Shown in pieces: positions 1-64,000 of a DNA stretch of 64,000 nt. The notes under the pieces were generated by a model. The model saw only the letters and a list, made by a program, of their open reading frames with translations. It was not told the DNA's origin and made no database searches. The DNA comes from a virus, in the IMG/VR virus record IMGVR_UViG_3300043465_002420; one strand, given 5' to 3'. How positions within the stretch are numbered: position 1 is the stretch's first letter; each line of letters begins with the position of its first letter. The translations under genes and the position numbers were made by a program.

Positions 1-21
1 TAATTTTTGTATATCTAATAT

Positions 22-375
22 ATGGAAAATAAATTTAAAAATTTCGTTATTTTAAAAGAGTTATCGGAACACAATAATCTCTACATACCAGAAGGATTTG
101 ATTGGGTGAAAGACTATATTCATAAAATTCCCAAATATGATATAGATCTTCCGACAATCACTAAAAAGTCTAAAATTCATTTTATAAACAAAAACAAGAA
201 TCCTATCTCTATTCATTTTATGGATGGATCTAAAATATTTTGCTCATATGATCAATTTCTTAGACTTCCAAAAAATTTATGCCAAGGAAACGAACTTGAA
301 TTTAAATTTCTCGGTCATTCTAGCCAAAAAGACCAACCAATGCTATTGAAGTCAATAAAATTAATTAGCGTTTAA
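22..375 (+). CDS. hypothetical protein
   Basis: 117-aa ORF, no recognisable motif. Confidence 0.55.
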   Translation: MENKFKNFVILKELSEHNNLYIPEGFDWVKDYIHKIPKYDIDLPTITKKSKIHFINKNKNPISIHFMDGSKIFCSYDQFLRLPKNLCQGNELEFKFLGHSSQKDQPMLLKSIKLISV

Positions 376-568
376 TTTTATTGATATCGATCTTATCAGG
401 ATCAAATCCTGGTGAAAATGGAGATGGAGAATATTCTTTTTGCAACTTATGAATTACTCTATCGGCCACTTTATCAATAATTACTTTATGACCAAATGCC
501 AAACCTAAAAACAAAATCGCCAATGCAACAACTGGCAAAAATAATTTATTTTCTGTAATATTACTCAT
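365..568 (-). CDS. small membrane protein
   Basis: 67 aa, one hydrophobic segment (LFLPVVALAILFLGLAFG); co-directional with the dnaJ block. Confidence 0.6.
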   Translation of the reverse strand: MSNITENKLFLPVVALAILFLGLAFGHKVIIDKVADRVIHKLQKEYSPSPFSPGFDPDKIDINKIKR

Positions 569-589
569 TTTAAACCTTCCTTTTGAATA

Positions 590-1645
590 TTATAGTTTAC
601 TAACTTTCCTATCCCATTCTTTTTTTCTTACACTTGGATTTTTTTTCTCAATTTCATTTATTTTTTCAAGCAAATCAAGATATTCCTGTGGCATATTTTT
701 AGGCATATCTAACTTTGGAATTGCAAACATGTCACCAATACCATCTATTCCACCAGGCAAGCCCTGTCTTTGAATTCTAATTTGTGAATTTGGCATAGTG
801 TTTTTTGGTATCTTTACTTTTACTTTTTGTTTGTAAATATTTGAAATTTCTAATTCAAATCCATTTACAAGTTGGTAAAAAGTACAAGGAACATCTATCA
901 CAATGTGATTATCGTGTCGTTGGAAAAATTCATGCTGTAATACTTGAATGAATATAATCAAATCGCCATTAATTCCATTATTGTGCCTACAAGGATCACC
1001 TTGTTCTGGCATGCGTATTTGACCACTTGATACCCCTGCTGGAATGGGCAAATCAATTACCACTTCTTCACTTTGCATTCCTTGATATCCAGCACCATTA
1101 CAGTCATTGCAATTTTCTATAATTATCTTTCCAGAACCATTACATGCTTGGCATGCGGTTTGAAAATTAATATTTGCATTTCCTTGCAACAAAACATTAT
1201 GAATGCCTGTTCCATTACAATGCTTGCAGCTTTCAAACTTTTTAGATCCATTTCCATTGCAGGATGCACATATTTTGCTTTTTTTTACTTTTACTTGTTT
1301 AGAACAACCTGTAGCAGCTTCTTCTAAAGTAATTTCAACTTTGACTTGTATATTTTTTCCTTTGTGAATAGATTTTCCAAAGATGTCGTGCATAGTATGC
1401 ATGAAACCAGAAGACCATTCATTAGGATTAACACCAAAGCCAAATTGATCAAATTGGTTTTTCTTTTTTGAATTATTTAAAATATCATAAGATTCTTGAA
1501 CTTCTCTAAATTTCTCCTCTGCTGTAGGATCTCCAATATTCCTATCAGGATGAAACTGTTTAGCTTTTTTCCTGTAGGCATTTTGAATTTCTTCAGCAGA
1601 GGCAGTTCTAGAAATTTCTAATACTAAATATGGATCTTTATTCAT
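590..1645 (-). CDS. dnaJ: DnaJ/Hsp40 chaperone
   Basis: J-domain with HPD (QFHPDRN), four CxxCxGxG zinc-finger repeats, C-terminal substrate-binding domain. Confidence 0.95.
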   Translation of the reverse strand: MNKDPYLVLEISRTASAEEIQNAYRKKAKQFHPDRNIGDPTAEEKFREVQESYDILNNSKKKNQFDQFGFGVNPNEWSSGFMHTMHDIFGKSIHKGKNIQVKVEITLEEAATGCSKQVKVKKSKICASCNGNGSKKFESCKHCNGTGIHNVLLQGNANINFQTACQACNGSGKIIIENCNDCNGAGYQGMQSEEVVIDLPIPAGVSSGQIRMPEQGDPCRHNNGINGDLIIFIQVLQHEFFQRHDNHIVIDVPCTFYQLVNGFELEISNIYKQKVKVKIPKNTMPNSQIRIQRQGLPGGIDGIGDMFAIPKLDMPKNMPQEYLDLLEKINEIEKKNPSVRKKEWDRKVSKL

Positions 1646-1650
1646 TTTTT

Positions 1651-1989
1651 CTATTCGACAATAACAGCCTTAATAGCATTAGGTTCCATCAAGAAAGAGT
1701 CTCGATGAATAGAATTGTAATTTGGAGAAATTACACCGCTTCCGCTAATTAAAACTCGATCACCAACCTTATAACCCCATTCTGAACTAAAAGTTGGGCC
1801 AACAGCCCTTATGTAGCCCTGTAAAGGCACCTTAAGATCTGTTTTTTCAGAAATAGTGATATTGGTGTTCATAAGCTCTTGTGGTGTCAAAATCTCAACT
1901 AAAACTTGACTACCACAAGGAGTGACACCTTTAACAGTACGAACCGAAGAAAGGCACTCGCCATCTGCACCGACAATTTTCTTAGACAT
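1651..1989 (-). CDS. GroES/Cpn10-like co-chaperonin (divergent)
   Basis: VTPCGSQVLVE...QGYIRAVGP...YKVGDRVL pattern matches Cpn10 (PLxDRVLV..G.V.AVG..VKVGD.V). Confidence 0.7.
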   Translation of the reverse strand: MSKKIVGADGECLSSVRTVKGVTPCGSQVLVEILTPQELMNTNITISEKTDLKVPLQGYIRAVGPTFSSEWGYKVGDRVLISGSGVISPNYNSIHRDSFLMEPNAIKAVIVE

Positions 1990-1998
1990 TTGAAACTC

Positions 1999-2331
1999 CT
2001 AAAAAATATCATTTGTATTAGTTGTTATAGTAATATTCTTTGCATAAATTTCATTAGTAGAAAAATTGTTATGGTCAAATTGATTAGAAACAAATAATTG
2101 TGGATTAATTTGCCTATTTGTCATTTCTGAATCATAGATTTTAAAATCTATATTTTTTTTATCATCCGATACAACCAAAGGCACATCTGATAATTTTTCA
2201 AATATTTTTTCAGCTTCCTTTTCGCAATAACCATCCATTAAATCTAAATGGCCCAAACAAGCATCATAATAAATTGATTTAGCAAAGCTCAATAGTTGTT
2301 CAATTGTAATTTTTTTAGAAATCATTGGCAC
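1999..2331 (-). CDS. hypothetical protein
   Basis: 110-aa ORF in the co-directional run. Confidence 0.55.
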   Translation of the reverse strand: MPMISKKITIEQLLSFAKSIYYDACLGHLDLMDGYCEKEAEKIFEKLSDVPLVVSDDKKNIDFKIYDSEMTNRQINPQLFVSNQFDHNNFSTNEIYAKNITITTNTNDIF

Positions 2332-2337
2332 CTCTTG

Positions 2338-3546
2338 TTAAATCCAGTATGTTATAAAGTAACATTTGTGATCTTTCTCAGCAACTATAATTGGAGTAAA
2401 ATATTTATTTTGAATCATATTTTTATCAAATTCATATTTTGATTCCAAACAATCTTGATAAACTCTCAATTTCCCATTGCAGTCTATAAATGAATAATTT
2501 TTATCTTTAGACAAAACAGGAAAATCAAAAGAAGGTACTATTAAACCATAAAAATCAAATATCGATTTGTTGTCTGCCTCTGGAAATTTTTCCAATTTGC
2601 TTATAACATCTTTTACTTTATCGGTCATAATATCATTGAAATAATTCAATGGGTATATTTTAGGCTCATATTCATAACCATTTATTTCTTCATTTTCATC
2701 AAAAAAGTATTTTCCAAAAAGTCCTTGGGTGGCAAATATTTTAAATATATCTGATTGATCTGAAAAAATAGTTGGTGTGATTGAACTCGTATAGTTAAAA
2801 TTTCTCGACAGAATCAAACTGGCAGCGGACATGGTAATTCTATTGAACCCAAAATAAGATTGTCGTATATACTCATGATAAGATTGCAAGTTGCTTGTTA
2901 TTTCGTTTGCCAAAAAAGAACAACCCAAATCCTCATATCTTTTGGCTTTGCGTTCCATATTTTTAACTTCATTTTCTAAAGATTTATCAAATCTTAAAAA
3001 ATTATAAAAATTATTTGGATGAGAATTAAAATTATAAATTCCTTTTTTATAAGCACTATTAAGATCAATTATTTGCATCTTTTTTTGACATCTGATTTTT
3101 TCTTTTTTTTCATTGTCATTTAAAAAACGCAAATTGCATCTGTTGTTTTCTGGAACATCGATTTTAGACAATATTTTAAAATTATCTAAAACATATTTAC
3201 TCATAAAACTTTGAAGAAGTTCACTCAGCTTGGTGAATTTATTCGCTTTTCCAAAATTATAATAAGAGCATAATTCATCGAATACTTGGTTGAATTCACC
3301 ATTATCTTGAAAAATCCCATCATAACAATCTTCAATATTTGGATGGCTTATGTCAACACTTTTTAAAAAAGCGACAATTTTATCTCCGATGTCACCAAAC
3401 GCAGTACGCAATATTTCGTGATCCGAATTAAGTAATTTGGAAATGAATAAATTATCTTTTTTTTTATAAAAACTAGAATTAGAATTAAGTCTTTTATAGA
3501 ATTCTTCAAAAAAACTAATTATATTTGTGTCTTTAATAGGATTCAT
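2338..3546 (-). CDS. hypothetical protein
   Basis: Long ORF; start moved to MNPIKD (3546) to avoid an 89-nt overlap with infC. Confidence 0.7.
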   Translation of the reverse strand: MNPIKDTNIISFFEEFYKRLNSNSSFYKKKDNLFISKLLNSDHEILRTAFGDIGDKIVAFLKSVDISHPNIEDCYDGIFQDNGEFNQVFDELCSYYNFGKANKFTKLSELLQSFMSKYVLDNFKILSKIDVPENNRCNLRFLNDNEKKEKIRCQKKMQIIDLNSAYKKGIYNFNSHPNNFYNFLRFDKSLENEVKNMERKAKRYEDLGCSFLANEITSNLQSYHEYIRQSYFGFNRITMSAASLILSRNFNYTSSITPTIFSDQSDIFKIFATQGLFGKYFFDENEEINGYEYEPKIYPLNYFNDIMTDKVKDVISKLEKFPEADNKSIFDFYGLIVPSFDFPVLSKDKNYSFIDCNGKLRVYQDCLESKYEFDKNMIQNKYFTPIIVAEKDHKCYFITYWI

Positions 3547-3553
3547 GTTTTTC

Positions 3554-4111
3554 TCAAACTTTAGAAGCCAAACAACAAAATATTTTATTACCTTCAAATT
3601 TAGGAGCAACTTCCACTGTTGAATATTCAGACAAACTATCAATCAATTTTTTAACAAGATTAAAACCATTGTCAATATGATTTAATTCCCTTCCGCCTTT
3701 AAATTGAACGATGCAGTGAATCTTACAACCTTCTTGCAAAAACCTTTTCGCATGATTAACTTTTGTCATAAGGTCATTTTCTGCAATAGATGGTCTAAAT
3801 CTCAATTCTTTAAATTGTATTTGAGATTCCCTTTTCTTTTTGGCACTCTCTTTATCTTTTACTTTTTTTTCATATTTGTACTTAGCATAATCCATAATTT
3901 TACAAAGTGGAGGATTAGCATTTGGGATAACTTCTACTAAATCAAAATTAGATTCTTCTGCAATTCTTCTTGCATTATCTGTTGACATGATGCCAAGCTG
4001 CTCTTCGTTTCTTACGACTCTTACAGTGAGTACTCTAATTTGATAATTTATTCTAAGTTCGCTAGGTTTGTTTGGATCTTTATCATAATTGCGATAGTTC
4101 TGATGATGCAT
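3554..4111 (-). CDS. infC: translation initiation factor IF-3
   Basis: RINYQIR..VRVV..QLGIM..A...DLVEV.PNANPPLCKIMDYAKYKYE; C-domain KELRFRPSIAENDL.TKV..AKRFL. Confidence 0.95.
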   Translation of the reverse strand: MHHQNYRNYDKDPNKPSELRINYQIRVLTVRVVRNEEQLGIMSTDNARRIAEESNFDLVEVIPNANPPLCKIMDYAKYKYEKKVKDKESAKKKRESQIQFKELRFRPSIAENDLMTKVNHAKRFLQEGCKIHCIVQFKGGRELNHIDNGFNLVKKLIDSLSEYSTVEVAPKFEGNKIFCCLASKV

Positions 4112-5658
4112 TAAGTGCTTTCCTTGGTAAATGTCACATTTATAAGACTAATTTCTTTAGATTTCAAAGATGTAGATATAACGCTGTCTAATTCATCTTT
4201 GTTAGATACAATAAAACCATTACCGAAATTAAAAAATTGTTTAAACTTTTCAATATTATAAAATTTATTCATGTTATTACTTAGTATAAAAATTATAGGA
4301 TTAAGTTTATTTTGAAACAAAGTATGCAATTCGATCATGGAAATATCAAATGAATTTTCACTCAACAATACAATTGGTCTAAGTTCTGGCTTTGATAGTT
4401 GTAAACCTAAAGAGCCAGGAATTGCAAATCCTGTAGAATAATGAAATGCAGGGCTAAAAAATCTATTTTCATAAACCCTTAATTTAGAAGCACTTGTAAG
4501 AAAATCGCCAGCATCGGCTATTATTGCCAAATTATTATCTTTGCATATAAGATTATTGATTTTATTGAAAAAATATTTTTCAGAAATATATTCATTATTT
4601 TTAGAATCTTCAAAATATTCATTATTTTTATAATTTTCAATTATTGCCTTAGAAGGAAAATTTATTTCAAATAAATAATTACAAAAATCAGAAAATGTCA
4701 CATTATTATAAACATGATTCTTTATATAAAGACCTTCAGTAGAGCAAAAAACAACATGTCTTTTAGTAAATCTTGGAGATTGAAATCCAAGAGTTACATC
4801 CGATAAACATTCTCCAAAAACCAACAGACAGTCAGACTGATCTATAATTGCATTCACATTTTCATCAGATGTCTTAGAGCCACAATAAACCCCACGAAAC
4901 AAATGATTGTTCTCATCAACAGAACTTTTTCCAAGCAATGTTGTCATAAATGGAATATTGTGTTTTTCTGCAAATCTAACAATCTTTTTGCTTAGTCCGT
5001 ATCTTATAACTTGAACACCTATTAATATCACAGGATTTTTACTTTCGGCAATCCAATCTGAAGTTTCTTTTATTGCATCCTGTAATGTTTCTTTGTCGCT
5101 TGTTTTACTATTTGGAGTTCCGTCACGATAGACATCATATCTAATTGGTGAATTGGCTACATCTATAGGAAGCTCTAAGTAAATAGGCTGCTTGTTTTTC
5201 AGAAGTGCCTCCAACCCTTCATCGATAGCCAGACCTGCTTTTGTAGCATCATTTAAAATAGTCGAATAACAAGTAATGTTTTTAAATATTTTTTGCTGGT
5301 TATCAAAACTTCTCACGACATGATGTAATAAAAAATCTTCATTTCTTGATTTTATAGGAGGAGACATGGATATCACAATGACTGGTGATTTCTCCGAGTA
5401 TGCACCAGCAATTGAATTGCAAAGCTTTAAGGCTCCCGCATTGTAATTTGCACAAACGCAACCAGTGCCTTGAATCCTAGCGTAAATGTCAGCAGCAAAT
5501 CCAGAACTGTTTTCATCTTTATTGGCAATAAATTTTATTTTAGAATTATTATTTATATTTTCTATAAAACTATTATTGTGACCACCAACAACTCCAAAAA
5601 TGTGTTTAACACCAATGTTTTCAAGCCTTTCAATCAAAAAATTTGAAACTAATGACAT
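4111..5658 (-). CDS. ThDP-dependent 2-oxoacid decarboxylase family protein (PDC/IpdC-like) with degenerate cofactor motif
   Basis: FGVVG, DE..GFAADIYAR, GAYSEKSPVI, LLHH, PIYLELP; but GDGS...NN reads SENS...SNN. Confidence 0.8.
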   Translation of the reverse strand: MSLVSNFLIERLENIGVKHIFGVVGGHNNSFIENINNNSKIKFIANKDENSSGFAADIYARIQGTGCVCANYNAGALKLCNSIAGAYSEKSPVIVISMSPPIKSRNEDFLLHHVVRSFDNQQKIFKNITCYSTILNDATKAGLAIDEGLEALLKNKQPIYLELPIDVANSPIRYDVYRDGTPNSKTSDKETLQDAIKETSDWIAESKNPVILIGVQVIRYGLSKKIVRFAEKHNIPFMTTLLGKSSVDENNHLFRGVYCGSKTSDENVNAIIDQSDCLLVFGECLSDVTLGFQSPRFTKRHVVFCSTEGLYIKNHVYNNVTFSDFCNYLFEINFPSKAIIENYKNNEYFEDSKNNEYISEKYFFNKINNLICKDNNLAIIADAGDFLTSASKLRVYENRFFSPAFHYSTGFAIPGSLGLQLSKPELRPIVLLSENSFDISMIELHTLFQNKLNPIIFILSNNMNKFYNIEKFKQFFNFGNGFIVSNKDELDSVISTSLKSKEISLINVTFTKEST

Positions 5659-5665
5659 AATTTTC

Positions 5666-6448
5666 TCATATCTCTGATGTTGGACTATCTGAAATTTTTA
5701 AAATATAGCCTTCAGTATCTACTGGGAATCTTCTGATCCATTCAATATTGGGAGGTATGTTGCAATGATAATCAATATTACTAGGATCTATAAAACTTGG
5801 AATTACCGATAATGATTCCAAGTTTAGCGTTACAGCCATTTTCATGAGTTTAAATTCTAAAAAGTAACAACCTGGAAAACATGTATCTCCATTTTTCCAT
5901 TGATATACGAAATAACTTTCTTGTAAAACATCTTTGGTCGTCATTCCATCAACGCCAATCACATCTTGATATACCATTTCTGTTTGAGCAGCAGAATTCA
6001 TAAACTTTATAATTTTTACAGGTTGCCCTTTTTTCCAATTTTGAGCAATTGTTCCATGATAACCTCTTTGTACTTGAATGTAATAATTAGATTCATCAAA
6101 GGCTGTAACCAACAAATGCTCCGTCTGTCTTGGTCTGTCAACTATTATAACATCACCAATCATAATCTGATTAAATCCGATATTATCAGCAAGAGAAAAA
6201 TATGTATCTGTGCTGCTGACTGCGAATTTAAATTTCCCATTTGACCACATCGAAGCCTCTAACACGAGATCAGTAAGATCTAAAGGGCCATCACAATCTT
6301 CGATCTTTACTTTAAAATCAGGCTTTGTATCATTTCTTCTTAGAGTAAAGTCGGGGCAAACACCGCTTTTACAACCATATTGGTCAATGCATCCGCTACT
6401 CTGACCCGTGTATTTATTTGAATTGCAACTCATATAATATTTATCCAA
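5666..6448 (-). CDS. putative virion/baseplate-associated protein (BppU-N-like start)
   Basis: FTLRRNDTKPDFKVKIEDCDGPLDLTD resembles the BppU N-terminal pattern; VQRGYHGT motif seen in phage structural proteins. Confidence 0.4.
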   Translation of the reverse strand: MDKYYMSCNSNKYTGQSSGCIDQYGCKSGVCPDFTLRRNDTKPDFKVKIEDCDGPLDLTDLVLEASMWSNGKFKFAVSSTDTYFSLADNIGFNQIMIGDVIIVDRPRQTEHLLVTAFDESNYYIQVQRGYHGTIAQNWKKGQPVKIIKFMNSAAQTEMVYQDVIGVDGMTTKDVLQESYFVYQWKNGDTCFPGCYFLEFKLMKMAVTLNLESLSVIPSFIDPSNIDYHCNIPPNIEWIRRFPVDTEGYILKISDSPTSEI

Positions 6449-6452
6449 TCCC

Positions 6453-6890
6453 TTAAAATATCTCAGCTTGTTGTATTAAAAATATGTAATCCTTTATCCA
6501 ATGAAGGTTTCCATCGTATTTTTGCAAATCTATATTTGCACTTAAACACAACTGCTCAACTTCGTTATTTATCACTTCTGTTTCAATATAAACAATTTTT
6601 TTTACCAAAGAATTAGCTAAAATTATCAAAGATTCAAATAATGGAGTGTAAGTCAAATAAAGAATACCAGAAACATCAAAAATTTTAAGATTAGTAAACA
6701 AATATATTTCTGGCTCTAAAACAAATATACCTTGCTCAGAACTAATACCTTTAGGCTTATTTTCAGAACTAATATAAATTATATTATTTGTGTCGCAAAA
6801 TAATGCTATTTTTCTTTGTTTGGATTTAACTGATGATAAAAGAGCAATTCCAATATGATAATCATCATTTTTTAATCTCTGAATTTCCAT
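6453..6890 (-). CDS. dCMP-deaminase-fold protein lacking zinc ligands
   Basis: Colinear with dCMP deaminases (DDYHIGIALLSSVKSK; ENKPKG; LYLTYTP; KKIVY; ANIDLQKY) but HAE reads EPE and PCxxC reads PLFES. Confidence 0.6.
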   Translation of the reverse strand: MEIQRLKNDDYHIGIALLSSVKSKQRKIALFCDTNNIIYISSENKPKGISSEQGIFVLEPEIYLFTNLKIFDVSGILYLTYTPLFESLIILANSLVKKIVYIETEVINNEVEQLCLSANIDLQKYDGNLHWIKDYIFLIQQAEIF

Positions 6891-7301
6891 TTAATCACCA
6901 ACCATTTGAAGAAATTCTACGGACAAATTGTCATAATCATTAATCTTTATAAAATCTTTCAACAATTTCTTTTGTTTTCTATCCATAAGTTTCATACAAA
7001 TTTTTGAAGATAATGGAATTTTTATTTCCCATGAATTATGAATATGTAAACAAGCCACTCCTTGTATGCTTCCCAATCTATAATAATCAACACATTCTTT
7101 TACATAAAAATCAGACGCACAATCATATGAATAACCACTAATGGCTATTCCTTTTTCACATGGTATATTTAACAATTTGTTTTTGCATGGGTTTATATTA
7201 TCAATAAAAACCGCAACAAGATATGTTCTTTGACTTGCATCCAAAGAAATATTTAATTCTTTTTTTTGTAATTTGCACAATGAATTTAAATTCGTAGCCA
7301 T
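6891..7301 (-). CDS. hypothetical protein
   Basis: 136-aa ORF abutting the downstream gene. Confidence 0.55.
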   Translation of the reverse strand: MATNLNSLCKLQKKELNISLDASQRTYLVAVFIDNINPCKNKLLNIPCEKGIAISGYSYDCASDFYVKECVDYYRLGSIQGVACLHIHNSWEIKIPLSSKICMKLMDRKQKKLLKDFIKINDYDNLSVEFLQMVGD

Positions 7302-7349
7302 AACCTATTTTAATGCTGCTTTAAATCTATTTCAATTGTAAATTGGCTC

Positions 7350-7889
7350 TTATTTTTTAATTACCTTTTTATCGTCTTTCTTAATTACCTTTTTATCGTC
7401 TTTCTTAATTACTTTTTTATCGTCTTTCTTAATTACTTTTTTATCGTCTTTCTTTTCATTCTTTTTATCATCTTTTTTGACTATCTTCTTATCATCTTTT
7501 TCAACCACTTCATTATCATCATCTACACTAACACCATGTTTTTTCATGATTTTTTTCATTTTTTCTTGTGTTTCTTTTTTATTTTTCAAGAGCTTTAATT
7601 CCCAAATATCTTTAGCCAAAAGCTCAATCGAAGACATAAATTTATCAAAATTCAAATCTCTTGGCATAGGCTTTTTAGCCTCTCCAATCATATGACTTTT
7701 CTTTTTACGGCTTTTCTTTTTGTGACTTTTCTTTAATGCTTTTTTCAATCTTGTGACTTGCCAAGGAGGAGGTGTTCCACGGCTAAATATATCTGCAACA
7801 GGAGGTGCCAAGCCTAATGCAGCCTGTGTTTTAATCCTTGTTGCCGAACTTGATTCTTTTACTTTCAAAAAATTAGAGAATGTTATCAT
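7350..7889 (-). CDS. basic, repeat-tailed protein with capsid-targeting-like N-terminus
   Basis: Starts MITFSNFLKVKE; Lys-rich; C-terminal KKDDKKVI repeats. Confidence 0.65.
   Translation of the reverse strand: MITFSNFLKVKESSSATRIKTQAALGLAPPVADIFSRGTPPPWQVTRLKKALKKSHKKKSRKKKSHMIGEAKKPMPRDLNFDKFMSSIELLAKDIWELKLLKNKKETQEKMKKIMKKHGVSVDDDNEVVEKDDKKIVKKDDKKNEKKDDKKVIKKDDKKVIKKDDKKVIKKDDKKVIKK
7357..7452. repeat. 24-nt coding tandem repeat x4 (KKDDKKVI)
   Basis: ttaattac(c/t)tttttatcgtctttc repeated four times. Confidence 0.9.
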
Positions 7890-7896
7890 GCCATAT

Positions 7897-8214
7897 TTAT
7901 GCTTCGGGAAACGAGTTTAATGAAAATTTTCCACTTTCTATTTCAGAAAGAAATTCTAAATTCATTTCCTTTTTTGCCTTATGATGTGATTCTTCTATCA
8001 ATTTAAATCTAGCATACATAAATTGCATATATCTTTTTTTGCAAAAAATACCAGTATGATCTACAAAGTTATCATAATTTCCAAATACCAAAAGATATGA
8101 AATAAAATTTTCTTGTATTCCCGTAGAAAAGTACTTCATAAGATACTTCTTATCTTTTGGTATCTTGTAATCAAAAAATTCGCCTGAGATAAACAAAGCA
8201 TCATTATTAGACAT
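7897..8214 (-). CDS. hypothetical protein
   Basis: 105-aa ORF, overlap-coupled to neighbour. Confidence 0.6.
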   Translation of the reverse strand: MSNNDALFISGEFFDYKIPKDKKYLMKYFSTGIQENFISYLLVFGNYDNFVDHTGIFCKKRYMQFMYARFKLIEESHHKAKKEMNLEFLSEIESGKFSLNSFPEA

Positions 8215-8611
8215 TAATCTTTATACCTTTAACATATTTCAAATATATAAGCATCATTCCACCAGCAAATTTTTGAGGTATCCCACTTTTACATAATAAA
8301 TTTAATGTTTCATTGACCATTTTAATATCTTCCGTTATGTCTCCTGTATTTTTTGCTTCAACAAAATTTGAATCTTTCATAGAGTCATAAACAATCTTTA
8401 CGCCATCAATCAAAGTGGTTGAAGATACCATTGAGATTTTTTTGGGGTCTGTTAAGATATATTTTGGAACTTTTCCGCCACAATGCATAATTTTATCGGC
8501 AAAAAATCTATCAATACAAGACTTTAAAAAGTCTTTTGAATTCTCCGAAATCAAATTTACACTATCATTTAGATCACTTTCGAACTCATCATCAAATTCT
8601 TCATTTTGCAC
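8207..8611 (-). CDS. hypothetical protein
   Basis: 134-aa ORF. Confidence 0.6.
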   Translation of the reverse strand: MQNEEFDDEFESDLNDSVNLISENSKDFLKSCIDRFFADKIMHCGGKVPKYILTDPKKISMVSSTTLIDGVKIVYDSMKDSNFVEAKNTGDITEDIKMVNETLNLLCKSGIPQKFAGGMMLIYLKYVKGIKINV

Positions 8612-8678
8612 AGTAAACTCCTTTTCAACTTAAACAAAATTACAAAGATTAATCTACATACTTAAAACAGGAGGTCAA

Positions 8679-9191
8679 ATGAAAAAAACATTTTTCATCA
8701 TTATTTTTATAATTTTTATTTCTGGTTGTGGTAATTTCAGTCCTCGTCTTCAAAATAGGATAGCTAACGAGAATGGTAAAATTGAAGACATTAAGAATAA
8801 TCAAAATGGATTTATGCTTGAATTAGGAAAACTTCGTAATGAAGCACAAATACAAAATTCACAACTGAAAGAAGTACAACAAGGAATGTTAAACATGAAC
8901 AATGCCTTATCTCGCAATGAAAACAGTGGGATACAAATACTTCAAGGAGATGGATCGCTTATACTTATATTCGCCTTGGCATCAATTGGTATGTTACTTT
9001 TTCACTATAGAAACAAAGCAAATAATAATGAAAAAATTGCCAATATGCTCGCTGTAGAAGTGGCTAGATTCAATGACCCAAATTTAAATGATAACATTTT
9101 AAGAACTTCCATGTTTACCTCGGTTGAATCAAAAGTGTTCAAACTATTGAACACACATGCAAAGAAGATATCACCAAAATCTCAAAAGTAA
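8679..9191 (+). CDS. putative lipoprotein with internal TM segment
   Basis: SD AGGAGG; MKK + hydrophobic stretch + lipobox-like ISGC; coiled-coil; second hydrophobic segment LILIFALASIGMLLF. Confidence 0.6.
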   Translation: MKKTFFIIIFIIFISGCGNFSPRLQNRIANENGKIEDIKNNQNGFMLELGKLRNEAQIQNSQLKEVQQGMLNMNNALSRNENSGIQILQGDGSLILIFALASIGMLLFHYRNKANNNEKIANMLAVEVARFNDPNLNDNILRTSMFTSVESKVFKLLNTHAKKISPKSQK

Positions 9192-9194
9192 AGA

Positions 9195-9509
9195 CTAAAG
9201 GATATCATATCCTTGAGCGATGTTTTTAAGCTTAATGTATCCTGAGCAATTGTCGCCCAAAGGAACTTTTTGTGAATGTGGATTTTTACCTTTATTTTTT
9301 GAATCTTTTAAAAATTCCGCAACTCGCTTGTCGATAATTGCTTTTTTTTCTGCAATTAATTTGAGACAATAATGCTTAGATGGGTCAAGATCATCCTTTT
9401 CTAAGTACTTGCAAATGCCACTAGGACTTGAGATAGGACCAGAACAAACATTTTTTATTTGCTTTAAACTTAACACATTAATTCCTATGAATATAAATTG
9501 GCTTGCCAA
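9195..9509 (-). CDS. hypothetical protein
   Basis: 104-aa ORF, start uncertain. Confidence 0.5.
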   Translation of the reverse strand: MASQFIFIGINVLSLKQIKNVCSGPISSPSGICKYLEKDDLDPSKHYCLKLIAEKKAIIDKRVAEFLKDSKNKGKNPHSQKVPLGDNCSGYIKLKNIAQGYDIL

Positions 9510-9978
9510 TTTGTGAAATTAAAATTCCATTTTGATGATCTATTTCATGTTGATAGATGATAGCATTGAAATTATCAACATCTTCCTCAAATTCACTAAT
9601 TACAAGCATCGGATCATTGTCAGAAACCAATAACTTTTTGCCTTTTATCTTGATTTTTTCAAATCTTTCAACTTCGTATCTTTGAAGATTTCCATTAGAA
9701 TCCTTTAAAGATAGACATCCCTCAATGGACTTGAGCTTTTCTCCAAAGCCTTCATAACTACAATGAAAAAAATATTCATTTTTTTTAAAATTAATGATGA
9801 CAAAAAAATCATATGGAATTCCAACTTGAACCGCTGATAATCCTACCCCATTATTGTCGAGGCAAATTTGCTCCATATGCATCCCAAGTTTGTATAAATC
9901 CAAAAGATTATCAATTGGAGTTACACATGCCAGAGGAATATCTTTGGTGTCTACTAATCGCAAAAACTTAAAGTCCAT
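9478..9978 (-). CDS. def: peptide deformylase
   Basis: All three PDF motifs: GVGLSAVQ, EGCLS, QHEIDH. Confidence 0.95.
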   Translation of the reverse strand: MDFKFLRLVDTKDIPLACVTPIDNLLDLYKLGMHMEQICLDNNGVGLSAVQVGIPYDFFVIINFKKNEYFFHCSYEGFGEKLKSIEGCLSLKDSNGNLQRYEVERFEKIKIKGKKLLVSDNDPMLVISEFEEDVDNFNAIIYQHEIDHQNGILISQIGKPIYIHRN

Positions 9979-9979
9979 A

Positions 9980-10243
9980 TCAGTCCTTTAAAGATGATAA
10001 AGTTTTTATAATTAGCTCTACTCTTTGGTCGATCCAACTCTTTAACATGTCTTTTTCTTTGCGAAGATCTTTTGGAATCTTCAAAACAACCATGTCAACA
10101 TTATCCTCTTCATTTAAGAATTTGTCTGCTAAATCACGAATCAATTTAGAAACAGACACATCCCTTTTTTTTGCCACAATCTTTAGCCTGTCTTGGATAT
10201 CTAAGTCCATAGACAAGCTCATGATATTAACTTTCTTAGCCAT
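9980..10243 (-). CDS. ribbon-helix-helix (CopG-like) DNA-binding protein
   Basis: IMSLSMD-LDIQDRLKIVAKKRDVSVSKLIRDLADKFL fits the RHH pattern. Confidence 0.7.
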   Translation of the reverse strand: MAKKVNIMSLSMDLDIQDRLKIVAKKRDVSVSKLIRDLADKFLNEEDNVDMVVLKIPKDLRKEKDMLKSWIDQRVELIIKTLSSLKD

Positions 10244-10251
10244 AAAATCTC

Positions 10252-10542
10252 CTATACTTTTTTGTTTCTACGAAAAGGCTTATTATCTTTCTTTTCAGTT
10301 TTTCGATTAGGAAAATTTTCTCGCAACTTCATTTTAAGTCTTTGAAGTTCTGCATCTCTTTTCTTTTTTCTCTTTTTCCTAGACTCACTTTCATAAAACT
10401 CATGCTCTTTATAATCATGCAGAACCCCAGCATCTGTTACTGCTTTTTTAAAAGTTGCAAACATTCTTCTAAATGCAATTTCTCTTTCATCTCTAGAGCA
10501 ATTTGGATGCATATCCCTTAGTTCCACTCTTACATTTCTCAT
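10252..10542 (-). CDS. rpsU: ribosomal protein bS21 homolog
   Basis: VRVE...EIAFRRMFATFKKAVTDAGVLHDYKEHEFYESESRKKRKKK matches bS21 (E.ALRRFKR....G...E.R.REFYEKPS..RK). Confidence 0.8.
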   Translation of the reverse strand: MRNVRVELRDMHPNCSRDEREIAFRRMFATFKKAVTDAGVLHDYKEHEFYESESRKKRKKKRDAELQRLKMKLRENFPNRKTEKKDNKPFRRNKKV

Positions 10543-10551
10543 AAAAACACC

Positions 10552-11688
10552 TTAATCCCTATTTATTTTAAATAATTTTTTACCCAACTTTATGGTTTCT
10601 ATAGTTCTAACGCTTTCTTTATAGGAAACCTTTTTCCAACTTTCAGAAGTTGTTGGCCATAATTCACGATCTAATTCTGGTAGGAATTTATTTAATCGAT
10701 TAACTATGTTCTGCAAAATATCACCATTCCAACTTTGAATATTTCCATCTTTTATAATAGTAGAAAATGTAAAAATATATTGCTTTGGTAATTCTGAAGC
10801 GCACATATCATCACATTCGTATTCTTTAAGATTGTTAAATCTCGATCTTTCATCAATACATAAAAATGGAGTTCTAGCCATTATTGCAAATCGTGATATG
10901 CCATTAAAAATATCCAGAACACATCCACTTAATCTCATCGCAGAAAGAATCTTACTTATATCTTTATCATTTATAAAAAGACAAGAATCTAAAAGTTCTG
11001 AAGATATGTCATATGTAAAATTATTTTGCCATATTATTGGAACAAAATTTTCACTTATTAGTTTTTTAGCAAGCTGTATATAAAAATCTTTAGTTGCTTT
11101 AAAGTTTCTAGATTTGCCATTATGCCACTGTTTGCAATAAATAGTTGGAGAAAACAAAACTTTAAATCCCGCCATCAAATTTGCTTGTTTTGTAAATTCT
11201 TTTCCCAATATAGAAGACGAAGGAACAAAAGGTAGAAATGTTTCTATTGGATTGCTAGAAAATTCTTTTTTAAACCCTTTATTACAAGGCAAAAAAACAT
11301 CTTTAATATCAATTACACTTCTAAAAAACTCATTCAAATTTCTTGTGTAAATACTTGCAATGTCTGATGTGTTTTGAAACCCATCAGATTTCTCATACAT
11401 TCTTGATAATTGAGATTCATCCGAAAATCCCCAATACTCATCAACATAAGGAAACAAACTTGCATTGCCTGGCCAAGAACATAAAATGAAATATCTACTA
11501 GATTTAAATTGTTTCTTGTAATTGTGCAAAAGAAAAGAAGATAACAAAAATGTATTTCTATAATCACCAAAAAAAGGAAGAACACAAATGTCATTAAATT
11601 CTGTAGGAATATTATTTTCATGGTATCTTTCTCTTTCATAGCCGTTTCTATGGGAGGCTCTTTTTAAGAAATCTGATACTGAGTTCAA
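10552..11688 (-). CDS. putative GT-B fold glycosyltransferase-like protein
   Basis: VLPFFGD, YVDEYW, LSGCVLDIFNGISRFAIMARTPFL resemble GT9-type C-terminal motifs; TTG start overlapping the upstream stop. Confidence 0.4.
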   Translation of the reverse strand: MNSVSDFLKRASHRNGYERERYHENNIPTEFNDICVLPFFGDYRNTFLLSSFLLHNYKKQFKSSRYFILCSWPGNASLFPYVDEYWGFSDESQLSRMYEKSDGFQNTSDIASIYTRNLNEFFRSVIDIKDVFLPCNKGFKKEFSSNPIETFLPFVPSSSILGKEFTKQANLMAGFKVLFSPTIYCKQWHNGKSRNFKATKDFYIQLAKKLISENFVPIIWQNNFTYDISSELLDSCLFINDKDISKILSAMRLSGCVLDIFNGISRFAIMARTPFLCIDERSRFNNLKEYECDDMCASELPKQYIFTFSTIIKDGNIQSWNGDILQNIVNRLNKFLPELDRELWPTTSESWKKVSYKESVRTIETIKLGKKLFKINRD

Positions 11689-12815
11689 TTTTTACCCCAC
11701 CAATAATTTAACTTCTTCATATTTCCCTCTACAACAGGTTTGTTGTCTACCATACCTACTATAGTTTCAAAATTTTTATTTATAATTTCATTTATAGATT
11801 GTTCACAATATAAAATGCCAGTTTCTTCGTTTTCTGCTAAATTTTGGAAGTTGGCAATTACTATTTTCTTTTTGTCATAATCAGTCGTTAGAACAATTCT
11901 CATTCCTTCTTGGCCATTTCCAACAAGCTGATCAGCACTCTCAAATAATATCCATGGAGTTTTCACCATAGATGCCAAACGAGTGGAAGCTGTATAAAAC
12001 TGTATTGTAAAAATACACTGCGAAATAATAGCAAGCGTTAATTCTAAATCTCTTGATTCATCACGAGTAGTAAAATCAAGAATTGTTGGATCTGGACACT
12101 TGTGAACGCTTTGTTTTTCTCCCATCCAAATTGGGTTATATCCCATTCTTCTTAATAGATTTATAAGCTTTACATAAAAATTAATCGATAAATTTCTGCC
12201 GTATCTAGTTCTATTTCTTGCAAATATGGCAACTGTATTTTCCTTCAATAGTGACTTGGCATAATTTTTCTTTTCTTGTGTAGGATCTGGAATTTTCCAT
12301 AATCTCTTCTTACTTGCTTCTAAATCGCCAAAAAGTGGCCTCACAAGATTACTACTTTTGCACTTATCGCAAACTGCATTTATATGTTCCTTTGTGTAAA
12401 AAAAACTATTACATGCAACACAATAATATTCAACGCACAACTTAGACATCATTCCAGCACAAACGACTTTTCCTTGTTGTCCAAGCTTTATTTCTAAATT
12501 TGATAGGTTTCTACTCTCGGTTCTAAAAGCATCCGCATATTCTCTCAACCATTGATATTCTTCTTTTAATTCCCAATATTCATCAGCAATTTTACTGTAT
12601 AAAAAAGATCTTCCGTACCAACCAACAACTATCACATAACAATCAGGATTGCGATGTATTATTTGAGGAATACAATATGTTATTCCTATAGTCTCTACGC
12701 CAAATTCATAAAATGCTGGTATGAATATTATTTTTCTGTTGTCGTTTGGTTTTTTTCTATTGTTAAACTTATGAACATGAAATGTGAGTTCATCTATTTT
12801 TTTCTCTGGAAGCAT
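11685..12815 (-). CDS. putative GT-B fold glycosyltransferase-like protein with CxxC..CxxC insert
   Basis: IADEYW, IISQCIFTIQFYTASTRLASMVKTPWI (GT9-like); CVAC...CDKC; start moved to MLPEKK to avoid overlap. Confidence 0.45.
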   Translation of the reverse strand: MLPEKKIDELTFHVHKFNNRKKPNDNRKIIFIPAFYEFGVETIGITYCIPQIIHRNPDCYVIVVGWYGRSFLYSKIADEYWELKEEYQWLREYADAFRTESRNLSNLEIKLGQQGKVVCAGMMSKLCVEYYCVACNSFFYTKEHINAVCDKCKSSNLVRPLFGDLEASKKRLWKIPDPTQEKKNYAKSLLKENTVAIFARNRTRYGRNLSINFYVKLINLLRRMGYNPIWMGEKQSVHKCPDPTILDFTTRDESRDLELTLAIISQCIFTIQFYTASTRLASMVKTPWILFESADQLVGNGQEGMRIVLTTDYDKKKIVIANFQNLAENEETGILYCEQSINEIINKNFETIVGMVDNKPVVEGNMKKLNYWWGKN

Positions 12816-12853
12816 TTTACTTCTGCTTCCAGTCGCATAAGCATAAGGCTTAA

Positions 12854-13036
12854 CTAAGATAAGTTTCTTATTGGCATTTGTTTTGCAGTGTAACCGCATT
12901 TTGGACATCTGAATTTCCTGAATTGTTTGCATTTAGCACACGATTTATATTCAAATAAATCCTTAGTGTCGTCAGGATTAATTACAACTCTTGACCAACT
13001 GCACTTGACACATTTTATTATATTATTATTAGCCAT
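12854..13036 (-). CDS. small zinc-finger protein
   Basis: 60 aa with CVKC, CAKC, CPKC. Confidence 0.6.
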   Translation of the reverse strand: MANNNIIKCVKCSWSRVVINPDDTKDLFEYKSCAKCKQFRKFRCPKCGYTAKQMPIRNLS

Positions 13037-13454
13037 AGACCAACTTATTATACTTTAGCCATTCTGAAAATTTAATGTCTTTTCCGTTTTGTTTAAAAAT
13101 AATTTCAATCGTATAATCAAAATCATTCTTATCAACTATCAACAACATAGGACATTCTATGCTATTTAATAGATTTATAATTTTGTTTTTTGAATCTGAT
13201 TTTATTTTGCAATTTAAATGTCCATCTATACAAACAAATTCATCTTTTGACAAAAATGTAACTTCGTATCTGTCGGTAGTAATTATTTTAATTTTTTTTA
13301 TAATATGCATCGTTTTAGGATGCATATTATTTTTGTCTTGATGAGAAAATTGATTTCTAATAAATAAAAATGAAAAAATAAATAAAATAAAGAAAAAAAT
13401 AAAACAAAGTATTATGTTTTTTTTAGTCATTTTTTTTGAATTTTTTTCCATCAC
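13029..13454 (-). CDS. membrane-anchored hypothetical protein
   Basis: N-terminal hydrophobic segment; start uncertain. Confidence 0.5.
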   Translation of the reverse strand: MMEKNSKKMTKKNIILCFIFFFILFIFSFLFIRNQFSHQDKNNMHPKTMHIIKKIKIITTDRYEVTFLSKDEFVCIDGHLNCKIKSDSKNKIINLLNSIECPMLLIVDKNDFDYTIEIIFKQNGKDIKFSEWLKYNKLVYG

Positions 13455-14001
13455 TCAATTTATTTCCATTCAAAATATCACTTAATTTATCAATTTCATT
13501 TGTGATATTTTCAATTGATTTTTCAATTTTACTTACATTTTTTCCAAAAACCTCATCTCCCAACATCTTGTCTTGAAGATCATGAAGTTGTTTTTTCAAT
13601 TTATCCAAAGAATCAAGTTCTTTTCCAGAACTGAAGTTGTTAACTGGCTTCAATTCGGTATCTTTACCAATTGAATCAGGATAAACTGGGTTTTGAGCAT
13701 TAGCTGATTTTTTTACATTATCTTTTATTTTTTTTTTAGAGGGATTCTTTTCTTCGTTTAGAATACTTTGATTTCTAGGATCAAAATGATCATTCATGGT
13801 TCTCATGACATCATTCCATTGCCCCATATCATCTTGATTAATCTCAGTGTCAAAAACATTTGGCATTTGGCCAAAGAAATTAACTTGTTTGCTATCTCTT
13901 TCAGAAGCAGCTTGAGCATCAGATTTTCCAAAAATATTTTGAGCTTGAGCTTTATCCCATATTTTGGTTAACCTAGCTAGATCGTCACGCATATCAGACA
14001 T
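13423..14001 (-). CDS. hypothetical protein (coiled-coil C-terminus)
   Basis: Start reassigned to MSDMRDD with GGAG upstream. Confidence 0.65.
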   Translation of the reverse strand: MSDMRDDLARLTKIWDKAQAQNIFGKSDAQAASERDSKQVNFFGQMPNVFDTEINQDDMGQWNDVMRTMNDHFDPRNQSILNEEKNPSKKKIKDNVKKSANAQNPVYPDSIGKDTELKPVNNFSSGKELDSLDKLKKQLHDLQDKMLGDEVFGKNVSKIEKSIENITNEIDKLSDILNGNKLSDGKKFKKND

Positions 14002-14125
14002 TTTTATTTTCTCCATTAGTTTGACCAAATAATTTCTGTACTAAATTTTTTACCCATATTGGTTGTGGTAAAAAGTTCCAACCTATAATTAGGCCAGCAA
14101 CAAAAAATAAAGCATATATTAACAT
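13994..14125 (-). CDS. 43-aa membrane peptide (not in ORF track)
   Basis: MLIYALFFVAGLIIGWNFLPQPIWVKNLVQKLFGQTNGENKNV; AAGGAAGG upstream; stop overlaps the next start. Confidence 0.55.
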   Translation of the reverse strand: MLIYALFFVAGLIIGWNFLPQPIWVKNLVQKLFGQTNGENKNV

Positions 14126-14208
14126 TAAAAATACCTTCCTTTTATTTCACTTATATATCTAGTTTTTTTCAAGTAATTCTGATAAAATAAAGAAATAAGG
14201 AGAAAAAT

Positions 14209-15156
14209 ATGCCTCATCCATACATGGCCTTTAGTATTGAAGAGTGTGAAAGATTAAGTTTACTTCCCCAAAAAAACACTTTAATCATGGCAACATCACA
14301 AAGTTCCATGGATATATTTATGCTTTCTGTTTTTAGCATACTCCTAAGAAGCAACCCAGAAAAACTCGAACATCTAATGGTATGCATAAACGGAGCAGAT
14401 AAAAGATGTGGCGATCCAAAACTTCAAGATATAAAACAAAATTTCTTAGAAGAATTAAGAAATATGAAATGGAACGGCAGAGATATGCCACTTACTGTAA
14501 TTCGTGCATGGAGTCGCATTGGACATTCTCATTCTTTAGAAATGGCAATTCCTTGGGTTCATACTGAGTTTTATACAATTATTCACGATGATGTCATTAT
14601 CTTGCGTAAAGAATGGTGCGAAGAAGCAATTGAAAGTTTAAATGAACCAAAAGCAGCAATCTGCTATTTTCCACCTTTACTAAATGCTGGAGTTCTAAAG
14701 AAAATTTATAAAAACAAATGGATCTTAGAATTACCACATATAAATAGTGCTTTTTTAGTTTGTAAAAAATCTTCTTTAGTTGAAAGCGGAGCAAAATGGA
14801 TTGGATATCATTTTGAACATGAATTTAATCTTTATGATCGTGTAGATATCAAAAAATTCTTAGATCATCATTATGAATTAAATAATATTCAAAGTTTTCC
14901 AGTAATCGAAAAGCCATATTCTGGTGTTAGTATGGATATTGGATCTTGGGTTTACAATAATCTATTGGAGAACAAATGTGAATTTATTCCAATGGAAAAA
15001 AATACAGCAGTGCATCTTACATGTATGAGTTGGCAAAGTGATGAATTTAAAAATGAAAGAATTTCAATTTATAAAGATGAAATAAAATCAATTCACGAAG
15101 AAATAAAGAAAAACGAAAATTTCTTCTTACTTTTTGAGAAATATAAAAATGCCTAA
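14209..15156 (+). CDS. GT-A fold (GT2-like) glycosyltransferase
   Basis: SD AAGGAG; GHSHSLEMAIPWVHTEFYTIIHDDVII (DD motif in GT2 context). Confidence 0.7.
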   Translation: MPHPYMAFSIEECERLSLLPQKNTLIMATSQSSMDIFMLSVFSILLRSNPEKLEHLMVCINGADKRCGDPKLQDIKQNFLEELRNMKWNGRDMPLTVIRAWSRIGHSHSLEMAIPWVHTEFYTIIHDDVIILRKEWCEEAIESLNEPKAAICYFPPLLNAGVLKKIYKNKWILELPHINSAFLVCKKSSLVESGAKWIGYHFEHEFNLYDRVDIKKFLDHHYELNNIQSFPVIEKPYSGVSMDIGSWVYNNLLENKCEFIPMEKNTAVHLTCMSWQSDEFKNERISIYKDEIKSIHEEIKKNENFFLLFEKYKNA

Positions 15157-15916
15157 TCCAATACTTAACATAATTACCGCTGTAAGCCGTGAATTAAATC
15201 TTTATTATATTGAATATGAACTAAAAAAAATAAAAAATCTAGATATAAGATGGTATCTTATATTTGATGGAATTTTAATGACATCACTTAAAATACCAAA
15301 AGATATAAAATATTATTACGCAGAAATCTATAATGAAAAAAAAAGAGATTCTAGTGGTGCTGTACAAAAAAATATAGCATTATCTAAAATAACAGAAGGT
15401 TGGATTTATACATTAGATGATGACAATTCTATACATCCAAATTTCGAAAAAGAATTTTTAAATGCTACGAAAAAATATCCCAATAAAAAAGCCTTTGTTT
15501 TTTCACAAGTGAATTATAAAAACGAAATTATGATCAGTAGCAGGACAGTAAAACAAACAACAACAAAAATGCCATTTAAAAATTGGTTGGTTGATGCTGG
15601 TGGTTATGTGGTTCATTATGACCTTGTAAAAAAAACAAATGCAAGATATCTTGAATTTACACATGAATCAGATAGACACTTTTGGAAATATATAGTAAAA
15701 AATTGCCTTGATGAAATAGAATTTATTGATAAAGAATTATTTTTATATAACGCTCTAAGATACAAAAGGCATAACGAAGCACACATGAGTCACAATCCAT
15801 ACACCAAAGGAGAACAAAGGTATTTCCTTCATAAAATAAATAGTAAAAAACCTAATTATGAATTCCCAATATTTAAAGAAAAAATTAAAAGTAACAAAAA
15901 ATATATATCAATTTAA
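15149..15916 (+). CDS. GT2-like glycosyltransferase
   Basis: NIITAVSR, GAVQKNIAL, WIYTLDDDN; start set at MPNP. Confidence 0.7.
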   Translation: MPNPILNIITAVSRELNLYYIEYELKKIKNLDIRWYLIFDGILMTSLKIPKDIKYYYAEIYNEKKRDSSGAVQKNIALSKITEGWIYTLDDDNSIHPNFEKEFLNATKKYPNKKAFVFSQVNYKNEIMISSRTVKQTTTKMPFKNWLVDAGGYVVHYDLVKKTNARYLEFTHESDRHFWKYIVKNCLDEIEFIDKELFLYNALRYKRHNEAHMSHNPYTKGEQRYFLHKINSKKPNYEFPIFKEKIKSNKKYISI

Positions 15917-15922
15917 AAAATA

Positions 15923-16516
15923 TCAAGTTTTTTGTGTGCTTTTCATCTCTGGTACAAGTAATTGACTCAGAATAAGATCATTAATTTCTTTATCACCAAA
16001 TTGTTTGTACCAACCTCTTTTCTTACCAGTATAAACAGTATTTCCGTTTAAAAAATACTCAATAGCCGTTTTGCTTTTAAGGGCATAAGAATCACTAAAT
16101 AAAGCTTCTTTAAAATTGTTTAGGCCAATGTCGAAAGAGCATGATGATCTCATTAAAATCGTAAATAACGACCTTCTCATGGCGTAACGCAACCACCACT
16201 TAGAAGGCTTAACATATAAAATAGATTTTTTTTGCGTTGGCCCAAATATCGTTCTTCTGTCAAGATTAAGTTTCTCTTCGATTTTATCAAAAAAAACTGA
16301 GATTGATTTATTTCTTGCTACAGGATGAGAATAAAAAAATATTTTGGCATTGTGCATCTGATTATGCCATATCTCACGACAATTATACCAAGTTGACACA
16401 ACATATCTTCCATCGTTATACGATCTTGGCTTGCCAAAAGAGCCAATAGCTGGACGATATATGGAATCTACATAAATCATATCACCAAAATTATTCATTT
16501 TGCTTTTTCTCATCAA
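15923..16516 (-). CDS. hypothetical protein
   Basis: 197-aa ORF. Confidence 0.6.
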   Translation of the reverse strand: MMRKSKMNNFGDMIYVDSIYRPAIGSFGKPRSYNDGRYVVSTWYNCREIWHNQMHNAKIFFYSHPVARNKSISVFFDKIEEKLNLDRRTIFGPTQKKSILYVKPSKWWLRYAMRRSLFTILMRSSCSFDIGLNNFKEALFSDSYALKSKTAIEYFLNGNTVYTGKKRGWYKQFGDKEINDLILSQLLVPEMKSTQKT

Positions 16517-16985
16517 GACTATCTACAACCTTTGTGGTCATTTTACATCTGTTTTTATCAGCATCTAAAAATTCGTCTAAATTTTTAACACTTATAAGCG
16601 ACCAATGAGGATCATCCAATGGAACATATTCTTTTTTTGTGTAATAAAATGATTCCATTGTATACCTATAAACTTTATTCTCAACCTCTTCATCGGTCAT
16701 ACCACCAATTAAATCTTCACAAACTTCTTTACAAATTTTAATCGCATCTTGGTCTGTTGCACATCCTAACTTTCTCATAACTTGAACGGCAGCAAGTGCT
16801 TTATCTTTTTGCAAAAGATCTATAATGTTTTTTTTCATCATACCATCAATGAAATCTGCCCTTGCCATAAAACGAGCCATAATCTGACCTCGCTTTGGAG
16901 CAAATCTCCTCACATCAAAAAAATACTGCTCAAAGTTTTTTTCGTCAATAATCAATTCTTCAGACATTTTTTTCCTCTTTTGCAT
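16491..16985 (-). CDS. hypothetical protein
   Basis: 164-aa ORF downstream of dnaE-C. Confidence 0.6.
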   Translation of the reverse strand: MQKRKKMSEELIIDEKNFEQYFFDVRRFAPKRGQIMARFMARADFIDGMMKKNIIDLLQKDKALAAVQVMRKLGCATDQDAIKICKEVCEDLIGGMTDEEVENKVYRYTMESFYYTKKEYVPLDDPHWSLISVKNLDEFLDADKNRCKMTTKVVDSLDEKKQNE

Positions 16986-19701
16986 AATTTGAAAACTGTT
17001 CTAAAATTTCTTCTTCAGATAAATATTTATCTTCTTCAACTTCAGCAGGTTTCATCAAATATACCCTATAATCAGTTTCCTTCGTTGGAAACTTATAGAC
17101 CCATCTTTGATTAGGCAATTTTTTATTTTGCTCTAATGTGTATGTTGGAAACCCTTTATCTGGTGGCTGTAATCTTAATCTAACTAAGTTACCTTGTTCT
17201 AATTCTGAACCCCATCTTTTAAGATCGTCTTCCCAAATGTTTATTTTATTTTTTTCTCCCAAAGCATCTTCTACCTCCAATTGACAATAAGTTGTTCCTT
17301 TTTTACTTTTACACATTTTTTTAACAACTATTTCTACTTCAACTGGACAAATAACACCAATGTTTTCTTTGAATGCTTCGAATGTGTAACCTTTAAAATC
17401 CTTGCTCTTTTCCAAATTATGAGTCCAAGCAAATCCATAATACTTCATTTCACAAGCTACAATGCTTTTAAGTTCCTTTTCAAAATTTGGATCAATTTCA
17501 TAATCATTAGGATTAAATGCTTCGATAGTAGGTAACAATAATTTTTTAGACTCTTCAAGTCTTTCGATGCTTTTTAAATTTCTAACCCAAAGCTTTTTTA
17601 ATTCCTTTAACCTATTGAACACTTTATTAGTCTTTGTGATTTTATAATATCTTGTTTTTTGAACTTCAATAAAATCTTCAGTTCCTTCAATTGGAACATA
17701 AGTAATTTCCAATTTAGGTTCACCCTGACCCTTTTCACATTCGAATTTTCTTTCTGATTCTACCATTTCATTTACATCGTATTTTTCCCACTCGTCACCA
17801 TCAAATGGATTAGCTCCATGAAAACTATTCAACAATCTTGTCTCGTCAGGAAAAAGCTCTTTAAATTCTTCTTCGTATTGCGACATACTAACAGCGAATC
17901 TTTTCTTTTTATCTTCTATCTTTCTCGCACATTCTTTGTAGTGTTCGTAAAATTTCCACAATGTGATTGGATCAGATTCATTAAAACACCTCAATCCAAT
18001 CAAGCATTTTATAACACTAGCATCTGTGCCAAACTTAAAAAGAAAATCTCCAAATCCATTATATGGTTGACCAGAAACAATTTTTTCCGCTGGTGCTTCT
18101 CCAACACCCTTTATATTTGACAAGCCATAATAAATAACATCATCTATAAGCTCAAAATTTTTCTTAGACTTATTGATGTCAATCTTGTGCATCTCTATGT
18201 TGTGTCTTTTTGCTTCCATTTTATAGTCTTTAATCTTTTCGCTTAATGTTTCACAACTTAAAACGGCAGCATAAAACTCATGAGGATAATGAGCCTTTAA
18301 ATATAATAGACGAGAAGATACATAAGTGTATGCTACGGAATGACTTAGGTTGAATCCGTATTCTGCGAATGATTTTATCTGATCGAATAAATTGATTGCT
18401 TCTTCTTCAGATATGTTAAGATTTTTTTGACCTTTCTCTATGAACATAATTTCATATTTTTTAAAAGCCTCCGCTTTCTTTTTTGAAATAGCCTTTCTAA
18501 CAATTTCACAATCTCTGAATGGTATTTCTCCAACAACATTCAAAATTTTCATAATTTGCTCTTGGAAAACCATAACTCCATAAGTTTTTCCAAGAATAGG
18601 TTCAACAAGAGGATGCAAACTATATTCTTCGTTGCCCTTCTTCCTCTCAATATATCTTTCGTGCATTTTCATGTTCAAAGGGCCAGGCCTATAAAGAGCA
18701 GTGTATGCAACCAAATCCTCAAATGAATCAACCCCACCAGACCTAACTAATTTTCTAATGCCTTCCGAATCAAATTGAAAAATACATTTTAAATCGCCTT
18801 CATTTGCCATCTCTAGAGCTTTAGAATCATTACGCCATTTGATGATATCTGTCCAATCAGATTGGTTTGGCATGGCACAAATACTATCAATTGACTTTCT
18901 TCTTTTTACCAATTCACAACATTTACTGATTTGCATCAAATTAGAAATTACAAGTAAATCAAACTTAACCAATCCTACTGGTTGTAAATCTTGACCATTA
19001 AGACCTTCAACCCATGCAGATGCTTGTGGATTGTCTTTTCTCTTAACCAATGGAACAAGATCGTGTAGTGGAATAGAACTTATAATCAAACCACCAGCAT
19101 GTTGGCCCATACCTCTATTTCTATTTATAAGTCTTTTGGCTGCGTTTGATACATCTGGATACTTTTCACAATACTCTTTCAATTTTGGATATTGTGATAG
19201 TGCCACATCCCAAGTCAATGGTTTTCCCTCATCATCTTTTGCTTCAAGCTCTTTTGTAAGTTCAAGTATTTCTCCTCTTGCCTCTCCATGGACTCTAGCC
19301 ATATCAATCAAAGCACTCTTCATGCCAAATGTTGTGTAATTGCCAATATTGCAAACATATTCTTCGCCAAATGTTTCAGAAGCCCACTTGTTTTTCAAAT
19401 AATCTCTAACTTCAGAAAGATAATCGACATCAATATCTGGCATATCTCCTTGAACAAACTTAGGATCTTTATTGATATCAAAATCATCAACTATGCCCAA
19501 AATGTATGGAACTAAGATATTATTTTCATTCTTGGGGAATTTTTTCTTTTCTTTAAATAAATTCAAAAAATATTCTGACTTTCCTTGAATGTCAATTTCT
19601 TTAATTTCCCACTCAAGTCTTTTTTTATGCTTTTCACATAATTGTCTTCTTTTAAAGATGTGCCATAAAAGCTGTTCGATTTTTTGAACTGTCGTTAACA
19701 T
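16960..19701 (-). CDS. dnaE: DNA polymerase III alpha subunit, C-terminal part (palm catalytic Asps, thumb, fingers, HhH, OB); no PHP domain
   Basis: MPDIDVDY, GQHAGG, LVKFDLL, IFQFDS.G, ALYRPGP, TYGVMVFQEQIM, YGFNLSHSVAY, LKAHYP.EFYAA, GLSNIKGVG. Confidence 0.95.
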   Translation of the reverse strand: MLTTVQKIEQLLWHIFKRRQLCEKHKKRLEWEIKEIDIQGKSEYFLNLFKEKKKFPKNENNILVPYILGIVDDFDINKDPKFVQGDMPDIDVDYLSEVRDYLKNKWASETFGEEYVCNIGNYTTFGMKSALIDMARVHGEARGEILELTKELEAKDDEGKPLTWDVALSQYPKLKEYCEKYPDVSNAAKRLINRNRGMGQHAGGLIISSIPLHDLVPLVKRKDNPQASAWVEGLNGQDLQPVGLVKFDLLVISNLMQISKCCELVKRRKSIDSICAMPNQSDWTDIIKWRNDSKALEMANEGDLKCIFQFDSEGIRKLVRSGGVDSFEDLVAYTALYRPGPLNMKMHERYIERKKGNEEYSLHPLVEPILGKTYGVMVFQEQIMKILNVVGEIPFRDCEIVRKAISKKKAEAFKKYEIMFIEKGQKNLNISEEEAINLFDQIKSFAEYGFNLSHSVAYTYVSSRLLYLKAHYPHEFYAAVLSCETLSEKIKDYKMEAKRHNIEMHKIDINKSKKNFELIDDVIYYGLSNIKGVGEAPAEKIVSGQPYNGFGDFLFKFGTDASVIKCLIGLRCFNESDPITLWKFYEHYKECARKIEDKKKRFAVSMSQYEEEFKELFPDETRLLNSFHGANPFDGDEWEKYDVNEMVESERKFECEKGQGEPKLEITYVPIEGTEDFIEVQKTRYYKITKTNKVFNRLKELKKLWVRNLKSIERLEESKKLLLPTIEAFNPNDYEIDPNFEKELKSIVACEMKYYGFAWTHNLEKSKDFKGYTFEAFKENIGVICPVEVEIVVKKMCKSKKGTTYCQLEVEDALGEKNKINIWEDDLKRWGSELEQGNLVRLRLQPPDKGFPTYTLEQNKKLPNQRWVYKFPTKETDYRVYLMKPAEVEEDKYLSEEEILEQFSNYAKEEKNV

Positions 19702-19724
19702 GTTTTCGCCTTAAAATGAAAATT

Positions 19725-19733
19725 ATTATATCA
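19725..19733 (-). promoter_or_regulatory. extended -10 sigma70-type promoter for dnaE-C
   Basis: TGATATAAT (TGnTATAAT) 24 nt upstream of the ATG at 19701. Confidence 0.45.
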
Positions 19734-19770
19734 CAATATACTACATATAGCACAACGCAAAAGGGGAAAA

Positions 19771-20142
19771 ATGAACAACGAAATTGAAGAAATATTAAAA
19801 TTATCTGGTGTATTTGTCGAACAAAAAACTGAAATTACTTTAGATGAGTTTGCTAAAAAAAGGCACGATGGTGCAGAAAAAATAGCCAATAATGCCAAGG
19901 AAAAAGGTGGTATAGCACTTCTTACATATAGTCACTTTATTGTAAAACTTCCATACTACAAGGAAGCTTCAAAAGGAAAATTTGATTTTAAAAAAGTAAA
20001 AAAAGAATATGAAAGCTTATGTTCTGAATTACATTCTTATATGAATAAAATTGAAAATATTGATCCAACAAAATTTCAAAAGCTTGTCGGGAAAATTGAA
20101 GTCTTAGGCGAATTGCTAATTAGATACAAAGACACAAAATGA
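19771..20142 (+). CDS. hypothetical protein
   Basis: 123-aa ORF, AAGGGG upstream. Confidence 0.6.
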   Translation: MNNEIEEILKLSGVFVEQKTEITLDEFAKKRHDGAEKIANNAKEKGGIALLTYSHFIVKLPYYKEASKGKFDFKKVKKEYESLCSELHSYMNKIENIDPTKFQKLVGKIEVLGELLIRYKDTK

Positions 20143-20204
20143 AAAATGGAATATCAAATTTAATTGATATTCCATATTATCTGCTTGATATTTAATCTAA
20201 ATGC

Positions 20205-20708
20205 TTATTTAGAAGTTGGCTTAGAAGGCTTTTCTTCAGTTGGCTTAGAAGGCTTTTCTTCAGTTGGCTTAGTTGGATTAACACTTGGAATTTTATCCAA
20301 CATTAATTTCTTGTTTGCATTTGTGCCTGAACTAGCAGGACAAGAAATATCTTCACATGCACGATGGTATCCGTCTTCGTAAGAAGCCAATCTTACATAC
20401 TCAACTTGATCCATACCACGATAATAACCGCTATGCCAAATCGCAGAAATATCATTGCTTTCTGGCTTAATATTATTCACTACACTAATGATACCTTCGA
20501 TCTTTCCTTGATTTTTAGCAAGCTCCATATTTTCATTTTTCACACTGTTGACATGACCATAAAGAATTTCATTAAATCCACTTTGTGTTAACAAATCTTT
20601 TTGCATCAACAAATCTTGAACGCTTTTCATGTTATCAATTCTGTATATTTGATAACCATTTGTAAGAACAGAACATGCTAAAATAGCATAAACAACATAA
20701 TTGCTCAT
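20205..20708 (-). CDS. membrane-anchored/secreted protein with PTEEKPSK repeats
   Basis: Hydrophobic N-terminus; AAGGAG upstream; 24-nt repeat at 20215-20272. Confidence 0.65.
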   Translation of the reverse strand: MSNYVVYAILACSVLTNGYQIYRIDNMKSVQDLLMQKDLLTQSGFNEILYGHVNSVKNENMELAKNQGKIEGIISVVNNIKPESNDISAIWHSGYYRGMDQVEYVRLASYEDGYHRACEDISCPASSGTNANKKLMLDKIPSVNPTKPTEEKPSKPTEEKPSKPTSK

Positions 20709-20865
20709 AATAACTCCTTAACCATATTTGAACCCTAAACAACAAGATATTAGACTAACAAATATCTTTGAAAAAATCAATAAGTAAAATTGAAATAATT
20801 TCAACTCATTTAAGCCTATATACAAACAGTCGTATTTTGCAAAAATTTATATTATGGAGATGATT

Positions 20866-21849
20866 ATGTCATTCAAGAGCTTTCAAGAATATTTAAACGA
20901 TACTGGTAAAATGATCGAAAAACCAGCAGTCAAAATAGTTGCTGGATATGAAGGAGAAACCCCAACTTCCCCAGAAAAAACAAAAAAAGATCCAAATGCT
21001 GGTGGGGCTAAAGATTCTAAATCTACCAACAAGCCATATAAAGCTGGTACTGATGCTAAAAATCCCAATAAAGCAGAAAAGGGATTTGCACATGAAGGAG
21101 ATTCAGATCTTAAGTATGAGCCAACCACAAATGTAAAAAAGAGCAACTATGGTGGCGATGAAGTTAAATCTTGGCTTGATTCTTCAAGCGTAACAGAATG
21201 GCTCAATAAAACTCGCAATCTTTCTGGTGCAAAATTTGTAAGTCAGATGCGAAATGAAACAATTGGAACTTCAATCGGGCAAATCAAAGAAACAGTAACT
21301 TTGTGCGAAAATAATTCCAAAAATATTCAACAACTTATTTTTGAATTAAAACGCCACAAATTATTAGGAAAATTTATTACAGAAGCTTGCAAACATGGAA
21401 CTGGTATCAAGGCGATCATAGCAGAAATCAAGAAAAATACTCTTTTTCAAAAAGCAATTAATGAAATGAGCTATATGTCTTCAGACAATGAAGATGATAT
21501 GTCGAATGATGAATACGAACCAGATATGTCAGATATGTCAAATGATGATAGTGACGAAGAAGAAAATGATATGTCAGATGAAGATGATATGTCAGATGAA
21601 GATGATATGTCAGATGAAGATGATATGTCAGATGAAGATGAAGATATGTCAGATGAAGATGAAGATATGTCAGATGAAGATGAAGATATGTCAGACGAAG
21701 ATGAAGATATGTCAGATGAAGATGAAGATATGTCAGATGATTCTCACAAAGATGATGATTCTGCATTATCCGATCCTTTTGGCAAAGGCCATGCTTCTCA
21801 CGCCCTTAGAAAAATGGGGCCACGACCAGAACCATCTGATGAATTTTAA
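20866..21849 (+). CDS. acidic-tailed protein with capsid-targeting-like N-terminus (possible head core/scaffold protein)
   Basis: GGAG 6 nt before MSFKSFQEYLND; long (D/E)DMSDE(DE) tail. Confidence 0.7.
   Translation: MSFKSFQEYLNDTGKMIEKPAVKIVAGYEGETPTSPEKTKKDPNAGGAKDSKSTNKPYKAGTDAKNPNKAEKGFAHEGDSDLKYEPTTNVKKSNYGGDEVKSWLDSSSVTEWLNKTRNLSGAKFVSQMRNETIGTSIGQIKETVTLCENNSKNIQQLIFELKRHKLLGKFITEACKHGTGIKAIIAEIKKNTLFQKAINEMSYMSSDNEDDMSNDEYEPDMSDMSNDDSDEEENDMSDEDDMSDEDDMSDEDDMSDEDEDMSDEDEDMSDEDEDMSDEDEDMSDEDEDMSDDSHKDDDSALSDPFGKGHASHALRKMGPRPEPSDEF
21568..21741. repeat. 15-nt and 21-nt coding tandem repeats (DMSDE / DEDMSDE)
   Basis: gatatgtcagatgaa core repeated about nine times with gat/gatgaa linkers. 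Confidence 0.9.
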
Positions 21850-21854
21850 CCAAC

Positions 21855-21880
21855 AAAAACCTTCTACTAAGAAGGTTTTT
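21855..21880 (+). terminator. intrinsic terminator
   Basis: aaaaaccttct-acta-agaaggttttt hairpin right after the stop at 21849. Confidence 0.7.
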
Positions 21881-21930
21881 GTATGTGAGGTCATCTGAGA
21901 AAATGCGAAAAAGATAAAATCTTAATATGC

Positions 21931-22584
21931 ATGCCAACATACCACTCCCCAATAGAATGGCTAGAAAGATCTACCATTTCTATAAAATCACAAACTTATA
22001 CAAATTTTGATTGTTATGTTGTGAAAGATGGATGTTGTGAATCTTGCACAATAGACACAACAAATAAAACATGTATTGAATGTGAAAACTGTAAATTAAC
22101 AAAAAAGTTTTTTAAAAAAATTGCAAAAAATGACAAAAGATTTAAATTCCATATTTTGCCAATTCATCTAAGTGGTGCTGGTTGGGGTCCTAGAAATTTT
22201 GCAATCATGAACACACATCATAATTATATAGCATATCTTGATGATGATAATTGGTACGAAAAAGATCATATAGAATCACTTTATAAAACAATTACTTCTG
22301 GTGATTATAACTTAGCCTACACTGGTACTAGATTACATGATTCTAATAAAAATATTATAGGAGAAAGAATTCACAATTCTATTCCAAAAGCTGGATATAT
22401 AGATACTTCTGAGATCATGCATACTAGATATCTAATAGATAAACATGGCGGATGGCGTTATGTGAAAAAATGCAATGATTGGGATTTAATATCAAGATGG
22501 ATTCCCGATGTGAAATGGAGTCACACCAACAAGGTAACACTTAATTTCTTTATAAGGGATGGATGCGGAATACACAGGAAATAA
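21931..22584 (+). CDS. GT2 glycosyltransferase
   Basis: MPTYH, SIKSQTY, PRNFAI, YIAYLDDDNWY, DWDL. Confidence 0.85.
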   Translation: MPTYHSPIEWLERSTISIKSQTYTNFDCYVVKDGCCESCTIDTTNKTCIECENCKLTKKFFKKIAKNDKRFKFHILPIHLSGAGWGPRNFAIMNTHHNYIAYLDDDNWYEKDHIESLYKTITSGDYNLAYTGTRLHDSNKNIIGERIHNSIPKAGYIDTSEIMHTRYLIDKHGGWRYVKKCNDWDLISRWIPDVKWSHTNKVTLNFFIRDGCGIHRK

Positions 22585-23843
22585 AACAGTTCGTCCAGAA
22601 GTGGAAAAACTTCACCGATTCCTCCACGCAAATTCCCTACGAATACAAGCCAATATGCAAAGATTTACTTTTGCACGATGAAGAAATCGTTGTCGAAACA
22701 ATAGACATACTGAAAAGAAACATATCATCTTGGGCAGAAAAAAATTCCGAAGCTTACGCAAACAAAAAAGACCTTACTTTTTTAGGTAAAAATGATCTCA
22801 CAGACAAAGACAAGTGGTATGTAAAATCCTTAGAAAATGAATCCATGCCAATGAAAAGTAGCGGAAGCACCACTGGTGAGGGATTCGAATACTTGCGATG
22901 GGAACCTTTCCTTTATTTCATCGAAGGAGAAAACCACTATGATCTGATTCTGGATGAATATGAAATACCACAGAATCCAGACATCATGTACTTCTTTAAT
23001 TCTTCGTTCGGAAGTGGCTCAAGACACATAAACAATACATCGAAAAGCAAAAACTTTATGGAACATCACGGAACAAAAAGAACCGCAATGGTTCATTATG
23101 CAAACACGAAACTACAAAAAGAAAAAGAAGAAGTGTTTCGGAAATACCTATTCAGATATTTAAATTTAAAAAAAATGGATGTAATTTTTGCCCCAGGCCC
23201 ACAAATAAAAAAAATATGCTCTTATATAAAAAAGGAAAACTATAAAGGTAAACTGTGCAACTTGTTGAGCAATAGCAATGAAAAAATTCTGGATGAAGAT
23301 GCTAAATTCCTTCTCGAAAAAAATTATGTGTCACATATATGCGACCACATGAGGTGTTGGGATGGAGGAGCTTCCTTCTTCACATGTAGAGATAAGAACT
23401 ATCACTTAATGGATAACCTTTCTTGGTGTGTCGAAAATGAGGAAAGGCTCATATCAACCGATTACTTCTCCTTGGCTTGTCCTTTTGTCAAATTCTGGAA
23501 TGGCGACAGGTGCAAGATAGGCGATAAATATCAGAGATGTTCGTGCGGAAGGTTGTACAGAGATTTTAAATTCTTGGAGAATCGACCATTTGCCATAAAA
23601 GGGCATTCGATCAACGAGTACAAAAAGAAGCTCACGGAAACTGGTCTTACAGAGATAAAACAAGTGAATTGCGGAATCGACTTCATAGAAATCGTGTCGA
23701 ACAAAGAAATAGATCCTATCAAAAAAAATGAAGTTGCCGAAATATTTAAGTCTCACAAATTGAAATTCAAAGTTGTTCCAGACCAATTGGCATCGCAAAA
23801 AATTCATAACAGAACTCCATCTGAAAAGGTGGAAACAAAATGA
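22563..23843 (+). CDS. PaaK/CapK/LuxE-like acyl-adenylate ligase (ANL superfamily)
   Basis: SSGSTTG P-loop; NGDRCKIG...CSCGR..LE.R C-terminal motif typical of phenylacetate-CoA ligase family. Confidence 0.65.
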   Translation: MRNTQEIKQFVQKWKNFTDSSTQIPYEYKPICKDLLLHDEEIVVETIDILKRNISSWAEKNSEAYANKKDLTFLGKNDLTDKDKWYVKSLENESMPMKSSGSTTGEGFEYLRWEPFLYFIEGENHYDLILDEYEIPQNPDIMYFFNSSFGSGSRHINNTSKSKNFMEHHGTKRTAMVHYANTKLQKEKEEVFRKYLFRYLNLKKMDVIFAPGPQIKKICSYIKKENYKGKLCNLLSNSNEKILDEDAKFLLEKNYVSHICDHMRCWDGGASFFTCRDKNYHLMDNLSWCVENEERLISTDYFSLACPFVKFWNGDRCKIGDKYQRCSCGRLYRDFKFLENRPFAIKGHSINEYKKKLTETGLTEIKQVNCGIDFIEIVSNKEIDPIKKNEVAEIFKSHKLKFKVVPDQLASQKIHNRTPSEKVETK

Positions 23844-26800
23844 TAGATCCAAAACTGGTGAAAAAATGGGATATAGTTTTCGCTCTACAAGAAAAGGGAT
23901 GTGGGTATTTCGCAACATATGAAGCAGTAGTCATTGTGCCACGACCTTGTACCGGAGGGTCAAGTGCTTATTGGACTCTTGCTTCTCCTTGCCCAGATGG
24001 TTGCACATCTTCTCCTCCTCCTCAATTGCCAACAAATCCTCCATGCGATCCTAATTACCCTGACAATGGAACGGAAAATGACATAATCGGGTGCTGCGAA
24101 GGTATAGTTTCAGTCGAATGCTCCGGCACTTGCTGTAAATGCGGTGGTGTAGAGTGTTTGACAACGGAGACATGCTGTGACGATGTTTGTGTGAACTTAC
24201 AAACAGATCGTGACCACTGTAATTCTTGTACCACCCCTTGCAATCCAGATCAAGACTGCTGTGATGGCGAATGCAAAAACATATACGAAGACAGCAATAA
24301 TTGTAATGGTTGCGGAAATGTTTGCCCTGAAGCTACACCAACTTGCTGCAATGGTGATTGCTGCACGACAGCGAATTGTTGTTTCGTTGATGACATCCTT
24401 ACTTGTATTGATGTAACAAACAATCATGATCATTGCGGAAGATGCGACAATCCTTGTGCAGCCGAAGAAACATGCTGTTCTGGTGAATGCGTCAACACAC
24501 AGACAGATAATGAGCATTGCGGATCATGTCCGAATGCTTGTCCTGTCGCATTCACATGCTGTTCTGGTGTATGCAAAGAATTATTTGGGGATGATCGTTT
24601 AAATTGTGGCGATTGTGGCAAAACTTGCGTTGTAGGAGAAATATGCAAAAACGGTGTTTGCAAAGACGCTTGTGCTGCGAACGACTGCGAGTTTACTTGG
24701 GTTGATCCTCCGGGTTGTTGTAGCCGTTATGTCTGTTCGACTGAAAATGAGTATGCGTTTTCTTCTTCATACACTTCAATTACAGATTGCTCTGTCGATA
24801 GCCCTCCAAATATACCTTGCGATGGAAGCCCAGAATCTACAGGTTATTTTTACCTTACATGGAGTCCAGAGCCGTGTTGTACTGGATCTTGTCAATCTTT
24901 TTGTCTAGAACCAACTTGCACTTGGTCAGGTCCAGAAAACTCTACTTGTGGAGAGGGTTGTGCTTGCCAATCATTTGAAGGTCAACCTTGTGCATGTGGA
25001 ACACTCAGAGACGATCCATGTATAAGAACAGTAGTACCTCCCGGACAATGGAATGCAACTGCGACATGTCCACAAGGATGCAACTGCCCCGGGAACGCCC
25101 CAATACAAAATGGAACAAATGGTCAAGTAGTCAGTTACGAATGCGTCAATTGCCTTGCTCCATGTGAAGCAGGAGAAAAATGCTGTTTCGGCACATGTAA
25201 AAACATACTGACAGATCCTCTTAATTGCGGAGATTGTGGAAACAATTGTGGCGATCAGATTTTGGGAAACAAATGCTGTAATGGGAAATGCGTAAACATA
25301 CTTACAGGGGATTTAAACTGCGGAGATTGCACAACTGTATGTCCATTTCCAGAAGTATGCTGCAATGGCGTATGCAAAAATCGTAACACTGACAATTACA
25401 ACTGCGGATCTTGCGGTTACGAGTGCCAGACTGGAATTGGGGAAACCTGCTGCAATGGGATTTGCGTAAACGAAAATACCGACAGAAACAACTGTGGCTC
25501 CTGCGGATTTACATGTCCCAACGCAGATCAGTGCATTGATGGAAACTGCGTTCCATGCGTTCCTCCATGTCTAGAAGCTGGTACGGCTTGCTGCAACAAT
25601 CAGTGCATCGACATATTGTCTGACGAGAGCAACTGCGGTGGTTGCAATATACCTTGTGCTGGCAAGTGCTGCGGTGGCATTTGCGTATTAGATTTGAACA
25701 CCATGTTTAACTGTGGTGATTGCGGAATAGAGTGTCCGCAATTGATCAACCAAATCAATCTGTGGCAGTGCTGTAACGGTCAATGCAAGAACCTAAAAAC
25801 TGATCCAGAAAACTGCGGATTTTGCGGAAATGTATGTCAAGAACCTCCGGGTGACACATTTACAGTTCCAAAATGTTTCTTGGGAAACTGTGCGGAACCA
25901 GAATGCGATTGTCAAGGATATGAAGCTGGAATGCCACCACAACCTGGGCCAGACGATGTGGCTTTCGTGGCTTCATGCGTTGGAAACACGGTAAGTTGTG
26001 ATGGATCTTGTTATTTCAATGCTGTAGGCGGAGGATGGGTTCTGTATGAAGAGCCGGGCGGAACTGGATTTTCTGGTACCTGCGGAAAAGAACCAGATTA
26101 CACATATTGCGTTGATGACAAATATGCATGTGTGGATGACAAATATGTTTGTGTCGGAGATATATATTATTGTGTAAAAAACATAGAAGGACAAGATATG
26201 CCAACTTATTGTATACCTGCTGCATCGTTTAACGCTGAAACACAAGCACTAATCGGATCTTACATCGGAGCAGAAAACTGTGCCGCTGGTTGTAGCGGTG
26301 ATGGAAGCGAGTGCGATCCTGCTTGTGGCAATGGATTAACCTGTTGTGATACACAATGCGTAGACACGCAAACTGACAGTGCCAATTGCGGTGGTTGTGG
26401 TGGCGGTCCTTGTGCTGCTGGCGAGGCTTGCAAAGATGGAGTTTGCACAGGATGTACGCCTCCATGTGCCGATGGTGAATCGTGCTGCGAAGGTGGAACG
26501 ACATGCTGCGAAACTTGCTGTGCTGACGCATGTTGTCCAACTGGTCAATCATGTGTTGATGGAGTGTGTGCCACATGCGAACCACCTTGTACTGCTGGAC
26601 AAACCTGCTGTGGAGGATCATGTTGTGATGCTGGAATAATATGCTGTGACCAAACATGTTGTGCTGAAGGTGAGTTCTGCGAAAACGGAAGTTGTGCAAC
26701 ATGCAACCCAGTGTGCTATCCAGACGAGACATGCTGCGATGCAACATGCGTTAGGTGGCAATGTGGAGAATGCCCAAATGCATGTGCTTCTGCTGAAATA

Positions 26801-28204
26801 GTTTGTTGCGGTTTGCCGGGTCAAGAAGTATGTTGTCCTGAAGGTCAAACTTGTGTTGAGAATGCGTGTTACGGATGTACACCTCCTTGTTCCGAAAGTC
26901 AGGATTGTTGCGATGAGGTATGCACAGAAGTTGGAACAGACACAAATTGTTCGGGTTGTGGTGACGCTTGTGGAGAAGGAACAAAATGCTGCGATAAAGT
27001 GTGTACTGCTACTGGAACTGACACAAACTGTTCGGATTGTGGCGATGCTTGTGCCGAAGGTCAGAGTTGTTGTGATGATGTATGCACAGAAATTGGAACC
27101 GACACAAATTGTTCGGGTTGTGGTGATGCTTGCACAGACGGAAAATGTTGTGAGGGAGTGTGCAAAGAAACACAAACCGACAATGAAAATTGTGGCGATT
27201 GCGAAAATGTATGTAATACAGCAGAAGGTGAAAAATGTGTTGCTGGAGTATGTGTTACTTGTGATCCACCTTGTACTGGACTTGATGTATGTTGTGATTT
27301 AACATGCTGCAAAGTTTGTTGCGGTCCAGAAGGTAGTAAGACATGCTGTGCTGAAGGAAAAATCTGTTTAAATGGTCAGTGTAGCGGTTGTGAACCAGAA
27401 TGTACAGAACCTGGACAAACTTGTTGCACCAATCCTAATCAGCCTAATCCTACAGAGGAGGAACCAAGTCCACCAATAGGACAATGTTGCCCTGCTGGAG
27501 TTCTTTGTTGTGCTGGTGGATGCTGCCCTAATGAAAATTTTTACTGTTGTGATAACAAAGTATGTTGCTTCAATGATCGTGCTTGTTGCAATGGAGTTTG
27601 CTGTGCTGAAGGTAAATTCTGCAATAATGGCGTGTGTGCTGATTGTAATCCAACATGCTACTCTGATGAAAAATGTTGTCCTGGAACTACTGGTAGCGGG
27701 GAATGTATTAGGTGGCAATGTGGCGATTGCCCAAATGCATGTACACGATTCCAAACATGCACCAATAATGTTTGTTGCGATGCAGTAACGGAGGGTCCAC
27801 TATCAGGGCAAACTGGTGTAGGTTGCGGAACTGTTTGTTGCGACCCCGGTATCACATGTTGCCGAGACATTTGTTGTTTAGACCCTGACGAAGAATGTTG
27901 CGATGGCTTTTGCGTAAATACCAATTCTATCGACAATAATAATTGCGGAGGTTGTGGCCAGCCATGTGTCGCTCCAGCAACTTGTTGTAATGGTTCGTGT
28001 AGAACAGTTTTTGCAGACACTTCTAGTTGCGGAAGTTGCGGGAATACATGTTCACTTGGAATGCTTTGCTGCCCTGATAACGGTGGCTGCGTTTACCCAT
28101 CGTATTTAAATTGTGGTAGTTGCGGAAATGAATGTGAAGTAGGACAATCATGTTGCCCAGATGAACAAGGCGGTCACACATGCTTGGCTCAAGGTTCATG
28201 TTAA
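23840..28204 (+). CDS. 1454-aa cysteine-rich repeat protein (Stig1-like / MXAN_6577-like repeats)
   Basis: Many C(V/K)xxxTDxxNCGxCGxxC and CC repeats; ATGA overlap with the upstream ligase; terminator follows. Confidence 0.85.
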   Translation: MIDPKLVKKWDIVFALQEKGCGYFATYEAVVIVPRPCTGGSSAYWTLASPCPDGCTSSPPPQLPTNPPCDPNYPDNGTENDIIGCCEGIVSVECSGTCCKCGGVECLTTETCCDDVCVNLQTDRDHCNSCTTPCNPDQDCCDGECKNIYEDSNNCNGCGNVCPEATPTCCNGDCCTTANCCFVDDILTCIDVTNNHDHCGRCDNPCAAEETCCSGECVNTQTDNEHCGSCPNACPVAFTCCSGVCKELFGDDRLNCGDCGKTCVVGEICKNGVCKDACAANDCEFTWVDPPGCCSRYVCSTENEYAFSSSYTSITDCSVDSPPNIPCDGSPESTGYFYLTWSPEPCCTGSCQSFCLEPTCTWSGPENSTCGEGCACQSFEGQPCACGTLRDDPCIRTVVPPGQWNATATCPQGCNCPGNAPIQNGTNGQVVSYECVNCLAPCEAGEKCCFGTCKNILTDPLNCGDCGNNCGDQILGNKCCNGKCVNILTGDLNCGDCTTVCPFPEVCCNGVCKNRNTDNYNCGSCGYECQTGIGETCCNGICVNENTDRNNCGSCGFTCPNADQCIDGNCVPCVPPCLEAGTACCNNQCIDILSDESNCGGCNIPCAGKCCGGICVLDLNTMFNCGDCGIECPQLINQINLWQCCNGQCKNLKTDPENCGFCGNVCQEPPGDTFTVPKCFLGNCAEPECDCQGYEAGMPPQPGPDDVAFVASCVGNTVSCDGSCYFNAVGGGWVLYEEPGGTGFSGTCGKEPDYTYCVDDKYACVDDKYVCVGDIYYCVKNIEGQDMPTYCIPAASFNAETQALIGSYIGAENCAAGCSGDGSECDPACGNGLTCCDTQCVDTQTDSANCGGCGGGPCAAGEACKDGVCTGCTPPCADGESCCEGGTTCCETCCADACCPTGQSCVDGVCATCEPPCTAGQTCCGGSCCDAGIICCDQTCCAEGEFCENGSCATCNPVCYPDETCCDATCVRWQCGECPNACASAEIVCCGLPGQEVCCPEGQTCVENACYGCTPPCSESQDCCDEVCTEVGTDTNCSGCGDACGEGTKCCDKVCTATGTDTNCSDCGDACAEGQSCCDDVCTEIGTDTNCSGCGDACTDGKCCEGVCKETQTDNENCGDCENVCNTAEGEKCVAGVCVTCDPPCTGLDVCCDLTCCKVCCGPEGSKTCCAEGKICLNGQCSGCEPECTEPGQTCCTNPNQPNPTEEEPSPPIGQCCPAGVLCCAGGCCPNENFYCCDNKVCCFNDRACCNGVCCAEGKFCNNGVCADCNPTCYSDEKCCPGTTGSGECIRWQCGDCPNACTRFQTCTNNVCCDAVTEGPLSGQTGVGCGTVCCDPGITCCRDICCLDPDEECCDGFCVNTNSIDNNNCGGCGQPCVAPATCCNGSCRTVFADTSSCGSCGNTCSLGMLCCPDNGGCVYPSYLNCGSCGNECEVGQSCCPDEQGGHTCLAQGSC

Positions 28205-28237
28205 AAAAACAGGCTTGATTTTCAAGCCTGTTTTTTT
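28203..28237. terminator. bidirectional intrinsic terminator
   Basis: aaaaaaacaggcttga-ttt-tcaagcctgttttttt between convergent genes. Confidence 0.85.
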
Positions 28238-28256
28238 CTTTAATTTAGAATTTTTT

Positions 28257-28544
28257 CTATTCTTTGTAGGCTACCCATCGGTTACGAACAAATAAAAGAT
28301 TTGCAAAAAAACCGCAAAAGGCAGAAATGAGATTTTCCGCAAACGGAACATATAGTTCGCCTACCGGATTAAGCACGAATGAAATTCCCAATGAAAACCA
28401 AAAACTGCTGCATTCATGACAAAGCATTGGAACATTGACATATGGTATCTTGGCTACCAAGTTTCTAAATGGTCTTGCAACATCGGTGTCGGACCAAGCA
28501 TAAGCGACACCAAGACATGTGACTAAATAAATCAAAAATATCAT
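28257..28544 (-). CDS. small membrane protein, DUF1360-like
   Basis: PFR...LCHECSSFW with flanking TM helices; ATGA overlap fixes the start at 28544. Confidence 0.55.
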   Translation of the reverse strand: MIFLIYLVTCLGVAYAWSDTDVARPFRNLVAKIPYVNVPMLCHECSSFWFSLGISFVLNPVGELYVPFAENLISAFCGFFANLLFVRNRWVAYKE

Positions 28545-28960
28545 AGGAAATAGACCCACATATAATCAAATTCTCGAACAACGGAGAAACTTCTAAATGT
28601 TTTTCCAGTAATAGTCTTGTTGAAATTAGCCCAAGCCTCATCACCAAGCTGAACCTTGAAGACTTTGCCTACAATTGAATTATTGACTCTTTTTAGCTTA
28701 ATAGCTTCGAGTTCCTTGACTATCGCAGCCTTGTCCTTGTAATACTTTTCCAAGATATTTGGATCAGCAGTTACTTTATCGGAAAAGAACTTGCCAACCT
28801 TGCCCCTGCATGAACAGTTTGGGTTGGTCTTTAATGTTGTTAGGTCGGCAAGAATATCTGGGAATTCCGCCTTTAATTCAGCGAATAAAGTTTCATCCTT
28901 GATGATCATATAAATAAGATCTGGCATCGTACCTAGATCTACAGTGATTGTAGTTTCCAT
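28541..28960 (-). CDS. hypothetical protein
   Basis: 139-aa ORF with NPNCSCRGK. Confidence 0.6.
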   Translation of the reverse strand: METTITVDLGTMPDLIYMIIKDETLFAELKAEFPDILADLTTLKTNPNCSCRGKVGKFFSDKVTADPNILEKYYKDKAAIVKELEAIKLKRVNNSIVGKVFKVQLGDEAWANFNKTITGKTFRSFSVVREFDYMWVYFL

Positions 28961-29011
28961 AAAATTAATATAGTTTTATATTTTTATTTTTTTGATTTTT
29001 AAAAATATTTT

Positions 29012-30374
29012 TTATAAATCAAAACAAATAGATCTACCGCCTCTAGCCTCAGACATGAATCGACTAAACAAAAGACCTTCAAATACTGGATCAACATCAG
29101 TAATTCCAAGACAATAGCAAATCAAAGAACCACAAGCACTTCCCCTGCCTGGCCCCACAGCTTGAGTTCCATCACCACCTATATTCTCTTTGCACCACTT
29201 TCTTGCCTCATCAGTCATCATTTTTTGAATAAGAAAATATGTACTAAATCCTTTTCGAGTAATAAGACTTAATTCTTCAATTATTCTGTCTTTATATTCT
29301 TTGGTCTTAGGCAAGTTTCTCTGCTTGAATCCTTGTATGACTAAATCTTTAAGCTTTTCGTCACAATCAGGCAAAATTGGTAATTTTAAACTTCTATCAA
29401 GTTCAACTCCTTTTGCCATTCTGCAAATCTCTACTGTATTCTTTTTAGCTTCACAAAAAATTTCATATGGAATAACATCACTATAATCTTTAGCCCATTT
29501 TTCGTTAAGTTCTTCCTCTGACTTCATCCATAAGTTGGCATCTTGCAATTCAAAAAAGTCTTTCATGGCATCTTCTTTCATTGCCTTTTGAATTTCTTGA
29601 ATTGTTCTATTTGTCTGTACCATTAACATAAGTCTTTGAAAGTGACTATCTTCCTTTCGACAATAATGACAATCATTTGTAAGAATTATTTTTAATTTAT
29701 ACTTTTCATAAGCCTTGATGATAAATGCATCATAAGGCTTTTGTTTGACAAAATCTAAAAGCATAATTTCAAGAAAATAATTATCTCTACCAAACATCTC
29801 AATGTATCTTTCAATCATTTGAAATGCAGCTTCTTCACCACCAGAATCAAATGCTCTACCAACTTCGCTGTTATAGCAACAACTAGTAAAAAACAAACCT
29901 TCTTTATGTTTCTCAAGTTGTTCGTAATTTACTCTTGGCTTTCTATAAAATCCTTTTGTCCATCCCCAAGATGTAAGTCTTACTAGGTTTTTATAACCTA
30001 TTTCACTATGTGCAATCGCAAGAAGATGTGGACTAGCTCTCAATTCCTTTAATTCTATTTCGTTTAAGTTTTTAGAGAAATTTTGCATGTCTTGCAAAGA
30101 ATCACTTGATGGCTGTAACCTATTAACATATAGTTCTGCTGCGAATATAGGAGAAAGTTTGTTTTTACCAAACTTATCACAAATTTTCTCACAAGCTTTT
30201 ATTTGTCTTGGAACAGCACCCAACATGCCATGATCACTAATAGTTAAAAAGTTTTGATTGATTTGGGTAGCTCTGAGTGAATATTCCTCACAAGTACCAA
30301 ACCCATCTAAAACAGAAAAATCGGAATAACTAATGAAGGTGGAGATGTTCGAAACCGACAATCTCCACCTTCAT
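29012..30374 (-). CDS. dnaE: DNA polymerase III alpha subunit, N-terminal part (PHP + start of palm); reading frame interrupted by UAG and a 7-nt gap after codon 14
   Basis: HLHLH | SDFSVLDG, TISDHG, AAELY, PHLLAIA, TSCC, TNDCHY, LWMKSEEE, GPGRGSACGSL, FSRFMSEAR; SD AAGGAG before ATG 30374. Confidence 0.9.
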
Positions 30375-30375
30375 T
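30332..30375 (-). promoter_or_regulatory. perfect 15-bp hairpin covering the dnaE-N start codon and ending at the internal UAG (candidate recoding element)
   Basis: aatgaaggtggagat (30332-30346) / atctccaccttcatt (30361-30375), 14-nt loop. Confidence 0.8.
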
Positions 30376-30414
30376 GGAACTCCTTTCATAAATGTCATTG
30401 TTCAATCCTTTTGT

Positions 30415-30666
30415 TTACTTCCAGAGTTTATATTTTTCATACACTAGAGCTTCGCAATCCATAATTGCAATTCTTCTAGCGTACTTTCTTGGGGATAGGT
30501 ATATTTTTTCGTCATCTTCATTAGATTCATCAGGCTTTACTTCACGCTCCATTGATATTAAATCATCAAGGATTTCAAGTGCTGTATTTTTTTCTATCTG
30601 ATTAACTTTGTGAAGATGAAAAGCAAAAAACAATAAAAACAAAAAAGGAAAAATTAATTTTTTCAT
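30415..30666 (-). CDS. membrane-anchored hypothetical protein
   Basis: 83 aa, hydrophobic N-terminus. Confidence 0.6.
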   Translation of the reverse strand: MKKLIFPFLFLLFFAFHLHKVNQIEKNTALEILDDLISMEREVKPDESNEDDEKIYLSPRKYARRIAIMDCEALVYEKYKLWK

Positions 30667-30800
30667 TTTTGTTCTTTTTCAAAAAATGAATCATTGAAAG
30701 TGGCCATTTTGTAAATCACTCCCATTGCTACGGCTATTGAAACCAAAAGTATGGAAAATGAACCTACAAAAAATCCAATCCAGAAATTAAGATCAAACAT
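30663..30800 (-). CDS. 45-aa membrane peptide (not in ORF track)
   Basis: AAGGAG SD; MFDLNFWIGFFVGSFSILLVSIAVAMGVIYK...; ATGA overlap with the next gene. Confidence 0.55.
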   Translation of the reverse strand: MFDLNFWIGFFVGSFSILLVSIAVAMGVIYKMATFNDSFFEKEQK

Positions 30801-30873
30801 TAATTGCTACTCCTTGTAGTGTGTCAAATCATCCTGATATAATATACCAAAAAAAATATCAAAGTAAACTAAT

Positions 30874-31095
30874 CTATTTTGCTTTGGTTAATGACTTTTG
30901 ATCATCTGTTTGAGTTTTCTTCCATTTTTCAAATTCTTCTTGAAGAACTTGAGCCTGTTGCTCTAATTCTTTAAGTTTTGTTTGAGATTTATCGTAATAA
31001 TCTTTTAATTCTTGTTTTAATTTCTTCTTTTCACCATAAATGTCAGACACTTTTTGTGAAAAAGATACAAATTCTTCGCTCAATAGCCAATCCAT
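30874..31095 (-). CDS. small coiled-coil protein
   Basis: 73 aa heptad-rich. Confidence 0.6.
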   Translation of the reverse strand: MDWLLSEEFVSFSQKVSDIYGEKKKLKQELKDYYDKSQTKLKELEQQAQVLQEEFEKWKKTQTDDQKSLTKAK

Positions 31096-31103
31096 AATTC
31101 ACC

Positions 31104-34100
31104 TTACCTTTTTGCTCGTATTCTTACATTTAAAGGATCATTGTCAAAACACTCAAAAACGATTTCGCTCCCATCATGACCTTTGGTCGATAGAAACACA
31201 TCGTTTTGCCAAATAAACCTTAAAGAACAAAGAACATCACGAACATAAGGCTCGTATAGTGTTCTTCCCTCATAATTATGCTCCAACATAAGATAACCTT
31301 TGCCACGATAATTTGGCTCAGTCAATCTAATATCTGGCAATCCACCATTAACATGCCTTGCCATAAGGAGTTTTTTTATTTTTTTATATTCATGACTTTC
31401 CAAGATTGTATCACCACTTGGATATTTTTTATATTCAAAATATTCTTGCTCTCTGCAAAAATCTTCAGTAAAAAATTCATGTATCAAAGTTAGATCATCG
31501 TAATACTTTCTAACTTCAAATATTTTTTCTTTTCCTAATTTTGCATTTGTATCCCAATTTTCTTTTTTGGTTGAATTTGTGCAATCATCCCATTCAGTTC
31601 CAAATTGGCCTTTATCCCATCTTTTTCTTATGTCCGAAAGAAGATTATAGCCTAGCTTATATGGATTAGTGCTATATTTTCCTCCAAGAACACCCATCTT
31701 ATGTGCAGCATATTCTATGATTCCATCATCATGTGTTTTCTGGCCCAATGAAACATAACCCTGTTCTGCCATAATGACATGGTCGGTCATACTATTATGA
31801 TTCATAAATCCACAAGCCGAATATCGATGACTTGTTTCTACTGTAATGTCATACACTGTATCTTTTCCAATTTTTTCGATAGAAATAATTTCATCTTCAA
31901 GTTTTTGATCAATAAACCATTTATGATTGTCAATATACTTCTTTAACTTTTGCTGTTTTCTAGATAATCCAAAACCTATTTGCTCATAATACTTTACCGC
32001 TTCCTGTCCGGTTATGCGTACATGCCAACAAGAATCTTTTTGTTTGCGTCTTGTTGATAATATGCAAAAATTCAACAAAACATTTTGTATTTGTCTGGAA
32101 AGAACTTCGCTTGCGGTGGAAAGAATAACACCAGCATCCCCCGCATAACCATCACAATCAAAATACGATCTTACAAAAGAAGCGATAACACTCTTGGGCG
32201 ATTTAAGAATAATTTCTGGTATTTGCTTAATCCTAGCACAGACTCCAGTTTTCATTCCCAAATAAACAAGTAGTTCTTCAAGTTCTTTTGAAGTTACAGA
32301 AATTCTATATCGACCATTTTTAGATGTGTCATCCCAACGAGATTTACAATCTATATTAAATAATTTCTTTGTAAGACGAATATAATTATCAGCTTGATCT
32401 TTATCTCCAGTTGTTAAGCCAAGAGTTCTCTTGCTTTTAGATATATGACCATCTCCAATCATATATCCAACAAATGAAGCAAATTCTTCATCCATAGAAA
32501 AAGGTAAAGATATACATTTTCTTTTATTTCTCATGCATGTCATAGACTGATCATCATATTGCTTGAGCAATTTGTCTAAATTGTCATTTTTTTCTTCACC
32601 TTTATAATGATATTTTCTATAAACGACTTGAGACATAGTCGCTGATGCTTTTTTACAGATTTGCTTCAATTCTATCCTTTTATTGGGCAATTTATAATCG
32701 ATTTTTTGATATTTTTTCGTCCAAATATTTGAAAACGATATTTTAACTTTTTCTCCTACATTCATTTTATCAAGACGAACCCAATCATTATCACCCATAA
32801 CTCTATGATTATTTGAACCCTCAAAAACATATCCTCTTCTAGTTTCAATCCTATAAACATCACGATTTTCAAAAGTGAACCAATTTGTCACATTTCTAGA
32901 TTTTTCACCATCATAAACCATAACAGGCAACTTTTTATCAACAATTTCACCTAATGTCAAAATGCCCATATTTGTAGATACAAGAGAATCTCTTCGTCCG
33001 CAAGCCCACCCCTCGTTTAATACCTTGGTTTGTCTCTGTGGGAAAAAATAAATTGATTCCTCATAGATCATAGACATAATATCTTGCTGCCATGGCTTCA
33101 ATGGAGCATTATCACGCAAGAATCCAAAAACATCTTTAACTGGTTCAATAAAAAATCCAAGCTCTTCTGCCAAATCTTTATCTTTAACCTTTTCGTTTTC
33201 TTTATCTTTAAAATCTTTGGTGTTGATATAAGAATCCATATAAAGTCTATCATTGCCAACTTTTAGTCGCCTTGGAAAACGATAATTTTTTTTATCAATA
33301 ATGTTTTTATCTTTAATTACTTTTTGATGCCAAGCTGATGCACCATCAATTAAATTGTCGATGCGAAGCAAATAATCAAGAAATTCAGTAACCTTTTCTT
33401 TACCCCATCTAGCCATATATTTTCTTATACGACTCGCATGATTCGCCATGTTATTCAACATATTTGTGTCAGTGGCAGAAAAATGAATATTATTTTTAAA
33501 GAAATCATTATGACCAGTAGCGTGAGCGATAACTGTCAAATGATCCAATAGAGTATTGCTATCTAAGCAATAGATGTAGCAAGGTGATGTATTATGGGTA
33601 ATCAATCCATATGCAATAAAATCATGAGAATCATGATCCAATGCAATATCAACAGTTTCGATCTCATCTCCATCAACAACATGCTCAACAACAAATAAAG
33701 GATTTGAAATAATATCTTTAATTTCATTTGGAACACTTAATCCTTGATTTTCTGCTCTTTGTACAAATGAAGAAAAAGAATTAATCCCAACTTTTTGTTT
33801 CTCGAACATTTTAATTGAATAACCAAGACTATGGTTGTTATATGTTGTGATTCCTACACTTTTTGCCCACATAATCAATTGTCGTTGAATGTAAGGCAAC
33901 TCCATTCCAGAACTACGACAAAATTTTCTATCAAGTAATTTTTTAAGTAATTCTTGCTTATAGTTAAGCACAAAACCTATTCTATTGTAAAATTTATTTT
34001 CAGCCCAAATTCCCTTAATTTTAACAACATTAATATATTTTTGATCACCTTTTTTACCCTTGCCATTTTTCAATGTTTTTAAATTAGAAAGAATTCCCAT

Positions 34101-35213
34101 TTCCGAAAGCATAATCTGAACATCATCTGCCAATTTCTTATTATAACAACTAAAACCAACATGGTCAGCTACATAGCCATCAGTATCGAACAAACCACGA
34201 ATAAAAGCACATCTATAGGCAGGAGGAGACTTCCAAATAATATCTGGAATTATTTTTTCCTTAAATGTTTTACCTTTCTTTAAACCAATCGAATTAACAA
34301 AATCAACTGCGTTTTTTGAGCATAATGTTACATTGAAACAATTTGGTTTTTCGTAAATCTCTGCAACAACTCCAAATACCTTTTTAAATAAATCTACAAC
34401 ATGTTCTGCATATGTCCTGTGTTTTTTACCAACAGCAACGGTTAACATATTTTCAGCAGACTTTACTCCTATCGACCCATCTCCAACCAAAATTCCAAGA
34501 AGTTCCGCCAATTCTATCGTAATATGATTCGGTGGATAAATTTCTTTAATACAATGCCTAATGTTGGGCCTTGTTGATTCAAAAACTTGTTCGGATGACC
34601 AATCAATTCTTGGTGCATCCCAATTACTTTCATATGAATCAGTTCCTACAAAAATATCACCAGATACAACATCCGATGCTTTTTTCCAGATTAAACCATT
34701 ATTAGAAAGAACACGCCATTTGTGATTTGGCGTACATACTAATGTTTGGCCATCTTTCAAACAAATTTTCTTAGTTTTAGAAGCGTTTTGTCTCTTTGTC
34801 GCAACAACATTCCTAGTTTCATTACCAACAATAACTTGATCGCCTACCTTCACATCTCCAGCTATAATTGTACCACGCTTAGTCAAAACTGGAGCATTAA
34901 GTTCACAGCAATTGATTACCATTTCATATATCTTATGCATTTGATTTTCATATCCACGCTGCAATTCTTCATATTGCATGCCAAACGACCAATGTGGATA
35001 TCGTACTGGAAAACCACCATAAGCTGCTACTTCAGAGATTTCATCGTAGGTAAGAAGTTGCACTACAGTTGGATAAAAGTCTAAACCCCAATCTCTACAA
35101 ACATTCAAAATTATTTGAGCATGTTCTTTTAATTGTTTTGGAAGTTGAACACCAGGAATAGTGTTATCGCCAATAAGAAGAGAAGAGCCATGCATAAACT
35201 TGTTAGAAGACAT
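31104..35213 (-). CDS. spoVR: SpoVR/YcgB family protein with two inteins
   Basis: GLDFYP, YGGFPVRYPHWSFG, YEMVIN|TSPC, AHATGHNDFFKNN, TKVLNEGWA|S, NPYKLG, LPDI; exteins rejoin to the SpoVR consensus. Confidence 0.92.
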   Translation of the reverse strand: MSSNKFMHGSSLLIGDNTIPGVQLPKQLKEHAQIILNVCRDWGLDFYPTVVQLLTYDEISEVAAYGGFPVRYPHWSFGMQYEELQRGYENQMHKIYEMVINCCELNAPVLTKRGTIIAGDVKVGDQVIVGNETRNVVATKRQNASKTKKICLKDGQTLVCTPNHKWRVLSNNGLIWKKASDVVSGDIFVGTDSYESNWDAPRIDWSSEQVFESTRPNIRHCIKEIYPPNHITIELAELLGILVGDGSIGVKSAENMLTVAVGKKHRTYAEHVVDLFKKVFGVVAEIYEKPNCFNVTLCSKNAVDFVNSIGLKKGKTFKEKIIPDIIWKSPPAYRCAFIRGLFDTDGYVADHVGFSCYNKKLADDVQIMLSEMGILSNLKTLKNGKGKKGDQKYINVVKIKGIWAENKFYNRIGFVLNYKQELLKKLLDRKFCRSSGMELPYIQRQLIMWAKSVGITTYNNHSLGYSIKMFEKQKVGINSFSSFVQRAENQGLSVPNEIKDIISNPLFVVEHVVDGDEIETVDIALDHDSHDFIAYGLITHNTSPCYIYCLDSNTLLDHLTVIAHATGHNDFFKNNIHFSATDTNMLNNMANHASRIRKYMARWGKEKVTEFLDYLLRIDNLIDGASAWHQKVIKDKNIIDKKNYRFPRRLKVGNDRLYMDSYINTKDFKDKENEKVKDKDLAEELGFFIEPVKDVFGFLRDNAPLKPWQQDIMSMIYEESIYFFPQRQTKVLNEGWACGRRDSLVSTNMGILTLGEIVDKKLPVMVYDGEKSRNVTNWFTFENRDVYRIETRRGYVFEGSNNHRVMGDNDWVRLDKMNVGEKVKISFSNIWTKKYQKIDYKLPNKRIELKQICKKASATMSQVVYRKYHYKGEEKNDNLDKLLKQYDDQSMTCMRNKRKCISLPFSMDEEFASFVGYMIGDGHISKSKRTLGLTTGDKDQADNYIRLTKKLFNIDCKSRWDDTSKNGRYRISVTSKELEELLVYLGMKTGVCARIKQIPEIILKSPKSVIASFVRSYFDCDGYAGDAGVILSTASEVLSRQIQNVLLNFCILSTRRKQKDSCWHVRITGQEAVKYYEQIGFGLSRKQQKLKKYIDNHKWFIDQKLEDEIISIEKIGKDTVYDITVETSHRYSACGFMNHNSMTDHVIMAEQGYVSLGQKTHDDGIIEYAAHKMGVLGGKYSTNPYKLGYNLLSDIRKRWDKGQFGTEWDDCTNSTKKENWDTNAKLGKEKIFEVRKYYDDLTLIHEFFTEDFCREQEYFEYKKYPSGDTILESHEYKKIKKLLMARHVNGGLPDIRLTEPNYRGKGYLMLEHNYEGRTLYEPYVRDVLCSLRFIWQNDVFLSTKGHDGSEIVFECFDNDPLNVRIRAKR
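31794..33002 (-). mobile_element. intein 2 (403 aa) with LAGLIDADG homing endonuclease
   Basis: Starts CGRRDSLVSTNMG; FEGSNNHRV; FVGYMIGDGH and FVRSYFDCDG; ends VYDITVE...MNHN followed by +1 Ser. Confidence 0.9.
33591..34910 (-). mobile_element. intein 1 (440 aa) with LAGLIDADG homing endonuclease
   Basis: Starts CCELNAPVLTKRG; block B LVCTPNHKW; LLGILVGDGS and FIRGLFDTDG; ends GLITHN followed by +1 Thr. Confidence 0.92.
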
Positions 35214-36423
35214 TATCGGACTCCGTATTCAATTTAGCTTTTGATTTATCTGAACCCATTAATTTTTGAATAGCTTCTAATATTTGTTGATTTCTTTTTT
35301 CTTCTGTTAAAACAGCACCACCTTCTGCATTTATTTCAGTGGTCTTAATATTTTCTCTATTAAGATCTCCCTTTTCCAAAGCTTGATCAACTACATTTTT
35401 TATTGAGTTTGCGTAATTCCAAGGAAGTATTTGTGTTATTCCAACAAGATTTACGATTCTTTCTCCAAATGATTCTTTTAATGTGTTTATAAAAACTTGA
35501 TTATCTTCTTCCCAATTGTCGCCATCGGTAAAATAAAATACATATATATTCCATTTTTCTGGGGGATATCGATTTTCAAATTGCTTAGAAATGAATTTCA
35601 AAGCAGAGCTACAAGTAGTGCCACCGCCAAATCTATAATTATAAAATTTTTCTTCATCTACTTCCATAGCAGAAGAATCATGCCAAACAAAAAGTCTATC
35701 TACTCTTTTGTAAAATCTTCTAATCCAAACATCAATCCACCAAGCCATATCAGAAACTATTTCGCACTTTTGCTGATCCATACTTCCAGATCCATCTCTA
35801 GCATATATGATCAAAGCATTACTTGAAGGAACTTTAATTTCCTTGTATTGCCTATATCTTTTATCTCTTTTTATTGGCTTGATTGCCTTAATTGGATCTT
35901 TGCATCCTGGTACTATTTCCAAATCATTTATAGTTCCATCTGCTGCTTGTCTTTTTAGAGCTTCTAAAAATGTTCTTCTGTTATGCCTTAGTGATTCTGG
36001 GCCTACTAAAGATATGTTGTTATATTTTATTTTTACTTCATCAAATGTGTCGCTTACTTTTGGCTTTAGATTTGGAAGTTCTAATTCTCCCTGCATGAAT
36101 TTTAAAACTTCTTCAAGGTCAAGACTTATGGTAATTCCTTCACTTTCATCTTGACCAGCACCATTGCCATTACCCTTGCCCTTTTTGCCCTTGTCGATCA
36201 CATCGCCATCTTTGCCTTTTCCTCTTCCTGTTCCATTTCCATTATCGCCATAAAGGATTTGCGGAATATCGATTTTTGGAATGGATATCGATATTTTACC
36301 ACGCTTACCTCTAGACTTAACAATTTGGCCACTTTTGATAAATTTCTTTAGAGCTTTGCGTAGCTTGCCAGAAACAACATCAATAAAATCTTTGTGGTCT
36401 TCTTCAATTCTTCTAGGACACAT
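35203..36423 (-). CDS. yeaH: YeaH/YhbH (DUF444, vWA-like) family protein
   Basis: ISIPKIDIP, ELELPNLKPK, RYRQY, DGSGSM MIDAS-like, GGGTTCSSAL, WNIYVFYFTDGDNW. Confidence 0.9.
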   Translation of the reverse strand: MCPRRIEEDHKDFIDVVSGKLRKALKKFIKSGQIVKSRGKRGKISISIPKIDIPQILYGDNGNGTGRGKGKDGDVIDKGKKGKGNGNGAGQDESEGITISLDLEEVLKFMQGELELPNLKPKVSDTFDEVKIKYNNISLVGPESLRHNRRTFLEALKRQAADGTINDLEIVPGCKDPIKAIKPIKRDKRYRQYKEIKVPSSNALIIYARDGSGSMDQQKCEIVSDMAWWIDVWIRRFYKRVDRLFVWHDSSAMEVDEEKFYNYRFGGGTTCSSALKFISKQFENRYPPEKWNIYVFYFTDGDNWEEDNQVFINTLKESFGERIVNLVGITQILPWNYANSIKNVVDQALEKGDLNRENIKTTEINAEGGAVLTEEKRNQQILEAIQKLMGSDKSKAKLNTESDNVF

Positions 36424-36459
36424 ATTTTAACAACCTCTTTACAAAAATTATTTGACATA

Positions 36460-38532
36460 TTATTCTTCTGCCAAATCGCCTCTAGCAAATATGCTTCCTA
36501 CAAAATCAAGAACATCTGTTGCCGATCTTTCATTGTACCCGTATTGTTTTATCAAACGAGTCTTTATTGCATCGATCTTTTCTTGTATATCTTTATCAAC
36601 TACTGTGGCACCAGAAACATTTAAAGCAGAAAGCTTAATAGTGTCTTTAACATCTTCAAACAATTTAGCTTCCAATGCTTTTTTCAATTTAGAATTAGAA
36701 TCCCATCGGAATGTCTTATGCTTAATTGCAAGATCTCCAATGAATGCAGCGATTTGTCTTCGGAAATCATCAGCACCTTGCTCTGGGATATCTATTTTCG
36801 ATTCAACAGCCCTCATAAGCCTTTCGTCTGGCTTTCTATCTTGTCCAGTAATTGGATCTTTGATTTTAGACTTATTGATATAGGCCATGATATTATCGAT
36901 ATAGTTGGTGCATAAACGAATTACTGCATCTTCATCGCCAACCAAGGCCTTTTGAACTTCTGCCTTCAAAATTTCAGTCAATTTCTTCACCACCAAATCA
37001 ACACAAGTAATATATCGACCAACATCATCTTTATTATTTAGCAAAGAACTACCTTCTAGGCCATCTCTTAGTTCATTCAAAACCATGAACATATTTACAT
37101 AATCATGATTGTTCGCAAGGCAATTGGAAAGTTTGTCTTGAATATATCGAACAGAAACACCTCTAGTCATGCCTTCGTCTGGATATCTGTCTTTTAGCTC
37201 TTTGACCTGTTCGTCTGTCCAACCTGGTAAGAGCTTACCATCATACAATTCTGCTTTTTCAACCAAAGATATCTTTCCATCTTTGTCGTCATTTAGTCTT
37301 GTCAAAATTGCCCATAATGCAGCAACTTCCAAGGTATGTGGAGCAATATGTTGCTTTACTTTTGTTGGCCCATAATCTTTTTCTAGAATCTTTAGCTCTT
37401 CTTCCCAACGCAAAGTATAAGGAACATCAATCTTTACAGTTCTATCTCTAAGTGCTTCCATATATTGATTGCTTCTAAGTTTTTCATATTCTGGATTATT
37501 GGTGTGTGTAAATATAGCCTCATCGATACCAACTTGACTAAATTTCTTTGGCTTGATACTTTGTTCTTGTGATGCTCCTAAGAGATCGTACAAGAATGCT
37601 TGATCTAGCTTCAAAGCCTCTATAAATTCAATCATTCCCCGATTTCCCACACAAAATTCCCCGTCAAAATTAAAAGCTCTAGGATCAGAATCGGCACCGA
37701 ATGTTCCAATTCTGCCAAAGTTTATATCGCCAGTAAGTTCAGTACTATCTTGATTTTTTTCGTCTTTAGGTTGAAATGTTGCAATACCACAACGATCAGA
37801 CTCACTAAATGTCTTACGAATAACACGGATATGTTTTTCAAGAATCTTTTCCAAATCACCATCATATTTTTTCAACAATGCATTCATGAAAAATCTACAT
37901 CTTGGATCTAGTTCTCCTTCGCATCGCAATTCATAAATTTCAGATCTTTCACTTTCTGGAACTGATTCTAACAAAGCACGATTAATTTCTTCCATGATTG
38001 GCTTTCGCACTTCTGGTGGCAGTAGCTTTAATGGCTGCTCATGCATTGGGCATTCATCTTCATCTTTTAAGTAAATCCCATCGACACCTGTTGGAAGATT
38101 AATCCATTTAAAACTATACCAAGCTCCAGCATCGGTGGTGGAATAACGCTCCATTTCTCTTTTGAACAATCTGCAAAGAGTTGATTTTGAGCTTCCTACA
38201 GGACCATGAAGAAGCAAAATTCGTTTTTCTGTTCCGAAATGACCAGCAGCACCCTTGATGAATTTAACAAGAGAATCTTTAGTTGGTGTCAAGCCAATAA
38301 TGGGATATTCTGGGTTGTCGAAAAAATTATAATGTTTATATGTTTTGCGATATTCTTCTACTGGGTAGAATCCTTTTTCTATCACCATATCAAAAATAAT
38401 TTGCCAAGAATTCCTAAGTAACTTTGGATTGGTGTAACACAAATCTACATATTCAGAAAACGACATTTCGTTATTGAGAATTTTAAATTTACTTTGATCA
38501 AATTTACCTATAAACTTATTTAAAGCGTTCAT
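36460..38532 (-). CDS. prkA: PrkA/YeaG family AAA+ ATPase (serine kinase annotation)
   Basis: LLHGPVGSSKST, PMHEQPL, GIATFQPKDEKNQDSTELTGD, DPRAFNFDGE, NRGMIEFIE, HTNNPEY, EALRDR, HIAPHTL. Confidence 0.93.
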   Translation of the reverse strand: MNALNKFIGKFDQSKFKILNNEMSFSEYVDLCYTNPKLLRNSWQIIFDMVIEKGFYPVEEYRKTYKHYNFFDNPEYPIIGLTPTKDSLVKFIKGAAGHFGTEKRILLLHGPVGSSKSTLCRLFKREMERYSTTDAGAWYSFKWINLPTGVDGIYLKDEDECPMHEQPLKLLPPEVRKPIMEEINRALLESVPESERSEIYELRCEGELDPRCRFFMNALLKKYDGDLEKILEKHIRVIRKTFSESDRCGIATFQPKDEKNQDSTELTGDINFGRIGTFGADSDPRAFNFDGEFCVGNRGMIEFIEALKLDQAFLYDLLGASQEQSIKPKKFSQVGIDEAIFTHTNNPEYEKLRSNQYMEALRDRTVKIDVPYTLRWEEELKILEKDYGPTKVKQHIAPHTLEVAALWAILTRLNDDKDGKISLVEKAELYDGKLLPGWTDEQVKELKDRYPDEGMTRGVSVRYIQDKLSNCLANNHDYVNMFMVLNELRDGLEGSSLLNNKDDVGRYITCVDLVVKKLTEILKAEVQKALVGDEDAVIRLCTNYIDNIMAYINKSKIKDPITGQDRKPDERLMRAVESKIDIPEQGADDFRRQIAAFIGDLAIKHKTFRWDSNSKLKKALEAKLFEDVKDTIKLSALNVSGATVVDKDIQEKIDAIKTRLIKQYGYNERSATDVLDFVGSIFARGDLAEE

Positions 38533-38574
38533 CTGCTATCTCCGTTATATTTTCTGTAATGGCACAACTAATTC

Positions 38575-38603
38575 ATTATAAGGTGAATCTTTTATTTTGT
38601 AAA
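38575..38603 (-). promoter_or_regulatory. sigma70-type promoter for prkA-yeaH-spoVR
   Basis: TTTACA-17 nt-TATAAT, 42 nt upstream of the prkA ATG. Confidence 0.65.
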
Positions 38604-38620
38604 TAACTTTCTAAATTATT

Positions 38621-38986
38621 TCACTTTACTTCGCCCCATGCACTATCATTTTCAATATCATTTAATGGGTTAGATCTTTCAGCTTCGCCATATGGATTAG
38701 ATCCCATATGAGAATTTTCTTGTGCGTTAGACCTTTGATCTGTGACACCGCCAGGTCGTTCCATATTCCATTTATGTCTATAGTCATGACCTGAAGAATC
38801 ACTGTTCCAAACATCTGTGCCAATTGGATTGGTGAATTTAACCCTACAAGCGGTAAGGAGTTTTGTTTTTGATTTGGATTTACATTTTGGACAGGAAACA
38901 TTTTTATATTTTCCTGTCTTATCGAAGTCGGCAATCTCTTCCCAAGATTTTTTACATTTATTACATTCAAAAGCATAATTCGGCAT
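38621..38986 (-). CDS. FmdB-family zinc-ribbon protein
   Basis: MPNYAFECNKC...CPKC. Confidence 0.75.
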   Translation of the reverse strand: MPNYAFECNKCKKSWEEIADFDKTGKYKNVSCPKCKSKSKTKLLTACRVKFTNPIGTDVWNSDSSGHDYRHKWNMERPGGVTDQRSNAQENSHMGSNPYGEAERSNPLNDIENDSAWGEVK

Positions 38987-38995
38987 TTTATAATC

Positions 38996-39280
38996 CTATA
39001 AATTTTGTAAATCTCTAAACTTTTTATAAACTGTAGAGATTTTATCTAATTTAGTATCAAGTTTATAAAAGTTCCACCAAAAAGATTTACTACAAAATTT
39101 AATAGCCTTATCAATAAGCTTTTGATTTAATGCCATATAAGTAAGTTCTACATTTTCTTGTTGTAGTGCTTGCTCTTCTGCCAATAGCTCTTTGTATTCT
39201 TCGGGAGAAATAGGCCTGTTCATTTCTTCTTCAAATTCTTCATCTTCTTCGTCATTATCTTCAAATTCAAATCGTTTCAT
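38996..39280 (-). CDS. hypothetical acidic protein
   Basis: Start set at MKRFEF with GAGG upstream. Confidence 0.6.
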   Translation of the reverse strand: MKRFEFEDNDEEDEEFEEEMNRPISPEEYKELLAEEQALQQENVELTYMALNQKLIDKAIKFCSKSFWWNFYKLDTKLDKISTVYKKFRDLQNL

Positions 39281-39281
39281 T

Positions 39282-39902
39282 TTAACCTCTGAATATGCAT
39301 TCAAATATGTTTGTAGCCGACATCCATATATCATCCAATCTTCTTTCGTTTAGGCCTAACAAAGTACGATTGTATTTGGCCAAAGGATGAAATGGATACT
39401 CATCTTTATTTATCCATGAAGACAAATTAAAGTTACCCCAACCATTAGAATATGTCACAAAATTCACAATTTTATCTTCTTTTACATCACAATATAAATC
39501 AGATTTCTCTTCAAAATTAGAATTTAAGTCATTTACTAAATAAAAATCATTTTTTTTATAATTTTTTTTAGAATGCAAAAAACTATTTTGCTCTAGCTCA
39601 CGAACACAAATTATATCAGAACTAACAATCAAAGCTGGTAAACTTAGCTTGTCTTTTTCAATAAAATAACGCAAATAAGACAAACTATCGCTTGTTTTTA
39701 AAATTTCAAAATTAAAATTGAGCTTTTTTGCCCACATAAACAAATTTCGTTTTATGTCTTTTCTTTGACATGCTATTGCTATTTTTGCTTCTGGTAAGTA
39801 TTTAGAAAATGAATAGGCACTAAGAAAAGCCATCCAATCACTTGAAATGCTATGATCGCAACAAATTAAAACACTTAAATTTTCGCCAGTACTTGTAATC
39901 AT
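39282..39902 (-). CDS. hypothetical protein
   Basis: 206-aa ORF. Confidence 0.6.
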   Translation of the reverse strand: MITSTGENLSVLICCDHSISSDWMAFLSAYSFSKYLPEAKIAIACQRKDIKRNLFMWAKKLNFNFEILKTSDSLSYLRYFIEKDKLSLPALIVSSDIICVRELEQNSFLHSKKNYKKNDFYLVNDLNSNFEEKSDLYCDVKEDKIVNFVTYSNGWGNFNLSSWINKDEYPFHPLAKYNRTLLGLNERRLDDIWMSATNIFECIFRG

Positions 39903-39928
39903 GCATTAATTGAGAATGGAAGATCAAA

Positions 39929-40090
39929 TTAAATATGATCTTCTTTTTTTGATTTGTATACAGAAGTGAATTTTAGGTTTGTTGGCTTTGCTGGACTAAC
40001 TTTTTTTGCCATAAGCATATTTGGAGAATTGGCACCTTTTGACTTAAAACCATAAAATTTTTCGTTCAAAAATTGTTGAAATGTTATCAT
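39929..40090 (-). CDS. 53-aa protein with capsid-targeting-like N-terminus (not in ORF track)
   Basis: MITFQQFLNEKFYGFKSK...; ATGA overlap with the upstream gene. Confidence 0.65.
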   Translation of the reverse strand: MITFQQFLNEKFYGFKSKGANSPNMLMAKKVSPAKPTNLKFTSVYKSKKEDHI

Positions 40091-40386
40091 TTTGCAGTTC
40101 CTATTGTGCCAACTGCTGGGGCTGTTGTTTTTTTATTTTGTTGCTGTTTAATCATATTTTGAATTGCAATAGGATCAGGCTGTAAAGGAATGCCTGATTT
40201 TTTCATATTAGCCAATGAAGCTTTGTATTTAGGATCTTCTTGAGTCATTTTCCAAGTTTGAGCAGGTGTCAAAGGTTTGTTAGTTTTAGGGTCTGTACCA
40301 TATATTTGTGGTAAATTTTTCAATAGATCGCTAAATGTTCCAACTTGTTTTTCATCCGACTCTAGCCAATTTTTAAAATTAATCAT
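40087..40386 (-). CDS. small protein with capsid-targeting-like N-terminus
   Basis: MINFKNWLESDE. Confidence 0.65.
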   Translation of the reverse strand: MINFKNWLESDEKQVGTFSDLLKNLPQIYGTDPKTNKPLTPAQTWKMTQEDPKYKASLANMKKSGIPLQPDPIAIQNMIKQQQNKKTTAPAVGTIGTAK

Positions 40387-40441
40387 TTATACCCCTTTTC
40401 AATCTATATATATTTGTCACAAATCTTTAATTAGGTGAAAA

Positions 40442-40645
40442 ATGAAATTTTGTTGCTTTTACAATATGTTTTTTAGTGCTATTTTTGGATTTTTTCTTTG
40501 TTTTTTTATTATTGGAACACAACTTATAAAAGAAAACGAAAAAGAAAAACATGATCACAAAACCTGTCAAAAATGCGTGTGCGAAAAAAAATGTAATTGT
40601 CCACATGAAAAAGAACCATGCGAAACTAAATGTTTATGCGATTAA
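40442..40645 (+). CDS. small membrane protein with Cys-rich tail
   Basis: TM segment followed by CQKCVC..CNC..C..C.C. Confidence 0.5.
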   Translation: MKFCCFYNMFFSAIFGFFLCFFIIGTQLIKENEKEKHDHKTCQKCVCEKKCNCPHEKEPCETKCLCD

Positions 40646-42002
40646 TTATCTTGGTCGTTGAAATATTCTCTACCATGGGAGCAAAAATTGTATTCTTGGC
40701 AAATTCACGACCAATTACATTAGAATTTTGATACTCCATACCTTTAACCAAAAAATCAGGTTTTATTTTCTTTATAATTTCGTATGGAGTGTCTTCATCG
40801 AAATGTAAAACATAATCAACACATTGCAAATTGGCCAGCAATAACATTCTATCTTCTAGTTTATTGATTGGTCTGTTTGGCTTCAATTTAGAAACAGATT
40901 CGTCTGCATTTACAGCAACCAATAACTTATCTCCAAAACTTTTAGCATAATTCAAGTTACTTATGTGGCCTGAGTGAAGAATATCAAAACATCCATTTGT
41001 CATACACAATTTAAAATTTCTATTTTCAAAAAATTCTGGTGTGACATACTTCGATTCAACTTTATTTAAAATTGAATTTATTTTATTGAAATCCAATGGC
41101 TTATTATGTTTTTCCTTTACATAAATAGAACCCATTTTAAAGGAAAATTTTGAAGCGTCTTTTAATGATATTCCATTTCCCAAACACAATCCGCAAAATG
41201 CTATAAAACAATCACCAGCACCAATAACACTATTTGGAGCATCCAAAATTTCTTCACACTTGTAATCAAAATAATCACCATCATATCCATACAATCCATC
41301 ACCACCATTTGTTATGATTACATTTTTAGCATTGGTTATATTTATAATTTTTTCAATTTGCTTGTTGCGATCTGATTGCCCTGTAATATTCTTTGCTTCT
41401 ATTGAATTGGGCTTTATAAGACTACAACCAAGCCATTTATAAATATCTGTTTTTGGATCAACAATTTTAATTTGACATTTATGATTTTTAGCTAAATTTG
41501 AAACTATGTTGTTATAAAAAACACCCTTATCATAATCGGAAAATATAATAACATCAAATTCTTGTTCCATAATACGATCAAACAAATCACAACAATATTT
41601 AGTTATTTCGCTCTCAGACAAACCACAATTAGACTTTTCCACATCCCATCTATATGTTGGAAATTCATTGCTATAAAATCTTTTTTTTCTTGAAATATTA
41701 TTTGGAATATCAATAGAAAGAGAGGTGTCCAACCCATGTTTGCTTAAAATTGATTTTGCATTTGCATCAAGAAAAGAACAAAGAAATGTATTCTTATTGA
41801 AGTTTTTTAACTGGAATGCGACATTTGCTGCTCCGCCTGGGAAAACATTTGTCGGATCTTCATTATCAGAATGCATTACTGGTATGGGGAATTCTGGCGA
41901 TATTTTTCTAACACTAACATCAAAGTATTCATCCAACATAGAATCACCTATGACAGCGATTCGTATGTTACTATTTTTTATTTTCTCTAAAATATCTTTC
42001 AT
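40626..42002 (-). CDS. hldE: bifunctional heptose-7-phosphate kinase / heptose-1-phosphate adenylyltransferase
   Basis: VIGDSMLDEY, ISPEFPIPV, GGAANVA, SDYDKG, KPNSIE, GAGD; TNGCFDILHSGH, VAVNADES, DFLVKG. Confidence 0.93.
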   Translation of the reverse strand: MKDILEKIKNSNIRIAVIGDSMLDEYFDVSVRKISPEFPIPVMHSDNEDPTNVFPGGAANVAFQLKNFNKNTFLCSFLDANAKSILSKHGLDTSLSIDIPNNISRKKRFYSNEFPTYRWDVEKSNCGLSESEITKYCCDLFDRIMEQEFDVIIFSDYDKGVFYNNIVSNLAKNHKCQIKIVDPKTDIYKWLGCSLIKPNSIEAKNITGQSDRNKQIEKIINITNAKNVIITNGGDGLYGYDGDYFDYKCEEILDAPNSVIGAGDCFIAFCGLCLGNGISLKDASKFSFKMGSIYVKEKHNKPLDFNKINSILNKVESKYVTPEFFENRNFKLCMTNGCFDILHSGHISNLNYAKSFGDKLLVAVNADESVSKLKPNRPINKLEDRMLLLANLQCVDYVLHFDEDTPYEIIKKIKPDFLVKGMEYQNSNVIGREFAKNTIFAPMVENISTTKIINRINI

Positions 42003-42052
42003 TTTTTGAACCCAAATAATTGTTTATGTAATTATTTGAGTTTACAAACAAA

Positions 42053-42925
42053 TTATTCAATACTTAATCCAAGACTTTGCATCTTTTGCACCCATTCTTC
42101 CTGTTCTCTTTTATTTTCAGAATCAATTTTTAAAACCTTAGTTCCTTGCAAAGATTTTGACAAAGCTTCAACTTCCAACCTTGTAAGCCTCATAGCTCCA
42201 CGATGTTCATGATAGTCCTCCCATGCTTCAATAGCCCAAGGAACAATAGGCTTTATAAGTTCTAACATGGCATCTGCGAATACTCTAATCTCCCATTGAG
42301 CATGAGGATCGCAACGCAAGGCCAAAAAGTGCAAAAGATTATGCAAATCTACTTTCCAATACCACTCTGTATAAAAATTAACTGGTAGAAGCATCCTTGC
42401 TTGTTCTCTAGCCACACCTTTTTGAATTGCTTTTTCATATTCATCGTATGATTGATTGCAGATAGAATCTATCTTTTCAATAAAGTTAGAAGCATCAACT
42501 TCATTTATTGATTCGCCACTTCCTTGTTTATTTACTGATGATTGTTGCCTCACATTTTCAATTTCTGGCTTATAAAATTCATCCTTCATCATTGAATATC
42601 TTCCACTGTATTCGTTAATTTTAGCGGTCCTATGCCTCACCATTTGTCTGGCTACGAATATGGGCATTTGCATATTGAATTTTATTTCAATCATCTCGAA
42701 TGGGGTTGTGTGCTTGTGACGAAGCAGATAACGAATCAATCCTCTATCTTCATTAATGGTTTTAGTTCCATCTCCATAAGAAACTCTAGCAGCTTGAACT
42801 ATTGCGTAATCTGCGGTCTTCCTATCATCTGGAACAAGTCTTGGCATAACATCAACAATCGTCACATGACCCTTGTCCAAGCATTTGATTGTTTTTTCAG
42901 AAACATTTGTCAAAACATCATGCAT
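42053..42925 (-). CDS. thyX: FAD-dependent thymidylate synthase
   Basis: AARVSY, HTTPFE, RQMVRHR...INEYSGRY (RHRx7S), AREQAR, LHFLALR...HAQWEIR. Confidence 0.96.
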   Translation of the reverse strand: MHDVLTNVSEKTIKCLDKGHVTIVDVMPRLVPDDRKTADYAIVQAARVSYGDGTKTINEDRGLIRYLLRHKHTTPFEMIEIKFNMQMPIFVARQMVRHRTAKINEYSGRYSMMKDEFYKPEIENVRQQSSVNKQGSGESINEVDASNFIEKIDSICNQSYDEYEKAIQKGVAREQARMLLPVNFYTEWYWKVDLHNLLHFLALRCDPHAQWEIRVFADAMLELIKPIVPWAIEAWEDYHEHRGAMRLTRLEVEALSKSLQGTKVLKIDSENKREQEEWVQKMQSLGLSIE

Positions 42926-43038
42926 GATATTTTCCTTTTAAAAATCAATAATTAACATTTCAAATTATAGCAAAAATCAATCCAATTAAACAATAGATAT
43001 AATCGACAACAAACAAAGTAAATAATAACAAGGCAATT

Positions 43039-43518
43039 ATGTACAAAATATTAGTAATGCAAAAACCAGCAGCAAGAGACAGAATTGGAATAATCAGAAA
43101 ATGGCTTGAAGAAAATACAAACGGAATAATTGCAGAAAAAGATGTTTTAATAGATGATCGAATCATAAGAGAACATTATAAAGAACATGCAGATAAAGAC
43201 TTTTATCCGACAATGATACAATATTATGTCGGAAAAACAGTAAAAGTGTGGATAGTAGAAGTGGAAAATATAGCAGATTTAAAAGCAGCAATTGGACATC
43301 CAAAAGCAAAAGATGGATTTCGCAAAGAATTAATGGGAGATAGAATAAAAGAAGTAATAGAAAAATTTGGAGTAATGGACAATGGAATTCATGCTTCTGA
43401 TTCTGAAGAAAGTGGGAAAAGGGAAATTAGCTTGTGGTTTGGAAATTCTTATTTGTCTCCATCGTCTTCAAATGAACTTCCACATTTTAAAGAATGGCTT
43501 AAAAATAGATGTTCCTAA
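43039..43518 (+). CDS. ndk: nucleoside diphosphate kinase (compact, divergent)
   Basis: KP, EHYKEH..K.FY, GFR, NGIHASDS.ESG.REI.LWF. Confidence 0.85.
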   Translation: MYKILVMQKPAARDRIGIIRKWLEENTNGIIAEKDVLIDDRIIREHYKEHADKDFYPTMIQYYVGKTVKVWIVEVENIADLKAAIGHPKAKDGFRKELMGDRIKEVIEKFGVMDNGIHASDSEESGKREISLWFGNSYLSPSSSNELPHFKEWLKNRCS

Positions 43519-43573
43519 TATTAAAAGTAACCAATATCTCCCATCACAACATCTGGCAAATTAGGAAACATTT

Positions 43574-43780
43574 TTAAAATTTTATTTTTTTTTTATTCTT
43601 CTTTTTTTCAAGATCATCTACAGTCAATAGGGTTGGAGGTGTTCTAGTTACCATTCCCATGCCTAAAGGTCTTGCAAATTTCGCAACATCAGCAGTAGAT
43701 GTCATGCCACCAGAACCACCTGCTGGAGCAGCAGCAGTTGCTACCTCATTTTGAAACCAATTTTTAAAGTTTAATTTCAT
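43574..43780 (-). CDS. small protein with capsid-targeting-like N-terminus
   Basis: MKLNFKNWFQNE; TSTADVAKFARP. Confidence 0.6.
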   Translation of the reverse strand: MKLNFKNWFQNEVATAAAPAGGSGGMTSTADVAKFARPLGMGMVTRTPPTLLTVDDLEKKKNKKKIKF

Positions 43781-44262
43781 GCCATTCCACCCATTCCACC
43801 CATTGCACTCATATCATCGCCACCTGCTGGTGCCGCTGGTGGAGTCCATCCGGTTGTTAAAAATTTGATTAAATCGTTTTTTGATAAGTAATACATATTT
43901 TGATCTGGTGAATCTTTTTTGAGTATTCCATCCTTCAAATAACTTCTATTTCCGCCCTTTGTTGGCTTAATTCTTATAGCTGCACCTTTTTCGGTAATTG
44001 AATCTGGTACTATTTCCCAAGCAGACATTTTATAAGCAACTTCTTTATTTGGGCTTCCTAAAACAAAATGTGATGATATCCAAGGTTCACTAGAAAATAT
44101 ACTTTTTAAAGATTTCCAATCAATTCCAAATTCATCTTCGAGCGTATCAAAGTAATTACTACCCGCTGGGTCTTCTGATGCAATATCAGTCTCAGACCTC
44201 TTTTCTAAAGTTTGATCTATTTCTTCGAAAAATCTTTTAAAGTTATTGAATAAATAATTCAT
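43777..44262 (-). CDS. protein with capsid-targeting-like N-terminus
   Basis: MNYLFNNFKRFFEE; Pro/Gly/Met-rich C-tail. Confidence 0.6.
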   Translation of the reverse strand: MNYLFNNFKRFFEEIDQTLEKRSETDIASEDPAGSNYFDTLEDEFGIDWKSLKSIFSSEPWISSHFVLGSPNKEVAYKMSAWEIVPDSITEKGAAIRIKPTKGGNRSYLKDGILKKDSPDQNMYYLSKNDLIKFLTTGWTPPAAPAGGDDMSAMGGMGGMA

Positions 44263-44282
44263 ACATTATATAGGAAACAAAA

Positions 44283-44654
44283 ATGAAAAACTTCTCAGAA
44301 ACATATAAGGAAATACAATTAGCTTGGGATAAGTACCTTGCTCTAGAAGGCAAAGTTAAAGAATTAATCGATGATCACGATTTAATGCTTTTCTTTAAGC
44401 ACAAAGGAGATGTTTACGGAACCAACGAAGATGGAAGGCTATCTTATGCCACCATGCTTGACAAAGAAGAAAGCAAAAAGCTAAAAGATGATCTTCGTAT
44501 CATGGCAATAAATCTCACACAAGCAGCAAACGAAGAACCAAGAGAATATATCTTTTCTAATGAAAATATTAAAAATATTAGAAAAAATATAGTCAGTCGT
44601 GAAGATGCAGAAAAAGAAATAAAAGAAAAAATGAAAAATAAAAATGAATTTTAA
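44283..44654 (+). CDS. hypothetical protein
   Basis: MKNFSETYKE start. Confidence 0.6.
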   Translation: MKNFSETYKEIQLAWDKYLALEGKVKELIDDHDLMLFFKHKGDVYGTNEDGRLSYATMLDKEESKKLKDDLRIMAINLTQAANEEPREYIFSNENIKNIRKNIVSREDAEKEIKEKMKNKNEF

Positions 44655-44690
44655 ATTTCATAAAAACGAATTTTTTTACTCGCTTGCGTA

Positions 44691-45569
44691 TTAACTTGCT
44701 ATATCAGGAATATCAGTAAGATTAGAAAACTTTTCCAATAAGTCTGGATAAATGGCTAGTGCTTGATTCTTAGCTGTATTCACTACTGGTTCTGGGTGTG
44801 TTTTAGAAAAGAAATTGATTACTTGTTTTGGGTTTTTACCAATTTCATAAAACGCAATTAAATAATTATAAATTTTATCTTCCACATATAATCTATATGT
44901 AACTGGTTTGCTTCTCAAGAATCTATGTACCCAACCAAGTGCTGAATGACAATATACTTTACCGCCATTGTTTCTTACTTTTTCATGGATATAACCTTCT
45001 TCTCCAGCAAACCCCATAAAGTTGTCACTAAACCTTGGAAAAAATTCTTTTTTCATTAAAAACATAGCCGTTCCATGCATTGGAATTTCAAAAACTTCAG
45101 GTATTGGCGATTCAGTTTGCCATATACCAAAAAAATCACCCCGCCATTTTGGCTCCATATGTGTTGCTATACATGATTTATTTTCATTCAAAAGAGGGCC
45201 ACACCACATGTCTTTTTTAATTGAATCTTCGTCTATTCCTTTTAAAATATAATCTATTGCACCATTTTGAAGCATAACATGACTATCCAACAACAACACA
45301 TAATCACCATCTGCGTGTTCAAACACAGAGTTCTTAGCATGTGCTGGTCCTTTGTTTTTTGGACAATGAATATATTTAGAATGAGATAAATTAGCTAAAT
45401 TTTTAAGACCTTCTATTTCCTTGGGAGTATCGTCACATATTAATATTTGAACATCTTTACAGACTTCTTCTCTTCCTAAATGATAAAGCCTTAACGCAGA
45501 AGAAGTCCAAAAACTTCCCTCAAGATCATCGTGACAAGCCCATCCAATGGTCAACTTAATTTTAGACAT
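44691..45569 (-). CDS. GT2 glycosyltransferase
   Basis: ILICDD, GPAHAKN.VFEHADGDYVLLLDSH, GFAGEEG. Confidence 0.8.
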   Translation of the reverse strand: MSKIKLTIGWACHDDLEGSFWTSSALRLYHLGREEVCKDVQILICDDTPKEIEGLKNLANLSHSKYIHCPKNKGPAHAKNSVFEHADGDYVLLLDSHVMLQNGAIDYILKGIDEDSIKKDMWCGPLLNENKSCIATHMEPKWRGDFFGIWQTESPIPEVFEIPMHGTAMFLMKKEFFPRFSDNFMGFAGEEGYIHEKVRNNGGKVYCHSALGWVHRFLRSKPVTYRLYVEDKIYNYLIAFYEIGKNPKQVINFFSKTHPEPVVNTAKNQALAIYPDLLEKFSNLTDIPDIAS

Positions 45570-45641
45570 AATTTTATTTATCTGTTAGTCAAACTTTATT
45601 GAAAATATAATAGAATGATATTATTTTTTCTATATTAACTT

Positions 45642-46523
45642 GTGGAAAAAATAGCACTAATAAGACCGGGAGCCATCGGTGATATAATGATGGCTCTAAA
45701 TTTTGTTCAAGAATTAAAAAGAAAAAAAGAAGTCACTTTTTTCTGTAGTTCTGGTATTCATTCGATTTTGCATAATTTCATAGCAAACAATAAAATCGTA
45801 AGTTTTCGATCATTAGAACAATACAAACAAGAAGACTTCGACAAAACCATTCATCTTATTGGATATCCATTAAACGAAGGATATCCATATAAAAAAATGA
45901 ATCGACATTTGCTTGAATACTTTGCAAGCGAAATGGAAACTAACTTTTCATTTGATCAATTTACATTGACCCTGCCAAAGTTTCCAAAAAAAATAAAGAA
46001 CAGAAATACTCCTAGATATATAACTTTTCAAAATAAGACTGGTTGGTCTACTTACAAAGAATGGTGGGGATGGCAAGAACTCATAAATCTTATAAAAGAA
46101 AAAAATCCAAATATCGAAATATATCAAATAGGTGGAAAAAATGATCCACAAATAGAAAATACAGATGGTAGCTTTTGTGGAGATTCCTTCGAAGACAATA
46201 TAGCAGCACAAGCATGGGCAAATACCCACATTGGATTAGATTCAGTCTTTAATCATACAACCAATATAAATTGGCTCAACAAGGGAAAAACAAAAGGCAT
46301 TATACTTTTTGGTTCCACACAAGCAGATGCAAGTGGATATCCACACAATGACAACATATCATTAGGATTATCTTGCCAACCATGTTTCAAAGAAGATCCA
46401 AAAATCAGCAGAGTTCCATTGGGATTATGTGACAATCCTCCAAATCAAACTTACGAAAATCCACAACATGCTTGCATGAAAGGCATAACACCAGAAATGG
46501 TTTTTGAGAAAATTAAATTATGA
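45642..46523 (+). CDS. GT9 (heptosyltransferase-like) glycosyltransferase
   Basis: IALIRPGAIGDI, KEW, YQIGG, HIGLDSVFNH, IILFGST, CQPC...C...CM. Confidence 0.85.
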   Translation: MEKIALIRPGAIGDIMMALNFVQELKRKKEVTFFCSSGIHSILHNFIANNKIVSFRSLEQYKQEDFDKTIHLIGYPLNEGYPYKKMNRHLLEYFASEMETNFSFDQFTLTLPKFPKKIKNRNTPRYITFQNKTGWSTYKEWWGWQELINLIKEKNPNIEIYQIGGKNDPQIENTDGSFCGDSFEDNIAAQAWANTHIGLDSVFNHTTNINWLNKGKTKGIILFGSTQADASGYPHNDNISLGLSCQPCFKEDPKISRVPLGLCDNPPNQTYENPQHACMKGITPEMVFEKIKL

Positions 46524-47146
46524 ATAAAACACTCTCGGATATTTATAAAAACTTTGATTACGAAAATAATAAAATAAAATCCATAGAAGAAATTGAAGTG
46601 ACAAACTACAAAGGAATTCAATGTGGCCAAGCAAATGGCTTTCATCATTTGTTAAATATACTTTTTTTAAAACAATCATTTAAAAATGTAATCGAATTGG
46701 GAACCCAAAAAGGTGGTACTAGTTTATTTTTAAAAGATTTAATGAGTTTATATGGAGGAAACAACTTTGTAACATTCGATAGAAATAAATGTGATTTAGA
46801 TGTAAACCAAGTGGTAGGAAATATCTTAAAAGATCAAGAAATAATTAATTTGATAAAAACTAATATTCAAAAAGAAGGCAAGACGCTGCTTTTTTGTGAT
46901 GGTGGAGATAAAAAATGTGAATTCAACACTTTTTCTCCTTTTTTGAAAGATGGAGATTTTATCATGTTGCATGATTATGCACATGATAAAGAATTTTTCA
47001 ATAAAGAAATAAATGGAAAATTTTGGTTTTGGCACGAAGTTGAATTTTCTGATATTAAAGAATCGGTCGAAAAATATAACTTGATATCTTACAACACGGC
47101 ACAAATGTCGACCTTTGTTTATGGTTGTTTTTTTAAAAAAGGTTAA
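46520..47146 (+). CDS. class I SAM-dependent methyltransferase (CmcI/Methyltransf_24-like)
   Basis: VIELGTQKGGTS, LLFCDGG, FIMLHD. Confidence 0.7.
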   Translation: MNKTLSDIYKNFDYENNKIKSIEEIEVTNYKGIQCGQANGFHHLLNILFLKQSFKNVIELGTQKGGTSLFLKDLMSLYGGNNFVTFDRNKCDLDVNQVVGNILKDQEIINLIKTNIQKEGKTLLFCDGGDKKCEFNTFSPFLKDGDFIMLHDYAHDKEFFNKEINGKFWFWHEVEFSDIKESVEKYNLISYNTAQMSTFVYGCFFKKG

Positions 47147-47162
47147 AACAAATAAAAATTAA

Positions 47163-50100
47163 ATGAGAATATTACTTACGAGATATGGCGGAATTGGAGA
47201 TCTAATATACATAGAACCTGTTATTAGAGCCATTAAAGAAAAATATAATCCGACAGAAATAATTTTCAGAACTCACAAAGATTATAATTGCGGTGAAGTT
47301 ACAGTTCAGCCAAAAGAAGTATTAAAAGAAAACCCTTTTATTTCTGCAATTGTTTTTGACGACAAATATTATGGATTAGGCATTGAAACATATGGATTGT
47401 GTGTCGAGAATTTAGTTCCAAAAAACTTGGAAAAATGGGGTTCAGTAAATCCTTATTTTGATATGCACATTAATTTTCAAACAGAAATTGAAAAAAATAT
47501 AGACAACCCAGATTTACATGCAATTGATGTGTTTGCAAACGCAGCAAATGTAAAAGTTAAAGACAGAATACCAAAAATTTATTATGATCAAAAAATAGTT
47601 CCAAAATACGAACTTGTTGTGCAACTTAAAAGTGCAGAAGAAGATCGTGATTTAAGTAAAAACAATGATCTTATAGAAATGATTTCGAAAAGCAATTTGA
47701 CAAAAATTTTTCTAGGAGAGCAAAGTTTAAACTATCATGAATTTGTTAGCATTATTGCTAACTGCGAAATATTCGTAGGAACAGAAAGCTGTGGTACTTT
47801 AATAGCCACCGGACTGAATAAAAAAGTAATTACTATTTTTAAAAATAAAATAAGAATTAAAAATCGTTCTTACGAAAATGCGATGAATATAACTCAAGAT
47901 GAAATTGTTAAGTTCAAATCAGAAATTCTAAATTACATAACAAAGGATGAAAAAATGAATGAAACTTCTAAATGTCTAGAATCAAGAAAAAAATCAGGTT
48001 ATTTTGATTTGTACCTTAAAGGAAAAGGAATAGACATTGGCTGTGGTAAAGACAAATTAATTGTCGAACAAGGATCTGTTGACGCTTGGGATTTAAGCAA
48101 TGGCGATGCAATGTTAATGGAATGCATTGCAAATGAAACTTATGATTTTGTTTATTCTTCACATTGCTTAGAACATTTAAAAGATGTGGAAATAAGTCTT
48201 TTCAATTGGTCTAGAATACTTAAAAAAGATGGATATCTTTACTTCGTAGTTCCAGAATATGTTCTTTACGAAAGAATGACATTTCCATCTCTTTTCAATA
48301 AAGATCACAAACAAACATTTTCATATTACATTACAAAAGAACAAGTAAAAAGAAACAACCATTACCATTACACAGATATAATTAAAATAATCGAAAATCT
48401 AAACATGGAAGTGGAAATTTCAAAACTCGAAGACGACAACTACGATTACAGCAAAGGAACTGCTGGCGATCAAACATTTTTAGATAATGCATTATCGCAG
48501 ATTTTATTTGTTGCAAAGAAAAAAGAAAAAACTCCTGTAAGCCAAATGGGAGCAGATGATTGGGTTTTAAGTCACTACAAAAAAGGATATTTTGTCGATG
48601 CTGGATGTTGCGATGGTGAAGATATAAGTAATACTTACAAACTTGAAAAATTAGGATGGAATGGTTTATGCATAGATGTGATTCCAAAAAACTTTGATAG
48701 AAGACCAAAATCTAAAGTCATTGAAGCTGCATTACATGGAATAAAAGATTTGGAACTTGAATTTACGATATCAAAATCACCAGAAATAAGTGGCATAACT
48801 GATTATCTTGGGAAACAAGGAACGGCAGCTTATACTGGATGGAAACCATATGTAGACAAAACCATTAAAGTAAAGACGCAATTACTTCATGAAATATTAG
48901 ATGCCAATAACGCACCTAATTTTATCGAATACTTAAACATAGACATTGAGGGAGTGGAACTAGAGGTCTTAAAAACCTTTCCATTTGAAAAATATAAATT
49001 TGGATGCATTTCTTTAGAACACAATTATGATGAGCCAAAACGAACACACATTAAAAATTTACTAAAAAATAAAGGTTACAATTACATAAAACAAGAAAAA
49101 GCAGACGATTGGTTTGTATTAGACGAAAACAATACAAAAGTAAAAACAATTGGTTTGTGCATGATTGTTAAAAACGAATCAAAAATTATAGAAAGATGCT
49201 TGGATAGCGTCAAACCAATAATAGACTATGTTTGCATTGTAGATACTGGATCGACAGATGATACAATCGAAACTATCAATTCTTGGCTCGTTAAAAACAA
49301 CATATCTGGAGAAGTTATATCAGAACCTTGGAAAAATTTCGCACACAATAGAAGTTTTGCCTTAGCCAAACTTCGTGAAAGAAAAAATATTGATTACGCA
49401 CTGATGATTGATGCCGATGAAGTTTTAAGATACGAAGATGGAATCGATATCGCTAAAGAAAAACAGAATATGAGCCATGATCTTTATCATGTAAATTGTA
49501 AATTTGGAAACATAGAGTACGCAAGAACATCTATAACAAAAAATAATATGCCCTATTATTACAAAGGTGTAGTTCATGAATTTCTTGAATGCCACGATCC
49601 AATTAAAACCAGAGATTTTTTAAAAGGAGTTCACAATGTGCCATTACAAGATTCTGCAAGGAATGAAAGTAATCAAAAATTTCAAAATGATATCAAACTT
49701 CTAGAAGATGAACTTAAAATAGAAGCCGATAAATTTATGATTTCAAGATATACATTTTATCTTGCCCAATCATATAGAGATTGCGAAGAAAAAGAAAAAG
49801 CAATTTATTGGTACAACGAAAGATCAAAACAAGGATTTTGGAATCAAGAAGTTTATATTTCATTGTATCAAGTCGCCAAACTTAAAGAACAACTTGAATA
49901 TCCCGGAGACGACATAGTTCAAAGCTACATGAGAGCATATGAAGTATGTCCAGAAAGAATTGAAGCATTACATGGTGCGATCAACTACTGTAGAAGAAAT
50001 GGCAGAAATCACCAAGCATTCATGATGGCTACATACGCAAGATCAATCCCTGTAAATAAAACAGGTCTATTTTCAGAAAACTGGATATGGAACTATGGCA

Positions 50101-50252
50101 TTGATGACGAATACAGCATCATATCTTATTGGACTGGTCATATAAAAGAAGGAATTGCTGTAACTGAAAATCTTTTAAATAAAATTCCAGAGTCTCAAAA
50201 ACCAAGAGTGTTGAAAAACATGGAATATCTTAAAGGAAAATTGACAAACTAA
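47163..50252 (+). CDS. multidomain fusion: GT9-like + class I methyltransferase + FkbM methyltransferase + GT2 + TPR
   Basis: RYGGIGD; GIDIGCG..YDFVYSSHCLEH; FVDAGCCDG..YLNIDIEGVE; LCMIVKNE..DTGSTD..MIDADE; YLAQSY/ALHGA TPR-like helices. Confidence 0.85.
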   Translation: MRILLTRYGGIGDLIYIEPVIRAIKEKYNPTEIIFRTHKDYNCGEVTVQPKEVLKENPFISAIVFDDKYYGLGIETYGLCVENLVPKNLEKWGSVNPYFDMHINFQTEIEKNIDNPDLHAIDVFANAANVKVKDRIPKIYYDQKIVPKYELVVQLKSAEEDRDLSKNNDLIEMISKSNLTKIFLGEQSLNYHEFVSIIANCEIFVGTESCGTLIATGLNKKVITIFKNKIRIKNRSYENAMNITQDEIVKFKSEILNYITKDEKMNETSKCLESRKKSGYFDLYLKGKGIDIGCGKDKLIVEQGSVDAWDLSNGDAMLMECIANETYDFVYSSHCLEHLKDVEISLFNWSRILKKDGYLYFVVPEYVLYERMTFPSLFNKDHKQTFSYYITKEQVKRNNHYHYTDIIKIIENLNMEVEISKLEDDNYDYSKGTAGDQTFLDNALSQILFVAKKKEKTPVSQMGADDWVLSHYKKGYFVDAGCCDGEDISNTYKLEKLGWNGLCIDVIPKNFDRRPKSKVIEAALHGIKDLELEFTISKSPEISGITDYLGKQGTAAYTGWKPYVDKTIKVKTQLLHEILDANNAPNFIEYLNIDIEGVELEVLKTFPFEKYKFGCISLEHNYDEPKRTHIKNLLKNKGYNYIKQEKADDWFVLDENNTKVKTIGLCMIVKNESKIIERCLDSVKPIIDYVCIVDTGSTDDTIETINSWLVKNNISGEVISEPWKNFAHNRSFALAKLRERKNIDYALMIDADEVLRYEDGIDIAKEKQNMSHDLYHVNCKFGNIEYARTSITKNNMPYYYKGVVHEFLECHDPIKTRDFLKGVHNVPLQDSARNESNQKFQNDIKLLEDELKIEADKFMISRYTFYLAQSYRDCEEKEKAIYWYNERSKQGFWNQEVYISLYQVAKLKEQLEYPGDDIVQSYMRAYEVCPERIEALHGAINYCRRNGRNHQAFMMATYARSIPVNKTGLFSENWIWNYGIDDEYSIISYWTGHIKEGIAVTENLLNKIPESQKPRVLKNMEYLKGKLTN

Positions 50253-51040
50253 ACAATGTTGAAATTGTCATAATGTCTAGACAAGTACTCTCCCAAAATT
50301 TCTTTAGGATCTGTACTTGTCTTTTCTAATTTGCTTCTAATTGCATGAAGATTATCTAAACCCCATGCCTTATCTTTAGTCTCTGCACAAACATTATCAA
50401 TTTTATTGAAGTCGTAATTTTTATATTCATCTAAACCAATAAATTCATATATCTTTTTCATTGTTTCGATTGGGCTTTTTACCAAATCATCATATTTAAC
50501 TAAATGCAAACATTCTGGATGATTTTTTATTCCATGAATAGTGCTTTGATATGGATCAGAAATATATTCTTCCCATAATACCTTTGCTCTGTTTTCTGTG
50601 CTAATGTGTAGTCTTTTACTTCTTAATGTGTTATCAACAAAATTATCTTCTTGCTTGTTGTTTATGATCAATTTTATATACGATGTTATGACTTCACTAA
50701 TTGGTCTAACAGTACAAATTATCTTTGGGCTAGAACTTACAAACATTTTTGCTGGGATTATGTTTCTTGGCCAACCTCTGTGCTTATCAAATACTATGTC
50801 CGTTTTAAATTGATTGTAATAGGAATCAATTATAGCTCCATAAACACCATTAGATACGCTTTCTGCATCAAAAGTGTAGTTAGAGTTTAATTTAGAAAAT
50901 GCTTCGTTATTTAAGCATAATAAGTCCAGCAAAGGACTTGTTGGTGTAACTGTTATTTTTGAATTTTGACCTAAAATAGAACCAAGTAGAGTTGAACCAC
51001 TTCTTGGTAATCCACTAAGGAAAAATATAGATTTTTTCAT
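50249..51040 (-). CDS. sulfotransferase family protein
   Basis: FFLSGLPRSGSTLL 5'-PSB loop; IICTVRPISEVITSY 3'-PB; VKYDDLVKSPIETM. Confidence 0.85.
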   Translation of the reverse strand: MKKSIFFLSGLPRSGSTLLGSILGQNSKITVTPTSPLLDLLCLNNEAFSKLNSNYTFDAESVSNGVYGAIIDSYYNQFKTDIVFDKHRGWPRNIIPAKMFVSSSPKIICTVRPISEVITSYIKLIINNKQEDNFVDNTLRSKRLHISTENRAKVLWEEYISDPYQSTIHGIKNHPECLHLVKYDDLVKSPIETMKKIYEFIGLDEYKNYDFNKIDNVCAETKDKAWGLDNLHAIRSKLEKTSTDPKEILGEYLSRHYDNFNIV

Positions 51041-51489
51041 GTTTTCACCATGTAAACTGCATTCGAACCATAATAATCAATCGTTTTCTGACTTTGAAAT
51101 CCAAACTTATTCCAAAAGTTTTCAGATTCAAGAACAGACATAAGAACTTTTGGACTTGATTTTATTCTTAAAACCTGATCAACCAAAGCAAGTCCATAAC
51201 CCTTACCACGATGTGTTTTTTCTACACAAAGATCATGAATGTAATGACAGTCGGGATCTTCAATTTTTTTATAATTCTCGTTTATTGGGTAATATTCCCA
51301 CAAAATATAAGGAAACGAAATGATATATCCTACTATTTCCTTATTGATCTCACAAACAAAACACCCTTCTGGATGTCCTAATATTTTAGAACGAAAAGAT
51401 TCACTTCCCTCATAGTAATTATCAGGATAACTACTTGTTCCAATGTGATCAATAAAATCAAAGTCTTCTGGTTTTGCGTGTCTAATCAT
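51037..51489 (-). CDS. GNAT acetyltransferase
   Basis: IRHAKPED, YIHDLCVEKTHRGKGYG, FWNKFGF. Confidence 0.85.
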   Translation of the reverse strand: MIRHAKPEDFDFIDHIGTSSYPDNYYEGSESFRSKILGHPEGCFVCEINKEIVGYIISFPYILWEYYPINENYKKIEDPDCHYIHDLCVEKTHRGKGYGLALVDQVLRIKSSPKVLMSVLESENFWNKFGFQSQKTIDYYGSNAVYMVKT

Positions 51490-51604
51490 GAATTCATCAT
51501 AGTAATTTGGTCAGAAAACCCTACTTTTGTCCACAAAAAATTTTTTAAAATTAATATATATAAAAGCGACAAAAAATTTATAAAAAAAAAAAAAAGGAGT
51601 TGTC

Positions 51605-52465
51605 ATGGCAGATTTTAATGTAGATTTAAGCCCAAATTTAGTCAATTTGGGAACCGAAGGGAGCTTGGACACTAGCGTTCAAAATGGCAACTCTCTTCAG
51701 AGAAAATTGACTGGTGTAATGGTTGAATTTTGTGGCAATCAAAAAATAATTGGTCGCATTGACGATGGAGGACAGTTCAACGAAACTATCGAGAGAGTAA
51801 AAGACTATGCGGGAATTACCAAGACCATTGGTGATAATTACATATTCGTAAACAACAACTTTGTTGACTACTATGAAGAGAGTACTAATACTTCCGATGA
51901 AGCAAACAATTTGATTGCCATGTTTGATGAATCTGGAGTTGTATATAAAAAATTCACGGACATTGATGGCAGAACATTTTCATCTCTTGACAACATGGAT
52001 AAGCTCATTATTCCAGAACTAGATGCAGACGATCTCCTTCCATCGTTGACCTCTGATGCTAAAAATGCAATCACCGATTTTGTCGATGGTGGCGGAATTC
52101 TTATCATGTTTGAGCCAGATAGTGGCGATGTAATAGATGTCTTGAATGAACTATTCGGATGGTCACTTGACACAAATGGAGTATCTGAGCCTATTGATAT
52201 TACTGAGGCTGGAGCCATTCTTTTCCCAAATGAAAGTGCTACCCTTCCTGATTTAAGTGCTACTGATTCACTCGACACAACTACCCTTCCAGTTAATTCT
52301 GTCAGCATCTATACTGGTGATGGTTCCAATCAAACAGTTGTAGCCAAGATGCCATATGGCGATGGCTTTGTTTATGTTCTTGGATGGGATTGGTATGACG
52401 CACAGCCTGTTGGCGTAGAAGATGGTGGCTGGAATCACCTTCTGAGATCTATTTTAAATTCTTAA
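51605..52465 (+). CDS. acidic hypothetical protein (possible GATase1-like/structural domain)
   Basis: AAGGAG SD; LIIPE...ITDFVDGGGILIM. Confidence 0.55.
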   Translation: MADFNVDLSPNLVNLGTEGSLDTSVQNGNSLQRKLTGVMVEFCGNQKIIGRIDDGGQFNETIERVKDYAGITKTIGDNYIFVNNNFVDYYEESTNTSDEANNLIAMFDESGVVYKKFTDIDGRTFSSLDNMDKLIIPELDADDLLPSLTSDAKNAITDFVDGGGILIMFEPDSGDVIDVLNELFGWSLDTNGVSEPIDITEAGAILFPNESATLPDLSATDSLDTTTLPVNSVSIYTGDGSNQTVVAKMPYGDGFVYVLGWDWYDAQPVGVEDGGWNHLLRSILNS

Positions 52466-52480
52466 TTCAAGGAGAAAACA

Positions 52481-52657
52481 ATGTTTACACTAGATGTACC
52501 AACCAGCAAGGTTGATCAATTTGATGTTCTTTTAGACAATATCAATGTCACTTACAGAATATTCGGTAAGAACGAAGACGGATCTATCACAAAGCTCAGT
52601 TTCAAGAAACAAGCCTTGCTTGACAAGGCTACTGAAGAACTGAAAAAACTTTCTTAA
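52481..52657 (+). CDS. 58-aa protein (not in ORF track)
   Basis: AAGGAG SD; MFTLDVPTSK...; followed by a terminator. Confidence 0.6.
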   Translation: MFTLDVPTSKVDQFDVLLDNINVTYRIFGKNEDGSITKLSFKKQALLDKATEELKKLS

Positions 52658-52666
52658 TCAATTATC

Positions 52667-52703
52667 AAAAGTCTTGGGTGTCTATTGGCATCCGAGACTT
52701 TTT
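52667..52703. terminator. intrinsic terminator
   Basis: aaaagtcttgggtg / catccgagactttt hairpin with T-tract between convergent genes. Confidence 0.7.
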
Positions 52704-52713
52704 CATGTTTTTA

Positions 52714-53493
52714 TCATAGTGCTTTCGATGGATTCTTGCTATATCTCTCACACTGATTGATAACTTCGCACAAATATCGTTCATTATTGAAAAGCGATCT
52801 GTATGCATCAGAACAACCACTTACGAATCTATCGTGTGTTTCGCAATGTACAACATCCACTTTTTCTGACCAATCTTCGCAGATGCCTTTTTCAAACAAT
52901 ATTTTTTCAGATCCCTCAATATCAATCTTTAAAAAGTCGATAACATCAAGACCATAATCTTTTATAATATCATTCATCGAAATTCCCAAAATATTTCCAT
53001 CTTTATTTTCCTTTACAATTGTTCCCCAATCACCACCAATTTTTTCATCTATGGACAACATGCACTTTTTGTTCCAAATTCCAGCGTTCACACATTTGAT
53101 GTTTTTGTACGGCATTGTGTTTAAAAGCAACATGCGATAATTTTCTGGATCGGGTTCAATTGATATTATCAACTCTGATTGATATTTCATCGCAAAATAA
53201 ACAGCTACATAGCCAACATAAGCACCTAGATCGACAACATTTCTTAGTGGTTTAATTAAGCCTTCGTATTCTTTCTCTTCGAATACTTGTAAAAAATTGT
53301 ATATGTCAGTCGTAGCTTTTCTTACATATAAAGGATATTTAAAACCTTCTGGAATAATTGGAATTAATGAATCATAACGATCACCAGACTCGCAATATTT
53401 TATCAAACTTGCAGTGTTTTGCTCTGTAATATCACATTGATGTATGGGATTCATAAATTTATGATAGTTTGTTTCATATATATTGATATGCAA
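52714..53493 (-). CDS. FkbM family methyltransferase
   Basis: VVDLGAYVG, IEPDPEN, IDFLKIDIEGSE; true start may be MNPIH (53454). Confidence 0.88.
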   Translation of the reverse strand: MHINIYETNYHKFMNPIHQCDITEQNTASLIKYCESGDRYDSLIPIIPEGFKYPLYVRKATTDIYNFLQVFEEKEYEGLIKPLRNVVDLGAYVGYVAVYFAMKYQSELIISIEPDPENYRMLLLNTMPYKNIKCVNAGIWNKKCMLSIDEKIGGDWGTIVKENKDGNILGISMNDIIKDYGLDVIDFLKIDIEGSEKILFEKGICEDWSEKVDVVHCETHDRFVSGCSDAYRSLFNNERYLCEVINQCERYSKNPSKAL

Positions 53494-53514
53494 AACTTAT
53501 AGGGAAAAATTGTC

Positions 53515-54501
53515 ATGAAATCATTTATGGAATATGTACAACTGAAAAACGAAGGTCTCTTTGATTTTTTCAAATCGAAAAAACCTGCTTCTGCTCCTAC
53601 TGGTGCTTCAACTGCTCCTACTGGTGCTTCAACTGCTCCTACTGGTGCTTCAACTGCTCCTACTGGTGCTTCTGACAGAGAGAAAAAAAGAAAGCCTTTA
53701 GATACTTATGATCCTTACACTGCCAAATATAGTCCTCTAACGAGAGATGGACATAGCTATGTAAATTATAAGCGTATGTCGCCTGATGAAATTGCAGCAG
53801 CCGAAGATCAAAGTGATAAAAACAGCATCGATGCATATTATGGAAAAGAAAAAGATCCTGGCATGAAAGCATTAATAGACCATGGCAATCCTGTGGATAA
53901 ATTTAAAAAATTAGAAGACGATATTAAATATGGAAGATTTTCGTACAATACAAGCAATGTTCCAAAAATGATGCTTTTTATGTTGAATAATCATATGGAT
54001 GGCAGCTATATGCCATTTTTCGGTTCTTTGGTAAAAAACAATGCGGTTAAAATGATTCCATATGATCTCGCTTTGAGAACTATGGAATTAAACTTTGGAA
54101 GTAACTCAAGTATGATGGCACTTAGATCTTTTCTCGCAAGACATCTTATGGAAAAAACTCCAAGTAAAATACAAGGTTTAGAATCATTGGAGTTAATCAG
54201 AAAAAGTTTAGTATCAACTGATAAATGGGCAAAAACAATTTTATATACACCTGATTTCTTGCAACACATAAAAGAAGAAGATATAAAAGACATTTGGTTG
54301 AAATTCTTTGAAAGAAGACCAGACTTGGCGAAGAAATATTATGAAAAAAATGGCGAAAGAATGCGACTTAATCAAAAGTACAAACAAGCAAATGACACTA
54401 GATATCAAAAACCAAATGATATGGAAAATTTAATTTTTTCCATGTTTGGCGAAAAAAACGAATCATTCAAGACACATAAAAAATCATTATTTGACTGGTA
54501 A
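53515..54501 (+). CDS. protein with capsid-targeting-like N-terminus and ASTAPTG repeats
   Basis: MKSFMEYVQLKNEGLFDFFK; 21-nt repeat about x4 at 53591-53672. Confidence 0.7.
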   Translation: MKSFMEYVQLKNEGLFDFFKSKKPASAPTGASTAPTGASTAPTGASTAPTGASDREKKRKPLDTYDPYTAKYSPLTRDGHSYVNYKRMSPDEIAAAEDQSDKNSIDAYYGKEKDPGMKALIDHGNPVDKFKKLEDDIKYGRFSYNTSNVPKMMLFMLNNHMDGSYMPFFGSLVKNNAVKMIPYDLALRTMELNFGSNSSMMALRSFLARHLMEKTPSKIQGLESLELIRKSLVSTDKWAKTILYTPDFLQHIKEEDIKDIWLKFFERRPDLAKKYYEKNGERMRLNQKYKQANDTRYQKPNDMENLIFSMFGEKNESFKTHKKSLFDW

Positions 54502-54504
54502 ACT

Positions 54505-54840
54505 ATGAACTTCACAGAATGGCTAAACAATCGTGATCCTGAAATGTTGAATGAAATTAAAAAACCATTCAAAAATTTCAATAAAGAAAAAAACCATCCA
54601 GAAGGTGGTCTTAAACCATCCTACGCCAAAAAATTAGGCATTCATGCAGGTATTGACACCAAGCGTGAGGCCGAAAAAAAAGGTGGCGTTCATAAAATGT
54701 CAGATAAAACAAAGGCAAGAAGAAAATCATTCTGTGCCAGGATGTGTGGCCATAAAAAGAAGAATACATCATCAAAAACTGCAAATGATCCGAAAAGCAA
54801 AATCAATGCAGCTTTGAGGGTTTGGAAATGTCGCTGCTAA
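54505..54840 (+). CDS. basic phage protein (DUF6321-like C-terminus)
   Basis: MNFTEWLNN; ARRKSFCARM...DPKSKINAALRVWKC. Confidence 0.55.
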   Translation: MNFTEWLNNRDPEMLNEIKKPFKNFNKEKNHPEGGLKPSYAKKLGIHAGIDTKREAEKKGGVHKMSDKTKARRKSFCARMCGHKKKNTSSKTANDPKSKINAALRVWKCRC

Positions 54841-55415
54841 ATTTTATAAGCGTAAACAGTAAGATCATTTGACAAGTAATCATTTCTTATTACATATTTA
54901 TCAGTGACTGATTGCATCAAAAATGAAACATCATCTATTGTGCAATGTTTCATATCAACATCTTTGTTTTCACAAGAATCAGAAAGCAAATTAAACGCAA
55001 TTCCTTTTTTGCACAAGCAAAACATTTTCTCAATTGTCTTTTGTGTTGTTTCTTCCCAATTATTTTTCAATGCAAAAACACCAGATGCAAAACACCAATC
55101 AAATTCCCCTTTAGTTTCAAATACAGATTGATTCAAGAAATTACCTTGGAACAAACCTTTCCATTTATCCTCGTACTTTTCCTTAGCTATAATGATGGCT
55201 GAATTTCTCAAATCAATTCCAAGATAATCATCAAAATGATAGCTTAAATCGCCATGACCACAACCAACATCCAAAACACTATCCGTGATCTCCAATCCAG
55301 ATATTTCCATCAATACCTTGAATCTTATTTTTTGGGTGTGTTCGTTGCTCCATCCTAATGACCTAACACCAACTTCTTTTCCGAACTTTTCTTGATATGT
55401 TTTTTCTAAATTCAC
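54837..55415 (-). CDS. class I SAM-dependent methyltransferase
   Basis: SLGWS..Q..RF, VLDVGCGHGD, YLGID, FDWCFASGVF, KGIAFN; start codon uncertain. Confidence 0.8.
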   Translation of the reverse strand: MNLEKTYQEKFGKEVGVRSLGWSNEHTQKIRFKVLMEISGLEITDSVLDVGCGHGDLSYHFDDYLGIDLRNSAIIIAKEKYEDKWKGLFQGNFLNQSVFETKGEFDWCFASGVFALKNNWEETTQKTIEKMFCLCKKGIAFNLLSDSCENKDVDMKHCTIDDVSFLMQSVTDKYVIRNDYLSNDLTVYAYKI

Positions 55416-55436
55416 TATTTTTTCCTATGAATTATG

Positions 55437-55471
55437 ACGAACTACTAATTTAAAAAAAATTAGTAGTTCGT
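55437..55471. terminator. 15-bp inverted repeat downstream of the tRNA
   Basis: acgaactactaattt / aaattagtagttcgt. Confidence 0.55.
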
Positions 55472-55537
55472 TGTAAATTAACCCGATCATATCTGAAAAC
55501 CAACGGAATTCGACCATTTAATCATATGATCAGGTAG

Positions 55538-55610
55538 TACCCCTAGCAGGATTCGCACCTGCGACCAATAAATTAGAAATTTATTGCTCTATCTCCTGAG
55601 CTATAGGGGC
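55538..55610 (-). tRNA. tRNA-Arg(UCU)
   Basis: Cloverleaf: GCCCCTA/TAGGGGT acceptor, GCTC/GAGC D stem, ATAAA-TTTCTAA-TTTAT anticodon arm, GCAGG-TGCGAAT-CCTGC T arm; CCA not encoded. Confidence 0.88.
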
Positions 55611-55689
55611 AAAATTATTATAATCAAAAAAATTAAAATTAACAACGAATCATTGAAATAATAAAAAAATCAAATGAATATATATTTAC

Positions 55690-56277
55690 ATGGAAACACT
55701 ACTCACCAAAGACCGCAAAGAAAAATTAAGTATTTACATTCAATTGGCAAATTGCTTAGAAGGCGACTTCGCAGAAGTTGGTGTATACAAAGGAGGAAGT
55801 GCCGAAATAATAGCTATAAATAAAAATGAAAATAAAAATTTATATTTATTTGACACTTTCGAAGGAATGCCAGAAGTTAATGAAAATGTTGATAACTTTC
55901 ATAAAAAAAACGATTTTAACGATACATCTTATTCAAATATTTGCTTGGGCTTAAGCCATTATAAAAATGTTTTTATTTACAAAGGAATTTTTCCAAATGA
56001 ACATAGCGATAAAATAAAAGATAAAAAGTTCTCTTTGGTTCACATAGATGTTGACATTTACAAAAGTTATATTGATTGCTTGAATTTCTTTTATCCAAAA
56101 ATGATAGATGGAGGAATTATTATTTTGGATGATTATTCTGCTCCGACATGCAAAGGTGCAAAAATAGCAGTCGATGAGTTCTTTTCAAATAAACTTGAAA
56201 AACCAATATGGGAAACAAAACCTCAAGTGTGTATTGTCAAACAACCGACACTCATCAAACAACCAAAAATCAATTGA
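55690..56277 (+). CDS. TylF/MycF/NovP-family O-methyltransferase
   Basis: EGDFAEVGVYKGGS, FDTFEGMP, VHIDVDIYKS, GGIIILDDY. Confidence 0.9.
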   Translation: METLLTKDRKEKLSIYIQLANCLEGDFAEVGVYKGGSAEIIAINKNENKNLYLFDTFEGMPEVNENVDNFHKKNDFNDTSYSNICLGLSHYKNVFIYKGIFPNEHSDKIKDKKFSLVHIDVDIYKSYIDCLNFFYPKMIDGGIIILDDYSAPTCKGAKIAVDEFFSNKLEKPIWETKPQVCIVKQPTLIKQPKIN

Positions 56278-56923
56278 GCCAATTCAATTTCATTTCATCT
56301 TTAGTCCAAGTGTTTTTAAAATCTAAATTCGGAATTGGATATGATTGTGTATCTAAGTTTAATTCGCCATATTCCTTTTTATTTACCATAGTTATTTCTA
56401 AGGTTTCAGGAACATTTTGAATATACTCACCAAAATTATTCCCATGAACATGAACTACATGATAATTTTCTATTATTTTATCTAATACTGATAATGATTT
56501 ATTCTTTGGATTTATGGTCAAATGAAGTTCGAATGTGAAAGTGTTAACTTTGTCACAAAAGTGAATTACATCTAAAGTTTCAAAAAAATCCCACTCGTAA
56601 CCTTCAATATCCATTTTCAACAATATTTTTTTTGCTTCTTGAACTTCTGTTATGTTTTTGAAATCATCATATCCAACGAGTTTCATTTGTTTTGCCCAAG
56701 GCTCCAGATTTCCAGCAATATCATAACCTATTACTTTTTTATTTTTCTCTATTAATTGCTTTTCATAATGTATGTCACTACCCAATCCAAAACAAACAAA
56801 CAAATCACATTCTTCAACAGATCGAATTGGAACAACATACCCACCATCTCCATTGCCTCCTATTCTGATTTTTTCAATTTTTCTAGGAAGCATGTTTTTC
56901 GCCATCCAATCATAAATTTCCAT
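56270..56923 (-). CDS. FkbM-like methyltransferase
   Basis: RIGGNGDGGYVVP, FGLG, LLKMDIEGYEW, ELH, HVHGNN, LEITMV. Confidence 0.8.
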   Translation of the reverse strand: MEIYDWMAKNMLPRKIEKIRIGGNGDGGYVVPIRSVEECDLFVCFGLGSDIHYEKQLIEKNKKVIGYDIAGNLEPWAKQMKLVGYDDFKNITEVQEAKKILLKMDIEGYEWDFFETLDVIHFCDKVNTFTFELHLTINPKNKSLSVLDKIIENYHVVHVHGNNFGEYIQNVPETLEITMVNKKEYGELNLDTQSYPIPNLDFKNTWTKDEMKLNWLN

Positions 56924-57099
56924 TTAATCTTTCCTTTTTACACAATAATAATGATTTTTCCACTACAAACAAGCAATATGCTGTCCAGTATAAGTAGATA
57001 GAAATTTATTTTGGGAAAATATCCATTTTTAATTGAATATTTCCCGACTTAAAACGAACAAGATAATAGGAAGATAACTTTAACCCAAGGAGAATCAAA

Positions 57100-57534
57100 A
57101 TGATTCGAGAAGATGAAGAAAACATTCTAAATTGTAATTGCAGCAGGTATTACATTGTACCAATGGATAAAATGGCTGATTTAATGGGAATACCATTAGT
57201 TTTGGATGAATTTGGAATGGATGATAGAGATTACGATGTCACAAACAAAGTACTAGCTGCTGGTGGTGATTTCGTTAACCTTGAAACTGGCGAAGTTGAA
57301 GCAGATCCAGTCAAAATCGTCAAAAAATACAGAGTTGATGTAGATGGCAATAACGAAGTAATTATCGAAATTAGAGCAATTAAATCAACTGCTCATAGGT
57401 TCCTTATGAAAGGAGAACCAACAAGGGATGAATATGTCTTAAAAAGAACAAAAGAACTAGGATTAAATGGTATAGATCTGATCAATAACCTCGAAAAATT
57501 TCACGAAGAATACAAACAACTAACAGCCAGCTAA
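57100..57534 (+). CDS. hypothetical protein
   Basis: AAGGAG SD, 144 aa. Confidence 0.65.
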   Translation: MIREDEENILNCNCSRYYIVPMDKMADLMGIPLVLDEFGMDDRDYDVTNKVLAAGGDFVNLETGEVEADPVKIVKKYRVDVDGNNEVIIEIRAIKSTAHRFLMKGEPTRDEYVLKRTKELGLNGIDLINNLEKFHEEYKQLTAS

Positions 57535-57544
57535 GGAGAAGATC

Positions 57545-57973
57545 ATGAAAAGGGAATGCGAAGATTGCGGAACTATTTTTTTAGATAACAGATATTTCAA
57601 AGGAGAACTTCCAAAAAATGCATTTTGTCCACTCTGTTGTTCAGAGAGATATTTTGCAGATGTAGACCATGGAAATAAAGTTCTAAAAGAAGAAACTTGG
57701 AATTTTAGATCAAATTGGAAAGCAAAAGTTTGGAATAGCTCCTCGCTATATGAAGAAGGTTCTGATTTTCTTCATATAGATATAAAACAAGGAAAACTTG
57801 AATTAGAAATGGCAATTAAAAAAAGAGAAGGCTCTACTGATGAATTCCTTGTTTGGATTGGGAATAAACAATTTATTTGCAAAGCAGAACCAACAGATGA
57901 AGAAGCAAGGCACGAACAAGGAAAAATATTAAGTGAACATAGTCCTTTAGAGATATTGGACAAAGAAATATGA
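57545..57973 (+). CDS. hypothetical protein with N-terminal zinc ribbon
   Basis: AAGGAG SD; CEDC...CPLC. Confidence 0.65.
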   Translation: MKRECEDCGTIFLDNRYFKGELPKNAFCPLCCSERYFADVDHGNKVLKEETWNFRSNWKAKVWNSSSLYEEGSDFLHIDIKQGKLELEMAIKKREGSTDEFLVWIGNKQFICKAEPTDEEARHEQGKILSEHSPLEILDKEI

Positions 57974-58105
57974 TTCCTTAGTTCACGCAAACCGCTTTCC
58001 CTTAACTAAGAGCATTCCTTAGTTCACTTTGCTGGACTAAGAACATTCCTTAGTTCACGGAAACCGCTTTCCCTTAACTAAGGACATTCCTTAGTTAAGG
58101 GAAAC
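57973..58105. repeat. nested direct/inverted repeat cluster
   Basis: ATTCCTTAGTT x4 (57973, 58014, 58045, 58086); two near-identical 41-nt units; perfect 16-bp IR 58068-58083/58089-58104. Confidence 0.85.
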
Positions 58106-58118
58106 TAACTTAAATTAC

Positions 58119-58832
58119 TTACAAAATCTTATTATTGATCCTCATAAGCCTAATATCTTTCTTCTTGTCATCTTTTTCTGGTGCTGTACTAACTCCATCT
58201 GCTTGATCATAAGCAAATATTCCAAATTGTAATATCGTGTAAATATCACTTCTAAGCATTACATCAATTGATGTCGTAATGCCATTTTTAACAATACTAG
58301 ATAAAAGCCTTTTAGCCATAACTGGATCAACAGAATAAGAATGTGTTCTCAAACAAAATCTATAATTGCAATTCAACTGACCATGAATTGGAATGCTACC
58401 CCAATAATTATTCTGAAGTTGCTCAATGCTTCCCAAATATATAATCGCATTAAATGCTGGATGATGTGTGAAATTCTGTAAAACAATTGCATCATGTTCC
58501 AAAACAATAATTGGTCTATCTATTTCAACACAATGTGACCAAAGTGCAACATGACTTAAAACAGTACAAATTTCAGTAAGTGCCAAGGCTTCATTTACAA
58601 CTTTAACCCATTTTACCCAATTTTGATTTTTTAAATGTTCTGGAACTATTATTTCTCCAGTAGTTCCATTGAATGCTTCTGATACTTTACATGGCATTCC
58701 AACTTTATCACAGCTTTCTGCACATCTTCTAGACATCGACTCAGAAAGCTCATGACCTTTTATCGTAATAATATATGCAGATTCTATTTCTGTATTATAA
58801 TTGAAATTTAATGTTTCTTTTAGTTTTTCCAT
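58119..58832 (-). CDS. GT25-like glycosyltransferase
   Basis: AYIITI, EICTVLSHVALWSHC, IIVLEHDA, THSYSVDP..AKRL. Confidence 0.7.
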   Translation of the reverse strand: MEKLKETLNFNYNTEIESAYIITIKGHELSESMSRRCAESCDKVGMPCKVSEAFNGTTGEIIVPEHLKNQNWVKWVKVVNEALALTEICTVLSHVALWSHCVEIDRPIIVLEHDAIVLQNFTHHPAFNAIIYLGSIEQLQNNYWGSIPIHGQLNCNYRFCLRTHSYSVDPVMAKRLLSSIVKNGITTSIDVMLRSDIYTILQFGIFAYDQADGVSTAPEKDDKKKDIRLMRINNKIL

Positions 58833-58834
58833 GG

Positions 58835-59512
58835 TTAAGCCTTAAAGGGAACATCATGTTCGTATATGGTAGTTTCTCCTGCCATGTCTGCTGCAAAAAT
58901 ACCAAATGACACTATTGAAAACTCCTGTACCTTCATCATTACATCAACCGCAGTATAGATTCCTCTTTCAATCGCATGGGATACCAAATTTTTAGCAACC
59001 AATGGATCAATTGAGTAAGCGTGTGTTCTAAGAATGTAACGATAATTGTGACCCATTTGTGCATGTGGTGGTATGGGATTCCAATAATTACTTTTAACCT
59101 GTTCGCTGCTACCTAAATAAACAATTGAATTGAAAACATTATGATGTGTAAAAGGCTGAAGCATAATAGCATCATGTTCCAATGCTACCAAAGGCATATC
59201 TTCTTCTATACACTTACACCAAAGAGAAAAATGAGAAAGCCAGCAGCAAATTTCTGGTTTAGTTAAACTATAATTTGTTAATTTCAACCACTTTAACCAA
59301 TTGGTATTTCTAGCATGTTCTGGAACTTTGATCTTTTCGCCAGTGCCATCAAAGGCATCCCATATAACTGCTTTTTGACCAACCCTATTGCAAGACTCAA
59401 GACATCGTTGACCCATAAGCTCTGAATTCTTATGATCTTTGATTGTGATAATATAAGAATTGCTTACTTCTGTGTTATAGTTCCAATTAAGTGTTGGCTC
59501 TAATATTTCCAT
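58835..59512 (-). CDS. GT25-like glycosyltransferase (tandem paralog)
   Basis: SYIITI, EICCWLSHFSLW, VALEHDA, THAYSIDP..AK.L. Confidence 0.7.
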   Translation of the reverse strand: MEILEPTLNWNYNTEVSNSYIITIKDHKNSELMGQRCLESCNRVGQKAVIWDAFDGTGEKIKVPEHARNTNWLKWLKLTNYSLTKPEICCWLSHFSLWCKCIEEDMPLVALEHDAIMLQPFTHHNVFNSIVYLGSSEQVKSNYWNPIPPHAQMGHNYRYILRTHAYSIDPLVAKNLVSHAIERGIYTAVDVMMKVQEFSIVSFGIFAADMAGETTIYEHDVPFKA

Positions 59513-59513
59513 T

Positions 59514-59705
59514 TTACCTTAAGTCATCTATAAAAAATTCTTGATCGAATTCTTTTGGAAAGCATCCAAGGTCGAACATTTTCTTTATACACTTGTTATA
59601 AAGATCTGTAGTTGGACTTCTATGAATTGCATGGTTCCTTGCCATTATAGCAAGTTTTATTGAAATTTCTTTTAGTTCTTCAAATTCTTTTTTATAGTTT
59701 TTCAT
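59514..59705 (-). CDS. hypothetical protein
   Basis: 63-aa ORF in the co-directional run. Confidence 0.5.
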   Translation of the reverse strand: MKNYKKEFEELKEISIKLAIMARNHAIHRSPTTDLYNKCIKKMFDLGCFPKEFDQEFFIDDLR

Positions 59706-59726
59706 ATATTAAAATAGCGTGTAATT

Positions 59727-59942
59727 TCATTTTATCAAACTTGTTAATCTTCCTTTTTTGATTTTTTTAAGAATAAACTTTTTAACTTTTCTTTTTATCT
59801 TTGGAAATCTTTTTTCAGATTCAACATTTTTACGAAGTTTTTTCAACTTTACAACTTCTACCAATAATTGAAATGTTAAATTTGATAAATATAATAAAAT
59901 GCCAATAATAATTATTGGCATCAATATAAAAAATATAATCAT
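59727..59942 (-). CDS. small membrane protein with basic tail
   Basis: Hydrophobic N-terminus, Lys-rich C-terminus. Confidence 0.5.
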   Translation of the reverse strand: MIIFFILMPIIIIGILLYLSNLTFQLLVEVVKLKKLRKNVESEKRFPKIKRKVKKFILKKIKKGRLTSLIK

Positions 59943-60386
59943 TTAACAACACTTTCCAATTCCACATTTATCTGGAGCAAGACAAGCAGTATGCTTTTTT
60001 CCTAAAACATATAACAAGCCAGATGGTGTTATTTCTATTTCTGCTATTGGGAACTGCGAAATAAACTCTTGTTCATATTCCATTTCCACAAAAATATCTT
60101 CAGAACAAAAAAGTTTATTAGCATGGTCAAATATAGTTTTTAATTTTGTACTAGTAAGTCTATGATCAACATCATCTGCAACTAATATCTGAAGCAAACA
60201 AGAAGTGACCTCCCTAAGAGTTCCACCGCAATCTACAAAATCTTTTTTAACTTTTCCGATTTCAGTTACATGGAAATGAGGCGGTACAAAACTACCATCT
60301 GGCAGCATTATCTGCATATGAACATATTCGTTTTCCAATAAAATATCTTTCAAAGCCTTAAGCGTTATCATTTTTTTGGTATCCAT
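59943..60386 (-). CDS. DUF6428-like protein
   Basis: LPDGSFVPPHFHVTEIG...DCGG; LQ..VADD..HRL; C-terminal TACLAPDKCG. Confidence 0.7.
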   Translation of the reverse strand: MDTKKMITLKALKDILLENEYVHMQIMLPDGSFVPPHFHVTEIGKVKKDFVDCGGTLREVTSCLLQILVADDVDHRLTSTKLKTIFDHANKLFCSEDIFVEMEYEQEFISQFPIAEIEITPSGLLYVLGKKHTACLAPDKCGIGKCC

Positions 60387-60745
60387 TTGTTTAAAGGAAA
60401 TTCAACATTAACCCATTTCGTAAGCGGAAACTCTATCTGCTTACCGTCATTTGAAACATAATAACATTTTATAACTCCACTTTTATATCCTTTAGTCAAA
60501 ATTGAAGATTGCCAATCTATCAGCTTATCTTCGTTTTTTGCACTCTCGTAACCATCGCTAAATCCAGTATTGTAATTGGTTAATCCCTCGTAATCAGCCT
60601 TGTCTTCTAATACAACTGCTTTGCTGTGCAAGCACTTGTATTCTTCTATTGAATTTTTCATTTCTGCATCCAAATACATGCAGTACGAAACAGGAATCAA
60701 TGCAAGAAGAATGTATATCGCAATAACTGGAGAATTAAGTTTCAT
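60368..60745 (-). CDS. membrane-anchored hypothetical protein
   Basis: Start set at MKLNSP; one TM segment. Confidence 0.55.
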   Translation of the reverse strand: MKLNSPVIAIYILLALIPVSYCMYLDAEMKNSIEEYKCLHSKAVVLEDKADYEGLTNYNTGFSDGYESAKNEDKLIDWQSSILTKGYKSGVIKCYYVSNDGKQIEFPLTKWVNVEFPLNKWIPKK

Positions 60746-61094
60746 TTCTTTCTTTCTTGATTTTCTTGCCCAATTTAACAGCATCATCAACACCAGTCCA
60801 ACGCAAACACTCTATGAAAGAATTGGTAGTTTCCATGTTCATTATTTCTGGACACTTCTCACACATTTCTTGAATATGTGAAACATCAGGGTAATGTCGC
60901 AAACATCCCTTAGCCATTTCTCGTACTTCTTTTGGAATTCTTTTTAAATTAAACGCAAGATCAATCAAGAATTTTCTTGTTTGTGCAATCGACCTAGTTC
61001 TTTCCTGTGGTAAAGTCATGTTTTCCCCGATATTCAAACAACTTAATATATTTTCTCCATTATCAAACTTCTCGTCAAACTCTTCTGCCTTCAT
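60735..61094 (-). CDS. BPSL0761-like protein with extra N-terminal segment
   Basis: MTLPQERTRSIAQTRKFL...RIPKEVR..A...LRHYP; ATGA overlap supports the start at 61094. Confidence 0.55.
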   Translation of the reverse strand: MKAEEFDEKFDNGENILSCLNIGENMTLPQERTRSIAQTRKFLIDLAFNLKRIPKEVREMAKGCLRHYPDVSHIQEMCEKCPEIMNMETTNSFIECLRWTGVDDAVKLGKKIKKERNET

Positions 61095-61327
61095 CTTAAT
61101 CTCATAATACATCTGGCAGAGCAAGCCAATATTGCACAACCACTAACTACTGCTTCATATGCGATTTTCTCTTGCTCTTTTAACGCAAGTTGATATTTAT
61201 TAGAAAGAATATTATATCTTTTATGAGATTCAAACATCATTTCTTTGGCACTATGCAAAGAATTTTTAGCATTGTGAAGCCTAAAAGAAGCGTCTAAAAC
61301 CTCTTGTTGTAATTCTTGTAAATTCAT
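61091..61327 (-). CDS. hypothetical coiled-coil protein
   Basis: 78-aa ORF. Confidence 0.55.
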   Translation of the reverse strand: MNLQELQQEVLDASFRLHNAKNSLHSAKEMMFESHKRYNILSNKYQLALKEQEKIAYEAVVSGCAILACSARCIMRLR

Positions 61328-61430
61328 TCATCGATCTCGTCAAGTTCTGGACTAAACAATATTACGATTTGAAACAATATCACCAAAAATAGCAATGCCA
61401 AAATTAAATGATTCAAAGCCGCATGCATTT

Positions 61431-61904
61431 TCACATCCTAAATTTATTGTTGACTTCGGAAAGGTCAGCAACTGTAACTATATGAATAAAGTCTTTTTCA
61501 TATTCATCCCTTATGACACTAATCCAATTGTCGCCAACTTTAATTTCGACATTTAAATCGTTATCTTTTTTTGAAAGCCTTACATACGATATTGCAACAG
61601 TCTCAGAACAATTGAATTCTTTTATTTCGGCAATAGTTTTTTTTACTGCCTTTTCATCTACTTCATTTTTTTCAGAAGAGACAACTTCTTCTGATTTGAC
61701 ATCTTTCGAATAGCTTTCAAACTCTTCTATGACAGTTTCAGAAGCGGTTTCCCCAAATCCATTATTATAGTCATATGGCTTACTCGAAAGGTATGTCACT
61801 CTGGCTTGTGTATTATTGATGCCACAGTAAAGAACTTTATTATCCCAATAAGTGAATTGATTGCGATATAGATTTGTCGTTCTTTCAATTACTCTGTATA
61901 TCAT
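61431..61904 (-). CDS. hypothetical protein
   Basis: 157-aa ORF. Confidence 0.6.
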   Translation of the reverse strand: MIYRVIERTTNLYRNQFTYWDNKVLYCGINNTQARVTYLSSKPYDYNNGFGETASETVIEEFESYSKDVKSEEVVSSEKNEVDEKAVKKTIAEIKEFNCSETVAISYVRLSKKDNDLNVEIKVGDNWISVIRDEYEKDFIHIVTVADLSEVNNKFRM

Positions 61905-61907
61905 TTT

Positions 61908-62321
61908 TTATTCCTTGTTCAGATCAATAGGAATCGCATGCACACCATTCAAATATGCATCAAGCACTTCCGCACCAGTCATATCCTTTTGCAATATAAT
62001 TGCACCACTCAGATCATCAACTAATTTATGAGCATAAAACTCACCACTTTTACTTTCAATCTTGCTCACGAATTTATCCTGTGTTGCTCTCCATTCTTTA
62101 CTATGTCCTTCTCTTGTGTCATGAGTTGTTGTTAATTGATCGAGGTCGATTAGCACCTCTAATTTCATGACGCATTTCCCTTTTTTGTTACGCCTCCCAA
62201 GACCGAAAGAATTAACCTCAAACTTTTGACCATTTAAAAACATCTTCATTATACTTGGATCATTTGGATCGGTCACAATTTTCCATTCATCTTTTACTGG
62301 TCTTTGATCTAGGTCACTCAT
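61908..62321 (-). CDS. hypothetical protein
   Basis: Start set at MSDLDQ with AGGAG upstream. Confidence 0.6.
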   Translation of the reverse strand: MSDLDQRPVKDEWKIVTDPNDPSIMKMFLNGQKFEVNSFGLGRRNKKGKCVMKLEVLIDLDQLTTTHDTREGHSKEWRATQDKFVSKIESKSGEFYAHKLVDDLSGAIILQKDMTGAEVLDAYLNGVHAIPIDLNKE

Positions 62322-62469
62322 GCTTTTCTCCTGTTGCCTTAAAAATTTCAACCGCTTTTTTCCATGCAGCCTCTATCTCAGGATTCTGTTCGATCTCACT
62401 TTCATTCGCAATAGCTTTCAAAACTGCGGATGTAATCAGGCTGTCAAGGTCATCCGTTTTTTGGCTCAT
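62314..62469 (-). CDS. 51-aa protein (not in ORF track)
   Basis: MSQKTDDLDSLITSAVLK...; fills the gap in a tightly packed operon. Confidence 0.5.
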   Translation of the reverse strand: MSQKTDDLDSLITSAVLKAIANESEIEQNPEIEAAWKKAVEIFKATGEKHE

Positions 62470-62471
62470 TT

Positions 62472-62690
62472 CTATTCTCCTATTGGTTTGTTAAAGTTTA
62501 CTAAAAGTTTTATTTCAGTAAATTCGGAATTAGGAGTAGAAACAACAGAATAAGATTCCATATAAAATTCTTTCCCAACCGCATATAATTTCTGTGCATT
62601 TGGGTCAAGAACGATGTTGTTTTCGTTTATTTTTTTCACTTCTGATGTCAATTTACGAAGTATATTTAATTCCTCTGGTGTTATGCCCAT
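62472..62690 (-). CDS. hypothetical protein
   Basis: AAGGA SD, 72 aa. Confidence 0.55.
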   Translation of the reverse strand: MGITPEELNILRKLTSEVKKINENNIVLDPNAQKLYAVGKEFYMESYSVVSTPNSEFTEIKLLVNFNKPIGE

Positions 62691-62716
62691 GATTGTTATC
62701 CTTCTAATGTGACGAA

Positions 62717-63934
62717 CTACAAACTACTTTCTTCTAAATTGACCAACATCTGCTCTCTGACAGAAAGCAAATCTAAAGCCATTTTCAATTTAACTTTTAA
62801 ATCTGCATTTTCTTTTTGTAGCTCTTTGGTCACAGTTTGTGACCTTATAATTTCTGGATTGTAAATTTCCGACCACAGCTTTTTGTTCATGTCCAAATCT
62901 GGTATCTGAGCTTCATCAATTCCAAGATTCTTCCAATGCTGTGTCATTTCTTTTTGATGTTCTCGTATCGCTTTTTCGTATCGCTCAACTAGCGACTCCA
63001 ATAAGCCATGATAAGACTGGAGTTCCAGATTGTATCCAGTAATTCTTTTGTTGTATTCGTTGTTGATGTCGATAAGCCTTTTAAGTTCTTCAATGTATTC
63101 CCGTTGAGATTTTTGAATCTCAAGATTGCATTCATTACCATCAAGTATAGATCTTTCGAGTTCAACTATGTATTGCTGTTGGCTTTTTCCAGCCTCACCT
63201 TCTTTTCCAAGATGTCCTACTACTCCAATTGTACCCTTTGTGTCAGTAGCTTCCCCCTTTGTGTCAGTAGCTTCCCCCTTTGTGTTGGTAGCTTCCCCCT
63301 TTGTGTGTGAAGTTCCTTCTGAATCCCATTCCTCCCATTCTTTACCGATATGTCTCTCTTTGATATCATCACGAAATTCGTTTCGTGATGATGCCTCATC
63401 TCCCTTAAATTTAGCCAATTCCGCATGCAGTTTGTTTTCTCTATCTTTTTGATTTTGATGGAACAATTCGGGATCAGCTAGTTCGAGCATGTGTGAGGAA
63501 CATTTTTCTTCGTCTGTTTTGTCTAATTCGCCCCTAAAAGTTACTTTCAAGACATACGAAGAAAGAATTGAATCGACAAGATGAGACACACCTACACATG
63601 CAACCGTATAAACAGATGGACCAAAATATCGTTGGAATCCACCCCAAATAATTCTATTAAATTGCTTCATCGACAAGTCTATCGAGACTACAGATGCAGG
63701 TTCTGTCATCTCAGACCATGCCTTCACAACAATTATTTCTTCGGAAATCTTACTACTATCTATGGACTCTATTTTCGTAAGACGCATTCTTCCTTGCTGA
63801 CTAGCAGGGTGATGTTCAAGTCCATAAAGTACAATCTTATAAATGTGGAACGAATAAAGATTCATTTCTACTGAGACATACATTGGATCTTCATCGTTCT
63901 TCGTCATCATTATTCTCCACGAAATATTCAACAA
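62717..63934 (-). CDS. hypothetical protein with TKGEATD repeats and coiled-coil C-terminus
   Basis: 405-aa ORF; 21-nt repeat about x3.5 at 63234-63305; true start probably MMTKND. Confidence 0.65.
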   Translation of the reverse strand: MLNISWRIMMTKNDEDPMYVSVEMNLYSFHIYKIVLYGLEHHPASQQGRMRLTKIESIDSSKISEEIIVVKAWSEMTEPASVVSIDLSMKQFNRIIWGGFQRYFGPSVYTVACVGVSHLVDSILSSYVLKVTFRGELDKTDEEKCSSHMLELADPELFHQNQKDRENKLHAELAKFKGDEASSRNEFRDDIKERHIGKEWEEWDSEGTSHTKGEATNTKGEATDTKGEATDTKGTIGVVGHLGKEGEAGKSQQQYIVELERSILDGNECNLEIQKSQREYIEELKRLIDINNEYNKRITGYNLELQSYHGLLESLVERYEKAIREHQKEMTQHWKNLGIDEAQIPDLDMNKKLWSEIYNPEIIRSQTVTKELQKENADLKVKLKMALDLLSVREQMLVNLEESSL

Positions 63935-64000
63935 TCAAAGGAACACCGAACTGCAAAAGAAAGATCATTGCCGATATCAAGAACAAAATATAATAACCGT

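Follow-up and report, generated by a model that had tools for sequence, protein, structure and literature searches.

A phage DnaE encoded by two genes that divide the palm motifs at a duplicated, intein-free junction

The window, a 64,000-nucleotide stretch of DNA from a huge uncultured phage (IMG/VR record IMGVR_UViG_3300043465_002420), carries on its minus strand two genes that each encode part of a replicative DNA polymerase of bacterial type, the polymerase III alpha subunit (DnaE). The upstream gene, dnaE-N (29012-30361), is a 449-aa ORF assigned by Pfam and by alignment to residues 82-396 of E. coli alpha. Residues 13-200 form a PHP domain (PF02811, E 2.4e-29), and the PHP metal-ligand positions D19, H44, E76, H112, C161/162, D230, and H232 are conserved; the chain also matches positions 2-98 of the 260 positions of PF07733. 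GPGRGS, the GS motif of the Pol-beta-like palm, which binds the dNTP triphosphate in DnaE, lies at residues 403-408 (29138-29155, minus strand), and FSRFMSEAR lies at residues 432-440 (29042-29068, minus strand). Both are invariant in 25 relatives, and alignment equates R434 and R440 with R390 and R396 of the E. coli enzyme. The region 401-443, with 85% pairwise identity among relatives, is the most conserved of the chain, and GPGRGS and FSRF..R are kept even in split forms at only 31-39% identity. The chain ends with GGRSICFDL followed by TAA (29015-29041, minus strand), a degenerate copy of the PDxDxDF catalytic strand in which the Asp residues are lost; the tail of split forms reads ARGG(K/R)xMKLRF or RSIVLEF, whereas unsplit relatives have AR(K)DYPDVDVDF. 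The ORF, the Pfam matches, and the motif positions confirm the original prediction of an N half with PHP, GRGS, and FSRF...EAR that stops before MPDID.

The same prediction had placed the start of dnaE-N at ATG 30374. This ATG exists, with a good SD sequence (AAAGGAG) 5 nt upstream, but it lies in another frame: it opens a mini-frame, ATG..CAT (30333-30374, minus strand), one frame off the main ORF, which encodes MKVEIVGFEHLHLH and runs into TAG, and a 7-nt skip is needed before SDFSVLDG. The HxH pair of PHP metal ligands is found solely in this upstream frame and not in the main ORF. The 7-nt stop-containing coding gap, TAGTTAT (30326-30332, minus strand), interrupts the PHP motif after its His codon and before its Ser codon, and a gap of 5, 6, 7, or 8 nt occupies the equivalent spot in 25 related loci. 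The region can fold into a stable RNA hairpin in which the start-codon region pairs with the HLHLH codons (30330-30376, minus strand; -32.7 kcal/mol, z -6.65). Relatives show compensatory changes in this hairpin and preserve the amino-acid sequence of the upstream frame.

The second gene, dnaE-C (16960-19701, minus strand), encodes 913 aa comprising the Asp triad (D89, D91, and D248), thumb, fingers, HhH, an inserted domain, and a C-terminal OB fold. Residues 86-250 match PF07733 positions 100-259, and Pfam further detects the finger domain and HHH_6 (PF17657 and PF14579). MPDIDVDY occupies residues 87-94 and KFDLL residues 246-250, as expected from the original prediction. The AF2 model of dnaE-C matches Pol III alpha of E. 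coli, Taq, and M. tuberculosis at Z about 20, with 5fku, 2hnh, and 4iqj among the matches at this Z, and its residues 768-887 resemble OB folds (Z about 9). PD.D.D and KFD are invariant in the C half, and the GRGS and Arg motifs are absent from the C copy in every lineage. Before ATG 19701 stand an extended -10-like TGaTATAAT (19733-19725) and an AAGG ribosome-binding site (together 19707-19733, minus strand), as consensus matches only; the promoter proposed for dnaE-C is present as a motif, but a generic sigma-70 scan of 16.5-31 kb was at chance level, with 59 sites against 50 +/- 8 in shuffles.

The 9.3 kb that separate the two genes include terminators and opposite-strand genes, and the first reading frame closes with a stop codon while the second opens with a start of its own. 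Two small ORFs of 139 aa and 100 aa (28257-28960, minus strand) follow dnaE-N on the same strand and have no family matches. A bidirectional intrinsic terminator with a 16-bp stem (28203-28237) closes both the dnaE-N unit and an opposite-strand block of strain-specific cargo (21931-28204, plus strand), which encodes a GT2 glycosyltransferase (217 aa), an unknown protein (426 aa), and a 1454-aa Cys-rich Stig1-like repeat protein (GC 45%). Next to it, an acidic D/E-repeat protein of 331 aa, largely disordered (20854-21849, plus strand), represents the only gene family that recurs in the dnaE gap at each of the 25 related loci; it had no informative match in Pfam, PHROG, or Atlas. A 167-aa ORF (20146-20708, minus strand) has its own terminator at 20175-20146, and a 123-aa ORF (19771-20142, plus strand) is divergent from dnaE-C. 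Because the latter lies on the plus strand, dnaE-C is not co-transcribed by read-through with the upstream minus-strand genes, and since terminators at 28203-28237 and 20175-20146 as well as opposite-strand genes intervene, the halves belong to different transcription units; separate regulation of the two is a possibility. A mobile element was considered as the cause of the split: Pfam and PHROGs gave no HNH, GIY-YIG, LAGLIDADG, or transposase match for the gap ORFs of this window, and the shared gap gene is acidic and disordered.

The junction between the two chains is duplicated. The N-terminal extension of dnaE-C, residues 1-84 (19450-19701, minus strand), is a degenerate paralogous copy of dnaE-N residues ~333-440 that is missing the beta1-GRGS segment. 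Profile-profile comparison of the dnaE-N tail with this extension by HHalign gave a probability of 87.5% (E 3.6e-6), whereas BLASTP of one overlap segment against the other was not significant (E 0.14), so that the duplication is established by the profile comparison and by third-party alignments. In the latter, tblastn maps dnaE-C residues 16-85 and dnaE-N residues ~346-440 to one stretch of an unsplit relative, and phmmer aligns dnaE-C from residue 62 onto E. coli alpha 368 onward, while dnaE-N stops at E. coli R396. The degenerate copy that had been proposed at the start of dnaE-C is accordingly real by all three methods. The overlap is in fact two-way, since the N chain keeps a dead Asp strand and the C chain keeps GS-less helices; the first direction had not been part of the original prediction. 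Within the extension, R28, W31, E32, E35, N58, N60, N61, and L68 are conserved, and Arg equivalents of R390 and R396 are absent. AF2 predicts a confident helical bundle here (pLDDT 80-91). Structural alignment (VIA) leaves the extension unplaced against the palm; 5lew and 7pu7, whose alignments extend to residue 1, have an rmsd of 20-23 A.

DnaE is broken at PF07733 position 98/100 both in the window and in five related partial genomes, and each of these genomes has exactly two DnaE pieces; the genomes examined are 34-69% complete, so that an intact dnaE may still lie elsewhere in them. Database searches found 849 N-half-like proteins, the best 120 of which are 66-100% identical and about 400-490 aa long unless an intein is present. 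The best 120 C-half matches are 54-97% identical, and none of them (0/120) has a PHP domain. Matches to both halves occur on contigs of up to 602 kb, and hundreds of database proteins terminate at the DnaE seam, with identity down to 31%; two very divergent split N-halves, P0271 and P0287, lie on ~4.5 kb contigs that end before any C-half. The nearest unsplit relatives are about 50-57% identical. Synonymous sites are saturated at the divergences among these relatives.

The arrangement of the genes is equally shared. Wherever the flank was long enough (25 loci), dnaE-C follows dnaE-N downstream on the same strand at a distance of 0.97-9.3 kb, the intervening cargo being variable, and in one related record the distance is about 13 kb. 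The predicted spacing of 9.3 kb is correct for this strain but strain-specific, relatives having 1-9.3 kb or about 13 kb. A second strain from the same metagenome, on an independent contig and 86-97% identical, has the same layout. The catalytic segments of both halves show 65-85% residue conservation, and the ORFs are intact across hundreds of lineages. The survey of related phage genomes proposed in the original prediction, then, found the common breakpoint in 25 loci and in the five larger records, and the split architecture is widespread among related phages beyond this one. These sequence comparisons support a genuine and ancient split that involves no intein and is maintained by purifying selection.

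Across the two chains, PHP, palm motifs, thumb, fingers, HhH, and OB of a DnaE are all found, although in two ORFs and not in a single polypeptide. The palm motifs themselves are divided, with GRGS, R434, and R440 in dnaE-N and D89, D91, and D248 in dnaE-C. Since the GS motif and the two Arg residues are confined to the N chain and the Asp triad to the C chain, non-covalent assembly is the most economical reading, and we consider it probable from these sequence features that the locus encodes a DnaE of two chains which together form one active site and which arose by partial duplication and complementary loss; the duplicated helices may serve as the interface, as the original prediction proposed. 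The retention of copies of the same helices by both chains counts against a single composite site. The AF2 single-chain models, computed for the split halves only and from shallow 25-sequence alignments, are confident except at residues 393-449 of dnaE-N and 82-125 and 194-246 of dnaE-C, and these low-confidence regions would be the parts that meet in a composite palm.

The strongest competing explanation is that dnaE-C is a self-sufficient polymerase in which the N58-x-N60-N61 segment replaces the GS loop, dnaE-N being a PHP exonuclease or pyrophosphatase subunit in its own right, with a palm remnant that acts only in docking. The conservation of specific residues in the extension, its confident helical prediction, and the retention by dnaE-C of every domain required for holding DNA are consistent with this, and Pol III normally has a separate proofreading subunit, epsilon. 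We nevertheless consider it unlikely, as GPGRGS and both Arg residues never vary in dnaE-N, even at 31% identity, and no other stretch of that chain is better conserved, GRG|S is targeted by inteins, and the C copy lacks Arg residues corresponding to R390 and R396.

It is much less probable that one or both halves are decaying while a phage PolA or the host Pol III replicates the genome. The 5′ end of dnaE-N does require a recoding event, and each related genome examined has a short PolA gene, which could be the main replicase there. However, both ORFs are intact with conserved catalytic segments in hundreds of lineages, and relatives share the 5′ gap, together with a hairpin that covaries and an upstream frame kept at the amino-acid level. 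As for other replication genes, family B polymerase (PF00136) had no match in the phage's own record or the five related records (34-69% complete), beta-clamp (PF02768) was not found in the five incomplete related genomes, and DnaQ-like exonucleases occur in only two of these five incomplete records.

Some unrecognised way of joining the halves, either covalently, for example by non-canonical protein trans-splicing, or as RNA by trans-splicing, is comparably improbable. Inteins and intron-like insertions are frequent in this gene family, and in relatives the intein insertion site is GPGRG|S, a typical active-site position. Yet the inteins of related genes sit within the halves, away from the break; Pfam detects no intein or Hint domain in dnaE-N or dnaE-C, which bears out the predicted intein-free break; and no Rfam intron or other RNA family exceeds threshold between or beside the halves. 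In addition, dnaE-C has a start codon and ribosome-binding site of its own, and the duplicated overlap would be redundant within a joined product. Finally, the notion that a chimeric join wrongly broke a single dnaE, suggested by the metagenome-assembled contig and the higher-GC segment in the gap, can be dismissed with near certainty, because a duplicated overlap with proper stop and start codons cannot arise from a mis-join, and because the independent contig of the second strain, the 25 further loci, and the five larger records share the break; together with the two pieces in each partial genome, these data rule against the misassembly or decay that the original prediction had named as refuting it.

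For the two-chain DnaE with a composite site, the following order of events may be proposed. The ancestor would have been a single-chain DnaE of a huge phage, in which a partial tandem duplication of ~110 codons copied the palm segment helix-beta1-GS loop-helix-DxD strand. The upstream copy would have kept GPGRGS and the two Arg residues, lost the Asp residues, and gained a stop, and the downstream copy would have lost beta1 and GRGS, kept PDIDVD, and gained its own start, with further genes accumulating later between the halves. At present the halves are transcribed separately and would associate without a covalent bond to restore a single Pol-beta-like active site, dnaE-N contributing a PHP proofreading-type domain and the dNTP-binding half of the palm, and dnaE-C the thumb, fingers, HhH, OB, and the half of the palm that binds metal. 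We infer the physical association, the composite site, and the order of events alike. More speculatively, the assembly may work by fold complementation, in which the 'dummy' copy of each chain is a placeholder or docking surface that is swapped on assembly and production of the N chain is gated by translational bypass at its fifth-to-fifteenth codons, polymerase assembly being regulated in this way; this we regard as a tentative idea. If the two-chain reading is true, these phages provide a natural, widespread C-family replicase split through the nucleotidyltransferase core, a permissive seam for engineering split polymerases, and a clean case of gene fission via partial duplication and complementary degeneration. 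It also raises the question of why huge phages hold dNTP-binding/proofreading and metal/DNA-binding modules as separately expressed subunits. In annotation pipelines such genes appear as fragments of 'DNA polymerase III alpha' or as hypothetical proteins, and recognising the dnaE-N/dnaE-C pair avoids misreading them as pseudogenes.

In cyanobacteria such as Synechocystis and Nostoc, DnaE is likewise encoded by two distant genes. Their products carry IntN and IntC, through which protein trans-splicing yields one functional alpha subunit, and the polymerase is cut there at a point much further downstream. Here, in contrast, IntN and IntC are absent, the GS motif and the DxD strand lie on either side of the break, and palm-derived sequence takes the place of IntC at the start of the C half. 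The nrdA gene of Aeromonas phage Aeh1, a case of 'genes in pieces', was split by insertion of the homing endonuclease mobE and still functions as two chains; an essential phage enzyme gene is similarly interrupted in our case, but Pfam and PHROGs found no homing endonuclease among the gap ORFs of the window. Intein-free split family B polymerases are represented by Methanothermobacter PolB1/PolB2 and by gp43A/43B of some T4-like phages. They too are replicative polymerases made as two polypeptides, theirs forming a non-covalent complex, although family and fold differ, and we know of no duplicated, complementarily degenerated junction reported for them. The unsplit huge-phage DnaE of LR756511.1 (595 kb, 1179-aa ORF) is about 50% identical across both halves with the same domain order; it is a single chain without the duplication, and its ancestral junction reads FSRFLSKFRKDYPDVDVDF. 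An intein-free split PolB also occurs in phiKZ-like jumbo phages such as MIJ3 (PMC6892783). The closest comparison is the split 'minimal' DNA polymerase III alpha of group 2.2 jumbo phages (Iyer et al. 2021, Viruses 13:63, PMC7824862), in which the nucleotidyltransferase core is cut between its NTP-binding and its Mg2+-binding subdomain; it is predicted to reconstitute one enzyme, lacks PHP and other Pol III domains, and occurs alongside a family B polymerase. Compared by description, the seam is topologically alike, the break here lying between the equivalents of E. coli R396 and D401. Unlike that minimal form, the present one is a full-length DnaE over two halves (PHP, palm, thumb, fingers, HhH, and OB) and has a two-way duplicated junction, which the text of PMC7824862 does not mention. 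No PolB was found in the six partial genomes, which are 34-69% complete. A full-text literature search turned up no account of a split DnaE that is full-length and has a duplicated junction. Splitting of Pol III alpha at an equivalent seam is already known, and the full-length DnaE with a duplicated seam is a variant of it.

The split in the window was delimited with Pfam profiles. dnaE-N (29012-30361, minus strand, 449 aa) encodes a PHP domain and positions 2-98 of 260 of DNA_pol3_alpha, and dnaE-C (16960-19701, minus strand, 913 aa) continues with positions 100-259 and also carries HHH_6 and the finger domain. Motif positions matched the division originally predicted from sequence, with GPGRGS (residues 403-408) and FSRFMSEAR (432-440) in dnaE-N, which ends in GGRSICFDL followed by TAA, and MPDIDVDY (87-94) and KFDLL (246-250) in dnaE-C. 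A phmmer search against solved structures agreed: dnaE-N aligned with E. coli alpha residues 82-396, R396 being the last aligned residue, and dnaE-C aligned from residue 368 on, its D89/D91 corresponding to D401/D403. These end points place the cut within the Pol-beta-like palm, with the GS/Arg elements that bind dNTP on one side and the DxD strand that binds metal on the other. The original prediction had also called the split intein-free with a spacing of ~9.3 kb; no intein domain was detected by Pfam in either ORF, and the halves are 9311 bp apart. No further PF07733 match was found in the 165-kb source record, which has a GC content of ~30% and is 34% complete by CheckV, implying a genome of several hundred kb.

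LR756511.1, a GenBank record of a 595-kb uncultured phage, encodes an unsplit DnaE of 1179 aa that is ~50% identical to both halves. By tblastn, dnaE-N residues 16-440 and dnaE-C residues 16-612 matched overlapping in-frame coordinates of this single ORF. When 17 split pairs were aligned with this unsplit protein, dnaE-C residues ~4-84 matched dnaE-N residues ~333-430 with ~20 residues (beta1 and GPGRGS) deleted, and an HHalign comparison of profiles built from the N tail and the C extension gave 87.5% probability (E 3.6e-6). These three independent alignments establish that the degenerate repeat proposed at the start of dnaE-C is real. Unsplit relatives carry AR(K)DYPDVDVDF, and the same place in split N halves reads ARGG(R/K)S(I/L)xLEF or ARGGKQMKLRF and frequently continues into KNIDPLP; the tail of the window's dnaE-N has a shortened form, SICFDL. 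The N-half tail is a dead duplicate of the catalytic strand, its aspartates replaced, and the overlap runs in this second direction too.

The GS motif and both Arg residues are invariant in the N half, where they form the most conserved part of the chain (85% pairwise identity), and no lineage retains them in the C copy; the C half has an invariant Asp triad, which is destroyed in the N copy. Such complementary conservation is the pattern expected if the chains dock to rebuild one palm. The N chain would bring PHP and triphosphate binding, and the C chain would bring the metal ligands together with the thumb, fingers, HhH and OB fold. In single-chain AF2 models, PHP, the OB fold, the thumb-fingers region and the C extension (helices at pLDDT 80-91) were modelled well. 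The parts expected to come together in a shared palm, N 393-449, C 82-125 and C 194-246, fell below pLDDT 50. This pattern, from models of the two split chains only and from shallow alignments, is weak evidence for docking. Alternatively, the C chain might be self-sufficient and the N chain an exonuclease subunit only; given the invariant GS motif and Arg residues of the N chain, this appears unlikely. The predicted non-covalent two-chain enzyme is the most likely reading and is partly supported: the split is directly observed, whereas assembly, activity and any function of the duplicated stretches are inferred.

Two small ORFs lie downstream of dnaE-N on the same strand, and a bidirectional terminator with a 16-bp stem (28203-28237) closes this unit and an opposite-strand block encoding a 331-aa acidic protein, a GT2 glycosyltransferase, a 426-aa unknown protein and a 1454-aa Cys-rich Stig1-like repeat protein. 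A 167-aa ORF (minus strand) has its own terminator (20175-20146), and dnaE-C is immediately preceded by a divergent 123-aa ORF (plus strand). The 69-nt intergenic region between these two contains, ahead of ATG 19701, TGaTATAAT, a match to the extended -10 anticipated for dnaE-C, and an AAGG ribosome-binding site. Given the terminators, the opposite-strand ORFs and these start signals, the halves must be separate transcription units. Relatives do bear inteins within the halves, in N between GPGRG and S and between SPIFA and C, and in C at several sites; none of these intein-bearing relatives has one at the break, and no Rfam intron or other RNA family reached threshold in the interval between the halves. 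Joining of the halves, covalently or at the RNA level, by an unknown mechanism is very improbable.

The genes between the halves mostly differ from locus to locus among 25 related loci. Partial tandem duplication followed by complementary loss best explains the origin of the split, and cargo genes would have accreted in the gap later. The 331-aa protein (20854-21849, plus strand) combines a conserved N-terminal region with a D/E-rich repeat tail that is long and predicted to be disordered; no other family occurs between the halves in 25/25 related loci, and its members are usually antisense to dnaE. The 1454-aa protein (23840-28204, plus strand) contains ten Stig1-like repeats at 45% GC, compared with ~30% in the rest of the window, and varies by strain, with 1438 aa in L003, a close strain from the same metagenome. 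Directly upstream of dnaE-N lies a phage-encoded PrkA kinase, DUF444 (YeaH-like) and SpoVR trio (31104-38532, minus strand). The SpoVR-like protein (31104-35213, minus strand) contains a LAGLIDADG intein (about 31794-32951), and L003 lacks a 1.2-kb segment exactly there, so the intein appears polymorphic between strains. One tRNA gene was found at 55538-55610 (minus strand; Rfam 66.8 bits).

The start of dnaE-N differed from the original prediction. ATG 30374 starts a separate frame for MKVEIVGFEHLHLH, the stretch with the PHP HxH ligands, which is followed by TAG; after 7 nt the main ORF picks up again at SDFSVLDG. The stop-containing gap, TAGTTAT, follows the HLHLH codons at the foot of a hairpin of 15-16 bp (-32.7 kcal/mol, z -6.65; gap and hairpin together 30326-30376, minus strand), which pairs the start region with the HLHL codons and sequesters the start codon. 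A stop-containing gap of 5, 6, 7 or 8 nt occurs at the identical spot in 25 related loci, each with a hairpin that shows compensatory changes from lineage to lineage; gap and hairpin are both absent from 18 loci. The varied lengths, one of them an in-frame 6 nt, point to translational bypass more than to a fixed frameshift, and TAGTTAT looks like a programmed bypass. Inserts of ~40 nt or longer lie near this site in other loci, and non-coding inserts of other kinds break the first 20 dnaE-N codons in relatives; these may be bypass elements or small introns. They comprise a ~40-nt hairpin insert after HSD/HTD (L010, L016, L023), a long structured insert before LDG (L034-L036, L050) and TAAC.. 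after SVL (L038, L044, L047). An interrupted reading frame could signal decay of one or both halves; the conserved gap and covarying hairpin instead argue that dnaE-N is under unusual expression control. In the C extension, R28, W31, E32, E35, N58, N60, N61 and L68 are at least 90% conserved among 25 sequences, and mean pairwise identity is 51-54% over residues 23-84 and only 27% over residues 1-22, compared with 76% in the palm, 40% in the mid region (600-740) and 52% in the C-terminal part (741-913) of dnaE-C. These values indicate that the extension is not decaying, and decay of either half seems highly doubtful.

A survey of related phages recovered the same breakpoint. In L003, 86-97% identical, the layout is equal, with a gap of 9327 bp. 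Of 53 IMG/VR loci, 25 extend far enough downstream, and in all of these dnaE-C follows dnaE-N on the same strand at a distance of 0.97-9.3 kb. In each of five larger related records (39-69% complete), PF07733 falls into exactly two pieces with the break at profile position 98/100; family B polymerase was not found, and each record also encodes one short family A polymerase (~445 aa). A large protein database contained 849 N-half-like proteins, the best 120 of which are 66-100% identical and ~400-490 aa long, longer only with an inserted intein; PHP is absent from all 120 best C-half matches, and the contigs bearing these proteins reach 602 kb. Furthermore, at least 27 of the 150 best 50%-identity cluster representatives end at the same seam, those only 31-39% identical still keeping GPGRGS, and ~80 are unsplit, the nearest being ~50-57% identical. 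Beyond LR756511.1, no GenBank phage record exceeded ~32% identity. These comparisons indicate that the split is neither an artefact nor private to this phage, and misassembly is negligible.

Cyanobacterial split DnaE depends on a split intein, which the window's pair lacks. Split family B polymerases that work with no intein are functional analogues with a different fold. Full-text literature searches did not turn up a full-length split DnaE whose junction is duplicated. Iyer et al. 2021 (PMC7824862) described a 'minimal' Pol III alpha from group 2.2 jumbo phages whose NTP-binding and Mg2+/template-binding parts are separate proteins encoded far apart, which they predicted to reconstitute one enzyme, and this work already establishes the principle and the seam. 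In contrast to that system, the pair in the window makes up a full-length DnaE that includes PHP, HhH and OB, searches of six partial genomes gave no PolB alongside it, and the junction is duplicated in both directions.

Follow-up and report, generated by a model that had tools for sequence, protein, structure and literature searches.

Natural, required translational bypassing is known in very few systems, namely T4 gene 60 with its homologues, a yeast mitochondrion and the terminase of a Streptomyces phage. In T4 gene 60, the bypassed stretch is 50 nt long and lies within the element of the HNH homing endonuclease MobA; the take-off codon is followed by UAG and accompanied by a 5' stem-loop, and pairing of the exiting mRNA has been proposed as the driver (bioRxiv 10.1101/2022.08.31.505936; 10.1101/2024.12.09.627546). 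This bypass belongs to the MobA element, gives protection against MobA and in many cases persists after the endonuclease has gone (bioRxiv 10.1101/2022.08.31.505936; 10.1101/2024.12.09.627546), and the gene 60 cassette was still termed unique in 2022 (bioRxiv 10.1101/2022.08.31.505936). In the mitochondria of Magnusiomyces capitatus, short non-coding inserts in conserved genes (byps) are reported to be skipped in translation (Lang et al. 2014), and a short non-coding insert in a conserved gene is also skipped in the bypass of the phiHau3 terminase g6/7 (PMC10732093).

Here, we analyzed a window of 64 kb (the whole stretch of DNA examined, part of a 165-kb record). Its source is an uncultured giant phage, in which the interruption of dnaE was confirmed: 14 codons after ATG 30374, the gene is broken by 7 bases opening with a stop codon. 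On comparative grounds, we consider it probable that this is a short programmed translational bypass (ribosomal hop) and the stranded remnant of a homing-endonuclease cassette; the dnaE element is best read as an independent counterpart of T4 gene 60/mobA. Its features are as follows.

30396..30398, minus strand: upstream in-frame ATG, the likely true start, with no stop in between; it adds MTFMKGVP (8 residues) before MKVEI
30380..30386, minus strand: AAAGGAG, Shine-Dalgarno-like, coding K-G of this extension; a similar sequence is conserved in gapped variants
30361..30375, minus strand: 5' arm of the hairpin, AAUGAAGGUGGAGAU, which includes ATG 30374 (fold, covariation)
30374-30372, minus strand: ATG inside the hairpin, from which frame 0 reads MKVEIVGFEHLHLH
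30347..30360, minus strand: hairpin loop of 14 nt, coding (I)VGFE
30332..30346, minus strand: 3' arm of the hairpin, AUCUCCACCUUCAUU, coding HLHLH and ending on the U of UAG
30335-30333, minus strand: CAU (His), proposed for take-off and the final sense codon in frame 0; CAY then stop in 28 of 28 gapped variants
30332-30326, minus strand: 7-nt coding gap UAGUUAU (window sequence; 5-8 nt in relatives)
30332-30330, minus strand: stop UAG in the gap; UAG, UGA or UAA here in 28 of 28 gapped variants
30329-30326, minus strand: UUAU, the rest of the gap (window sequence)
30328-30326, minus strand: proposed landing triplet UAU; 14 of 18 distinct gaps end in NAY
29012..30325, minus strand: resumed dnaE-N frame, from SDFSVLDG to its stop, with the PHP domain and the first part of the polymerase palm (Pfam, alignment)
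16960..19701, minus strand: dnaE-C, the split polymerase's second gene, covering the remainder of the palm (Pfam position 100 onwards)
30421..30914, minus strand: 494 nt where close relatives carry a 262-aa HNH gene, which the window has lost (blastn of the window against L004)

The dnaE element and gene 60 have much in common. In both, a stop stands directly after the take-off codon, the cassette brings an N-terminal extension, the site falls within an essential replication enzyme, in a metal-binding region of high conservation, and the putative bypass is tied to a free-standing HNH endonuclease whose gene has often disappeared although the bypass stays; by analogy, the peptidyl-tRNA would be retained and re-paired downstream. 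On the other hand, the dnaE gap is 5-8 nt rather than 50 and has neither a stem-loop nor a Shine-Dalgarno sequence, both of which matter in gene 60. Landing would mostly be on a near-cognate triplet (NAY) and not on a copy of the take-off codon, and the take-off codon is the 22nd from ATG 30398 (17th to 30th in relatives), compared with codon 46 in gene 60. Furthermore, the take-off codon lies inside the dnaE 5' hairpin, which covaries and is conserved better than any other feature, whereas the 5' stem-loop of gene 60 relatives is not conserved. Finally, the gene is dnaE and not a topoisomerase, and the endonuclease has no Pfam match.

Reading along the minus strand, dnaE consists of MKVEIVGFEHLHLH, UAG, UUAU and then SDFSVLDG in the +1 frame, and the layout given in the initial annotation (frame-0 stop, 7-nt gap, resumption in +1) is exact in the window. 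The resume frame opens at 30325 with UCC GAU UUU UCU GUU UUA GAU GG and ends at 29012 (ORF 29012..30361). In Pfam analysis, this ORF matched positions 6-162 of 164 of the PHP model, the first motif being absent, as well as the first 98 of 260 positions of DNA_pol3_alpha; in a continuous relative, the PHP match begins at model position 1. Taking out the 7 nt gives HLHLH-SDFSVLDG, identical to continuous relatives such as L007, which agrees with the earlier claim that a 7-nt skip yields canonical PHP spacing. We infer this joined product from the sequence; a DnaE-N made by hopping would carry VEIVGFEHLHLH covalently joined to SDFS. Residues D7, D31-H32, E64, H100, C149, D218 and H220 of DnaE-N were invariant in the alignment of relatives. 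The division of dnaE into two genes is kept in relatives, where the halves lie 1-2.6 kb apart. Only one PHP domain could be found in each of five related records, but all records are incomplete (28-52%) and a second polymerase gene is therefore possible.

The perfect 15-bp stem described between the AUG arm and the HLHLH arm was recovered: AAUGAAGGUGGAGAU and AUCUCCACCUUCAUU form 15 uninterrupted base pairs (30375-30361 with 30346-30332), which join the AUG region to the HLHLH codons. The 111-nt context folds with -36 kcal/mol (z = -3.9), none of 200 shuffles folding as well, and the stem is one of 14 inverted repeats in the whole window. In addition, GGAGU of the AAAGGAG region is predicted to pair with AUUCC (30327-30323) in an outer helix. 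The hairpin was present in all 28 gapped variants and absent from 37 of 38 continuous relatives (mean dG -21.7 vs -6.8 kcal/mol), and some of this co-occurrence may stem from a common origin of the cassettes. It should be noted that one continuous relative, L067, has no gap and still carries a 14-bp hairpin, which counts against the bypass reading. Among 21 distinct aligned sequences, the 12-bp core of the hairpin was 100% paired, and four core pairs showed double compensatory changes, with the observed score reached by 0 of 500 shuffles. Because the core contains G-U pairs while no cell is unpaired, this pattern points to the sense-strand RNA. Variable positions in the 3' arm were all synonymous for HLHLH and compensated in the 5' arm. 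Changes in the loop among gapped relatives were almost only at third codon positions, which indicates that the loop is translated; judging from these substitutions, the piece upstream of the gap is under protein-coding selection.

No cassette-specific hairpin was found 3' of the gap (mean dG -8.6 kcal/mol in gapped and -9.9 kcal/mol in continuous sequences). A gap-internal stem-loop starting from the take-off site is absent, 7 nt being too short to hold one; long-gap relatives do have a stem-loop within the gap. An Rfam search of 29900-30800 gave no meaningful match, the sole one reaching 22.5 bits against a gathering score of 55. We also considered a constant spacing from AAAGGAG to the landing triplet with the hairpin looped out, and rejected it: among three variants checked by hand, this distance was ~6-7 nt in two and ~0 in L160.

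Further investigation of relatives revealed 28 distinct sequences from independent metagenomes in which a stop (UAG, UGA or UAA) stands directly after HLHLH and is followed by 2-5 more bases. The gap is 5 nt long in one of them, 6 nt in one, 7 nt in 12 and 8 nt in 14, covering all three frames, and skipping it always restores the spacing of 39 continuous relatives. This architecture recurs down to ~50% DnaE identity in many independent samples. The same 7 nt occur on a contig of a different sample (L003/L116), with synonymous differences just downstream, which shows that the gap is not an assembly artefact. The suggestion that related genes might keep stop, gap and a compensated hairpin was thus borne out in 28 of 28 gapped sequences and by the four doubly compensated pairs. 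In two further classes (D and 6-nt L), the take-off would sit two or six codons further on, and there, too, the 5' hairpin has a 3' arm that stops on this shifted codon or a few bases from it. A GenBank phage search found no cultured relative; in the nearest phage record, LR756511.1 (52.7% identity), the 5' end of dnaE is continuous.

The start of dnaE is probably ATG 30398, upstream of the hairpin. An in-frame ATG lies 12-25 codons ahead of the first His in all 28 distinct gapped variants and 7-10 codons ahead of it in most continuous relatives, and an N-terminal extension with K-G was found in every gapped variant. With such a start, the hairpin would be translated through and not merely gate initiation at 30374, as had been supposed.

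In the mechanism that we propose, ribosomes would start at ATG 30398, melt the hairpin while translating it and arrive with CAU (His) in the P site and UAG in the A site. During slow termination, the 5' arm, already outside the ribosome, would re-pair with the 3' arm leaving the exit channel, and this zipping would drag the mRNA ~7 nt forward and pull the take-off codon off peptidyl-tRNA-His. The tRNA-His (anticodon G/Q-U-G) would then re-pair with the A and Y of UAU, and decoding would restart at UCC, giving ...HLHLH-SDFSVLDG..., that is, an intact first metal-binding motif of the PHP domain. According to fold computation, the hairpin does not win over other folds until 5 nt or more of the 3' arm are free, and its stability is -5.9 to -13.5 kcal/mol when 5-8 nt of this arm are exposed. 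The hop predicts the junction peptide HLHLHSDFSVLDG, whereas a +1 shift predicts HLHLHSYSDFS and frame-0 termination alone would give a 22-residue product.

The core of the earlier interpretation, a hairpin-assisted short hop from CAU over UAG and 4 nt to the resume codon next to UAU, has strong comparative support, whereas its secondary inferences (RF1, gating of initiation and a UUG isoform) are less well supported. A dependence on RF1 would not be general, as relatives have UAG, UGA and UAA, and neither would an isoform from UUG 30361, since the resume frame lacks ATG, GTG and TTG alike in 8 of 16 variants. The idea of a near-cognate landing stood in part. Of 18 distinct gaps, 14 have NAY just ahead of the resume codon (cognate CAY in two), which fits re-pairing of tRNA-His, but the other four gaps end with CUU, CUU, GUC and CAA; anticodon re-pairing therefore cannot alone set the landing site. 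A special tRNA-His, for example with an expanded anticodon loop, was not found in the 165-kb record, where only tRNA-Arg(UCU) is encoded. Reassignment of the stop codon was rejected: with UAG as a sense codon the frame would still be wrong, and all three stops occur among relatives.

Other explanations of the broken frame were weighed against the hop. There might be no recoding at all, with frame 0 stopping at UAG and DnaE-N being made without HxH from an internal or non-canonical start, or with the 22-residue peptide complementing it in trans; the hairpin would then serve otherwise, for example by terminating or stabilising the endonuclease mRNA or by repressing dnaE translation. UUG 30361, preceded by AAGGUGGAG, does exist in the window, the hairpin and the outer helix bury AAAGGAG and AUG 30374, and the polymerase is already split in two genes, which suggests that the family tolerates pieces. 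Nevertheless, we find this explanation unlikely. The lack of any start codon in the resume frame of half of the variants checked excludes independent initiation in those variants, and the first downstream ATG would delete DFSxLDG. HLHLH and loop codons change only synonymously, with the 5' arm adapting, which would be unexpected for a dispensable peptide, and the hairpin's 3' arm tracks the take-off codon to new positions in the remaining gap classes. Quite improbable, in our view, is conventional frameshifting or readthrough, which would add 2-3 residues after HLHLH by a +1 shift (7-nt gaps), a -1/+2 shift (5- and 8-nt gaps) or stop readthrough (6-nt gap). An A-site stop is known to stimulate +1 shifts, prfB being an example, and the resume frame is open across the gap in every variant checked. 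However, three different mechanisms would be needed for one conserved architecture, and with gaps of 5, 6, 7 and 8 nt a simple +1 shift cannot apply generally, as relatives need +1, +2 or 0. No slippery sequence is present: a +1 shift on CAU_U gives AUU, and tRNA-His cannot re-pair at AUU or GCA. Besides, the gap 'codons' vary as amino acids (SY, LVY, LAN, LVD, DH, LN and others), whereas all 39 continuous relatives, like the Pfam PHP model, share one HxHxH[ST]D spacing.

Removal or correction of the 7 nt before translation, by RNA micro-excision, editing or transcriptional slippage, seems highly improbable. Group I introns at a neighbouring site in relatives show that RNA-level removal is a solution used in this family, but a self-splicing intron cannot be built from 5-8 nt, no match to an Rfam family was obtained, and the site has no homopolymer run on which transcription could slip; no bacterial system is known to excise a piece of such size. 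A recent inactivating mutation or an assembly error has nothing in its favour except the broken frame itself and is barely conceivable, being refuted by 28 distinct sequences from many samples, extending to ~50% identity and showing compensatory changes.

The initial annotation overlooked the HNH-cassette context, including introns or longer gaps at the same site in sister alleles, and it is the remnant of such a cassette that best explains why the gap exists. The gapped and continuous states are scattered over the DnaE tree, with at least 12 changes forced by well-supported branches, and near-identical DnaE proteins differ in state (sister pairs L063/L126, L066/L064 and L061/L124). Comparison of L063 with L126 revealed a ~930-nt insert holding a 269-aa ORF with a PHROG HNH endonuclease match (7.7e-14) and the motif WHIDHIFP...NL.P...N..K; Pfam and PDB sequence searches gave nothing significant for it, and its HNH assignment is based on the aligned motif together with PHROG matches. 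Homologues or remnants of this ORF were found upstream of H-, D- and L-gap alleles and intron alleles, and of no continuous allele. The 262-aa HNH endonuclease gene noted above belongs to L004, a close relative with 88% DnaE identity. By tblastn, no homologue of the endonuclease could be detected in the 165-kb record; thus, the window appears to hold a cassette remnant. On the basis of these distributions, the element behaves as a mobile cassette. The HNH endonuclease, encoded by the upstream gene in relatives, would target the stretch of gap-free dnaE coding for HLHLHSDFSxLDG; a few inserted bases would protect the carrier allele, and the bypass would keep the polymerase working. If this is true, selfish endonucleases can protect their carrier allele by a handful of bases that are removed at the ribosome.

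The element also resembles other described phenomena. Weiss et al. reportedly found in 1987 that short hops in E. coli are inefficient without stimulators, and the classic hop of that work is said to be Leu-stop-Leu, which the L-gap relatives resemble (CUU UAA CUA, CUC UAA CUU and CUU UAA CUU). The distance of a few nt, the A-site stop and the re-pairing at a similar codon would be shared with those hops. In contrast with them, as laboratory constructs or low-level errors, the dnaE hop would be indispensable to an essential gene, change frame and have a dedicated hairpin. Among relatives, GC-rich hairpin gaps of 40-48 nt (L060, L130, L140, L157, L170, L068 and L066) are similar to byps in size and shape, whereas the gap of the window is far shorter, has no internal hairpin and concerns a single gene in the 165-kb record. 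'Collaborative homing', in which a free-standing endonuclease acts together with a group I intron, is attributed to Bonocora and Shub (2009). Similarly, L104 and L181 have a homologous HNH gene upstream of dnaE and a group I intron in the same stretch, but the interruption in the window would be removed by the ribosome and not by splicing.

Sister alleles contain group I introns or hairpin gaps of 15-48 nt inside the same 12 codons; the introns occur at the same site in five relatives (75-110 bits in Rfam). We lean, with reserve, towards a wider reading, a second, independently evolved family of endonuclease-linked bypass cassettes in giant-phage dnaE, characterized by a spring hairpin, a landing set by A-Y and repeated immunisation. 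In such a family, a hairpin at the take-off codon would re-zip behind the ribosome and pull the mRNA 5-8 nt over the stop in any frame, and the landing would be set by two bases (A-Y) that tRNAs for His and Asp (G/Q-U-N anticodon family) can pair with. Bypass would have 'immunised' the 12 codons in at least three ways, with take-off after His, Asp or Leu and gaps that are short or 15-48 nt long, and group I introns would be a further immunisation of the same codons. This would provide a natural series from minimal to gene-60-sized bypass signals.

If the short hop is real, a minimal bypass signal would consist of a hairpin, a stop and a near-cognate triplet within ~60 nt, and dozens of natural variants, compensatory ones included, would be available. 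Since the dnaE 5' hairpin is the dominant conserved feature and not a doubtful one, the driver of the forward movement of the bypassing ribosome would become directly testable. It would also be a warning for annotation: such dnaE genes would not be pseudogenes, and their start would not be the first downstream start codon. The 165-kb record was scanned for hairpins ending at a stop with another frame open downstream, which gave nine candidates. No other such element was present in the record, so the phenomenon is not genome-wide; among the nine candidates, the dnaE site was the only one at which the resume frame is closed upstream and has no ordinary gene start.

The dnaE-N gene, the first gene of a split DNA polymerase, lies in a window that corresponds to bases 74912-138911 of a 165,207-bp IMG/VR virus record (34% complete by CheckV, ~31% G+C). 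The sequence was re-read, and the initial description of an ORF, a gap made up of UAG and UUAU, a +1 resume frame and a 15-bp stem proved correct in every detail. The features are as follows:

30374, minus strand: ATG start of frame 0, opening MKVEIVGFEHLHLH
30332-30330, minus strand: UAG stop, the codon right after MKVEIVGFEHLHLH (from sequence)
between UAG and the resume codon, minus strand: the four bases UUAU (from sequence)
30375-30361 and 30346-30332, minus strand: AAUGAAGGUGGAGAU and AUCUCCACCUUCAUU, forming a perfect 15-bp stem with a 14-nt loop, whose last stem base is the U of UAG
16960-19701, minus strand: remainder of DnaE, a separate gene (Pfam)

The resume stretch, UCC GAU UUU UCU GUU UUA GAU GG, encodes SDFSVLDG in the +1 frame of the minus strand, which is open down to 29012. 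Pfam matches its product to a PHP domain, starting at model position 6, and to the DnaE palm domain (260 positions), of which the first 98 are covered. The split between the two halves (29012-30361 and 16960-19701, 9.3 kb apart) falls exactly between palm-domain positions 98 and 100, and no intein was detected by Pfam at the junction. In relatives the gene is divided identically, its halves lying only 1-2.6 kb apart, and in two distant DnaEs (L110 and L115) the N- and C-part matches adjoin on one strand.

From public viral and metagenomic contigs, three rounds of searching yielded 191 loci encoding DnaE-N relatives, many of them retrieved repeatedly, from which 73 distinct anchorable 5' ends were classified. 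The motif HLHLH[ST]D[FY]S.LDG was continuous in 39; in 28, a stop codon (UAG, UGA or UAA) right after HLHLH was followed by 2-5 more bases; four had gaps of 40-41 nt and two were not classed. Among the 28, gap lengths were 5 nt (one), 6 nt (one), 7 nt (12) and 8 nt (14). An assembly error or a recent private mutation, either of which the initial annotation recognized as fatal to its proposal, is excluded: the gap is real and recurs in 28 distinct sequences, and the window's 7 nt recur in a contig of a different sample, with synonymous differences immediately downstream. The closest GenBank record is 52.7% identical and has a continuous dnaE; the search turned up no cultured relative. Five related records, all incomplete, contain one PHP domain apiece.

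Skipping the gap restored the spacing of continuous relatives in every case, and the gap 'codons' were not conserved as amino acids. A single frameshift mechanism was ruled out because gaps occur in all three frames. With regard to initiation within the resume frame, half of the variants examined (8/16) had no ATG, GTG or TTG in that frame upstream of the resume codon, and initiation at the first downstream ATG would remove the DFSxLDG motif. Variation in the loop codons of gapped alleles (I-V-G-F-E) was almost exclusively third-position, all variable positions of the HLHLH arm were synonymous (CUC/CUU, CUU/UUG/CUG, CAU/CAC), and non-synonymous changes in the 5' arm preserved pairing with the HLHLH arm. 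From these observations together we infer that the upstream piece is translated and is part of the DnaE protein. Since an in-frame ATG is present 12-25 codons ahead of the first His in all 28 gapped variants (30398 in the window), translation probably begins upstream of the hairpin and passes through it; most continuous alleles have such an ATG 7-10 codons ahead.

The 111-nt context of the window hairpin had a folding energy of -36 kcal/mol (z = -3.9). Related alleles also keep the stop, gap and hairpin with compensatory changes, a point raised by the initial annotation: in all 28 gapped variants, which have the stop, a stem of 9-15 bp was predicted by folding over the same codons, and mean hairpin energy was -21.7 kcal/mol, compared with -6.8 kcal/mol in 38 continuous variants. 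When 21 distinct sequences were aligned without gaps, every cell of the 12 core pairs was paired and four pairs had changed on both sides, a degree of covariation that none of 500 shuffles reached. Sliding the partner by 1-3 columns reduced pairing from 87% to 35-54%. The core includes G-U pairs and no unpaired cells, as expected of sense-strand RNA. The sole exception among continuous alleles, L067 (1440-1506), has a 14-bp hairpin and an N-terminal extension with no stop or gap, and has probably lost the gap precisely. Most variants show pairing between the gap bases and a stretch 5' of the main stem, beside a conserved AAAGGAG. An outer helix (30323-30327 with 30379-30383 in the window, in the same places in relatives) pairs the gap and resume codon with the sequence that separates AAAGGAG from the main stem; with the stop codon included, it reaches eight perfect pairs in the relative L004 and seven in L043.

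The triplet before the resume codon was NAY (UAU, UAC, AAC, GAC, AAU, CAU or CAC) in 14 of 18 distinct gaps, and CUU (twice), GUC or CAA in the others. Because the first two anticodon bases of tRNA-His can pair with A-Y, NAY triplets fit re-pairing, although such landing would not be an absolute rule. The native hairpin became the most stable fold only once at least 5 nt of its 3' arm were free (-5.9 to -13.5 kcal/mol with 5-8 nt freed), and 5-8 nt is also the range of the gap lengths. When the take-off CAU occupies the P site, the ribosome would enclose the 3' arm (-11 to +3 from the first base of CAU), with the loop and 5' arm outside; the stop codon would delay the A site, and zipping of the hairpin could pull the mRNA forward. 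The same kind of driver has been proposed for T4 gene 60. Across the gene 60 family, however, the 5' stem-loop shows no conservation, whereas here the 5' hairpin is the most conserved signal. Overall, sequence comparison makes it rather likely that an HNH homing-endonuclease cassette left this gap behind in dnaE and that ribosomes cross it by a short, programmed translational bypass. No similar element was found elsewhere in the 165,207-bp record, which encodes no unusual tRNA, and no Rfam family matched the gap region.

Mapped on a tree built from 67 DnaE-N proteins, the His-gap state needed 15 changes, at least 12 of them forced by well-supported branches, and nearly identical proteins differed in gap state. 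Compared with the continuous L126, the gapped L063 has a ~930-nt insert directly upstream, holding a 269-aa ORF that matches the PHROG HNH endonuclease (7.7e-14) and endonuclease VII; alignment with seven homologues revealed zinc-ribbon repeats and, at the C terminus, the motif WHIDHIFP...NL.P...N..K. Homologues or decayed remnants were present upstream of His-, Asp- and Leu-gap and intron alleles, and none upstream of continuous alleles. The closest gapped relatives of the window (L004 group, 88% identity) carry the endonuclease; in the window, 494 unrelated bases (30421-30914) take its place, homology restarting 19 nt before the endonuclease stop. In T4 mobA/gene 60, the bypass insert shields its carrier from the endonuclease and often outlives it. 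The distribution in dnaE follows the same pattern, with a presumed endonuclease target.

Other alleles were interrupted two or six codons further along the motif. After H[ST]D, gaps of 40-47 nt with a GC-rich hairpin occurred in L060, L178, L130, L140, L157 and L170. After S.L, six loci (L037, L042, L046, L102, L165 and L169) had a 6-nt in-frame insert separating S-V-L from D-G, the stop being flanked by matched Leu codons (CUU UAA CUA, CUC UAA CUU or CUU UAA CUU); L087 had a 15-nt gap (CUU UGA ... CUC), and L068 and L066 had gaps of 46-48 nt, L066 combining an 8-nt His gap and the long Leu gap ten codons apart. The 15-48-nt gaps have internal hairpins and include lengths (40, 41, 46 and 47 nt) that are not multiples of three; by sequence they resemble bypass elements of gene 60 size. 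A 5' hairpin is present in the Asp class and the 6-nt Leu class as well, and its 3' arm stops at the new take-off codon or no more than a few bases away; in the 6-nt inserts, a 12-bp hairpin ends just ahead of that codon. Five relatives have group I introns in the same HxHxHSDFSxLDG stretch (Rfam RF00028, 75-110 bits):

L095, 1119-1345: group I intron
L104, 1258-1492: group I intron
L181, 1269-1496: group I intron
L152, 1267-1492: group I intron
L099, 1225-1487: group I intron

L104 and L181 each carry a free-standing homologous HNH gene, located upstream of dnaE and not within the intron. L180 (1480-1520) also has an upstream HNH gene and is one base short at GAU UUU C, so that HSDFSLLDG would require the ribosome to shift -1 on U UUU C; this could be a further 'site disruptor' or a sequencing error in a homopolymer.

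Elsewhere in the window, a 1369-aa SpoVR-like gene (31104-35213, minus strand) contains intein splicing and LAGLIDADG domains (Pfam) and, together with 35203-36423 and 36460-38532, makes up a prkA/DUF444/spoVR set in a phage genome. Between the dnaE halves, 23840-28204 (plus strand) encodes a 1454-aa protein in which a Stig1-like cysteine repeat occurs ten times; it lies in a region whose G+C is 45%, compared with ~31% elsewhere.
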